Shown here: positions 1-36,282 of the stretch, piece after piece
Layout: the number at the start of each line of letters is the position of its first letter
How positions within the stretch are numbered: the first letter of the stretch is position 1
DNA from: a virus
DNA: 36,282 nt
Direction: 5' to 3' (one strand)
UHGV virus genome: UHGV-1360836
The notes under the pieces: model-generated
What the model was told of the DNA's origin: nothing
What the model saw: the letters and a program-made list of their open reading frames with translations, nothing else
The model's database searches: none
Made by a program: the position numbers and the translations under genes

Positions 1-313
1 GTACGGCAATGCGTGGGTGCGCGGCGATGCACAGGTTTCCGGCAATGCGCGGGTGTGCAGCGATGAGGACTATGCATACGCTCACGGTTTCGGATCTGTC
101 AACCGTACAACGACCTTCTTCCGTCTCAAAGATGGCGGCGTGGGTGTGCGGTGCGGATGCTTCTACGGGACGCTTGCACAGTTCCGGGATAAGATCCGGG
201 AGACACACGGAGAAACAAAGAAGGCACAAGAATACCTGATGCTGGCAGACCTGATGGAACTCAGATTCGAAGAGGATGAAAACGAAGTAGGAAATAGAAA
301 ATACGTTGAGTAA
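1..313 (+). CDS. Hexapeptide-repeat (beta-helix-like) protein, C-terminal part; the 5' end runs off the window start and is continuous in frame with the partial gene at 35978..36282
   Basis: Frame 2 is open from base 2. It encodes tandem six-residue units G-[ND]-A-x-V-x (YGNAWVRGDAQVSGNARVCS...), then a unique about 80-aa tail ending at TAA 311..313. The underlying DNA is an 18-bp tandem repeat. Confidence 0.6.
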   Translation, partial: YGNAWVRGDAQVSGNARVCSDEDYAYAHGFGSVNRTTTFFRLKDGGVGVRCGCFYGTLAQFRDKIRETHGETKKAQEYLMLADLMELRFEEDENEVGNRKYVE

Positions 314-397
314 TGAAAGAAGATAGTGTGATGTTAAACGCGGTGATGGCTGTGATTATTTACATCCTGCAGGCAGGACCGATTTGAAAGGAGGCGA

Positions 398-667
398 ATG
401 GAAATGAAGCTCGGAAAGACGAAACTAAAAAGAATGTTGTCAGAAGAGACAGGGATTCCGCCGCAGGATATTGCGGATTTTGGGAAGTATGAGTATTACG
501 GAAATAAAGAGCAGTTGTCGGTCGGTGGTCATACGCTGACGGCAGCTAACGGAGTGATCAAGCTTCACAGTCCTTTTGTGTGCGATGATAGAGTCGTGTA
601 CAGAAGCTGTGAAATAAAAAGAGCGCCCACAAATGAGGCGGCAACCTCAGGGCGCACTGGTAATTAA
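398..667 (+). CDS. Hypothetical small protein (89 aa) in a cassette with conserved boundary sequences; ATG 404 is an alternative start
   Basis: RBS AAGGAGG at 387..393. The ORF is flanked by a 67-bp 5' boundary and a 45-bp 3' boundary that recur at 35646..35712 and 35893..35935. Confidence 0.5.
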   Translation: MEMKLGKTKLKRMLSEETGIPPQDIADFGKYEYYGNKEQLSVGGHTLTAANGVIKLHSPFVCDDRVVYRSCEIKRAPTNEAATSGRTGN

Positions 668-697
668 TTTATTTTATATTAACACAAGGAGGTAAAG

Positions 698-904
698 ATG
701 TACATAGGTATCGGACCGGAATCCAAAAAACGAGTTCTCGAAGAAGATGCATTTTCATATGCATGCGATCGTATCTATTCCGGAACAGAGGAAGAGCAGG
801 ATGTTGCAATGCAGATCTTCCGGGAAGCCGAGAACTTCCATCTTGCGGCGCTTGAGCTGGTAGAGTGGTTTTATTCCGGCAACTGGATAAAGGGGGATGA
901 TTGA
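698..904 (+). CDS. Hypothetical protein (68 aa)
   Basis: Strong RBS AAGGAGG at 686..692, spaced 5 nt from ATG 698. Confidence 0.5.
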   Translation: MYIGIGPESKKRVLEEDAFSYACDRIYSGTEEEQDVAMQIFREAENFHLAALELVEWFYSGNWIKGDD

Positions 905-1053
905 TCTGGAAACAATCTATATCATCCGATGTTCGGACGGCTGGATGGGTTGTACTTCAGAAGGGTACGAGATGGCAGTACAGCTAGCGCAAGAACATAT
1001 AGAAGGAACAGATTTGACATATGTAATCATTTGAAGAAAAGGAGAAATGGACA

Positions 1054-1950
1054 ATGTATGAGGTAGCAACACAACAGAGTGGAGAAATGGTAAGTCGAAA
1101 TACACAGACAGAAATGATGATCAGCCGGCAGGCTCAGGAAGTGCAGGGCGCTATGGTGATCGCAAAGCGTTTTCCAAGAGATGAAGTAGAAAGCTTTAAC
1201 CGGATTATGCAGTCTTGTAAAAGGAAATCTCTTGCAGAGAGCGCAATGTATGAATATCCACGTGGGGGAACAAAAGTTTCCGGGCCCTCTATCCGTCTTG
1301 CCGAAGCAATGGCGCAGAACTGGGGAAATATTGATTTTGGAATTACGGAATTGGAGCAGAAAAATGGGGAGTCACAGGTTATGGCCTATGCGTGGGATTT
1401 GGAGACAAATACCCGTCAGGTCAAAATATTTAGTGTTCCGCATGTTCGCGGAACAAAGAAGGGAAATGTCCCGCTGACGGATCCGAGAGATGTTTACGAA
1501 ATGGTTGCAAATCAGGGAGCACGCCGGCTGCGTTCATGTATTTTGGGGATTATTCCCGGTGATGTTGTTGAAGCAGCAGTTAAACAGTGCGAGGACACGC
1601 TTATAAATGGAGAGAAAAAACCGTTGATTGATCTAGTACGAGATATGGCAGCAATTTTTCAAAATGAGTTTGGAGTACCATTGGATGCAATCGAAAAGTA
1701 CATTGGCTGTAAATCAGAAGCGTTCAGTATGCGAGATCTTGTCCGGTTAAAGAAAGTCTATACATCCCTGCGAGATGGCATGGCAAAACGTGAGGATGTC
1801 TTTGAACTATCGACACTTGTAGGCAATGAGACTGAAAGAGAGGTAAAAGATCCGTTTGCAAATCAGCAGAAGGACGGAAAAAGTTCCACAGCAAAACGAG
1901 GGGTGAAGAATGATGAGAATACAAAGAAAGCTGAGGCTGACACAGAGTAA
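1054..1950 (+). CDS. Putative phage recombination protein (single-strand annealing protein-like; family not resolved)
   Basis: 298-aa ORF with RBS AAAAGGAG. It sits immediately upstream of a PD-(D/E)XK nuclease gene, the usual SSAP-exonuclease pairing in phages. The family assignment is an inference from context only. Confidence 0.45.
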   Translation: MYEVATQQSGEMVSRNTQTEMMISRQAQEVQGAMVIAKRFPRDEVESFNRIMQSCKRKSLAESAMYEYPRGGTKVSGPSIRLAEAMAQNWGNIDFGITELEQKNGESQVMAYAWDLETNTRQVKIFSVPHVRGTKKGNVPLTDPRDVYEMVANQGARRLRSCILGIIPGDVVEAAVKQCEDTLINGEKKPLIDLVRDMAAIFQNEFGVPLDAIEKYIGCKSEAFSMRDLVRLKKVYTSLRDGMAKREDVFELSTLVGNETEREVKDPFANQQKDGKSSTAKRGVKNDENTKKAEADTE

Positions 1951-2671
1951 TTACTATTCCCCCGAAACGGATCAGCAGTATTTCTCTGTATCGCAATACA
2001 AAGATTTTATGAAATGCGAGGCTATGGCTATGGCGAAGCTTCGTGGTGAATATAAGCCAGCGATGACACGTGCCATGCTGACGGGATCTTTTGTAGATTC
2101 CTATTTTGAAGGAACATTAGACTTGTTTATAAACGAGCATCCAGCCGTGTTTACACAGAAGCAGGAGTTACGCAGTGAATTTAAGAAAGCGAATGAAATC
2201 ATTGCACGAATAAATCAGGACGATACATTCCTGCGGTTTATGTCGGGAGAAAAGCAAAGGATTATGACCTTCGAACTGTTTGGGTATCCGTGGAAGATGA
2301 AGATGGACAGCTATCTTCCCGGAATCTGCATTACTGATCTGAAAGTAGTGCAGAAATTCCGGACCCTTCCTCTGTGGCGGTATGACCTGCAGGGAGCTGT
2401 CTATCAGAAAGGTGTGGAGCTCGTTACCGGAGAACAGTTGCCGTTCTATTTGGCCGTAGCTACGAAAGAGCGGACGATTGATCTGGATATCTTCCAGATT
2501 ACGCAGCCGGTGCTTGATATTGCACTGCGTGAGATTGAGCAAAACATTGAACATTATGCACGTGTGAAATATGGCCAGGAGGAGCCGGTATACTGCGGGA
2601 AATGTGATTATTGCAAGAGCGTTAAGGAAGCTCGTATCAGGAATTATAGTGAGCTATTGGAGGGATTATAG
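1910..2671 (+). CDS. PD-(D/E)XK-superfamily nuclease (Cas4/RecB-like exonuclease with C-terminal Cys cluster)
   Basis: Contains a D...ITDLKVV (D-x-K) core and a C-terminal YCGKCDYC cysteine cluster. It overlaps the upstream gene, suggesting translational coupling. Confidence 0.55.
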   Translation: MMRIQRKLRLTQSNYYSPETDQQYFSVSQYKDFMKCEAMAMAKLRGEYKPAMTRAMLTGSFVDSYFEGTLDLFINEHPAVFTQKQELRSEFKKANEIIARINQDDTFLRFMSGEKQRIMTFELFGYPWKMKMDSYLPGICITDLKVVQKFRTLPLWRYDLQGAVYQKGVELVTGEQLPFYLAVATKERTIDLDIFQITQPVLDIALREIEQNIEHYARVKYGQEEPVYCGKCDYCKSVKEARIRNYSELLEGL

Positions 2672-2673
2672 AG

Positions 2674-4227
2674 TTGAAGTTAATTAAAATTTTGAGCGAC
2701 AAAGTACAGATCCGGACGGATCAGCAGGAATTCAGCAATGTCAGGATCAATGACCTAATCTCTATTACAGATGGGACAGCAGAGCTGGTTACGATGGTGA
2801 CGGCAGTGACAGATAACGATGCAGAAGCAGGTATTTCGGATGATGATTTCATACTGGGAGGGGCAAGCATCAAAGTGGTGGAGTGCTCGATTATTGGGAG
2901 TGTCCATAATGGAAGATTCAGTAAGGCTTTGGATCAGTATCCTACAACAGATATCACCGCCCGTGAGATTGATGGAGAAGAGTTTTCAAAGATGATCAGC
3001 CGACCGGACAGCGGGTTCTGTATCGGAAAATATGCCGTTTATCATTGCCCGGCATGGGTAGATGGCAACCGTTTCTTTCAGAGGCATTCCTGCATTGTTG
3101 GAAATACCGGTTCTGGAAAATCGGAGACAGTGACCAAGATTCTAGAGGAGACAAGCAAGCTACCGGGGGCGAATATTATAATGTTTGACATTCATGGGGA
3201 ATACGGGGAGCTGTCATATGCCCGGAATATTTCATTTAGTTCAGCAATGCCGTTTCCAATCTGGATGTTCGGATTTTCGGATATGGTCTCAAATATTTTG
3301 AAGATCAAAGAGGAGTCAGCCACGGTTGCCATGGCAGCGCTCCGGAAATGTTATAAACAGATCTGTCCCGATGGAAATGAAGGGAAGCCGGTTTATTTCA
3401 GCTATAAAAAACTGATTGACTATCTCAAAGGGCTGAATGAGGAGCAGGTGGAGACAGGAGAGTTTTACAAGACTGGAGCCAATGCAGGACTGCCTAAGAA
3501 AGTAAAAGGCGAATACAACGGACGTCTTCATAGCATTATCAGTACATTGGAATCAAAAGAAAATGATGCAAGACTGGCGTTTCTCTTTCGGGATGCTGAT
3601 CAGAGTTATCTGGCAGAACTGCTGGTTCAGATCCTTGGCAATGATAAGCCGGTCAAAAATATTGACCTCTCCAATATGCCACATGATGTTGCCATCGCGG
3701 TGATCGGGGCGGTAACAAAACTGATTTACGGAGTGCAGCAGACGTTTAGAGGTGGAGAAATTACACCGGTGACATTGGTGTGCGATGAAGCCCATGTTTA
3801 TATACCGAATAACTTTCAACTCTCTGCTTCCGAACGGCGTATGGTTGAGATCTTCGAGAACATCGCAAAAGAGGGGCGAAAGTTTGGCATGACGCTTTTT
3901 GTAGCAAGCCAGCGTCCCTCAGAACTGAACAAAACCATCATGGCGCAGTGTGCAAACTTCATTGTTTCAAAGCTGAACAATGAGACAGATAAATCTATGG
4001 TCAAAGGCATGCTGCCAGACGGAAATGAGGATATCATCGATTCCACGACTACATTCAGTCCGGGAGAGGTGCTGGTCATCGGGGATGCGGTACCGATTCC
4101 GCTGAAGATCAAGGTAGAGCTCGCAAAAGAAAGACCTCAATCCCGCACAATTAATTTCTGGGATGTATGGAAAGAAGGCTCTAAAACGGATCTGGCACAT
4201 GGAATTGACAGATATATGAATTCATAA
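2674..4227 (+). CDS. HerA/FtsK-like (DUF87-type) P-loop ATPase
   Basis: Walker A GNTGSGKS, Walker B VCDEAHVY and ASQRPSEL motifs. TTG start with RBS GGAGGG at 2660..2665. Confidence 0.65.
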   Translation: MKLIKILSDKVQIRTDQQEFSNVRINDLISITDGTAELVTMVTAVTDNDAEAGISDDDFILGGASIKVVECSIIGSVHNGRFSKALDQYPTTDITAREIDGEEFSKMISRPDSGFCIGKYAVYHCPAWVDGNRFFQRHSCIVGNTGSGKSETVTKILEETSKLPGANIIMFDIHGEYGELSYARNISFSSAMPFPIWMFGFSDMVSNILKIKEESATVAMAALRKCYKQICPDGNEGKPVYFSYKKLIDYLKGLNEEQVETGEFYKTGANAGLPKKVKGEYNGRLHSIISTLESKENDARLAFLFRDADQSYLAELLVQILGNDKPVKNIDLSNMPHDVAIAVIGAVTKLIYGVQQTFRGGEITPVTLVCDEAHVYIPNNFQLSASERRMVEIFENIAKEGRKFGMTLFVASQRPSELNKTIMAQCANFIVSKLNNETDKSMVKGMLPDGNEDIIDSTTTFSPGEVLVIGDAVPIPLKIKVELAKERPQSRTINFWDVWKEGSKTDLAHGIDRYMNS

Positions 4228-4245
4228 AGAAAGGAGACAAACACT

Positions 4246-4692
4246 ATGAAACACATTAACATTGAACAGTTCTCAAACGGAGAATTGACCCAGCAGATCA
4301 ATCGGGAGATGGAGGCGGTGGCGAGAAACATCGCGGATCCGAATACAGAGGCGAAGACAGCTCGGAAGATTACCGTGACAATCACCATGAAGCCGAACGA
4401 ACAGAGGGATTTTATTACGACCAGCATCACAACGAAGTCTGCGCTGGCACCGACGCTTGGAGCTGTGACTGCTCTCGGCATCCGGAAGGATCTGAAGAGC
4501 GGAGAGATTGAGGTGGGTGAGATTGGGAACCAGATTCCGGGGCAGATGTCTATGGAGGATATGACGGCACAGCAGCCCGCCGTACCGGTTCAGGAGATCG
4601 ACGGGAAAGTTGTTGATACGGACACCGGAGAAATCGTCGGACAGGCACCCGGCGGTAATGTAGTAGATCTGAGAAAAGCAAGAGAAGCATAA
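4246..4692 (+). CDS. Hypothetical protein (148 aa)
   Basis: RBS AAAGGAG 9 nt upstream of ATG. Placed within the replication module. Confidence 0.5.
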   Translation: MKHINIEQFSNGELTQQINREMEAVARNIADPNTEAKTARKITVTITMKPNEQRDFITTSITTKSALAPTLGAVTALGIRKDLKSGEIEVGEIGNQIPGQMSMEDMTAQQPAVPVQEIDGKVVDTDTGEIVGQAPGGNVVDLRKAREA

Positions 4693-4706
4693 GGAGGATA
4701 AGAAAG

Positions 4707-5447
4707 ATGTTTGAAGGATTAAAAGAAGCGTTACAGTATGTGAATGGACTGAAAGAAGAGAGTATGCAGCCGATCGTGACAGAGATTGCGGGGAAGACCT
4801 ACTGCAATAAGGATCTTAAAAGATACGGCAGGGAAGATCTGGCAGATCCGATCTATGTGAACACCCTTTCTGCAATGGTGGACTACATTACCGGAAAGAA
4901 GGAAGAGCTCCGGGAGAAGATGATCTTACATATCAGGAACCAGAAGGAAGTGACATTATACTCCGGTCTTCTTGCGGAGCGCCGCAGGGAAACTCTCTTT
5001 GTATGTGATGCCATCATAAACGAGTTTAGATTTGATAATTACTATGATCAGGAACGCTTTTTAATTGAACTGCAGGCGAACTTTGTGGAGAACGATGACC
5101 TGAAATTGATTATGCAGGTTGCAGGGAATATTCAGGCGGGAACAACAGCAGATTATTCAGATGATGGAATTTCACAGAAAACAACGATCAGGACTGGCGT
5201 ACAGCGTGTCGATGTACAGGTGCCGAATCCAGTGAGTCTAATTCCGTACAGGACATTCGCCGAAATTGATCAACCATCCAGTCTTTATGTATTCCGCGTT
5301 AAGGATGATGGGAACGGAGCTCCTATGTTTAAGCTTGTGGAAGCGGATAACGGATTGTGGAAACATGCAGCGATGCTTAAGATAAAGGATTATTTTGAGC
5401 ATGCACTTCCGAGCGCGTGCAAAGAAAATTTGACGATCATCGCGTAA
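4707..5447 (+). CDS. Hypothetical phage protein (246 aa)
   Basis: RBS AAGGAGG 8 nt upstream. Co-directional with neighbours at tight spacing. Confidence 0.5.
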   Translation: MFEGLKEALQYVNGLKEESMQPIVTEIAGKTYCNKDLKRYGREDLADPIYVNTLSAMVDYITGKKEELREKMILHIRNQKEVTLYSGLLAERRRETLFVCDAIINEFRFDNYYDQERFLIELQANFVENDDLKLIMQVAGNIQAGTTADYSDDGISQKTTIRTGVQRVDVQVPNPVSLIPYRTFAEIDQPSSLYVFRVKDDGNGAPMFKLVEADNGLWKHAAMLKIKDYFEHALPSACKENLTIIA

Positions 5448-5552
5448 TAGCGCTATCTCCTAAGAATTATGATAGATGTCACATGTAACTTGTAAACTGT
5501 GGTCTCATCGGTGTCGGTCTTTGTTACTGGCACCGAGGAAAGGAGAAGAAGC

Positions 5553-5993
5553 GTGCAGTCAGTCACATTTCAGGTCCCCGGAAAACCTCAAGGAAAAGCT
5601 AGGGCACGTACTGTTTACAATGCTCATCTGAAGCATTGTGTTTCGTATACGCCAGAGAATGATCTGCTGTATGAGAATTTGATCAAGACAATGTATATGC
5701 AGGCATCCGGTGGAATCCGATTTGAAAAGGAAACACCGGTTACACTTCGGATCATAGCAAGGTTTGAGCCGCCGAAGAGTGCATCGAAAAAACGCCAGCA
5801 GCAGATGCTCTCCGGGGATATTCTACCATTGAAGAAGCCGGATATTGATAATATTGTAAAGGTTGTTGCAGATGCACTGAACGGAGCAGCATATCACGAT
5901 GATACGCAGATCGTATTCACGATCGCGAAGAAAGCCTATTCCGCGGTGGAAGGGCTTGATATTACGGTTGAGGAATATACAAACGGAAGGTAG
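5553..5993 (+). CDS. rusA: RusA-family Holliday junction resolvase
   Basis: N-terminal VTFQVPGKPQGKARAR and the catalytic region KPDIDNIVKVVADALNGAAYHDDTQI match RusA family hallmarks. GTG 5553 has RBS AGGAG 7 nt upstream; the ORF is open from 5499. Confidence 0.8.
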   Translation: MQSVTFQVPGKPQGKARARTVYNAHLKHCVSYTPENDLLYENLIKTMYMQASGGIRFEKETPVTLRIIARFEPPKSASKKRQQQMLSGDILPLKKPDIDNIVKVVADALNGAAYHDDTQIVFTIAKKAYSAVEGLDITVEEYTNGR

Positions 5994-6002
5994 GTGATCT
6001 TG

Positions 6003-6857
6003 ATGGGACGTGGTGCTCCCAATAAAAAAGGTCTGACTTACTTTCCGAAGATGATAGATTTTTATGAAGATGATAAAATCTTTGATTTACTGGATCGGTA
6101 TGGTCCACTGGGTGTGACCGTGTATGACTGTATACTCTGTATCGTATACAAGCACGGATACTACGCAGAGATCCCCTTGGATAAGCTATCGAAAATGATC
6201 ATAAAGATGATCGGGAACAAGTGGGTGAAGAGCCAAAAGGCTGTCGTGCAAGTGGTGCACTTTTGCTCTGAGATAGGTCTCCTTGATGATGACCTCATGA
6301 CGAAAAACATCATCACCTCTGTTGGAATTCAGCGTCGCTATTACGAGATAGCAGTAAAGCGCATGAAAAGACGGCTCTATACAGATCAGTATTGGCTCCT
6401 CGGAAAAGCCGAGGAAGGGGAGTCTTTATTAAATGCACCCTTTAATGGAATTAATTCAGACGAAAATCGAATTTCTTCGGAAGAAAATCAAAATAATTCC
6501 GAAGAAAGTACCCTAGAAATAAAAGAAAATAAAAATATAGATAATATAGCGTTCTCCTCAGAACTGGAACGGGCGTTCCAGATGTATCTTCTTGTCCGCA
6601 AGAAGAATTTCGGAGAAATTGAAGAGGAACAGATTCAGGCATTGAGGGAAGATCTGTTGAGTTTGAGCGATAATGAAGAGGAGCGGATCGCCATCGTGAA
6701 GAAGGCAACAGCTAGCGGATGGAAGTCTTTCTATAAGACAGAAAAGAAGCGAAAAGATTTTGGAGTAAGAAAAGGAAAGAAGATAAATAATAACAATTTT
6801 GAGCGGCGGCAGTACGACATGGATGCATTGGAGAGTCAGTTGATCGGGAATAGATAG
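6003..6857 (+). CDS. Phage replisome organizer / DnaD-like replication initiation protein (DUF4373-type N-terminal domain)
   Basis: The N-terminus GLTYFPKMIDFYEDDKIFDLLDRYGPLGVTVYDCILCIVYKHGYY matches the phage replisome-organizer N-terminal pattern. The central part is acidic with low complexity. Confidence 0.55.
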   Translation: MGRGAPNKKGLTYFPKMIDFYEDDKIFDLLDRYGPLGVTVYDCILCIVYKHGYYAEIPLDKLSKMIIKMIGNKWVKSQKAVVQVVHFCSEIGLLDDDLMTKNIITSVGIQRRYYEIAVKRMKRRLYTDQYWLLGKAEEGESLLNAPFNGINSDENRISSEENQNNSEESTLEIKENKNIDNIAFSSELERAFQMYLLVRKKNFGEIEEEQIQALREDLLSLSDNEEERIAIVKKATASGWKSFYKTEKKRKDFGVRKGKKINNNNFERRQYDMDALESQLIGNR

Positions 6858-6873
6858 GAGGTACAGCAAAAGA

Positions 6874-7467
6874 ATGGAGAAAGTAACGATTGATTATAAT
6901 CGTCTCTGCCTAGAGTTGGAAAAACAGGGCAAGACAAAAGCAGATTTATCTAGGGACATGACGAAGAACAAGAACTTCGTCGGCTTGATGGAAAAGAATC
7001 CGGATCAGCCAGCGGAGGTAGAACGGCTTATGTGTTTGCTGCTCGGATTGGAACAGGGGAGTCTGATCAAGCAGGAGGAAGCAACTGGATCACAGGGAGA
7101 AATCAAGATACTGGAAAACCTGCACAAAGAAATGCGAGAAATCCATCAGGCTATTATAGAGTACGGGGAGCTTATCGAGAAAATTTGGAGTAAAGTACAT
7201 GCAAATACCCTTCAGCTTGAGAAAGTAAAGGAAGATGTTAAGGAATGTGCACAGGTGTTAAAGATGACCGATTACGACAAAGCGGTTCGTTTTTTGAAAG
7301 AGACATTGGCAGGTGGTCGGATCGATGGCGCGGAGGTATTGAGGATGGCAGATGCTACAGGGATCAAGAGAGCGGATCTCAATAAAGCAAAGAGAGATAT
7401 CGGTGTAGACACAGCACAGACAGGATACGGTAAAAATCAAAAGACATGGTGGTTTTTGTCTGAGTAA
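6874..7467 (+). CDS. Hypothetical protein (197 aa), possible DNA-binding replication accessory protein
   Basis: RBS AGGAGG upstream. Position is immediately after the replisome organizer. Confidence 0.45.
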   Translation: MEKVTIDYNRLCLELEKQGKTKADLSRDMTKNKNFVGLMEKNPDQPAEVERLMCLLLGLEQGSLIKQEEATGSQGEIKILENLHKEMREIHQAIIEYGELIEKIWSKVHANTLQLEKVKEDVKECAQVLKMTDYDKAVRFLKETLAGGRIDGAEVLRMADATGIKRADLNKAKRDIGVDTAQTGYGKNQKTWWFLSE

Positions 7468-7525
7468 AAAAAGAAAGGAGCCAGCCTCCGGCCGGGGCAA
7501 TGGTATACCGGGCTTCTTGCGAGAG

Positions 7526-8908
7526 ATGAAGAGAGATTTGATAATAGACTGCTTTGCCGGTGGAGGTGGGGCAAGCGTAGGAATTGAGATGGCGCTGGGG
7601 CGATCGGTCGATATTGCAATCAATCACGATCCGGATGCAATTCTGATGCATAAAACGAACCATCCGAATACATTACATCTGACAGAAGATATTTTTAGGG
7701 TGGATCTGAAAAAATATGTGAAAGGTCGGCATGTGGCTCTTATGTGGGCATCGCCGGACTGTACGAGCCATAGCAAGGCGAAAGGGGGGAAACCCCGTGA
7801 GAGAGGTCTAAGGATCCTTCCGTGGGCCGTGTATAAGCATACGAAGGCTATCCTACCGGATATAATCCTGATGGAAAACGTGGAAGAGATTCAACAGTGG
7901 GGCCCGCTTGACGCAGACGGACATCCGATCAAGGAGCGCCGCGGAGAGGATTATCAGAAGTTCATAACAGCCATGAAGTCTCTCGGATATGTATTTGACT
8001 GCCGGGAGCTTGTGGCAGCAGACTATGGAGCGCCTACAACACGGAAACGTTGGTACGCAATATTCCGGCGGGATGGTCGGGAGATTGTCTGGCCGGCACC
8101 GACACATTTCAAGGATAGAGAACCACACTGGAAGGCATGCGGAGATTACATAGACTGGTCTGATTTGGGACGGTCTATATTTGATAGACCGAAGCCACTG
8201 GCAGATGCGACTATGAAGCGAATTGCAAACGGAATTCGAAAATATATCATTGAAAATCCTGCACCATATATTGTAAAGGATGGGGGAAAACTGTTTGTTT
8301 CATATTTGGACAAGGCATATGGCGGGAATTATGCAGGCTGTGGGAGCGACTTGAGTAATCCGTGTAGTACTATAACAACTGTGGATCATAACCGACTTGT
8401 AACTGCATTTTTGATCCAATACCACGGAGAGACAAAGGCAGGAGAGTCCCGTGGGCAACTTCTGACGGAGCCAATAAAGACCATAGATACCAGCAATCGG
8501 TACGGACTCGTAACCGCATTTATTACAAAGTTCTATAAAAGCGGGATCGGACAGGAATGCGATGAACCGTTACACACCATTACAACATCGCCGGGGCATT
8601 TCGGACTGGTGAATGTAGTGTTGGATATTGAGGGGGGAAAGTATATCCTGAATGACATCTTCCTCAGGATGCTAAAACCGGAAGAACTGAAACTGATGCA
8701 GGGCTTTCCGAAGGATTACATCATTGACCGGGATTACAGGTGGAAATCATATCCGATTACAAAACAGGTGGCACGGATTGGGAACAGTGTTGTGCCGATT
8801 ATGGCACAGAAACTGGTAGGAGCAAACTGCCCGTATCTGAAGGTTGGAGAACGGTTGCCGAACTTCCGAACAGAGGAAGAAGGAAGTGGGCAGATTAGGT
8901 TTGTTTAA
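7526..8908 (+). CDS. DNA (cytosine-5)-methyltransferase, orphan, with non-canonical motif IV
   Basis: Motif I IIDCFAGGGGASVG, motif VI LMENVEE, motif VIII TRKRWYAIFRR and motif X IGNSVVPIMA. Motif IV reads SPDCTSHS instead of GPPCQGFS. A TTG start at 7517 is also possible. Confidence 0.75.
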   Translation: MKRDLIIDCFAGGGGASVGIEMALGRSVDIAINHDPDAILMHKTNHPNTLHLTEDIFRVDLKKYVKGRHVALMWASPDCTSHSKAKGGKPRERGLRILPWAVYKHTKAILPDIILMENVEEIQQWGPLDADGHPIKERRGEDYQKFITAMKSLGYVFDCRELVAADYGAPTTRKRWYAIFRRDGREIVWPAPTHFKDREPHWKACGDYIDWSDLGRSIFDRPKPLADATMKRIANGIRKYIIENPAPYIVKDGGKLFVSYLDKAYGGNYAGCGSDLSNPCSTITTVDHNRLVTAFLIQYHGETKAGESRGQLLTEPIKTIDTSNRYGLVTAFITKFYKSGIGQECDEPLHTITTSPGHFGLVNVVLDIEGGKYILNDIFLRMLKPEELKLMQGFPKDYIIDRDYRWKSYPITKQVARIGNSVVPIMAQKLVGANCPYLKVGERLPNFRTEEEGSGQIRFV

Positions 8909-8941
8909 GTCATTCACGAGTTGAGTGAAAGGAGAGCGGAG

Positions 8942-9097
8942 ATGAAAGATGAAACAAAAAGCACAGTAACGATCATTGAAGAGGTTTGTGAGGACATTTG
9001 CGAAAACTATTGTGAGTACAGAAATACGATAGACGACTACGGCGAGTGTGATATGCAACGAGAGAGCGGCGAATGTCCGTTAGATCGGTTGAATTAA
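8942..9097 (+). CDS. Small Cys-rich protein (51 aa)
   Basis: Strong RBS AAAGGAGAG upstream. Eight Cys arranged as C-x3-C-x3-C ... C-x6-C, suggestive of a small zinc-binding protein. Confidence 0.4.
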   Translation: MKDETKSTVTIIEEVCEDICENYCEYRNTIDDYGECDMQRESGECPLDRLN

Positions 9098-9304
9098 GTT
9101 GATTTTAATGGAGAGGTAAAAATGGAAAGCGATGCGGGAAAAGACGGATCACGGAAACGAGGCAGACCGAAAAAGGAGATGATACATTGAGTAACACAAA
9201 CAAACCAAGTGCTGCCGCGCTGATCCGAGCGCAGGGGCAGCAGATCCGGCGAGAGGCAGCGTGGGAATATTTACAGAGACGATGTGGATTAAGGGGTGAT
9301 GCGG

Positions 9305-9730
9305 ATGGAGATAACGAAGGAATTGCTCCAGGGATACCGGAGTAAAAAGGATGAGATTCTGGAGCTGGATTACATACTCAAAAACCGATGGAGAGATGAG
9401 GGGTTGATCGGGAATGACGTAATCTTTGATTACAGCAAGGGATACCCCATGCCACAGGGCGTGGTAGGATTTGACAAGGAGAAGTATGATCGCCTTCAGT
9501 GTCGGGATCAGCGACGGAAGGAGCAGCTGGAGCAGGAATGCGAGGAAATCGAGACTTTTATCGAAAATATTGATGAAAGCCTGACGAGACGGATATTCAG
9601 AATGTGCTTCGTAGATGGGCGCAGACAAAAGGATGTGGCTAAGGCAGTGCATTTAGACAGAAGTCGCATAAGCAGAAAAATAGATAGTTATCTCGAAAAC
9701 GCACACAAAGCACAAAACGCACATGTATAA
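9305..9730 (+). CDS. ArpU/RinA-like late transcriptional activator (sigma-70 region-4-like HTH)
   Basis: About 140 aa with a C-terminal HTH (RRQKDVAKAVHLDRSRISRKIDSY). It sits just upstream of the packaging module. RBS AAGGGG upstream. Confidence 0.6.
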   Translation: MEITKELLQGYRSKKDEILELDYILKNRWRDEGLIGNDVIFDYSKGYPMPQGVVGFDKEKYDRLQCRDQRRKEQLEQECEEIETFIENIDESLTRRIFRMCFVDGRRQKDVAKAVHLDRSRISRKIDSYLENAHKAQNAHV

Positions 9731-18990: not shown

Positions 18991-19537
18991 CGAAATTTTA
19001 ATCGGAGCGTGTACTGTGTATATGTATGAATTTACCGGAACAGAGATCCCGGAACACGCGACCATTGAAACAGAAGAACATGATGTCGGGCATTGCTCTT
19101 CTGGGTTTACCGTAAATTATAAGCCGACAAAATACGATGTGAAAAATCAGTATGGACAGATTGTAAGGTCTGCGATCACAGAAGAGGAAATCTCGGCAAA
19201 GACGGGAGTTTTATCGTGGAATCTTGCGAATATGTCTCTCTTATCCACCGGAGTCTACACGGAAGATAAGGAAGGAAAGAAAAAAGATCTGATTTTTACC
19301 GGGGATGGAAAGGCATTAAAAACAGTTTTGCTTAGGGCAGTACACACAAAGGAGAACGGGAAAAAGATTCGTTTTACGATGATCGGACAGGGCGGATCGG
19401 GATTTGCAATCGCGTGGGAGAACAAAGAAGTAACGATCGATGCAGAATTAACGGCGATCAAGAAAGTAAAAGGTTTCCTTGCAAGTTTTGAAGAAGAACT
19501 TACGGACGAAGAAGCGGCGGCGATTGTCGCGGCATAG
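18977..19537 (+). CDS. Major tail protein
   Basis: 186 aa. RBS GGAGGA 6 nt upstream of ATG 18977. Followed by the G/GT chaperone pair and the tape measure gene. Confidence 0.65.
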   Translation: MKNNDEILIGACTVYMYEFTGTEIPEHATIETEEHDVGHCSSGFTVNYKPTKYDVKNQYGQIVRSAITEEEISAKTGVLSWNLANMSLLSTGVYTEDKEGKKKDLIFTGDGKALKTVLLRAVHTKENGKKIRFTMIGQGGSGFAIAWENKEVTIDAELTAIKKVKGFLASFEEELTDEEAAAIVAA

Positions 19538-19551
19538 GAGGGCGCAATACG

Positions 19552-19938
19552 GTGTTAGATTTAGATCAATACATGAACAATTCCGTGAAAATAAAGCTGT
19601 TTGGGAAAGAATATGATGTATTCGAGCCGACAGTCGGAATGATTTTAGAAATGGATCAGTTAGAGGCGGATCTGTCCGAAGACAATGTGTATGAAAAACG
19701 GATCGATGCATGCTTGCTCCTGATAAATCATAACAGGCAGGGCAGGGAGTTTACGGCGGATGAGATAAAAAAACTTCCGTTAGAAGCAGTTATCCGTTTG
19801 ATTGCGGAAGTATCAGCGCTGCGGCTGAAAGCAGATACAGACCCAAACTCCGAATCCCAGTTCCGGAAGGAGAAATCGGAAAAGCAATCTGCGAAAAGTA
19901 TTTCCCGACAGAGAACTGGGAAAGAGCATACAGCCTAA
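19552..19938 (+). CDS. Tail assembly chaperone (gpG-like)
   Basis: 128 aa, between the major tail protein and the tape measure gene. The -1 frame is open over its 3' half. Confidence 0.6.
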   Translation: MLDLDQYMNNSVKIKLFGKEYDVFEPTVGMILEMDQLEADLSEDNVYEKRIDACLLLINHNRQGREFTADEIKKLPLEAVIRLIAEVSALRLKADTDPNSESQFRKEKSEKQSAKSISRQRTGKEHTA

Positions 19939-20174
19939 AAACAGGAATTATAAAAAGAATAAGCCAGTATACCGGATTGAACTTTCGTGAGGTCTTGGAA
20001 CTGCCTTATTCTTTTTATTTGTTATTAAATCGGGAAAGCTGGATCGCAAGCTATCAATCGTCCGAAGCCGGAAGAGAAATACTAAAGAATTTGTGGAGGC
20101 TACAGCAGACCGAGGCGGATGAAGTCGCAATCCATAAATTCGCAGAAGGGAGACGAAAATGGCAGGAGGCATAA
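19764..20174 (+). CDS. Tail assembly chaperone T-part, expressed as a G-T fusion by -1 programmed frameshift
   Basis: The -1 frame is open from 19764 to 20174 with no ATG and overlaps the tape measure start. An A-AAA-AAA heptamer lies at 19767..19773, directly after the -1-frame stop TGA at 19761..19763. Confidence 0.5.
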   Translation, partial: DKKTSVRSSYPFDCGSISAAAESRYRPKLRIPVPEGEIGKAICEKYFPTENWERAYSLKTGIIKRISQYTGLNFREVLELPYSFYLLLNRESWIASYQSSEAGREILKNLWRLQQTEADEVAIHKFAEGRRKWQEA

Positions 20175-23100
20175 AATTAGCACCTCTTTTAACAGAGATC
20201 AAAGTTGATATCGAAAACTTTAAAAGCGATATGGAGAAAGCGGCTGCAATCGGAACAAGTGAAGCAAAGCGGATCAGTCAGGAGATGGAAACGACGGCGA
20301 AAGTCGGAGAAAAATTTTCTAAAGCAGGTGATCTGCTGACGAAAGGCTTGACACTTCCGATCGTGGGCGTAGGCGCCGCAACGACAAAAATGGCGGTTGA
20401 TTTTGAGAGCAGCTTTGCAAAAGTAAGTACACTTCTGGATTCAAATGTCGTAGATTTTGCGCAGTACAAAAATGAGCTTCTTAATGCAAGTAGTGAAACG
20501 AAGGTGGCGGTGGATGAATTTTCAGAAGCCGTTTACTCTTCTATTTCTGCCGGGGTGGATCAAAAAGAAGCGATCCAGTTCACGACGGATGCGATGAAAC
20601 TTGCAAAAGGCGGTTTTACAGACGGGGCGAAAGCAGTAGACGTCCTCACGACGGCAATTAACGCGTATGGATTGCAAGCGAGTGACGCCACGAGAGTATC
20701 CGATTTATTGATCACAACGCAGAATTTGGGTAAAACAACGGTGGACGAACTGGCGTCAAGCATGGGAACAGTGATCCCGGTTGCAAATGCGTCGAATTTC
20801 AGCATTGAGGAATTGAGTGCATCTTATGCACAGCTTACGAAAAACGGTGTGGCAACAGCGGAATCTGGAACGTATTTAAAAGCAATGTTGTCAGAGTTGT
20901 CAAAAAGCGGAAGTATTGCGGACATAACGCTACGGGAGCTGACCGGAAAAGGTTTTGCAGATCTGAAAAAAGAGGGGACGTCTACAACAGAGATTTTGAG
21001 TCTGTTAAATGCAGAGGCGCAAAAGAACGATAAGACTTTGAAAGATATGTTCGGCTCGGTGGAAGCAGGATCGGCGGCGTTGGTGCTGTATAAAAACAGC
21101 GGCGAAGAATACAACGAAATGCTGCGGGGAATGGAGACAAGCGCAGGGGCGACACAAAAGGCGTTTGAAAAAATAGATGCGACTCCGGCAGAACAGTTAA
21201 AAGGCGCATTGAATGAACTTCGGAACGAAGGAGTACGTTTTGGTGCAGCGTTTGTTCCGGTAATCGAGAAAGCGTCTGATATATTAGGGGATGTGGCAGA
21301 AGCATTTTCCGAATTAACAGATGAGCAGAAAGAGAATGTGGTGCAGTGGGGAATCACTCTTGCGGCAGCAGGACCGGCGTTAAAACTAATCGGCGGTGGG
21401 ATTCAAACCTATACCAAGTTAAAGACAGGAATAGGAGCAGTCACAAAAGCGCTTAGTGCTTTCGGTAGCGCACAAGAGGCAGCAGGAATAGGAGGATCTG
21501 TACTTGCAAAAAGCTTTACAGGTGTTTTGGGAACATGTGCACCCCTTGCGGCAGGTTTAGCAGTGGTTGGCGCCGGAGTATATACACTCCACGAGCAAAG
21601 CGATGTATTGAATTCCACAGTCCTTAAATCGCGAGAGGAAATGTCATGGCTGGAAGAAGCGCTGGCAGACCTGCAAGGAGTTACGAGGTACACGAAAGAA
21701 GAACTGGAAGAAATGGGGTATGTTCATAAGGAATTCAGCGATGAGTTAAGCCCTGAATTTCAGGAAGCCGTGGAAGAATCTACGAAAAAGGTACAAGAAT
21801 TCAGCGTGTACTTGCACGAGATCGGATTTGACGGAATCATGACACAGGAGGAAACCGATGGGTTTACGAAACGGGTCAATGACATGTGTAGCGAAGTGAT
21901 CTCGACGATCGAAAGCAGAAAAGAGGAGGCACAAAGCGGACTGAAAGATCTGTTCATCGCAGATGATCAGGTGATTGATGAAAGCGAACAGAAAGTACTG
22001 GAACTGTTGTCGCAATCAAGTGATGCGCAGATCAGTGAAGTACAGACGTTACAAGATGAAATTCTTGCGATCCAGCAAAATGCAGCGAATGAAAAACGAC
22101 AGTTGAATGAGCAGGAAATCGCAGACATCCAAAATTATAATGAACAGATACGTCAGATTGAACTGGAAGCCCTGGGAGGAACAGAGCAGGAGATTCTTTA
22201 TGCAAAAAATGAGTTTGCTGCTCGAGTGCGAACGATGGATCTGGAAAGTGCATCGGAACTTTTACAAGAGAAAGCGAAGATCCGAGATGATGAGATCGTA
22301 CAGATACAAGCAGCTTACGATACAGAAATTCAGTTGCTGCAAAGTAAACTTAGCACATGCAAGGAAGAAGATCGGGCGTATTATGAAGAACAGATCGCAA
22401 ATTTAGAGCAGGACAAGCAGAAAAAGATTACAGAACAGCGTGACCTTTACGATGAATACCTCAGCATTATCGAAGAATATAACCCGAAATTACTGGATGG
22501 AATCAGCGACTTGAATGGTCAGATCCTCACAGGAGAGGAGGAAAGGAATGCTGAATATCTGCAAAAGGTACAGGAAAGGTATGCGGGGTTAGAGCAAATT
22601 ACAGAGTCAGGATGTTATACCCTATATAACATGGAAAAAGGCACGAATGAAGATATCGTGGTCAATTATGATCAGGCAACAGGGAAGATCGTCGGTCTCT
22701 ACCACGAAGCGTCTTCAACACTCGTCGGATATTCCAAGGAAATCCAAGGCGCGACGGTGGAAATGGCGCTGAACGGAAAAGGGTCTTTTGAGATGCTGGG
22801 AACATCCTTAGATGGACTGAAAGAGAAGAACGGTGAACTCGTCAATGCGAATGGGGATGTTGTGAGCTCCTTGTCGGACATTAAAAAGTCTGCAGACGGC
22901 ACGCGGGAAGGAATTGCGATTTTAAACGGAACACCTTGTGAGGTAAAGGTTAATAAAGACGGAACAATCGCAGATTTACGGGCGATTGATGAGGAGGCGA
23001 ACAACGCCACGAGAGCGAGGACACTGTCGATCACATTAGCAACGAACGCAATAACAAGTGGCATTAACGCTGCGATTTCAGCAGCGCAGGGATATTCTCA

Positions 23101-23332
23101 CTATAACGGACTTGATAACGTACCTTACGACGGATATCAGGCAGTGTTGCACAAAGGAGAGCGTGTCCTGACAGCAGAGGAGAACAAGGCGTATAGTAAC
23201 GATCCGGGGATTGATTACAATAAGATGGAAAAGTGTATGAAATCTGCGGTCAGGGAACTTACTTTATCAGTGGGCAGCAGGGAACTCGGCAGAATTATGG
23301 ATGAGCATTTGCGAGAAAGGGGGATTCTGTAA
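20159..23332 (+). CDS. Tail tape measure protein
   Basis: 1057 aa, Ala/Gly-rich with coiled-coil segments, TP901-like N-terminus. RBS GAAGGGAGA upstream. Confidence 0.85.
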   Translation: MAGGIKLAPLLTEIKVDIENFKSDMEKAAAIGTSEAKRISQEMETTAKVGEKFSKAGDLLTKGLTLPIVGVGAATTKMAVDFESSFAKVSTLLDSNVVDFAQYKNELLNASSETKVAVDEFSEAVYSSISAGVDQKEAIQFTTDAMKLAKGGFTDGAKAVDVLTTAINAYGLQASDATRVSDLLITTQNLGKTTVDELASSMGTVIPVANASNFSIEELSASYAQLTKNGVATAESGTYLKAMLSELSKSGSIADITLRELTGKGFADLKKEGTSTTEILSLLNAEAQKNDKTLKDMFGSVEAGSAALVLYKNSGEEYNEMLRGMETSAGATQKAFEKIDATPAEQLKGALNELRNEGVRFGAAFVPVIEKASDILGDVAEAFSELTDEQKENVVQWGITLAAAGPALKLIGGGIQTYTKLKTGIGAVTKALSAFGSAQEAAGIGGSVLAKSFTGVLGTCAPLAAGLAVVGAGVYTLHEQSDVLNSTVLKSREEMSWLEEALADLQGVTRYTKEELEEMGYVHKEFSDELSPEFQEAVEESTKKVQEFSVYLHEIGFDGIMTQEETDGFTKRVNDMCSEVISTIESRKEEAQSGLKDLFIADDQVIDESEQKVLELLSQSSDAQISEVQTLQDEILAIQQNAANEKRQLNEQEIADIQNYNEQIRQIELEALGGTEQEILYAKNEFAARVRTMDLESASELLQEKAKIRDDEIVQIQAAYDTEIQLLQSKLSTCKEEDRAYYEEQIANLEQDKQKKITEQRDLYDEYLSIIEEYNPKLLDGISDLNGQILTGEEERNAEYLQKVQERYAGLEQITESGCYTLYNMEKGTNEDIVVNYDQATGKIVGLYHEASSTLVGYSKEIQGATVEMALNGKGSFEMLGTSLDGLKEKNGELVNANGDVVSSLSDIKKSADGTREGIAILNGTPCEVKVNKDGTIADLRAIDEEANNATRARTLSITLATNAITSGINAAISAAQGYSHYNGLDNVPYDGYQAVLHKGERVLTAEENKAYSNDPGIDYNKMEKCMKSAVRELTLSVGSRELGRIMDEHLRERGIL

Positions 23333-24169
23333 ATGGATGTGTATTACATTAATCATTTAAACGAAAAGATTCTCCTCGACTCTGAAAATGTGATTCTGAA
23401 GTATCAAGAGTTATTCAACTATTCATGGGATGCAGATACAGATAATGGGAAAATAACGTCATTTACAAGAGAAATGGCCACATATCCCATTACGGTTACT
23501 GTAACCGCGGATTCAGATGAGGAATTTGCGGACATCCTGAATAATTTCCACAGCATCGTTGTAAAAGACATCATAAACCACAAACCGGGGCGGCTGTATA
23601 TTGGAGATCAGTATTTGTCCTGCTATATATCCGGCGATATAAAAACGGATGCGTTTATGGGTGTTCCGATACAGGTTAAAAATCTTACCGTTGTGACGGA
23701 TCATCCGTTTTGGATTCACGAGGTATCAAGATCTTTCCAGCAGATTATATCGGGGGATGATCCAGAGGGGCATTTAGATTATGAGTATGATTTTAACTAT
23801 GATTACACAATGCCATATGGCAGTGATTTGATTTGGACAGTAGATCATTTTGCCCCCTGCGAATTTCTTCTGACGGTTTTCGGGCCTGTGACAGATCCGA
23901 TGATCTTAATTAATGGACATCCGTATCAAGTTTATACATCTCTGGACGAGAATGATTACATGCAGATCAATAGCCGGAATAATACGATTGTTAAATATAG
24001 GTCGGATGGAGTCCGACAGGATATTTATGATTCCCGAGCAAAGCAACAGTCAGTATTCGATCTGATTGCGCCGGGAAATATCCGTGTTGTTTGGCCAGGA
24101 AGTTTCGGCTTCGATCTTAAATTATACTGCGAAAGGAGCGAGCCGAAATGCAAGACGAAAGGCAGTTGA
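23333..24169 (+). CDS. Distal tail protein (Dit)
   Basis: 278 aa, directly after the tape measure gene (stop and start adjacent). Confidence 0.6.
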   Translation: MDVYYINHLNEKILLDSENVILKYQELFNYSWDADTDNGKITSFTREMATYPITVTVTADSDEEFADILNNFHSIVVKDIINHKPGRLYIGDQYLSCYISGDIKTDAFMGVPIQVKNLTVVTDHPFWIHEVSRSFQQIISGDDPEGHLDYEYDFNYDYTMPYGSDLIWTVDHFAPCEFLLTVFGPVTDPMILINGHPYQVYTSLDENDYMQINSRNNTIVKYRSDGVRQDIYDSRAKQQSVFDLIAPGNIRVVWPGSFGFDLKLYCERSEPKCKTKGS

Positions 24170-25152
24170 TCCTTGCGGATCAGAATTTCCGGGATATCCG
24201 TCCAGTGATGGGAGCGGAAATTGATATGGCGATTGGATCGGATGAAAACGACTATGAAATCAAGATTCGGCGCGATCAGTGGGATGACCGATATAAGTAT
24301 GGGAATGTGTTTTACATCAATGATACAGAGTTTGGCGGTATTATCGGGAGGAAGAAGATAAACACGACAGACAGCACAATATCTTTATTTGGCAGGACGT
24401 GGAGAGGAATGTTGGAAAAGAAAATCATTCGTCCACCCGGCGGGCAGGATTATAAGAAAGTATCCGGTGAACTGAATACAGTGTTAGATGGTCTGATCAC
24501 AGACTGTTTCGGTGATTATTTTGTTGTATCTCGAAGCGATACGGGAATATTTGTAACTGATTATCAATTTGATAGGTACTGTACTTTACTGGCAGGTCTT
24601 ACAAAGATGTTAAAAAGTGTCGGGCATCGGTTACAGATACGGTATGTACAGCAGGAGAGAGGGCAACCCGGATACGTGGAATTGTCGGCAGTACCGATTG
24701 AGGACTACTCGGAAAAAATTGAACTGTCACAGGACAGCCGGCTGAACTTTACATTTGATGAAAATAAAAACGGGATCAATCATTTGATTTGTCTTGGAAA
24801 AGGTGAATTGCAGGATCGGCAGGTGATTGATCTGTATGTCCAGGAGGACGGCAGTATTGGCAGAGATTTGTTTTATACAGGAATCAGGGAAGTTTGTGGA
24901 GTATATGAAAATACGTCAGCAGAGCGTGATGAGCTGGAAGAAAAAGGAAGAGAAAAGCTGGCGAAGCTTATGAACAGAACTATTTTTGAAATGAATGTTG
25001 AGCAGTTAAAAATGAATGTTGAGATTGGGGATATTATCGGCGGGCGTGATTACGACACTGGGATGTATGCGGCAAAGCCGATTGCAAAAAAGATTTACCG
25101 GGTAGCGGGAGGAAAGACCTCTCTTGAATATAAAGTAGAAGGAGATGATTAA
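24148..25152 (+). CDS. Tail-associated protein (Tal/gp27-like N-terminal domain)
   Basis: 334 aa, after Dit. RBS GAAAGGAGCG upstream. Confidence 0.5.
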   Translation: MQDERQLILADQNFRDIRPVMGAEIDMAIGSDENDYEIKIRRDQWDDRYKYGNVFYINDTEFGGIIGRKKINTTDSTISLFGRTWRGMLEKKIIRPPGGQDYKKVSGELNTVLDGLITDCFGDYFVVSRSDTGIFVTDYQFDRYCTLLAGLTKMLKSVGHRLQIRYVQQERGQPGYVELSAVPIEDYSEKIELSQDSRLNFTFDENKNGINHLICLGKGELQDRQVIDLYVQEDGSIGRDLFYTGIREVCGVYENTSAERDELEEKGREKLAKLMNRTIFEMNVEQLKMNVEIGDIIGGRDYDTGMYAAKPIAKKIYRVAGGKTSLEYKVEGDD

Positions 25153-25154
25153 TT

Positions 25155-26027
25155 ATGGAATTAGTAACAGGAAGATCGGGGAAGCCGCACATCACATCAC
25201 AGCAGGTTCGGCAGCTTCAACAGGGTATTTTTGGGGCGAATGCCTGTATCCTTAATACGGGAAGTATGCTGACACCGGAAGTGCAGAGCTCAAATAAAAT
25301 CCGTATCAAAGATGGCGCGCTGATGTTTCAGGGTGCTCTCTTTACTGTTAAAGTTGGGGGTTACGATGAGGTAACTATCAACAATGGTAATCAAGGAATG
25401 AAGAGAAAAGATGTGATTGCAGTCAAATATACATATGACTCGTCACGAAACATTGAGTCAGGAGAATGGGCGGTTGTGCAGGGTACGCCAGCGGCAAGTA
25501 ATCCGGCAGTGCCTAGTATGCCAGTAACGGATGGAGATATTCAGGCGGGTGATGCAGAAGTGTATTGTCCGGTATTTGTAATTAATTTGGATGGGATAAA
25601 TGTTACGGGCGTCGATATCATACCTCCGATGATGGATGATATGTCTACGATAAATAAATATTTGTCGGAGTTGCAGTCGTATCACGATAAAAAGACGCTC
25701 ACACCAACCGATCTGGGAATAAGAGCAGGAGTGTGGAAAGCCACAGCAAACAACTCGTATAAAATCGGTAAAACGGTGCATCTAAACATGGAAATCTATA
25801 CAACTGCCATAATAGTCGCAAACAACGTGTACGACAATGTTTTTTCGATACCGTCACAGTATCGCCCATTAAATGACACTGTTGTAAATGTAGTGGCATC
25901 AGACGGGGCGTATAAAAACCCAGTCACTTGTACATCTATGGCAAGGACAAATGGAAATTTGTTTGTCTGCATCCCAAAAGCTACAAATAATTATCTTTTT
26001 ATCGATGCGGAGTGGGAAGTCGGATAG
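25155..26027 (+). CDS. Tail fibre / receptor-binding protein: constant N-terminal part up to 25672 plus variable C-terminal domain V1
   Basis: 290 aa after Tal. It contains the 21-bp repeat 25652..25672 (coding NKYLSEL), whose inverted copy lies at 26398..26418. Confidence 0.6.
   Translation: MELVTGRSGKPHITSQQVRQLQQGIFGANACILNTGSMLTPEVQSSNKIRIKDGALMFQGALFTVKVGGYDEVTINNGNQGMKRKDVIAVKYTYDSSRNIESGEWAVVQGTPAASNPAVPSMPVTDGDIQAGDAEVYCPVFVINLDGINVTGVDIIPPMMDDMSTINKYLSELQSYHDKKTLTPTDLGIRAGVWKATANNSYKIGKTVHLNMEIYTTAIIVANNVYDNVFSIPSQYRPLNDTVVNVVASDGAYKNPVTCTSMARTNGNLFVCIPKATNNYLFIDAEWEVG
25652..25672. repeat. Inverted repeat, left copy (candidate recombination crossover site inside the fibre gene)
   Basis: AAATAAATATTTGTCGGAGTT is a perfect match to the reverse complement of 26398..26418. 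Confidence 0.8.
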
Positions 26028-26033
26028 ATCTAA

Positions 26034-26417
26034 TCACTTCCAGGTACCTCGAGCATAGTAAGATAAATCAAAACTTGCTACATTCCAGGTCACAGCAGAA
26101 AGCAGATGGTATGAAAAGCTTGATTTGTAGCCATTTGCAGATCCGTACACCTTGCCCCATATCGCGCCGCCAGCTCCTATTGTGAGCACGATATTACATT
26201 TTGTTTTTGATGCAACCGGGAAGTTTAATGTAAATTGTCCGCTTGTGTAAATGCTACCGGCTTTTGTTCCGATCGCGCATGTAAACGGCGAATTGAACCA
26301 CATTTCGAGAGTCCCGTCGCTCCATTTGCGATATTTACCGTTGGAGTTGCTACCTTCTTCAACGATGTAGTTTTTTATTTTTGTAAAATCAGATGATAAC
26401 TCCGACAAATATTTATT
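26034..26417 (-). CDS. Silent alternative tail-fibre C-terminal cassette V2 (no own start), beginning at the right inverted repeat
   Basis: The minus-strand ORF is open through the repeat and encodes KNKYLSEL in the same codon phase as the plus-strand gene, then a distinct 120-aa Gly/Ser/Thr/Tyr-rich domain ending at 26034. No convincing RBS or start of its own. Confidence 0.5.
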   Translation of the reverse strand, partial: NKYLSELSSDFTKIKNYIVEEGSNSNGKYRKWSDGTLEMWFNSPFTCAIGTKAGSIYTSGQFTLNFPVASKTKCNIVLTIGAGGAIWGKVYGSANGYKSSFSYHLLSAVTWNVASFDLSYYARGTWK

Positions 26418-26418
26418 T
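26398..26418. repeat. Inverted repeat, right copy
   Basis: AACTCCGACAAATATTTATTT is the reverse complement of 25652..25672. Confidence 0.8.
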
Positions 26419-26453
26419 TTCCAAAAGATTAAGATAAGAAAGGACTGATATTT

Positions 26454-27152
26454 ATGAAGCTTATTTTTAATGATGCAACCGAGATTGTTGTTCAGCAGGT
26501 TGAATCCCACGGGGATTACCTGCGAATACTGACGGTTGGAAATACTCCGGAACAGTTAAAGGTGCTGTTTACTGACTCTAGTCGGACAGCCCGCATGATT
26601 GTACAGGAGCGAGGGCAGACCGTAGCTGCGTATGAGGGATATACAGCATTTTACAGGACGGAGATTTATACCGGGAAGATTTACGGCGTGGTGATGTACA
26701 AGCAGGAAACCCTTCCGGAAACGCAATCGCAGATGATTCAGGCCGCTATGCTGGTTGCACAGATGCAGGCACAGACATTTGATGATGAGCGGGCGCAGGC
26801 AGTCAAAATACTCTATCCGCAGTGGCAAGATGTAATAGGGCAGACTGTTGAGAAGAAAGGGTATAAGTTTGTGTATGAGGATGTGCTGTATAAGACAATT
26901 CAAGATAACTTACTAATCCAAGAGCAGTATATTCCAGGCGATGGAACAGAGAGCATGTATGTTGTTATTGATGAGACTCATGCCGGCACGCAGGAGAATC
27001 CGATTCCGTATGCGGGCAATATGGAGTTGGAAAAGGGCAAATATTACATCCAGGATGGAGTAATCTATCTGTGTAATAGAGATACAGAAAACCCAGTGTA
27101 TCATAATTTAAGAGATTTGATCGGGTTGTATGTAGAGAAGGTGGCAGAATAA
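26454..27152 (+). CDS. Hypothetical tail-associated protein (XkdW-like position)
   Basis: 232 aa, downstream of the fibre region. Followed by a 47-aa XkdX-like ORF. Confidence 0.45.
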   Translation: MKLIFNDATEIVVQQVESHGDYLRILTVGNTPEQLKVLFTDSSRTARMIVQERGQTVAAYEGYTAFYRTEIYTGKIYGVVMYKQETLPETQSQMIQAAMLVAQMQAQTFDDERAQAVKILYPQWQDVIGQTVEKKGYKFVYEDVLYKTIQDNLLIQEQYIPGDGTESMYVVIDETHAGTQENPIPYAGNMELEKGKYYIQDGVIYLCNRDTENPVYHNLRDLIGLYVEKVAE

Positions 27153-27168
27153 GAAAGGCGGGTAGTAT

Positions 27169-27312
27169 ATGGCAGAAATCAAGGAAGTAAAGACGGAAAA
27201 AATAACCGTAAATACTGGGGAACGTATCAAGATCAGTTTTGAGTTTTGGTATGAGCAGGATTGCCCTTACGACTATCCACAAGACTACCCGATAGCGAGC
27301 GAAAGAAAGTGA
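27169..27312 (+). CDS. Small XkdX-like protein (47 aa)
   Basis: RBS AAAGG upstream. Size and position match the XkdX family downstream of fibre genes. Confidence 0.35.
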   Translation: MAEIKEVKTEKITVNTGERIKISFEFWYEQDCPYDYPQDYPIASERK

Positions 27313-27324
27313 GGAACTACTAAT

Positions 27325-28233
27325 ATGAGTGAAATAACAAGAGCTTATGCCGTATATAAAGGACAACAGTATAATGCGTCATACGATTCTGGAACACAGT
27401 TATGGGATGTAGATATCCCATCAGGATCAGAGTCGTCTTATGGGCAGGTGAATCATACATATCCGATTGAGCTACATGCCTTTGATGCAGCTAACAATGA
27501 GACAATCATGTATGCCACCGATTCCAAGTATGGAGATCAGTTAAACATCCGTGTACTTGAAAAAACGAAACCGACTGCATCGATTATATCCCCGACACAA
27601 GGATCGGTTCTTGGATCGGCAACGCAGGATATAAAGATGGAGCTTCAAGATGCAGGTGGATCCGGTCTTAACATGACGTCTGTAATCTTCAAAGTTAATA
27701 GTGTTCAGGTTACACAGGGCGTGTCATGGACAGATCAGGGCGGCAAGAAAGTATGTACCTATCGTGCAGCCAACTTGTCCGATGGTTCTAATAGCGTTAG
27801 TCTGCAGGTAACGGATAATGATGGCAATATATCCGATGTCGCGACTGTGGCCTTTGTGATTAGTACTTCAGCGCCAACACTGAATGTAACGAGTCCAACC
27901 GAAGGGTTATTGACGAACAGCAATAGGGTTACCGTAGCTGGTACTGCTGCGGCTGGATCTGATGCGGTAACGCTTACAAGCGTTAAGATTAACGGAGAAG
28001 TCGTGTCCTTTGGATCAGGTGGGGCGTTTAGTAAGGAGATTACGCTTAGAGAAGGCGAGAATGAAATCACAGTAGTTGCAGAGGACAGCATCGGAAAGAC
28101 TACATCTGTTACGAGACATGTCACAGTTGATACCAAAGCGCCGATTATATCTGACGTCGAAGCAGAAGCGACCACGGTAAACGCAAATGGTATGATTCGC
28201 TTATCCTTTAAGATTGTAGATCCGGCAGATTGA
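27325..28233 (+). CDS. Ig-like (Big-type) domain structural protein
   Basis: Repeated Ser/Thr/Val-rich beta-sandwich-like segments (VTVAGTAAAGSDAVTLTSVKINGEVV...). Confidence 0.5.
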   Translation: MSEITRAYAVYKGQQYNASYDSGTQLWDVDIPSGSESSYGQVNHTYPIELHAFDAANNETIMYATDSKYGDQLNIRVLEKTKPTASIISPTQGSVLGSATQDIKMELQDAGGSGLNMTSVIFKVNSVQVTQGVSWTDQGGKKVCTYRAANLSDGSNSVSLQVTDNDGNISDVATVAFVISTSAPTLNVTSPTEGLLTNSNRVTVAGTAAAGSDAVTLTSVKINGEVVSFGSGGAFSKEITLREGENEITVVAEDSIGKTTSVTRHVTVDTKAPIISDVEAEATTVNANGMIRLSFKIVDPAD

Positions 28234-28234
28234 T

Positions 28235-28600
28235 ATGATTATCAGAGTATGGGGCATTGTAAACTCTACAGAAGTGGAGTTTACGCCCATCCCGGACCGT
28301 CCCGGGTACTGGGAGGGATATGCCCCGCGACTGCCGGGACCGCAGGAAATAGAGGTGTGGGCAGAATCTGACAGCGGACTTAGAGGACATCTGTATTGCA
28401 CTGTGACGCTTGATTATCACGCGCATACAGAGGCGCGGTTACTGGGAGATCGGACGGAGGCAAGATTGATTGATATGGGCGGCAAGGTGCGCTTGTTACT
28501 GCTTCCGTGGGTGGCACAGCTGGTCACGTTCAGAGATGTAAATGTTCTGCAGGAAAATTATATTGCGAAACTGAAAGGTTGCAGAAAGGCGGTGGTATAA
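28235..28600 (+). CDS. Hypothetical protein (121 aa), compositionally GC-rich
   Basis: ATG overlaps the upstream stop (TGATATG). GC is about 55-58% against about 43-45% for the surroundings. Confidence 0.45.
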   Translation: MIIRVWGIVNSTEVEFTPIPDRPGYWEGYAPRLPGPQEIEVWAESDSGLRGHLYCTVTLDYHAHTEARLLGDRTEARLIDMGGKVRLLLLPWVAQLVTFRDVNVLQENYIAKLKGCRKAVV

Positions 28601-28888
28601 TTGCTGGAAAAAGTCGGATTTGAACTCGGCGAGAAAAAATATGTTTGTATCAGTGTGCGGAGCACAAATGGAAAGCCGTTTGATGTGACATCAGCAAAGT
28701 ATGTCTTACGGAATGGGGAACAGGAAGAGAATCTAGGTACATGTGAAATCATGCAGAAAAGCGATACAGAAACCCTCTTATCTGCACTGATCCAACCGAT
28801 GATCAAAGGTGGATCATACACGCTGGAATTTACATATGAGATTCCGCCGGAGATTCTGAAGCATGAGGTGCGAATATATGTATCATAA
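28601..28888 (+). CDS. Hypothetical protein (95 aa)
   Basis: TTG start abutting the upstream stop. Followed by a terminator. Confidence 0.4.
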   Translation: MLEKVGFELGEKKYVCISVRSTNGKPFDVTSAKYVLRNGEQEENLGTCEIMQKSDTETLLSALIQPMIKGGSYTLEFTYEIPPEILKHEVRIYVS

Positions 28889-28915
28889 GAGATATGACCA
28901 CATAGAAATCAGAGC

Positions 28916-28942
28916 AAGACCGTAACAGGTCTTATTTTTATG
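28916..28942 (+). terminator. Rho-independent terminator
   Basis: Stem AAGACC/GGTCTT with loop GTAACA, followed by ATTTTTATG. Confidence 0.6.
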
Positions 28943-28968
28943 TATAAATTAAAAGAAGGGAGACTTAT

Positions 28969-29181
28969 ATGCCAGACACAGTTGTAGTCGCTGTTTTGTC
29001 CTTGCTCGGAACGCTGATCGGAAGCTTCGGGGGTACACAGCTTATCAAATATAGGATAGAGCAGCTTGAAAAGAAAGTGGAAAAACATAACTCTGTTGTA
29101 GAACGGACGTATTTGTTGGAGGAAAAAATAAAAGTAGCGAATCATCGTATTGATGATTTGGAAAGGAAGGTAGAGGAATGA
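28969..29181 (+). CDS. BhlA/UviB-like holin-family protein (N-terminal TM helix plus coiled-coil)
   Basis: TM helix VVVAVLSLLGTLIGSFGG followed by the heptad-like RIEQLEKKVEKHN...IDDLERKVEE. RBS AAGGGAG upstream. Confidence 0.55.
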   Translation: MPDTVVVAVLSLLGTLIGSFGGTQLIKYRIEQLEKKVEKHNSVVERTYLLEEKIKVANHRIDDLERKVEE

Positions 29182-29414
29182 AGGACAGAGAATATTGGAT
29201 AAAATGGAGTAAAGCGGCTGGGATAAGAGCCGTGAAAACAATAGCCGAGACAGCGATATCTTTAATCGGAGCAGATATGGTAAATATCGTATCTCTTGAC
29301 TGGGTGAATATTGCAGGAGTATGTGCAACAGCCGGAGTTATATCATTACTGATGAGCTTAAAAGGATTGCCGGAAGTGAATGTGCCGGAGTATAGAGATT
29401 CAGAGGGCGAGTAA
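29178..29414 (+). CDS. Holin
   Basis: 78 aa with two hydrophobic helices (AISLIGADMVNIVSL, IAGVCATAGVISLLMSL). Located directly upstream of the endolysin gene. Confidence 0.6.
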   Translation: MKDREYWIKWSKAAGIRAVKTIAETAISLIGADMVNIVSLDWVNIAGVCATAGVISLLMSLKGLPEVNVPEYRDSEGE

Positions 29415-29428
29415 CACCGCCCTCTTTT
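29403..29428 (+). terminator. Hairpin plus T-tract overlapping the holin stop (possible attenuator or terminator)
   Basis: Stem GAGGGCG/CGCCCTC with an 8-nt loop that contains the TAA stop, followed by TTTTG. Confidence 0.35.
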
Positions 29429-29450
29429 GTGTGGAAGAAAGGAGAAGAAC

Positions 29451-30464
29451 ATGGCAAATTTAAGAGTAATCGATGTAAGCGAACATCAAGGGTCTATTAA
29501 CTGGAATGCAGTAAAAGGACATATTGATGGGGCAATCTTACGATGCGGATATGGAGATAATATTGCGAGTCAAGATGATAAGCAGTGGAAAAGAAATGCA
29601 GATGAATGTACAAGACTTGGGATTCCGTTCGGAGTATATATCTATTCCTACGCGACAAGTGACGCACAGGCGAGAAGCGAAGCGGAACACGTCCTTAGAT
29701 TGATAAGCGGATATAAACTTTCGTACCCAATTTATTTAGATTTGGAGCAGGCCGGAACGGAAACAGGAGCAATACAAAGAGCAAATATCTTCGGAGACAT
29801 TATCGAAAACGCTGGATACTGGTGCGGAGTTTACGCCAATACAAATTGGTGGACAAACTACCTTGTAGGATTGGAACGGTTTGTAAAATGGGTGGCACAG
29901 TATAATTCGGTCTGTACATATCAGGGCACATATGATATCTGGCAGTATACGTCAGGCGGATCTGTTCCGGGAATTTCCGGAAACGTGGATATGAATCATT
30001 GTTATAGAGATTATCCAGCAGAAATTACAGGAGGGGATACAAAACCGACGCCGCCGGCAGTAGCACCATCTGGATCTACGCTTGATCTTGTTGTTGGAGT
30101 TATGCAGGGAAAATATGGAGACGGAGACGCTAGAAAAAATGCTCTGGGAAATCGGTATAATGAGGTGCAGAATATGATTAACTATATTGCATCTGCCTCC
30201 GTAGATACACTTGTGAAAGAAGTTTATGCGGGAAAATATGGAAATGGAGACTCAAGAAAAGCAGCTCTGGGAAATCGGTACAACGAGGTGCAGAACAAGA
30301 TTGATGTTTCTTCCGGCGGCGCAGTTTATTACACAGTGCAATCTGGGGACACATTATCTGGAATTGCTGCTAAGTATGGTACAACGTATCAGTATCTTGC
30401 AGGCCTGAATGGGATTGTTAATCCGAATTTGATTTATGCGGGACAAAAGATCCGAGTAAAATAA
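29451..30464 (+). CDS. Endolysin: GH25 muramidase, two CW_7 repeats and a C-terminal LysM domain
   Basis: GH25 N-terminus [30 protein letters not shown]. Two 40-aa repeats [23 protein letters not shown]-terminal [19 protein letters not shown]...IYAGQKIRV. Confidence 0.85.
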
Positions 30465-30472
30465 TAAATTTA

Positions 30473-30494
30473 CCCCGGAGTATTAGCTCCGGGG
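30473..30494 (+). terminator. Terminator hairpin after the endolysin gene
   Basis: 8-bp stem CCCCGGAG/CTCCGGGG with loop TATTA. Confidence 0.5.
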
Positions 30495-30593
30495 TGGAAT
30501 ATTGTATCATCTTCATACATTATATAAAGAAGTAACAGTTGTAGGTTTTTACGTTAAGGATACCTTATAGGGATATAAAATAATTTGTATGTT

Positions 30594-30624
30594 GTTACGA
30601 AAAGGTTGACCTTTTTGTTATAAC
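30594..30624. other. Imperfect 31-bp palindrome; candidate attP core or arm for the serine integrase
   Basis: GTTACGAAAAGG-TTGACC-TTTTTGTTATAAC. It is nested in an outer inverted repeat CAGTTGTAGGTT (30535..30547) / AACCTACAAAACTG (30622..30635). It lies between the convergent endolysin and int genes with no host DNA. Confidence 0.35.
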
Positions 30625-30650
30625 CTACAAAACTGCGAAAACCCTTGATT

Positions 30651-32132
30651 TTACTGGGATTCCGGCGCATAGTAGTAATAAACTTTCAGCTCATCTTTTG
30701 AGCGATCATATATAATCTTTTCTATCACGCTCTTTAGGATTTCATTTTTGGTTACAGGATCCACAGAGTCAGATTCTATGATTTCATATACATTTCTTAC
30801 TTTTTCCAACATAGCGATTTTAGAAGTATCAATAGTAGGTTCTGCTGGTTTTATGTCTGCAAGCTGCTTTTCCAGCATCTCTTTTTCTTCCTGAACCATG
30901 CGCTTATTTTCTTTATATTCGTCAAGTGTATCTACTCCATTACGGTACGCTTCTCTGATGCGGTCAAATTTTTCCGCATTCTTTCTTAACTGCTCCGTAA
31001 TAATGACGTTTAGATCCACAGAAGTTTCCTGCACCGGTTCAACGTGCCTGTAGATGATGTTGCCAGTGTCCAGAACTTCTTTTATAGATGCAAGTACCGC
31101 CGGTTCTAACCTTAACGAGCTTACAGATGTTTTTGCAAGGCATTTTCCTTTTGAGTACCCATAGCATGTAAAATAGCAGTATGATTTTTGGTTATTTACT
31201 GTTTTGGCAATCATGGTTCTTCCGCATACAGGGCACTTCATAAGACCTGATAGCCAATGTTTGTATGTAGAGGATGGTCTGGTGCCGGATGGTTTGTATT
31301 CGCTTTTGTAACGGATCTGCGCTTTGTCAAATAATTCTTTAGATATAATAGCAGGTTGCTGACCATCAGAGACAATCCATTCTGATTCCGGCCGGATTTC
31401 GTTTGTTTCGCTTACGGTACGGTTCCACCGGATCATACCGCAGTAAGTTGGGTTCTGTAAGATGTATTCAATAGATCTGCGTTCAAACGGTTTGTTGTGA
31501 GATGTTTTAAACCCACACAAATTTAGATAGCGTGCTATGTCGAATATTCCGGTATGTTCATTTACATATTTATCAAATATGATTTTAATTATTTCAGCTT
31601 CTTCCGGTACAATAACGGGAGGTTTTCCGCGCTCTTGGATTTTATATCCAAGCGGAGGACGCGCCTGATAGCCGCCGCGTTTTGCCTTTTCTGTCATCCC
31701 TCGTGTCACTTCGCCGGAAAGACGGACAGAATAGTACTCGTCCATCCATTCAATGATGCGCTCGATCAAAGAGCCGAACGGACCGTCTACAAGCGGCTCG
31801 GAAACGCTCAAGACTTCTACGTTGTGCTTCTTCTTTAAAAGAGATTTATAAACAATAGACTCTTCCTGATTTCTTGCAAATCGACTGAATTTCCACACGA
31901 TGATACAATCTACAGGATGTTTGTCTGATTTCGCAAGAGCGATCATCTTTTGAAACTCCGGACGCTTGTCAGCTTTCCGACCGGAAATACCGAGCTCATA
32001 AAAGATTTGCAGGACAATCATATCGTTCTTTTTAGCAAAGTCTTTCAACAGTTTTGCCTGCGAATCAGGAGAGAGCTCTTCTTGGCCGGATGTGGATACC
32101 CTAACATAACCATAACAATATTTAGTTTTCAT
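30651..32132 (-). CDS. int: Large serine recombinase (phage integrase)
   Basis: N-terminal catalytic domain YGYVRVSTSGQ with the conserved serine, followed by a long recombinase/zinc-ribbon C-terminal region. 493 aa. Confidence 0.85.
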   Translation of the reverse strand: MKTKYCYGYVRVSTSGQEELSPDSQAKLLKDFAKKNDMIVLQIFYELGISGRKADKRPEFQKMIALAKSDKHPVDCIIVWKFSRFARNQEESIVYKSLLKKKHNVEVLSVSEPLVDGPFGSLIERIIEWMDEYYSVRLSGEVTRGMTEKAKRGGYQARPPLGYKIQERGKPPVIVPEEAEIIKIIFDKYVNEHTGIFDIARYLNLCGFKTSHNKPFERRSIEYILQNPTYCGMIRWNRTVSETNEIRPESEWIVSDGQQPAIISKELFDKAQIRYKSEYKPSGTRPSSTYKHWLSGLMKCPVCGRTMIAKTVNNQKSYCYFTCYGYSKGKCLAKTSVSSLRLEPAVLASIKEVLDTGNIIYRHVEPVQETSVDLNVIITEQLRKNAEKFDRIREAYRNGVDTLDEYKENKRMVQEEKEMLEKQLADIKPAEPTIDTSKIAMLEKVRNVYEIIESDSVDPVTKNEILKSVIEKIIYDRSKDELKVYYYYAPESQ

Positions 32133-32317
32133 GACATCACCTCGGTTGATTCATTCTATTCCTGACAGAGCAGGAAAATGAGTATAAAAATAACAGCTAT
32201 CAAGAAACAAATGTTCTGATTGCGATAGCTGACCGAAGATGATACAATATTCTTTGAATTGGGGTATCATTCTTCGGAATGTTACTTGAACCGTTCCTGT
32301 TGGCGCAGGGGCGGTTC

Positions 32318-32345
32318 TTGACTTTTATGGTACATTTGCTATAAT
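32318..32345 (+). promoter_or_regulatory. Strong sigma-A-type promoter with no downstream ORF (candidate sRNA / antitoxin promoter)
   Basis: TTGACT-16 nt-TGcTATAAT with an extended -10. It faces the 3' end of the convergent 27-aa peptide gene. Confidence 0.55.
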
Positions 32346-32446
32346 GTACTTAACAAGACAACTGGAATAGATAGATGAAGCCTATCCGTTCCGGCGCAAC
32401 TTAAAAACTATAAGAAATAGTTGTCAGCTTTGTCAGGGCAGGACGG

Positions 32447-32530
32447 CTATTTTTTATGCGTATAATTCAGAATGGCTACAACCAAAAGCGCAATGCTTAT
32501 GATCAAACTGAGTTCTTCATATGTACTCAT
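32447..32530 (-). CDS. Hol-Tox-like small hydrophobic peptide (27 aa), type I toxin candidate
   Basis: MSTYEELSLIISIALLVVAILNYTHKK. Strong RBS GGAGGGGGTGG upstream on the minus strand. Confidence 0.55.
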   Translation of the reverse strand: MSTYEELSLIISIALLVVAILNYTHKK

Positions 32531-32640
32531 AATTACCACCCCCTCCGCAGGATTCTCGGAATGGGTGGGAGCTCGTCCTCCGGCTACCCGGGTAAATACA
32601 GTATTTAGTTTTTCCCCTGCCCACAGCGGGCAGGGAGGTT

Positions 32641-33681
32641 TTACATAAAGAATAGTAGCGCTAAAATGACGAATACTACTACGGCAATCATCGTGATCAT
32701 GCATCCGGCATTTCCCGTTTGGGTTTCTTCTATTGATCCTTGTGTGTTTGGTGTATATTGTGTTTTAATAGTGTCCCCAAAGTTTTGTTTGAAAATTTCT
32801 GCATATCGTTCCCTGTCGAGAGAAGGCTTATTATAAATATCATTTATGAGTTGGATAAATAATGCTTTAGGGCACACATATGGTGACATATATGAATATG
32901 TTTTATAGATTTCATTAACCATCTGCTCGTTGTAATAATCTTTAAGATTACAGATATCTTTTATCAATCCGGGGGCGAATCCGTTAAAATGGTAATAATC
33001 AGCTATGTCGTCCGAAGGAGCCAGTTTCGATATCAGAGCTTGGTTCGGGGTCCAATTTACATCAAAAAATAGAACGAGTAACAGATTTTTTAGTGAAGTA
33101 GCCATATCACCGGTGTGTGCATAAATTTGCGCTATCGAATAATAAATATTTCGGAATCCATCTGTATTGGTAGAACTTAATTTTTTGTTTAGTATATGCA
33201 ATGCGATTTTGTAAAAATCGTTTTCTCCGATATTAGCTTTTTCTTTTGTGTATTCATCGAGAGAAATTCCCCATGCAGTATTCCTGTGAAATTCTATATA
33301 ATCCTCATGTTTTGACAGAAAATCGACCCCTTTTTCGGAAAGGGAATAGCACTGTTCTTTGTTAGTACAGTTTTTTAATAACTCAGGAGAAACATCCCGA
33401 ATAAGTCTTTCGATAATATCCTGTTTTTTCCCTGTTTTAACAATACCAAATGAGTCGCAAAGCTCTTTAAGTTCTGAGATTTTATATCCTTTTAATGTTT
33501 CAGCGGTAGAACTGGGAATAAGAAACCCGTCAGTAATTAGTTGTTCATGGTATGCTCTAGGATTAGTAATTCCACACTCATTAATAAAGTATCTTTGATA
33601 TCCGTTGTTTTGCTTTAAAGATTTTGCATTGCCGTATGCTTTCAAAAATAAGGCACGGCTATAATCATCTTGACATCCCAT
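32641..33681 (-). CDS. SAP-domain protein with C-terminal transmembrane anchor (candidate superinfection-exclusion or abortive-infection accessory gene)
   Basis: SAP motif KISELKELCDSFGIVKTGKKQDIIERLI. C-terminal TM anchor GCMITMIAVVVFVILALLFFM. RBS AGAGAGGAAAG upstream. Located between int and the repressor. Confidence 0.6.
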   Translation of the reverse strand: MGCQDDYSRALFLKAYGNAKSLKQNNGYQRYFINECGITNPRAYHEQLITDGFLIPSSTAETLKGYKISELKELCDSFGIVKTGKKQDIIERLIRDVSPELLKNCTNKEQCYSLSEKGVDFLSKHEDYIEFHRNTAWGISLDEYTKEKANIGENDFYKIALHILNKKLSSTNTDGFRNIYYSIAQIYAHTGDMATSLKNLLLVLFFDVNWTPNQALISKLAPSDDIADYYHFNGFAPGLIKDICNLKDYYNEQMVNEIYKTYSYMSPYVCPKALFIQLINDIYNKPSLDRERYAEIFKQNFGDTIKTQYTPNTQGSIEETQTGNAGCMITMIAVVVFVILALLFFM

Positions 33682-33758
33682 TTCTTTATCTTTCCTCTCT
33701 TTCTTTTGTCCCTTGTTCCTTTAACACCGCTTTATATAATCGCCGTAGCGGTTATACC

Positions 33759-33971
33759 TTATTTATGCGCAGACATTTCGATTTTCTGCACATCTATTTT
33801 CTCAAAATCACGCTCTTTTATATGCCTAATTGCATGGTTAATTGCCTTTAACCGTTTGCTTTCGCATAAATTTGCGTTTATAAAAATAGTAAATGAATTA
33901 TCTTCGTTTTCAGTTATTACTTCATTAACGGTCATTCCGTCCATGAAAAAAATTTGATAATCAAAACTCAT
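33759..33971 (-). CDS. Hypothetical small protein (70 aa), co-transcribed downstream of the repressor
   Basis: Overlaps the repressor stop. ATG 33971 has AAGGA upstream; the start is uncertain. Confidence 0.4.
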   Translation of the reverse strand: MSFDYQIFFMDGMTVNEVITENEDNSFTIFINANLCESKRLKAINHAIRHIKERDFEKIDVQKIEMSAHK

Positions 33972-34338
33972 TATTATCACGTTCCTTTTTCTTTAATGCC
34001 ATAAGCATGTCATATGTTGTTTTCAAATCTTCCGGAGTAGCATCTTTTGCAGCATCGAATAAGACACGCAAATCTTTGTTTTCAAATAGTTTTTGTGCCA
34101 TCTCAGCGGTTTCTTCGTTTAAATAGTACTTCTCACCGCCTTCCTTTTCTTCGCCAGTACGAATATACTCTACTGATACTCCAAACAAGTCAGCAATTTT
34201 TTGTAGTTTTGCATCTTTGGGGTTGCTTCTTCCATTCTTCCAGTCGGAGAAAGTTGACTTGGTAATCCCAGTTTCCCTTGCAACGTCAGCGTCTTTCATG
34301 CCTTTGGCATCTCTTAACTTGCAATAAATTTCATACAT
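33961..34338 (-). CDS. cI-like repressor (XRE-family HTH plus C-terminal domain)
   Basis: HTH ARETGITKSTFSDWKNGRSNPK...IADLFGVSVEY. RBS GAGGTG upstream. Divergent from the cro-like gene. The extended ORF upstream of Met33 lacks an RBS. Confidence 0.7.
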   Translation of the reverse strand: MYEIYCKLRDAKGMKDADVARETGITKSTFSDWKNGRSNPKDAKLQKIADLFGVSVEYIRTGEEKEGGEKYYLNEETAEMAQKLFENKDLRVLFDAAKDATPEDLKTTYDMLMALKKKERDNNEF

Positions 34339-34539
34339 AATACACCTCACAAAAAAAATTCTGAAATCAGTACAAAAGCTATTGACAAGTTCTGATATCC
34401 GCACTATAATAAAGCTACAAAGTTCGGAAATCAAAACAGAATTGTAACTTAATTCTTTGTCAATGTATCTGGTAAATATATTGTATCTGATTTCCGAACT
34501 AAAATCAATAGGAAAGTTCGGAAATGAGGTGATTATTTA
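34339..34539. promoter_or_regulatory. Genetic switch region: consensus rightward promoter and repeated operator motif AGTTCGGAAAT
   Basis: TTGACA (34382..34387), 17 nt, TATAAT (34405..34410). Operator copies at 34421..34432, 34490..34500 (inverted) and 34515..34525, plus related TTCTGAAAT/TTCTGATAT half-sites. Confidence 0.7.
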
Positions 34540-34725
34540 ATGTATGAAAAATATGTAGAAATCAGGGATTCAAGAAAACTGACAGATTATCGTGTGTCAG
34601 AAGATACTGGAATAACTAAATCTACATTTTCTGATTGGAAGTCAGGAAGAAGTAAGCCAAAGATGGAAAAGCTCAAAATCCTCGCCGACTACTTCGGAGT
34701 ATCTATTGAGTACTTCCTAGAGTAG
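34540..34725 (+). CDS. Cro-like XRE-family HTH protein (61 aa)
   Basis: HTH SEDTGITKSTFSDWKSGRSKPK...LADYFGVSIEY is nearly identical to the repressor HTH. RBS GAGGTG upstream. Confidence 0.7.
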   Translation: MYEKYVEIRDSRKLTDYRVSEDTGITKSTFSDWKSGRSKPKMEKLKILADYFGVSIEYFLE

Positions 34726-34878
34726 TGTAACAGGAAAGGTGTTCGATAAACATGACTTTGAACCAGAGGAGGAAGTGTGAAAACAAAAGAACTGCAAGGA
34801 GGGCCATTCCCTACAGTTTTTCGCCAAATTTGTTTACCCTATGTACTTTGCAGATGATTCAGAGAAAGGAGGAAACCG

Positions 34879-35013
34879 ATGGAGATCGCTATTACGCTAG
34901 CGTGCTTTTCTACTCTTATGAATAGCGTCTCGCTAATTTGTATTTGTGTGTCGCTGTTATTAAAAAAGAGGAATGACAATTCCGATGATAGTTCCAATAG
35001 CGGCAATTACTGA
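34879..35013 (+). CDS. Candidate small hydrophobic peptide (44 aa)
   Basis: Near-perfect RBS AAAGGAGGAAACCG upstream of ATG. Hydrophobic N-terminus MEIAITLACFSTLMNSVSLICICVSLLL then a polar tail. Its 3' end overlaps the convergent gene 34960..35196. Confidence 0.35.
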   Translation: MEIAITLACFSTLMNSVSLICICVSLLLKKRNDNSDDSSNSGNY

Positions 35014-35196
35014 TGAAATTGTACCGATGACTAGCCACTTTTTATCTTTTGATGAAGCTTTTTCCATTTGATTTAGAAGTTTTGCTTGATCTTGTTGAAC
35101 TATTTTAATCTCATTTAACAGATCAATCTGCTTTTGTGAATAGTCATTTTGCACACGTTCAAATGAAGGTGGCTCGGGAATGTTGAAAAAATCCAT
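34960..35196 (-). CDS. Small tail-anchored membrane protein (78 aa)
   Basis: Strong RBS AAAGGAGAAG 10 nt upstream of ATG. Coiled-coil-like N-terminus and a C-terminal TM helix WLVIGTISSVIAAIGTIIGIVIPLF. Confidence 0.55.
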   Translation of the reverse strand: MDFFNIPEPPSFERVQNDYSQKQIDLLNEIKIVQQDQAKLLNQMEKASSKDKKWLVIGTISSVIAAIGTIIGIVIPLF

Positions 35197-35317
35197 AAAT
35201 AATCTTCTCCTTTCATAATTATTCCGACTGGTACTCGGTAATTAAAGTATAGGAGATTTTAAAGGACAACGCAACAAGTACAAACAGTGATTCATAAGCT
35301 TTAGAGAGGTGGTGTAA

Positions 35318-35455
35318 ATGATCATAAAAAACATTGTAGTAATTGACGGAAAAGAAGTAGAGGTTAAGGAACTGGAAGATAAAGAGGCATTTGCAGAAAG
35401 TGTTAACCAAAGGGTTCTTTTTGACAGAAACTACATAATAGAGAAAACCGCGTAA
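35318..35455 (+). CDS. Hypothetical small protein (45 aa)
   Basis: RBS GAGAGGTGG upstream of ATG. Confidence 0.3.
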   Translation: MIIKNIVVIDGKEVEVKELEDKEAFAESVNQRVLFDRNYIIEKTA

Positions 35456-35477
35456 GCGGTAGAAAGGAAGGACAAGC

Positions 35478-35702
35478 ATGGAAAAAATGAAATTACCGGC
35501 AGTGCCGGAGCTGGCACTGATCCCGATCGAACGGAGAAGCTTGCCGGAAGCGGATCACAAGCAGGAGAGCCGAAAGATCCGGAGCAAAAGAAAAGAAAGA
35601 GACAGCGCTGCAAGAGGACTGATCGCGGTAACAGTCGCAAGCATGATGTTAAATGCGGTGATGGCTGTGATTATTTATATCTTGCAGGCAGGACCGATCT
35701 AA
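35478..35702 (+). CDS. Small membrane protein (74 aa) with basic N-terminal region and C-terminal TM helix
   Basis: RBS GAAAGGAAGG upstream. The C-terminal 24 codons, the stop and the downstream RBS are duplicated at 331..397. Confidence 0.55.
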   Translation: MEKMKLPAVPELALIPIERRSLPEADHKQESRKIRSKRKERDSAARGLIAVTVASMMLNAVMAVIIYILQAGPI

Positions 35703-35718
35703 GGAGGTGAACAAAGAA

Positions 35719-35910
35719 ATGGACGAAGAGGTAAAGAAAGATGCCGAAGAAGAAATGAACTGCATCTTAGAACTGCTTGAAGAATGGTGTCTGAAATACG
35801 ATCAGGATTATGCAAACGCGGTTGTGCTTGTGAAACATAATCAGATCACATCATGGGGAAGTATAGGAAATCACGAAGACCTCGTTTGCAGAATAAAAGA
35901 GCACCCATAA
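35719..35910 (+). CDS. Hypothetical acidic small protein (63 aa) in the second cassette copy
   Basis: RBS AAGGAGG at 35701..35707. Followed by the conserved 45-bp boundary at 35893..35935. Confidence 0.5.
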   Translation: MDEEVKKDAEEEMNCILELLEEWCLKYDQDYANAVVLVKHNQITSWGSIGNHEDLVCRIKEHP

Positions 35911-35977
35911 ATGAGGCGGCAACCTCAGGGCGCATAGATAAATAATCAACATTATTGTAACAGAAAGGACGAGAAAA

Positions 35978-36282: not shown

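Follow-up and report, generated by a model that had tools for sequence, protein, structure and literature searches.

Conserved flanks of exchangeable small genes in temperate Lachnospiraceae phages as probable recombination substrates, one of them part of a predicted antisense mini-gene

A modular theory of temperate phage genome mosaics was reportedly set out by Susskind and Botstein in 1978, and "boundary" or "linker" sequences are said to have been described at lambdoid gene borders by Juhala et al. in 2000 and Clark et al. in 2001. In T4-type phages, promoter-early stem-loop (PeSL) cassettes join a sigma-70-type promoter to a stem-loop and are placed among small genes without known function, within a hyperplastic region (PMC2839356, PMC4122927). 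PeSLs have the same direction as the genes on either side and drive expression of the one downstream, while the stem-loop terminates upstream transcription. They mark the boundaries of indels and replacements and are thought to be substrates for homologous recombination in a process of "modular shuffling", for which mini-circles have been described; about 50 are present per genome in virulent myoviruses of Gram-negative hosts (PMC2839356, PMC4122927). A second kind of element, the small cis-antisense RNA, is known from the early region of temperate phages and is exemplified by lambda oop and P22 sar. Lambda oop is transcribed from its own promoter against the direction of the early operon, stops at an intrinsic terminator, overlaps the upstream gene at that gene's 3' end, and lowers expression of the sense target in an RNase III-dependent manner (PMC12197685).

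Here we analyze a circular virus genome of 36,282 nucleotides (UHGV-1360836; the whole stretch is referred to as the window) in which two short flanks, L and R, each occur twice around a solenoid gene. We consider it probable, at roughly 0.7, that these flanks represent functional elements conserved within the early region of a temperate Lachnospiraceae phage, that because of their conservation they also serve as substrates for ordinary homologous recombination, and that R belongs to an antisense mini-gene.

Repeated flanks and the genes around them

A repeat search and alignment of the window bear out the direct repeats that an earlier note on this DNA had placed on either side of the solenoid gene. 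The L pair spans 329-383 and 35644-35698 (55 nt, 95% identity) and the R-side pair 617-687 and 35895-35965 (71 nt, 82% identity). In full, flank L extends over 35644-35712 (copy 1) and 329-397 (copy 2, referred to as L'), both on the plus strand, and flank R over 35895-35935 and 617-657. Two details given earlier need adjustment. The repeat at 331-397 and 35646-35712 is real, with 54 of 67 positions identical in the ungapped comparison instead of about 90% identity; a 1-nt indel past the stop codon displaces the RBS part of the two copies. The supposedly perfect 27-mer is an exact common string of 26 nt, AAATGAGGCGGCAACCTCAGGGCGCA, at 631-656 and 35909-35934, and dinucleotide shuffles of the window yielded zero matches to it, even allowing up to three mismatches. 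Homology on the R side reaches approximately 35959/698, because R belongs to a larger unit. Both flanks are probably kept because they are functional, L as a transmembrane helix and RBS, and R as part of a predicted minus-strand promoter-hairpin unit.

Copy 1 of L forms the 3' end of TM74, a gene from the ORF list that encodes a 74-aa tail-anchored membrane protein (35478..35702, plus strand; phrog_22934, E 1.8e-49). It comprises the last 19 codons, which encode the transmembrane helix, together with the stop codon and the following gene's RBS. Almost no variation is seen in the C-terminal MLNAVMAVIIYILQAGPI across all relatives, and the N-terminal part is 72 to 99% identical; searches of Pfam, PHROGs, NCBIfam and PADLOC returned no function for the protein. 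L' lies in a 24-codon stub of this gene (313..387, plus strand), which consists of MKEDSV followed by the last 18 residues and whose ATG, as previously noted, overlaps the stop codon of the solenoid gene upstream (TAATG). The stub peptide is identical in about 20 IMG/VR contigs, and the 21-nt junction GTAATGAAAGAAGATAGTGTG is identical in 20/20 copies, so the stub has a single origin. Across the 57 coding nucleotides, L and L' differ at five sites, four of them synonymous and one stop-to-stop, and every difference among the L' copies, 18/20 of which are identical, is likewise of these two kinds. We tested for purifying selection on the 24-aa stub and do not take this pattern as support for it: the L' haplotypes equal the full-length haplotypes that travel with the adjacent insert, so the synonymous pattern can be imported by recombination and is not evidence of stub translation.

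The gene enclosed by the flanks, SOL, had been described as a hexapeptide-repeat gene. It does encode a repeat protein, of the YdcK beta-solenoid family (PF18836, E 9.7e-15). Its frame starts at GTG 35978 and runs on the plus strand (35978..36282) across the ends of the circular window into 2-313, where the 3' part (1..313; phrog_7964, phrog_20532) ends with the stop codon TAA at 311-313. An independent metagenome contig, L153, is 100% identical across this junction. The cut that opens the window falls within an 18-nt tandem repeat. To the right of the second R copy lies o68 (698..904, plus strand; phrog_30234), one of the alternative genes, at least six in number, that can follow R, and further on p3657 (1054-1950), which precedes a PDDEXK nuclease (DUF3799). 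The idea that p3657 is a single-strand annealing protein was dropped: it has no sequence match in Pfam or the PDB, its homologues are all annotated as "hypothetical", and its AlphaFold model is poor (pLDDT 56.7), with no Foldseek match against the PDB below E = 0.001. Beyond the PDDEXK nuclease, no recombination protein was identified with confidence, and recombinases are represented solely by the large serine integrase of the lysogeny module (30651-32132).

The L-R interval holds three unrelated families of small ORFs, A, B and C. In the window, ORF B (35719..35910, plus strand; 63 aa, acidic) follows TM74 and represents the commonest occupant of either slot. ORF A (398..667, plus strand) follows the stub and is 97% identical to the slot-1 A cassette of contig L011. 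It reads through the R hairpin and has 89 codons when counted from ATG 398; judging by the RBS spacing, ATG 404 (87 aa) is more probably its start. The ORF bodies between the flanks are unrelated, as had been thought: A, B and C have no significant BLASTP match to one another, and the two bodies in the window have no match at the nucleotide level. Pfam, PHROGs, NCBIfam and PADLOC assigned no function to any of the three. All are hydrophilic, and the membrane protein lies one ORF upstream of them.

Recurrence and exchange in related phages

The earlier note had allowed that the boundary sequences might be confined to one lineage. They recur in IMG/VR, in Lachnospiraceae genomes and in gut metagenomes. 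Among 49 IMG/VR contigs, R is present in 25 and L in 42, and L occurs in at least 117 contigs from human-gut metagenomes. R is also found in eight Lachnospiraceae genomes, of which only the [Ruminococcus] torques ATCC 27756 prophage (L050) has L as well, in the order TM-L-C-R. A megablast search of GenBank phages with 34500-36282 and 1-3000 gave no match, so no annotated relative is available. Eight further matches to a degenerate R pattern, in high-GC genomes of GTDB (Streptomyces, Chloroflexia and others), showed no BLAST match to L, R or the neighboring proteins and were treated as chance.

The insert catalogue is small, with three families among more than 160 contigs. The full-length membrane-protein gene is followed by B in 72 cases, A in 8 and C in 7, and the 24-codon stub by B in 35 and A in 3. 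The families alternate in both slots with reassorted neighbors, which agrees with the proposal of swappable inserts between conserved flanks. Downstream of A we found o68, MKTVKVT.. or MESIKIN..; B is followed by SOL, MIKCSKG.., MKTVKVT.. or o68, and C by five different genes. A direct view of one replacement is given by L029 and L050, which are 97% identical to the window over 35199-35717 and then do not align until 35888-35959, the insert being C in these contigs and B in the window.

This alternation bears on two explanations that involve no exchange at all, namely a segmental duplication confined to one lineage and a misassembly of a circular contig rich in repeats. Most relatives do hold paralogous B genes in both slots, in stretches of about 330 bp at 87-88% identity that resemble a plain L-B-R tandem duplication, and the position of the window cut within a tandem repeat would suit an artefact. 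Against this, more than 30 independent contigs, drawn from different samples, have the same architecture, a further point being that one of these is 100% identical over the window junction, and unrelated inserts take turns in the same slots next to reassorted neighbors. We therefore regard either explanation as extremely unlikely.

The limits of shared sequence are equally informative. Blocks of at least 97% identity to the window begin or end at 329, 394-398, 35711-35717, 612-617 and 656-698, which are the edges of stretches of 45-70 bp. Such blocks stop at 35717 in L219, L029, L050 and L222. In seven contigs, identity to the window rises to at least 98% precisely at 329 and continues rightward, and identity blocks of four contigs other than these seven stop at 394-398. 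Four contigs (L204, L156, L167 and L225) match the window at 99.5-99.9% identity from 329 onward, over up to 4.1 kb, and three of these (L204, L167 and L225) are only 78% identical to it on the left of L. From 329 rightward, the window thus matches, at 99.5-99.9%, a lineage in which L lies in a full-length membrane-protein gene and the solenoid gene is lacking, and the window itself would be a recent recombinant. The spread of breakpoints over the edges of homologous stretches favors general homologous recombination, and the overall pattern fits ordinary recombination of this type at conserved functional sequence. Of the cassette exchange suggested previously, the swapping is supported; a dedicated exchange system is not visible, the breakpoints being spread over homology edges.

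Sites of such a dedicated system, either integron-type cassette sites with attC-like hairpins or targets of a homing endonuclease, would account for an array of ORF-then-hairpin units in one orientation, for swappable inserts, and for the "empty" or collapsed slot in L068 and L179, where ORF A carries an internal deletion. The collapsed slot, however, traces back to a deletion between two TAAAAAGA repeats within ORF A. Neither an integron-type integrase nor attI lies nearby, the sole recombinase being the serine integrase, and the R sequence has no GTTRRRY core. Pfam and PHROG searches detected no homing endonuclease gene in any insert, and the identity blocks end at both edges of the 45-70 bp stretches and not at one nucleotide. 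Site-specific exchange is accordingly a reading to which we give almost no weight.

Deletion and duplication of the solenoid gene, anticipated in the earlier note as possible outcomes of recombination between the direct repeats, both occur naturally. Five contigs (L011, L007, L195, L230 and L247) pass from 35711/35717 to 329 at 92-97% identity, and the resulting architecture, L-A-R-o68-o45b-p3657-p253 without the solenoid segment, is present in four contigs. Two others (L194 and L260) contain two SOL genes with L' between them, and L174, L180 and L191 are consistent with a tandem duplication of SOL. We infer that a second L-ORF-R unit came to lie behind the solenoid gene through a single ancestral non-homologous join, which left the stub. 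Later crossovers within L and R would have exchanged A, B and C in both slots, and would also have removed the segment B-R-SOL-L' or amplified it in tandem.

A predicted antisense unit on the minus strand

The larger unit to which R belongs is probably, on the basis of promoter and terminator predictions at consensus level, a gene for a cis-antisense RNA of about 55 nt on the minus strand. R would be the terminator hairpin of a self-contained leftward unit with a sigma-A-type promoter, whose -35 element coincides in part with the RBS or start codon of the rightward gene that follows. Copy 1 (35883..35988, minus strand) was delineated by a covariance model (113.8 bits), a promoter and terminator scan, and folding. 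Its putative promoter has a -35 element TTCACT (35982-35977) and a TGn motif with the -10 element TACAAT (35959-35954); the predicted start near 35947, the hairpin at 35933-35901 and the U-tract at 35900-35892 would give an RNA of about 55 nt. Copy 2 (605..710, minus strand; 101.1 bits, and a minus-strand terminator scan) has its predicted -35 element TGTACA at 704-699, overlapping the ATG of the next gene, a TGn motif with the -10 element TAATAT at 681-676, a hairpin at 655-623 and a U-tract at 622-613. The window contains exactly these two copies. The RNA would map antisense across GCGCCCTGAGGTTGCCGCCTCA, opposite the small ORF's 3' end and the intergenic spacer, an arrangement resembling lambda oop. 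The terminal 9-45 nt of ORFs B and A fall within the hairpin and U-tract; with ORF C, it is the U-tract alone that adjoins the stop codon. No minus-strand gene exists to the right of copy 2 for more than 25 kb, which leaves the local promoter as the only plausible source of leftward transcription. Rfam 15 gave no match at gathering score over the whole window, and its E-value mode on 560-720 gave only weak plus-strand chance matches.

Conservation of the promoter is confined to the minus strand. Among 37 unique copies, 31 reach a promoter score of at least 9/12 on this strand, compared with 4/37 when the plus strand of this DNA is scored; among shuffles the proportion is 13.5%. The -10 element TAnnAT is invariant in 22/22 unique copies, with a constant spacing of 20 nt to the hairpin. 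The -35 boxes of the window are weak, and conservation at this position could partly reflect RBS and start-codon constraints of the rightward genes. With the covariance model we found 16 further copies, all on the minus strand and 0.3-2 kb upstream of p3657 homologues; all 18 matches lie opposite to the strand of the flanking genes. The order of TM, a gene X and the antisense unit is retained in the distant phages L052 and L054.

The hairpin is similarly conserved in structure. Eight of 11 base pairs have changed on both sides, 96.6% of the alignment cells are paired as against 75% in shuffles, and the observed covariation score was reached by 0/500 shuffles; these counts derive from distant copies, the hairpin hardly varying among close relatives, and from an alignment fitted to the model, which biases them toward structure. 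A GC-rich hairpin followed by a U-tract, as in an intrinsic terminator, is found on the minus strand in all 37 unique copies and not on the plus strand. The A-rich tract before the hairpin, which is the U-tract of the minus strand, is kept even where unrelated ORF ends encode it.

These data also allow us to judge a plus-strand role for R, whether as a terminator, attenuator or mRNA-stabilizing hairpin of the rightward early transcript or simply as the coding end of ORF A. The plus strand does fold into a hairpin, and ORF A and several distant ORFs read through R in the frame giving ..AAT.., but no U-tract follows the hairpin on that strand. The fold of copy 2 has z = -3.45 on the minus strand and -2.22 on the plus strand. 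On the minus strand the alignment contains 28 G-U pairs and 6 unpaired cells, against 1 and 33 on the plus strand, and 30/242 cells of A2 and 33/177 cells of A3, which are G-U pairs on the minus strand, would become A-C mismatches on the plus strand. B and C stop before or inside the hairpin, and R is read in one frame by ORF A and in another by ORF B; its conservation is therefore not explained by protein coding. A promoter or terminator role on the plus strand was rejected on the G-U and mismatch counts and on the promoter scores by strand, and we consider the plus-strand reading as a whole highly unlikely.

A different question is whether the RNA matters, or only the act of minus-strand transcription. 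The leftward promoter might interfere with or occlude rightward early transcription, and the hairpin might be an insulator that keeps antisense transcription out of the upstream genes. In line with this explanation, the -35 element and spacer extend over the RBS and start codon of any gene that comes next, and L071 and L072 share the same promoter followed by unrelated hairpins, which suggests that the RNA sequence may matter less than the act of short transcription. Conversely, the two-tier geometry of the hairpin and its apical loop UUGCCG are kept while the stems covary across distant phages, a conservation that a mere insulator would not need, and the length of the 20-nt leader is fixed. 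We judge transcription without a role for the RNA to be unlikely.

Returning to the antisense RNA gene, we tentatively suggest, with less than even confidence, that R represents an undescribed family of cis-antisense RNAs of about 55 nt with a UUGCCG loop, which would be interspersed as closed promoter-hairpin mini-genes in early operons of abundant human-gut Lachnospiraceae prophages, regulate genes there and also act as portable recombination linkers. The targets would be the neighboring small early genes, possibly together with the tail-anchored membrane protein that is always encoded one or two ORFs upstream. This candidate family, not represented in Rfam, is present in the cultivable type strain [Ruminococcus] torques ATCC 27756 and is therefore directly testable.

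Comparison with described systems

The locus provides a case at nucleotide resolution, with natural intermediates, of temperate phages of dominant gut Firmicutes shuffling small early genes. The crossover points are two functional sequences of 45-70 bp, and public metagenomes hold the products of replacement, deletion, collapse and tandem duplication. The L-R interval may also be regarded as a naturally tolerant insertion slot for the engineering of such phages.

Like integron cassettes, the locus has arrays of promoterless small ORFs in one orientation, each followed by an imperfect hairpin, with interchangeable content. It differs from them in having no IntI, attI or attC box structure and no junctions at a fixed nucleotide, and in that the R hairpin is tied to an opposite-strand promoter and a U-tract. 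With the mosaic boundaries of lambdoid phages the locus shares short conserved border stretches that flank non-homologous alternatives; here, identity rises from 78% to 99.9% at 329. In contrast to those boundaries, L and R can both be assigned a function of their own, and reciprocal products are documented in metagenomes.

In its predicted working, the R unit reads as a reverse-oriented PeSL or an oop-like RNA. It resembles oop in its predicted opposite-strand promoter and intrinsic terminator, in the length of its putative RNA (<100 nt), in its overlap with the 3' end of the upstream gene, and in its position in the early region, between immunity and replication/recombination genes. The two differ in that the R unit has no sequence or Rfam relationship to oop, its predicted RNA is shorter, at about 55 nt, and two copies are possible per genome. 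Furthermore, the gene overlapped by the R unit can be A, B, C or another ORF, which rules out any single protein, such as CII, as the target. A 3'-overlapping type I toxin-antitoxin system, as in Gram-positive prophages, would pair the RNA with a small hydrophobic toxin, whereas the ORFs overlapped here are hydrophilic.

With PeSLs, the R unit shares a composite of promoter (at least 9/12 in 31/37 copies) and stem-loop (in all copies, covarying), located between small genes and at the boundaries of indels and replacements among related phages. Unlike PeSLs, it lies on the opposite strand, and its promoter leads directly into its own terminator, which would make it a closed mini-gene. It is present in one or two copies per genome instead of dozens (two in the window), the phage that carries it is temperate and of Lachnospiraceae, and the partner flank in recombination, L, consists of coding sequence. 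For the R phages, moreover, products of deletion and duplication between copies are seen in nature. Our analysis would thus extend the idea of regulatory motifs as recombination linkers beyond virulent T4-type phages, to another type of phage and to an antisense mini-gene. If this is true, a regulatory RNA gene itself organizes gene shuffling, as a temperate-phage counterpart of the T4 PeSLs.

Genomic setting of the locus

The genome is that of a temperate, siphovirus-like phage and is complete and circularly permuted. Its lysogeny module contains a large serine integrase (30651–32132, minus strand) and an HTH repressor (33961–34434, minus strand). Beyond a Cro-like HTH gene (34540–34725), the larger ORFs all lie on the plus strand, except for a 78-aa gene (34960–35196) and one ORF in the tail-fibre region. 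A search for relatives among GenBank phages found none. The hosts are Lachnospiraceae, and the core of the 3′ flank (R) was located in prophage regions of the [Ruminococcus] torques ATCC 27756, Dorea, Mediterraneibacter and Merdimonas genomes.

The repeat-protein gene, which encodes a YdcK-type beta-solenoid (PF18836; hereafter SOL), starts with GTG at 35978, and its frame continues unbroken over the window end into 2–313. Across this junction, 34953..1406 is matched at 100% identity by an independent contig of 2.7 kb from the human gut (L153), which rules out an assembly artefact as the source of the junction or of the arrangement of the flanks. SOL carries 18-nt (6-aa) tandem repeats (36121–36282 and 1–65). 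The window ends fall within this repeat, so its copy number in the assembly may be uncertain; L153 agrees with the repeat region at 100% identity. Across related contigs (L001–L049), SOL ranges from about 160 to 340 aa, largely in 18-nt steps, and is therefore prone to repeat-number variation.

The 78-aa gene, solitary on the minus strand within the rightward early region and followed on that strand by a terminator with an 11-bp stem (34790–34818), resembles a moron insertion. In five related contigs, the identity blocks stop at 34781, adjoining this gene, which marks another mosaic boundary. In the otherwise plus-strand tail module, a minus-strand ORF (26037–26510) aligns with positions 587–699 of the 700-position tail-fibre family phrog_2712, at its C-terminal tip. 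Most of it is enclosed by a 24-nt inverted repeat (25649–25672 and 26398–26421), with arms 96% complementary and 725 nt apart. The 25649–26421 region looks like an invertible tail-fibre tip for host-range switching, similar to the Mu G or P1 C segment. The sole recombinase seen is the large serine integrase, which also matches a DNA-invertase family. Adjoining the integrase, a 345-aa ORF (29427–30464), possibly a lysin, contains a 73-nt direct repeat (30107–30179 and 30230–30302, 85% identity, 123 nt apart) that is probably a duplicated domain.

Recombination at the repeated flanks

SOL is preceded and followed by a slot holding a small ORF between a 5′ flank, L (L′ after SOL), and a 3′ flank, R. 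The earlier note had likened this arrangement to boundaries used for cassette exchange. Both repeats are real: L aligns over 55 nt at 95% identity (329–383 and 35644–35698) and R over 71 nt at 82% (617–687 and 35895–35965). The R copies share an exact 26-mer, at 631 and 35909, which was never found in shuffled windows with 3 mismatches allowed. Protein and DNA comparison confirmed that the enclosed ORFs, B in slot 1 (35719–35910, 63 aa) and A in slot 2 (398/404–667, 87–89 aa), are unrelated. L is made up of the final 19 codons and stop codon of the gene for a 74-aa tail-anchored membrane protein (phrog_22934), together with the RBS that follows. As noted earlier, at 313–387 this gene is reduced to a 24-codon stub, the ATG of which overlaps the SOL stop codon. 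The full-length protein ends in ..YILQAGPI, and more distant homologues retain ..QAGP[IM]; the most likely reason for the conservation of L is that it codes for this conserved protein's transmembrane helix.

The boundary sequences recur in other genomes, with exact cores in IMG/VR contigs (R, n=25; L, n=42) and a degenerate L core in at least 117 human-gut metagenome contigs. They form ordered arrays (L-R, L-R-L and L-R-L-R), with L-to-R gaps of a few discrete sizes (178, 185, 192, 195, 215 and 222 nt). The R-to-L gaps (600–971 nt) mostly differ by multiples of 18 nt because the SOL repeat number varies; those spanning SOL measure 600, 654, 672, 690, 744, 852 and 906 nt. Three unrelated ORF families follow L, namely B, A and C (60 aa, phrog_34638). 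Among the matches listed for the metagenome set, the full-length membrane-protein gene is followed by B in 72 cases, A in 8 and C in 7, and the stub by B in 35 and A in 3; other slots in this set hold frameshifted or collapsed forms. In two loci (L068, 2500–2640, and L179), the A cassette has shrunk to about 24 codons through a deletion bounded by two TAAAAAGA repeats, whereas L and the complete antisense unit at R are preserved; ORF A is therefore dispensable, yet the flanks are retained. The genes found after R (SOL, o68, MIKCSKG.., MKTVKVT.., MESIKIN.. and MAATSFE..) also vary, with several different ones per insert family.

Comparison with individual loci places exchange at the flanks themselves. 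The R. torques prophage (L050, L029) is 97% identical to the window over 35199–35717 and does not align again until 35888–35959; between these shared blocks it carries C where the window has B. Four contigs (L204, L156, L167 and L225) are 99.5–99.9% identical to the window starting exactly at 329 and extending rightward for up to 4.1 kb. To the left of 329, L204, L167 and L225 show only 78% identity and have a full-length membrane-protein gene without SOL. This jump in identity identifies the window as a recent recombinant with a crossover in L. Across all fetched loci, with contig ends excluded, blocks sharing at least 97% identity stop at 35717 in four contigs and at 394–398 in four; they start at 329 in seven contigs and at 617 in one.

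Direct repeats on both sides of SOL had been predicted to allow its deletion or duplication, and both products occur in nature. Five contigs (L011, L007, L195, L230 and L247) pass straight from 35711/35717 to 329, and four have the order L-A-R-o68-o45b-p3657-p253, which is the window minus B-R-SOL-L′. Two others (L194 and L260) contain two SOL genes with L′-B-R between them. Most double-slot relatives carry B paralogues in both slots (~330 bp, 87–88% identity), so the basic event was duplication of the whole L-B-R unit. The A in slot 2 of the window is a putative later replacement and shares 97% identity with the A cassette that L011 carries in slot 1. The 21-nt junction before L′ is identical in 20/20 IMG/VR copies, which points to one ancestral non-homologous join. 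Flank recurrence, exchanged inserts and these natural products together support the overall reading of the earlier note.

L and R most likely act as crossover points because they are the only stretches with 90–100% identity between otherwise differing phages. General homologous recombination at both flanks would account for the exchanges, with host RecA or phage functions as possible agents. Within one genome, L/L′ and the two R copies would recombine to lose or amplify the SOL segment, as is observed in both directions. Directly after slot 2, a gene set (1054–4227) encodes a 298-aa protein (phrog_3657; p3657), a PDDEXK nuclease (DUF3799; 1910–2671) and a HerA-like helicase. p3657 resisted structure prediction, and its homologues number in the thousands, none of them named or assigned a Pfam domain; no support was obtained for this neighbour of the nuclease as an annealing protein.

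R as a candidate antisense RNA gene

On the plus strand the R hairpin reads GCGCCC-ACAAA-TGAGG-CGGCAA-CCTCA-GGGCGC, and no U-tract comes after it. Read on the minus strand, the hairpin runs into UCUUUUUAUUU, giving it the form of an intrinsic terminator. More distant Lachnospiraceae prophages lack L and carry R behind different, unrelated ORFs; there, the A-rich sequence preceding the hairpin (the minus-strand U-tract) is retained despite encoding different protein ends. The R reading frame differs between ORFs A and B, and C stops ahead of R; coding does not explain the conservation of R, which is conserved as part of a putative regulatory unit.

Some 20 nt rightward of the hairpin, the minus strand carries TAnnAT, invariant in 22/22 unique copies and mostly accompanied by an extended TGn. 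After a further 17 nt comes a −35-like hexamer that overlaps the RBS or start codon of whichever rightward gene follows. A covariance model derived from R-unit copies was searched against phages fetched via homologues of p3657 and detected 16 further copies, all on the minus strand and 0.3–2 kb upstream of those homologues; many have a near-consensus promoter (TTGACT-17-TATAAT). On the minus strand, 31/37 unique copies reached a promoter score of at least 9/12; the plus strand of these copies did so in 4/37 and shuffles in 13.5%.

The hairpin covaries, with changes on both sides in 8/11 pairs and 96.6% of cells paired, compared with 75% in shuffles and 41–56% when the 3′ partners were slid; the apical loop UUGCCG is constant. 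Where only one side of the stem has changed, the minus strand has a G-U pair and the plus strand an A-C mismatch. In two alignments of R copies, G-U and unpaired cells number 28 and 6 (A3) or 30 and 0 (A2) on the minus strand, versus 1 and 33 or 0 and 30 on the plus strand. A plus-strand reading of R was tested and not supported. R is best read as a closed leftward mini-gene with a predicted RNA of ~55 nt that would be complementary to the 3′ end of the ORF before it and to the spacer. Copies of the unit lie on the minus strand at 35883–35988 and 605–710, with no third copy in the window; L073 has two, each between small ORFs.

By analogy with the action of lambda oop on cII, the RNA would bind the polycistronic early mRNA by loop–loop contact of UUGCCG with CGGCAA and alter mRNA stability or adjacent-gene expression. 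A second possibility is that the leftward promoter itself interferes at the start of the next gene.

Two related phages (L071, 1548–1654; L072, 1086–1190) combine the same leftward promoter with unrelated terminator hairpins, so the hairpin part of the unit is itself replaceable. In distant prophages without the L nucleotide sequence (L052, 209–439; L054, 2367–2663; L053, 1969–2244), the antisense unit is still preceded, at a distance of one or two ORFs, by the gene for a small tail-anchored membrane protein; in L052 and L054 this protein ends in ..LQAGPM or ..SQAGPIF. The syntenic order of membrane protein, variable ORF and antisense unit predates the L/R repeats and may point to a functional connection.

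Comparison with known systems

The most fitting description of the locus is a mosaic junction prone to recombination. Its conserved "boundaries" are functional elements, of which one, R, is a candidate new antisense RNA gene. Integron-like and type I toxin-antitoxin readings were tested and not supported, and the R unit has no Rfam match. The predicted R RNA has a layout like that of oop and sar without being homologous to either. The closest functional analogue of the R unit is PeSL of T4-type phages, in which promoter and stem-loop motifs border variable genes and mediate modular shuffling (PMC2839356; PMC4122927). The R unit differs from PeSL in orientation and copy number and falls outside that family, while its working at the DNA level is similar.

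Follow-up and report, generated by a model that had tools for sequence, protein, structure and literature searches.

Tail-fiber inversion switches are textbook cases for phages Mu and P1. The sites used by Gin/Cin-type enzymes are 26-bp dyads with a 2-bp core, and the Fis-dependent enhancer normally lies within the invertase gene. To our knowledge, such switches are almost undocumented in phages that infect Gram-positive commensals of the gut. Within the literature searched, the only such case that we found is Rin, which carries its own invertase: in this shufflon of Bifidobacterium prophages, several Rv cassettes alternate with 11-nt rix sites, and the gene of a tyrosine invertase, rin, lies next to them (Mavrich et al. 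2018, PMC6109161). The same paper reports, in the Bifidobacterium prophages Bb423phi2 and 689b-1, a segment of ∼500 bp that is inverted between related prophages and takes in a small convergent gene together with the 3′ end of a gene in the tail region; the repeat is very short (8 nt, CAGGGTTA), no recombinase flanks it, the locus is known from two genomes and its genes are of unknown function, and the authors proposed that the invertase is supplied in trans (PMC6109161).

Our literature search found no description of the switch presented here, which lies in a 36,282-nt stretch of the virus genome UHGV-1360836 (the window). We think it probable that a temperate siphophage of [Ruminococcus] torques, a mucin-degrading species of the human gut, and of related Lachnospiraceae here carries a working two-state inversion switch within the gene for its receptor-binding protein (RBP), and that the recombinase is not linked to the switch. 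The parts of the locus, with the gene downstream and the phage integrase gene, are as follows.

25649..25672, plus strand: left inverted repeat, a 24-nt arm that is exact over 21 nt at 25652-25672
26398..26421, minus strand: right inverted repeat, exact over 21 nt at 26398-26418, with the core at 26404-26418 and the dyad center at 26412-26413
25155..25672, plus strand: constant part of the RBP gene, residues 1-173, a predicted beta-rich N-terminal "shoulder" and neck helix MSTINKYLSEL
25673..26027, plus strand: cassette A (QSYHDKK...AEWEVG, stop codon included), the head domain that the window expresses
26034..26397, minus strand: cassette B (SSDFTKIKNY...YYARGTWK), the second head, silent in the window, convergent on A and lacking a start codon
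26454..27152, plus strand: downstream gene of 232 aa with its own ribosome-binding site, outside the segment and not part of the switch
30651..32132, minus strand: large serine recombinase (phage integrase) of 493 aa, with Pfam domains Resolvase, Recombinase, and Zn_ribbon_recom and a match to phrog_95 integrase

An earlier note on this DNA had described a 21-bp inverted repeat that codes for NKYLSEL within the gene, and on re-check of the sequence the repeat, its coding, and its coordinates all held. AAATAAATATTTGTCGGAGTT occupies 25652-25672 and its exact reverse complement 26398-26418; the arms extend to 24 nt at 96% identity, with one mismatch (25649-25672 and 26398-26421), and 725 nt lie between them. 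The 21-mer had zero matches in any shuffle of the window sequence, and the window held no further copy of the 15-nt core when up to 2 mismatches were allowed. Read in codon phase from 25653, the left repeat is AAT AAA TAT TTG TCG GAG TT(G), or NKYLSEL, residues 167-173 of a 290-aa protein. Translation confirmed the start-less minus-strand reading frame that the note had proposed: it reads ..WKNKYLSEL SSDFTKIKNY.. in the same phase and continues, convergent on the expressed gene, as a 120-aa domain to a stop codon at 26034-26036. No ATG start was found for this domain, and the sole upstream start reported was a GTG within the next gene. Cassette B as an independent gene, which the note had named as evidence against a switch, was not what we found, as it has neither a start of its own nor a promoter-like excess. 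The stop codons of A and B are separated by 6 nt, and the two cassettes, which have no detectable sequence similarity to each other (BLASTP E = 0.19), fill the 725 nt. The outer half of the right repeat is non-coding and lies upstream of the gene at 26454..27152. This gene is present and collinear in relatives that join the constant part to cassette A (A form), in those that join it to cassette B (B form), and in single-cassette relatives, and it is read through in either orientation of the segment.

The product had been labeled a tail fiber. A siphophage RBP fits better than a fiber, as judged from the structure model. As with the baseplate RBPs of the lactococcal phages p2, 1358, and TP901-1, the gene follows TMP-Dit-Tal, and the product is likewise modeled as a two-domain beta protein with a helical neck and a lectin-like head; the modeled arrangement of shoulder, helix, and head resembles the RBPs of 1358 and p2. 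According to this model, the repeat would encode the helix between the protein's two domains. The complete A form has an end-to-end match to phrog_13141, and cassette B matches the C-terminal 113 positions of tail-fiber phrog_2712 (E = 3.4e-15). Cassette B was modeled as a beta-sandwich (residues 184-293) that resembles the R1 pyocin fiber tip and H-type lectins. A single-sequence AlphaFold model of the A form (pLDDT 31) gave no usable head fold, and a PDB sequence search with both protein forms returned nothing usable. The dN/dS ratio was 0.13 for cassette A and 0.23 for cassette B; the latter is intact and was silent in both sequences compared, and the silent cassette is thus under purifying selection. 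The two heads may bind different receptors, and the switch would therefore change the host range.

It had also been predicted that inversion of 25673..26397 would fuse the constant part in frame to the second head, and this exact protein exists. Residues 1-173 plus cassette B correspond to P0001 at 100% identity and 100% coverage, on 494 contigs, and the loci are precise inversions between the same repeats; the NCBI entries of P0001 are from "bacterium MSK18_59," with near-identical entries from [R.] torques. The exact A-form protein of the window was found on 137 contigs and includes WP_370797412.1 of [Ruminococcus] torques. The search returned 1,295 homologs. Eight B-form loci (L067-L074) had identical repeats and the 725-nt segment exactly reversed, and eight A-form loci (L075-L082) matched the window arrangement. 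Switching on near-identical backbones was recurrent: L072 (B) and L076 (A), which come from different samples, match at all 15,333 nt of their flanks and throughout the segment once it is re-oriented, and L070 (B) and L082 (A) had 11 differing positions. A neighbor-joining tree of the flanks of these 16 loci required at least 7 orientation changes, with the nearest flank neighbor in the opposite orientation for 10 of the 16. Because these phages are mosaic, homologous exchange of modules between co-resident phages could explain part of this scatter. Both orientations occur in three diverged lineages with different cassette pairs; lineage 2 has 15 nt of identity between its sites (L003-L005 vs L017), and lineage 3 has 13 nt (L034 vs L059).

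Within-sample support for both orientations consisted of one hybrid contig end and contig breaks. At the end of contig L034, 55 nt are the reverse complement of the contig's own N-terminal end plus the core, so that one assembly holds both the N|A and the N|D junctions, and contig L018 breaks exactly where the shared core ends. A scan of genome contigs yielded seven loci, all in MAGs of Mediterraneibacter or Lachnospiraceae, most of them truncated close to the joint. With a degenerate junction pattern, 7 contigs (4 A, 3 B) were recovered from JGI/ENA metagenome contigs, each from a different sample and thus never both forms in one, and blastn of 25155-26453 against the INPHARED phage genomes gave no match. 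A second phage backbone with the same cassettes has a mismatched core (CA vs CG), and hence an imperfect repeat; 19 loci of this backbone were fetched, and all 16 complete loci with both sites had a single orientation.

Comparisons between lineages mapped the crossover to at most 13-15 nt, AAATA-AA-TATTTGT. At the left site of the window, AAATAAATATTTGTC (25652-25666) is the core, at most 15 nt long, and the dyad AAATA-AA-TATTT within it is centered on AA at 25657-25658. The crossover could be delimited because in lineage 2 (L004/L005 vs L017) the inner parts GTCACAATT and GTCGGAGTT move together with the segment, and it was narrowed by lineage 3 (L034 vs L059), whose two sites have only AATACATATTTGT in common. 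The core forms a 5+2+5 dyad, or 9+2+9 with one mismatch at the left site; the 5+2+5 dyad is A/T-rich and may have arisen by chance. Coding constraint accounts in part for the conservation of the left repeat, as single-cassette relatives retain NK(D/Y)LSEL. In every lineage with two cassettes, the non-coding outer half of the right site retains this core, and it changes in step with the left site (AA, AA plus G, CA, and GCA across lineages). In the deletion derivatives L016 and L019, the left flank is joined to the right flank at this same A/T-rich core, and L170 has a 4-nt slip within it. The truncated protein P0059 was considered as a second ("TT") deletion junction, which, if real, would have argued for cleavage at the central dinucleotide; it was rejected, as its contig (L169) runs into unrelated DNA and an ABC-transporter gene. 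A likeness of the site to Xer/dif arms was judged coincidental, the arm being in the wrong orientation.

With the crossover mapped, the locus can be set beside the described systems. It shares several features with Mu G, P1 C, e14 P, and p15B Min (Gin, Cin, Pin, and Min): short inverted repeats within the open reading frame of a tail gene, in-frame joining of a constant 5′ portion to one or another 3′ portion when the segment inverts, the natural occurrence of the two states, and a presumed role in switching between modes of host recognition. The earlier note had assigned the locus the architecture of Mu G and P1 C; it works likewise, as the existence of the fusion protein shows, but it is not a member of the family, because it has no Gin-type invertase, no chaperone genes in the segment, and no evident gix-like site. 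A ∼190-aa serine invertase adjoins the segment in the Gin, Cin, Pin, and Min systems, whereas the phage studied here has none, and the segments of those systems contain chaperone (fiber-assembly) genes where this one has only two head cassettes. In addition, the host is Gram-positive, and the phage is a siphophage whose protein is, by the model, like a baseplate RBP and not a long fiber. The core AAATA-AA-TATTTGT bears no evident resemblance to the gix, hix, and cix sequences. The Rin shufflon also has a constant N-terminal RBP part related to the RBP of lactococcal phage 1358, but the present locus differs from it in having two cassettes, a different core, and no adjacent recombinase, and the rix site TTCCCTAACCC is absent from the window. 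Also absent from the window is the 8-nt repeat CAGGGTTA of Bb423phi2 and 689b-1. In contrast to that locus, the gene here models like an RBP, its products are found on hundreds of contigs, switching is recurrent, the crossover has been mapped, and the integrase has been tested and set aside.

The gene encodes a constant part (residues 1-173), by the model a shoulder and neck, and the last seven neck codons (NKYLSEL) form one repeat arm; after a further 725 nt comes the other arm, where the convergent cassette, which lacks both a promoter and a start codon, begins. In the mechanism that we propose, a reciprocal exchange inside the core of at most 13-15 nt would invert the segment and join the constant part in frame either to head A or to head B, which is unrelated to A and modeled as lectin-like, leaving the other head parked antisense, and the downstream genes would remain in the transcript in both orientations. 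The exchange is presumably catalyzed by a recombinase that is site-specific, because the core is short and conserved in non-coding DNA and switching is recurrent. Its gene would lie elsewhere than at the switch, most likely in the host genome, because the phage offers no candidate and the integrase does not fit. Our tentative suggestion, which we hold to be possible but short of an even chance, is a chromosomal, trans-acting host recombinase, RecV/Mpi-like or Xer-like, that recognizes AAATA-NN-TATTTGT. Enzymes of the RecV/Mpi type mostly flip promoters or host surface genes, and we know of none that acts on a phage RBP gene or has been linked to this core. RecV of Clostridioides difficile is a single chromosomal recombinase that flips several unlinked segments (PMC5903667), as does Mpi of Bacteroides fragilis according to the citation in PMC6109161. 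By analogy, these enzymes may serve as a working model for the catalyst here, whose host is, like C. difficile, a member of the Clostridia.

Searches of the window's open reading frames against Pfam and PHROG identified the 493-aa serine integrase, 4.2 kb from the switch, as the only recombinase in the window and detected no tyrosine recombinase there, in agreement with the earlier statement that no small invertase is encoded nearby. Across 89 related loci, no recombinase other than an integrase was found within 6-10 kb of the switch, and tblastn with the serine catalytic domain gave nothing else near it. That the integrase doubles as the invertase on both repeats is nevertheless hardly credible. 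It belongs to the serine class, as do Gin and Cin; the core is a small dyad with a 2-nt center, as in serine recombinase sites; and 99%-identical copies lie on contigs of both A-form (L002/L092) and B-form (L040/L091) phages. However, a 99% copy is also present in a single-cassette phage (L014/L084), and the substrates of large serine integrases are an attP and an attB, rather than two sites of the same kind. The attP, delimited by comparison with the attL of L168 and the attR of L068 and other loci, is ACGAAAAGGT-TG-ACCTTTTTGT (30597-30618), and neither its half-sites nor those of attB resemble the switch core CGAYAAATA-AA-TATTTRTCG. Moreover, prophages with an identical switch end in a different attR with a tRNA-3′-like core at 7 of the 16 loci (2 B, 5 A), and the viral contig L171 has a tRNA-type attP 10 nt from the gene of a 360-aa tyrosine integrase; both orientations therefore arise without the serine integrase. 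The argument hinges on the attR, since a 100%-identical tyrosine integrase was not found on one viral contig with a two-cassette switch, only on the single-cassette contig L009/L171 and on fragments from the same metagenomes. At the tRNA-type attR, ARAGORN detected no complete tRNA, only a 3′ fragment.

Two explanations do without any invertase. Homology-driven or replication-associated recombination between the 21- to 24-nt repeats, via RecA of the host or the recombination genes that the phage itself carries (PDDEXK exonuclease, 1910..2671, and its neighbor, 1054..1950), is in our estimate unlikely. It would account for the failure to find an invertase, the phage does encode a DUF3799 PDDEXK nuclease and RusA, and the L016 and L019 deletions and the L170 slip look like illegitimate events; the repeat would then exist only because both cassettes must start with the same neck-helix codons, and the left repeat is indeed coding and conserved even in single-cassette relatives. 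Such codons leave the conserved, co-varying outer half of the right site unexplained, however, and identities of 13 or 15 nt, far below what efficient homologous exchange needs, still accompany both orientations in two lineages. A single-base core difference goes with one fixed orientation at the 16 complete loci of the second backbone, and switching is faster than point mutation (0 differences in 15.3 kb). Very unlikely, in turn, is a fossil, in which one or a few ancient inversions produced two arrangements that now spread among mosaic prophages by homologous recombination of the whole tail-tip module, with nothing flipping today. The same structural module does occur with different lysis and integration modules, the chimeric contigs L051 and L185 join different backbones via shared cassettes, no sample in the metagenome scan had both junctions, and the related backbone looks frozen; fossil status may fit that second backbone, with its imperfect repeat and single orientation. 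For the lineage of the window, L072 and L076 are identical except for the inversion, and import of a module would need donors identical on both sides. The recurrent changes on the flank tree, the presence of both states in each of three lineages with different cassette pairs, the hybrid end of L034, which points to coexistence in one assembly, and the intact silent cassette under purifying selection also speak against a fossil. Among the three catalysts that the earlier note had allowed, the integrase is thus now unlikely, absence of any catalyst is contradicted for this lineage, and a host-encoded enzyme is favored, as we infer from what the phage lacks.

The prophage carrying this switch is very common in [R.] torques, and the invertase gene is missing from the phage. 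If a host invertase is responsible, a phase-variation enzyme of the bacterium would set which receptor is targeted by the resident prophages that it releases, and it would act across prophages with different integrases and head-cassette pairs. A host-driven RBP switch of an invertase-less phage would couple phage and host in a new way in the Gram-positive lineages that are most abundant in the gut, and its 13-15-nt site would be portable for the engineering of switchable RBPs. For finding a trans-acting Lachnospiraceae invertase, the 725-nt flip with its mapped 13-15-nt core offers a clean assay. Two heads per genome have to be allowed for when the host range of these phages is predicted, and in viromics pipelines a single phage will come out as two "strains," or its contigs will break at the switch. 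In catalogs, the two protein forms appear, across hundreds of contigs, as "hypothetical proteins" unrelated to each other.

We re-examined the sequence around the receptor-binding protein (RBP) gene at 25155..26027 and found the repeat coordinates, the NKYLSEL reading phase and the convergent 120-aa minus-strand domain all as the earlier note had described them.

Features of the RBP region and of the integration site in the window
20159..23332, tape-measure protein (gene order and PHROG matches)
23333..24169, Dit (gene order and PHROG matches)
24148..25152, minor tail protein (gene order and PHROG matches)
25652-25672, plus strand, left inverted repeat AAATAAATATTTGTCGGAGTT (sequence search of the window)
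26398-26418, right inverted repeat, exact reverse complement of AAATAAATATTTGTCGGAGTT (sequence search of the window)
30597-30618, attP of the serine integrase, quasi-palindrome ACGAAAAGGT-TG-ACCTTTTTGT, between the endolysin and integrase genes

The repeat arms are spaced 725 nt apart and reach 24 nt with one mismatch when extended in a repeat search. The 21-mer was absent from every shuffle of the window, and no second copy of its 15-nt core occurs elsewhere in the window at ≤2 mismatches. The repeat codes NKYLSEL, residues 167-173 of the RBP, and the minus-strand reading in the same phase runs through ..KNKYLSEL into a different 120-aa domain ending at 26034, which places the two stop codons 6 nt apart. 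No sequence similarity was detectable between the two C-terminal cassettes, A (25673..26027, expressed in the window) and B (26034..26397, minus strand, silent). The RBP gene follows those for the tape-measure protein, Dit and the minor tail protein. The full-length A form matches phrog_13141 end to end, its residues 1-181 and 1-220 match PHROGs whose members carry other C-termini, and cassette B aligns with the last 113 positions of a tail-fibre PHROG. Since the gene downstream of the switch has its own ribosome-binding site, the operon should be readable in either orientation; no promoter-like or terminator-like excess was found in or around the segment. An exact 14-nt direct repeat, AAATGAATGTTGAG, occupies 24989-25002 and 25010-25023 (spaced 21 nt apart), close to the 3′ end of the minor tail protein gene that immediately precedes the RBP gene. 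Two genes downstream of the switch, 27325..28233 encodes a 302-aa protein with the Ig-like domains Glucodextran_B, Big_13 and Big_7, which aligns to positions 2202-2491 of a 3,825-position PHROG profile and may be a second, unswitched host-contact protein.

The earlier note had proposed that inversion fuses the N-terminal 173 aa in frame to the alternative domain. We built this fusion (residues 1-173 plus cassette B) in silico and used it as a protein query. The predicted protein exists (P0001, 100% identity over 100% of its length), and in eight long contigs that encode it the two repeats are unchanged and the 725-nt segment is exactly reversed, which bears the proposal out; eight contigs encoding the A form are arranged like the window. 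The collection lists P0001 on 494 contigs; its NCBI entries come from 'bacterium MSK18_59', and near-identical proteins come from [Ruminococcus] torques. The window's own A-form protein is listed on 137, including an R. torques RefSeq protein. Between the prophage loci L072 (B form) and L076 (A form), which come from different samples, there were 0 mismatches across 15,333 nt of phage flanks, and 0 in the segment once re-oriented, and thus the inversion is their sole difference. A neighbour-joining tree of the flanks of 16 prophage loci (L067-L074, B form; L075-L082, A form) required at least 7 orientation changes, and for 10 of the 16 the nearest neighbour had the opposite orientation, so switching is fast relative to point mutation; part of this scatter could come from module exchange, because the phages are mosaic.

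Orientation also varies in two diverged lineages with other cassette pairs. In lineage 2, with flanks 98.5% and 92% identical to those of the window, L003-L005 carry the segment one way and L017 the other. In lineage 3 (N-terminal domain ~50% identical to that of the window), the expressed head is A-like in L034, where a head 'D' is parked, and D in L059, where the A-like head is parked. The terminal 55 nt of contig L034 repeat, in reverse complement, its own N-terminal end and core, as expected from a k = 55 assembly graph holding both junctions in one data set, and contig L018 stops at the last base of the shared core. These two contig ends are the only evidence that both orientations coexist within a sample; in a scan of metagenome contigs (4 A, 3 B), the two junctions were never found together in one sample. 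We conclude that the switch of RBP heads in this common human-gut Lachnospiraceae prophage is genuine and flips recurrently.

The parked cassette was intact in the lineages inspected and had a dN/dS of 0.23 between two genomes where it is silent; the value for cassette A was 0.13. In other phages, the N-terminal 173 aa (84-100% identity) are joined to at least 3 further unrelated heads (P0046, P0051, P0056, P0066 and others), giving proteins of 279, 288 and 294 aa, and locus L015 has yet another cassette pair with 701-nt spacing. Across the population there is a library of heads, of which each genome has two.

The diverged lineages also delimit the crossover site. The lineage 2 arms differ in their inner parts (GTCACAATT vs GTCGGAGTT), which travel with the segment and so place the exchange within AAATAAATATTTGTC, window 25652-25666; in lineage 3 the two sites have only AATACATATTTGT in common. 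Inside the core is a dyad, AAATA-NN-TATTT, with its central AA at 25657-25658; at the left site, one mismatch allows it to reach 9+2+9. Although the right site's outer half is non-coding, the core is preserved there, and its changes track those at the left site from lineage to lineage (AA, AA with a downstream G, CA, GCA). The same two cassettes, at 89% identity, recur on a second phage backbone, whose 220-aa RBP has a different N-terminus. Between the cores of this backbone there is a one-base difference (CA vs CG), and all 16 complete loci carrying both sites, among 19 fetched, have one orientation; core identity thus goes with flipping.

Derivatives with altered sites were also seen. Two phages of different lineages (L016 6468-6557 and L019 6468-6557; IMG/VR 3300045988_070883 and _022684) lack the whole invertible segment (window 25652..26418), the left flank being joined to the right via a single core copy, ..GAT-AAATA-AA-TATTT-TTCC.., and the RBP cut to 176 aa ending ..INKYFSKRLR*. 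Such a junction would be expected if the sites exchanged while paired in the 'wrong' direction about the near-palindromic core; it cannot be built from k-mers of either orientation and is therefore probably a real molecule. The B-form prophage L170 (about 3487-3540; ENA ERZ28598827 scaffold_1031) has a 4-nt deletion in the left core, AAATAAATATTT to AAATATTT, that shifts the RBP frame after residue 167 (protein P0057, a cluster of 35 sequences) and leaves the right site intact; it may reflect slippage or imprecise recombination at the crossover site.

Pfam and PHROG scans of ORFs found a single recombinase in the window, a 493-aa large serine integrase (30651..32132), in agreement with the earlier statement that no small serine invertase or tyrosine recombinase is encoded nearby, and tblastn of 89 related loci with serine and tyrosine recombinase queries found, within 6-10 kb of the switch, no recombinase other than integrases. 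A host enzyme, the integrase or no catalyst at all had been the options put forward. We defined attP of the integrase by comparing the window with a prophage junction, and its half-sites are unrelated to the switch core. The corresponding attL is in L168 and attR in 8 of the 16 prophage loci; 7 other loci with an identical switch (2 B, 5 A) end in a different attR with a tRNA-3′-like core, and directly after the same tRNA-type attP region in viral contig L171, within 10 nt, comes a 360-aa tyrosine integrase gene. Judging from attR, neither integration module seems tied to one orientation, which speaks against the serine integrase as the invertase. Non-enzymatic inversion through short homology is less likely, as inversion is still seen with 13-nt cores, conservation extends to the non-coding arm, and a mismatch of one base between cores accompanies a single fixed orientation. 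The most plausible catalyst would be a host-encoded enzyme, a recombinase encoded elsewhere that would flip the segment in trans. RecV of Clostridioides difficile is a precedent for a host-encoded enzyme (PMC5903667), and for a Bifidobacterium prophage locus that lacks a recombinase, one supplied in trans has been proposed (PMC6109161). The switch itself provides a direct way to assay for the missing enzyme.

Tail-fibre inversion itself is textbook. The architecture had been likened to the Mu G and P1 C segments, and the likeness holds for a constant 5′ part with alternative 3′ parts swapped by inversion inside an ORF, but the adjacent small serine invertase and the chaperone genes within the segment are absent, and the core, a 5+2+5 dyad, has no sequence resemblance to gix; since these are three defining features, we do not file the switch as a family member. 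The nearest Gram-positive relative in kind is the Rin shufflon of Bifidobacterium prophages, which has a 1358-like constant part in common with it but brings a tyrosine invertase of its own, along with several cassettes and a distinct 11-nt site (PMC6109161) that is absent from the window. The closest analogue is a second, recombinase-less inversion from two genomes in the same paper (PMC6109161); the present switch is far better supported, with the integrase tested and set aside. Earlier systematic surveys placed tail-fibre inversions mainly in Proteobacteria (PMC9881135, PMC5903667), and no description of this switch was found in the paper library searched. For specialists, it would be moderately surprising to find a switch that lacks its own invertase, and that seems to be driven in trans, so widely among phages of gut Firmicutes.

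Two contigs, L051 (IMG/VR 3300029460_000168) and L185 (ERZ773155 NODE_5006, with the junction in inverted orientation), join a window-type phage to the second backbone (L041 type) via the shared cassettes. They are either assembly chimeras from two-phage samples or real recombinants; whichever their origin, shared cassettes break or mislead assemblies. The L168 attL sits beside a 315-aa ORF on a 2.1-Mb contig, and attR in L068 and others adjoins a PG_binding_1 ORF and leuS; a host gene therefore seems to be split by integration. The window itself resembles the phage's circular or excised form. Modules are mosaic: the structural and RBP module is joined in the window (28900-30650) to a GH25-LysM endolysin plus the serine integrase, and in L067-L082 (about 13800-16450) to HicA/HicB plus an Amidase_2 endolysin, the right ends there being of two kinds, the serine-integrase attR and a tRNA-type attR tied to a tyrosine integrase. 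Among prophages that share the early gene, at least 3 serine integrase types occur (463, 493 and 510 aa). The 298-aa early protein at 1054..1950 (phrog_3657, of unknown function) adjoins a DUF3799 PDDEXK nuclease, and the contig collection lists its exact sequence in 7,224 blocks, far above the RBP forms, which indicates an early module very widespread among gut prophages. The early region also encodes two DNA methyltransferases of the C-5 cytosine (PF00145) and D12-class N6-adenine (PF02086) types, at 7517..8908 and 9880..10710.

Follow-up and report, generated by a model that had tools for sequence, protein, structure and literature searches.

The locus lies among the lysogeny genes of a temperate phage (as a phage genome or a prophage) whose host group is the gut Lachnospiraceae, represented here by a 36-kb window (the whole stretch of DNA that was analysed, 36,282 nucleotides). 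Structural and lysis genes occupy the plus strand and end with an endolysin gene at 29427..30464, and a lysogeny module on the minus strand comprises genes for an XRE-type repressor, a small PHROG-20886 protein, a SAP-domain protein, and a large serine recombinase that serves as the integrase. Between the SAP-domain gene and the integrase gene, on the same strand as the latter, lies a short ORF whose translation is MSTYEELSLIISIALLVVAILNYTHKK, and a plus-strand promoter points towards it from the integrase side (Table 1). The segment that includes the integrase gene and the peptide region (30598..32638) is 95% identical to NZ_DS264349.1 of [Ruminococcus] torques ATCC 27756.

Table 1. Coordinates of the predicted cassette, its elements, and the neighbouring genes in the window
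Feature	Position	Strand	Basis or remark
XRE-type repressor	33961..34434	minus	Lysogeny module
Small PHROG-20886 protein	33759..33980	minus	Lysogeny module
SAP-domain protein	32641..33681	minus	Lysogeny module, upstream of cassette
GC-rich hairpin CCCTGCCC-ACAGC-GGGCAGGG	32615..32635		Between SAP-domain gene and cassette, outside cassette
Whole putative toxin-antitoxin cassette, ~290 bp	32318..32605	both	Antisense −35 to toxin −10; blastn and alignment
Weak toxin −10 box AATACT (4/6)	32600..32605	minus	Aligned with TATAAT or AATAAT of relatives
Predicted toxin 5' UTR, ~63 nt	32531..32593	minus	Start placed from the −10 box
Anti-SD CCACCC	32563..32568	minus	Pairs with GGGUGG (32541..32536)
Shine-Dalgarno region GGAGGGGGUGG	32536..32546	minus	Sequence, MFE fold, covariation
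Putative toxin ORF, 27 aa, TxpA/BsrG (Hol-Tox) family	32447..32530	minus	Pfam PF16935, PHROG, codon selection
Shared, apparently bidirectional intrinsic terminator hairpin	32410..32457	both	Folds, covariation, other subfamilies
Predicted antisense antitoxin RNA, ~105 nt	32352..~32456	plus	Promoter, U-tract, covariance model
Stem-loop 1, outer stem CUGGAA/UUCCGG, inner stem GAUAG/CUAUC	32362..32394	plus	RNAalifold and pair counts
Predicted antitoxin RNA promoter TTGACT-16-TGcTATAAT	32318..32345	plus	11/12 plus TG extension
Large serine recombinase (integrase)	30651..32132	minus	Lysogeny module, downstream of cassette

The peptide gene and the limits of the cassette

The 27-residue peptide matches the Pfam Hol_Tox profile (PF16935) over residues 1–24 with 28.3 bits, above the gathering cut-off of 23.3 (E = 1.6e-6), so that the Hol-Tox-like character first read from its sequence holds when the peptide is aligned to the family itself. 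The variant peptide of another locus (L011) scores 26.6 bits against the same profile, and TxpA and BsrG of B. subtilis reach 31.3 and 34.5 bits, respectively. Since TxpA and BsrG match PF16935, and since members of the extended TxpA family were previously annotated as "holin-like toxins" (Fozo et al. 2010, PMC2887945), we take Hol-Tox to be the TxpA/BsrG family of type I toxins. The peptide also matches phrog_9488 (E = 2.8e-5), where its phage homologues are listed as having unknown function. A search of NCBIfam returned no family, and no match was returned when GenBank phages were searched by tblastn with the peptide, a result that says little for so short and hydrophobic a query.

We collected relatives from IMG/VR and a genome collection by scanning the DNA for the N-terminal motif of the peptide, written as degenerate patterns. 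The IMG/VR scans yielded 19 and then 48 loci; one of the 48 was cut by a contig end and one was frameshifted, and all complete copies were ORFs of 23–35 aa with a strong Shine-Dalgarno (SD) sequence. The genome collection contributed 96 further matches, nearly all from Lachnospiraceae or related Clostridia, with Mediterraneibacter, Blautia, Faecalimonas, and Schaedlerella among the genera represented. Pooled scans of phage and Lachnospiraceae contigs gave 111 distinct modules.

The peptide consists of one hydrophobic helix with a basic C-terminus, preceded by the N-terminal motif M-[ST]-[TV]-Y-E-x-L. In 82 of 84 distinct ORFs, residues 13–27, which the search pattern left free (residues 1–12 were fixed by it), keep a hydrophobic character and a terminal KK, in agreement with the design recognized earlier of a motif at the start, a hydrophobic core, and a KK end. 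Of 113 copies, 109 retain the length of 27 aa. Where codons depart from the consensus, the change is synonymous in 535 cases and nonsynonymous in 230, compared with a random expectation of 22% synonymous. The ORF is a genuine coding gene under purifying selection.

When the region was compared by blastn with all fetched loci, unrelated contexts had exactly positions 32318..32600 in common. In the alignment, read in the orientation of the toxin gene, similarity starts at a −10-like box ~62 nt upstream of the ATG and stops exactly where the −35 hexamer of the promoter on the other strand lies, and outside these limits the sequences diverge sharply into at least four upstream and at least three downstream contexts. 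Because the limits found by alignment and by blastn coincide with both promoters, the mobile unit runs from promoter to promoter over ~290 bp. In this temperate Lachnospiraceae phage, the cassette is an accessory module placed among the lysogeny genes.

Two hairpins lie near the cassette and are distinct from it. The GC-rich hairpin that separates the SAP-domain gene from the cassette probably acts as an insulator, or else as the terminator of the upstream gene; it had been noticed previously and placed at 32597..32625, and its existence stands while its position is here read as 32615..32635. A hairpin of different sequence occupies the corresponding place in several other contexts, and none was seen there in three loci (L033, L034, and L024). 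The hairpin upstream of the integrase gene was considered as a candidate attP site and rejected because the element is uninterrupted in bacterial genome contigs.

The opposing promoter and the predicted transcripts

The near-consensus plus-strand promoter that had been claimed opposite the peptide gene is present, with a match of 11/12 and a TG extension. Three sites of at least 11/12, this one included, occur in the whole 36-kb window, and first-order Markov sequences would be expected to contain about 1.0 such site per window, so a single 11/12 site is by itself unremarkable. What is noteworthy about this promoter is its position and conservation rather than its score. About 95 of the 111 distinct loci have an opposite-strand sigma-70-like promoter (10–12/12) that ends 94–111 nt past the stop codon, and more distant Hol-Tox subfamilies, with other peptides and other flanks, have one at 87–111 nt. 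In these loci the promoter accompanies the ORF at a fixed distance regardless of the flanking genes, and in R. gnavus phages that have the integrase-upstream element and are without the toxin, neither the promoter nor the RNA was found.

From consensus motifs, with the start placed 7 nt past the −10 box and the end at a U-tract (32450..32455), this promoter is predicted to give an RNA of ~105 nt. The preliminary description held that no ORF lies downstream of the promoter, which was loosely put: mechanically called plus-strand ORFs are found at 32456..32608 and 32472..32648, although the predicted RNA ends at about 32456, ahead of both. The segment 32352..32457 folds with −33.6 kcal/mol (z = −5.3). 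We aligned 85 distinct sequences from the inferred RNA start to the stop codon (alignment A2), and RNAalifold resolved them into a stem-loop at the 5' end and, at the 3' end, a long hairpin after which comes UAUUUYUUAU. Standard pairs fill 97.4% of the cells of this consensus structure, and two-sided (compensatory) changes occur in 12 of its 22 pairs, values that none of 500 shuffled controls reached; when the partner column was slid by 1–3 columns, pairing fell to 37–54%. Compensatory changes affect all five pairs of the inner helix of stem-loop 1 and 6 of the 12 pairs of helix 3, the terminator, in which 96.8% of cells are paired.

The helices belong to the plus-strand RNA, as the asymmetry between G-U pairs and their A-C counterparts indicates. 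The plus-strand reading gives 145 G-U pairs and 49 mismatches, compared with 28 G-U pairs and 166 mismatches for the toxin strand, where the U-G pair in the outer stem of stem-loop 1 becomes a C·A mismatch. A covariance model built from the 85 relatives matched the window at 32351..32460 on the plus strand with 86 bits, its sole match there, and found one match per toxin locus. The model matched neither the R. gnavus phage loci without the toxin nor five distinct ORF-bearing loci with different downstream sequence (L056/L146, L088/L140, and L107), which represent three contexts in which the ORF occurs without the RNA gene. These ORF-only relatives suggest that the peptide is tolerated without an antitoxin in cis in some genomes, or that such copies are silent. 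The reverse case is seen at L017, where the ORF is frameshifted and the RNA gene is intact. A scan of 31000..34000 against Rfam (E ≤ 10) returned no relevant family, and its three weak matches were to eukaryotic families and attributable to chance. With its conserved promoter, terminator, and covarying structure, the plus strand appears to carry an antisense gene of the kind that type I systems possess, although the RNA itself is predicted from sequence.

The toxin mRNA is predicted to extend over ~190 nt (191 nt as folded) from about 32593 to 32403 on the minus strand. No recognisable −35 element was found in the window for its promoter, and because this promoter is so weak, transcription reading through from the SAP-domain gene is possibly the only source of the toxin. 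The ribosome-binding site is strong, as had been claimed, with GGAGGGGG at 32546..32539 separated from the ATG by 8 nt. The 3' part of the SD region (32541..32536) forms a helix with the anti-SD of the leader in the MFE structure of the predicted mRNA, and this helix encloses a small hairpin. Among 79 distinct leaders, the first pair of the helix is U-A in 39 and C-G in 22, and whole-arm variants such as UUCCC/GGGAA, CAUCC/GGAUG, and CCUCC/GGAGG occur; the helix is preserved through all of these exchanges. The SD has a pairing probability of 0.73 compared with 0.61 in shuffled leaders, a difference that is significant across loci and small in effect, and we regard the covariation as better evidence for SD sequestration than the base-pairing probability. 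Together, the compensatory helix and the MFE fold suggest that the SD is sequestered as in type I systems; genes for type I toxins usually combine such masking of the SD with a weak promoter of their own and a strong one on the antisense strand.

Both transcripts are predicted to end in one hairpin, which overlaps the toxin stop codon and, from the folds, looks like a bidirectional terminator. A U-tract lies on the plus-strand RNA side at the position given above and another on the toxin mRNA side (32407..32403), and the two Lys codons together with the stop codon provide the A-tract of one strand and the U-tract of the other. An equivalent arrangement is present in other subfamilies. The preliminary description had proposed an AT-rich hairpin followed by T5 at about 32405..32425 as the end of the toxin mRNA; the element exists, at about 32403..32422, and proves to be the 3' arm and U-tract of the larger hairpin rather than a hairpin of its own. 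Because the terminator straddles the stop codon and looks bidirectional, the two predicted RNAs overlap at their 3' ends with perfect complementarity over ~54 nt (32403..32456), which supports the convergent antisense RNA over the 3' end of the toxin mRNA that was suggested previously. This overlap is short, and in each of the predicted RNAs it is enclosed in a stable hairpin; a duplex would have to be initiated by loop-loop contacts, as has been demonstrated for SR4.

Interpretation and comparison with known systems

We propose that the locus is very probably a toxin-antitoxin cassette of type I and that it belongs to the TxpA/BsrG (Hol-Tox) family. Membership of Hol_Tox, the conserved convergent promoter, the covarying RNA, and the 3' overlap all favor the layout resembling txpA/RatA and bsrG/SR4 that was first seen in this stretch. 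The weak toxin promoter (−10 box at 32605..32600) would give the mRNA described above, and pairing of CCACCC with the SD would hold its translation low, while the strong plus-strand promoter would supply a structured antitoxin RNA ending at the hairpin common to both transcripts. By analogy, the antisense RNA may form a duplex with the toxin mRNA at its 3' end, with loop contacts as the probable first step. Cleavage of this duplex by RNase III might follow, and then decay of the toxin mRNA, as suggested by RatA/txpA and SR4/bsrG (PMC6563280, PMC3834814, PMC3531473), and binding of the antitoxin may also shift the accessibility of the SD. If the prophage were lost or antitoxin synthesis stopped, toxin would be made and the membrane damaged, which would favor retention of the prophage. 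Prophage retention is the likely role, as has been proposed for prophage modules of B. subtilis and C. difficile (PMC6563280), and a role in phage exclusion is conceivable as well.

The same genes could also encode a non-lethal membrane protein of the lysogen, for example one that acts in superinfection exclusion or modulates a host membrane protein, with its level tuned by the antisense RNA and no addiction module involved. We consider this unlikely, although it would accommodate the R. gnavus phages, in which a "superinfection exclusion protein" occupies the slot between repressor and integrase, as well as the five distinct loci in three contexts that have the ORF without the RNA gene. Candidate type I peptides without toxicity are also known, such as YhzE-2, for which toxicity was absent in native B. 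subtilis, as it was for TxpA in E. coli (Fozo et al. 2010, PMC2887945). However, the Hol_Tox members TxpA, BsrG, and EF3263 are toxic when overproduced (PMC2887945, PMC6563280), the last of these, a TxpA-like peptide of E. faecalis, having been toxic in E. coli (Fozo et al. 2010, PMC2887945). A gene with a sequestered SD and a weak promoter of its own, faced by a strong antisense promoter, bears the signature of one whose product must be kept off, and the frameshifted ORF beside an intact RNA gene at L017 is a pattern typical of toxin decay.

The position of the cassette directly upstream of the integrase gene and on the toxin strand, where the plus-strand promoter adjoins a conserved promoter/terminator element, raises the thought that this promoter serves the lysogeny or integration module, either by blocking read-through from the SAP-domain/repressor operon into int through transcriptional interference or by making a trans-acting sRNA. 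Such a role seems very improbable to us, since promoter and RNA travel with the toxin ORF to contexts without an adjacent integrase gene (the L003 group and L017) and are absent from R. gnavus phages that have the integrase-upstream element and no toxin, and since the RNA shares its terminator with the toxin gene. Even less credible, to the point that we give it almost no weight, is a lysis protein, holin, or antiholin. The single hydrophobic helix, the charged C-terminus, and the words "holin-like" in the Pfam family name are in keeping with that function, but the name stems from the TxpA family, whose members are type I toxins (PMC2887945); the gene lies on the lysogeny (minus) strand, ~2 kb beyond the plus-strand endolysin gene and outside the lysis cassette, and it occurs widely in other contexts.

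Under the reading that we prefer, of a type I cassette, several known systems invite comparison. The txpA/RatA pair of the B. subtilis skin element has a PF16935 toxin and a convergent, 3'-overlapping antisense RNA, and likewise resides on a prophage-like element. TxpA has 59 aa, RatA has ~220 nt, and the two transcripts overlap by ~75 nt, whereas here a 27-aa peptide is combined with an RNA of ~105 nt and an overlap of ~54 nt that is confined to the shared terminator. The bsrG/SR4 pair of the SPbeta prophage of B. subtilis is alike in Pfam family, in being borne by a prophage, and in the partial sequestration of the SD; SR4 has ~180 nt and overlaps bsrG by ~120 nt. Convergent transcription into a shared bidirectional terminator also characterizes the par locus (Fst / RNA I - RNA II) of pAD1. 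In par, repression is mediated by complementary 5' repeats that the two RNAs carry, whereas the 5' ends here are of the same sense and not complementary, and a Pfam search of the toxin gave no match to the Fst family.

Regulation in the two B. subtilis systems is documented further: decay of txpA under RatA depends on RNase III, according to a review of Clostridia (PMC6563280), and SR4 binds the 3' region of bsrG through terminator-loop contacts and tightens SD sequestration (PMC3834814). EF3263 of E. faecalis, for which an antisense RNA of ~110 nt was detected over the 3' UTR, and BH0344 of Bacillus halodurans, a member of the extended TxpA family with 27 aa (Fozo et al. 2010, PMC2887945), are similarly short peptides, and the detected RNA is close in length to the 105 nt predicted here; they differ from the cassette predicted here in genus and sequence. 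Prophage type I modules of C. difficile such as CD0977.1-RCd11, with toxins of 34–59 aa, were proposed to stabilize the elements that carry them, and their toxins show no sequence similarity to the B. subtilis families (PMC6563280). Those modules resemble this one as type I systems on prophages of gut Clostridia and are unlike it in that the toxin here is a homologue of TxpA and BsrG.

The locus adds a widely distributed TxpA/BsrG member to a kind of system that is already known, and the understanding of type I systems is unchanged by it. It brings an evidence-based annotation to phrog_9488, which PHROGs lists under "unknown function", and it defines a conserved and structured family of predicted antitoxin RNAs without an Rfam match, for which 85 distinct sequences have been assembled and a covariance model built. 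This family is common in prophages and genomes of Lachnospiraceae that are abundant in the human and animal gut (Mediterraneibacter, Blautia, and Faecalimonas). Cassettes of this sort can stabilize prophages, may aid phage exclusion, and can hamper prophage curing and cloning in gut anaerobes that are hard to manipulate. Type I modules of C. difficile have already been used as counter-selection or stabilization tools, and a self-contained cassette of 290 bp might be put to either use.

An inverted repeat at the cassette ends and a possible fold-back

The cassette is bounded by an imperfect inverted repeat, in that the toxin −10 box and the first 28 nt of the mRNA resemble their counterparts on the antitoxin side. 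The two arms are 74% identical, compared with 48% for shuffled sequences, and vary together between loci. Because both copies are of the same sense in the RNA, the 5' ends cannot pair directly, unlike those of par/Fst. With RNAduplex, the 5' domain of the antitoxin and the toxin leader gave −40.6 kcal/mol for cognate pairs, −39.1 for non-cognate pairs, and −29.5 for shuffled sequences. We therefore set aside a specific contact in trans between these segments, since non-cognate pairs are almost as good; the RNAs are paralogous and self-complementary, so that the duplex signal is no evidence for such a contact.

A different pairing lies within the toxin mRNA, where the leader motif GGAGGACGAGCU (32580..32569) is complementary to the segment UAGCCGUCCU (32449..32440) at the stop codon and terminator. 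Compensatory variants of this pairing occur in some relatives, and its energy gain is ~1 SD (standard deviation) above shuffles. As a tentative idea, which we think rather doubtful, the quasi-palindrome may reflect an antitoxin 5' domain that is paralogous to the toxin leader and co-evolves with it, within a hok-like 5'-3' fold-back relay in the TxpA/BsrG family. The leader motif would fold onto precisely the segment that the antitoxin binds, and binding of the antitoxin at the 3' end would displace the leader and so reset the accessibility of the SD. The possible long-range pairing is suggestive of hok/sok, although hok belongs to an unrelated toxin family and sok acts on the 5' region of its target, not on the 3' end. 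If it is true, such a relay would explain how an antitoxin that overlaps the 3' end can exert translational control.

Conserved block and repeats around the integrase gene

The large serine recombinase gene (int) is immediately preceded on its 5′ side by a ~150-nt block that recurs in two fetched related loci, L001 (3501..3670) and L002 (3501..3651), and in ~30 further fetched loci. The block retains 74–81% identity in R. gnavus phages, as it does in many prophages of Lachnospiraceae, and it is kept with tyrosine-type and serine-type integrases alike, the integrase genes themselves not matching one another. Five sequence elements were recognized within it (table), and both orientations of the terminator loop were found among the loci. 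The block corresponds to no Rfam family. It looks like a divergent promoter/operator region with a ~65-nt sRNA, or an attenuator for int.

An 18-mer, GAAGATGATACAATATTC, occurs in two exact copies where none is expected by chance, forming an inverted repeat on either side of int. The second copy has the stop codon of int on one side and, on the other, the hairpin CCCCGGAG..CTCCGGGG, after which comes a T-run.

Features of the lysogeny region (window coordinates)
Feature	Position	Strand	Detail
Integrase-upstream block	32175..32320		
Invariant GTAYAAAAATAACAG	in 32175..32320		int-strand reading TGtTATTTT: extended -10, or U-tract after hairpin
GAAC-N4-GTTC palindrome	in 32175..32320		
Extended -10 promoter TTGCGA-17-TGATACAAT	in 32175..32320	+	within nearly invariant 20-mer CCGAAGATGATACAATATTC
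Hairpin with UUCG loop	in 32175..32320		covarying
Terminator	32288..32317	+	in integrase-upstream block; loop TTGGCGCA
18-mer GAAGATGATACAATATTC	30497..30514	-	
18-mer GAAGATGATACAATATTC	32235..32252	+	
Cassette ends	32318..32370, 32575..32605		imperfect inverted repeat
Shine-Dalgarno G-run	in 32539..32546		
SAP-domain gene	32641..33681	-	346 aa
Called repressor ORF	33961..34434	-	TTG start
Promoter TTGACA-17-TATAAT	34382..34410	+	12/12 match

Symmetry, variation and decay of the toxin-antitoxin cassette

The two ends of the predicted type I toxin-antitoxin cassette mirror each other imperfectly. Over the promoter -10 element and the first 28 transcribed nucleotides, the toxin and antitoxin sides are paralogous, with 74% identity, and the two arms co-vary from locus to locus, the base preceding AGCC being the same in both at 58 of 76 loci.

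Near-identical cassettes vary in the length of the Shine-Dalgarno G-run, which is G5 in the window and the related locus L010, G7 in the L005 group and G8 in the L003 group at the equivalent site. These differences could reflect homopolymer slippage that tunes translation, or assembly error. Elsewhere, in L017 (~1088..1365) the toxin ORF is frameshifted to 15 aa and the gene for the antitoxin RNA is intact (108 bits), and five loci (L056, L146, L088, L140 and L107) have an intact toxin ORF and lack the antisense promoter and RNA; both arrangements are decay states of the cassette.

SAP-domain gene and repressor-region promoter

The SAP-domain protein carries its domain N-terminally (residues 63–95) and ends in a hydrophobic C-terminal tail. 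It is absent from the close relatives compared that share int and the cassette (L010, L031 and L051), and its sole PHROG match is weak, to a family of unknown function. Its gene occupies the same slot as the ‘superinfection exclusion protein’ of R. gnavus phages.

A perfect consensus promoter, probably the early lytic promoter, points rightward from inside the XRE-type repressor ORF as called mechanically, near its 5′ end, and suggests a true start codon for the repressor further downstream than the called TTG.
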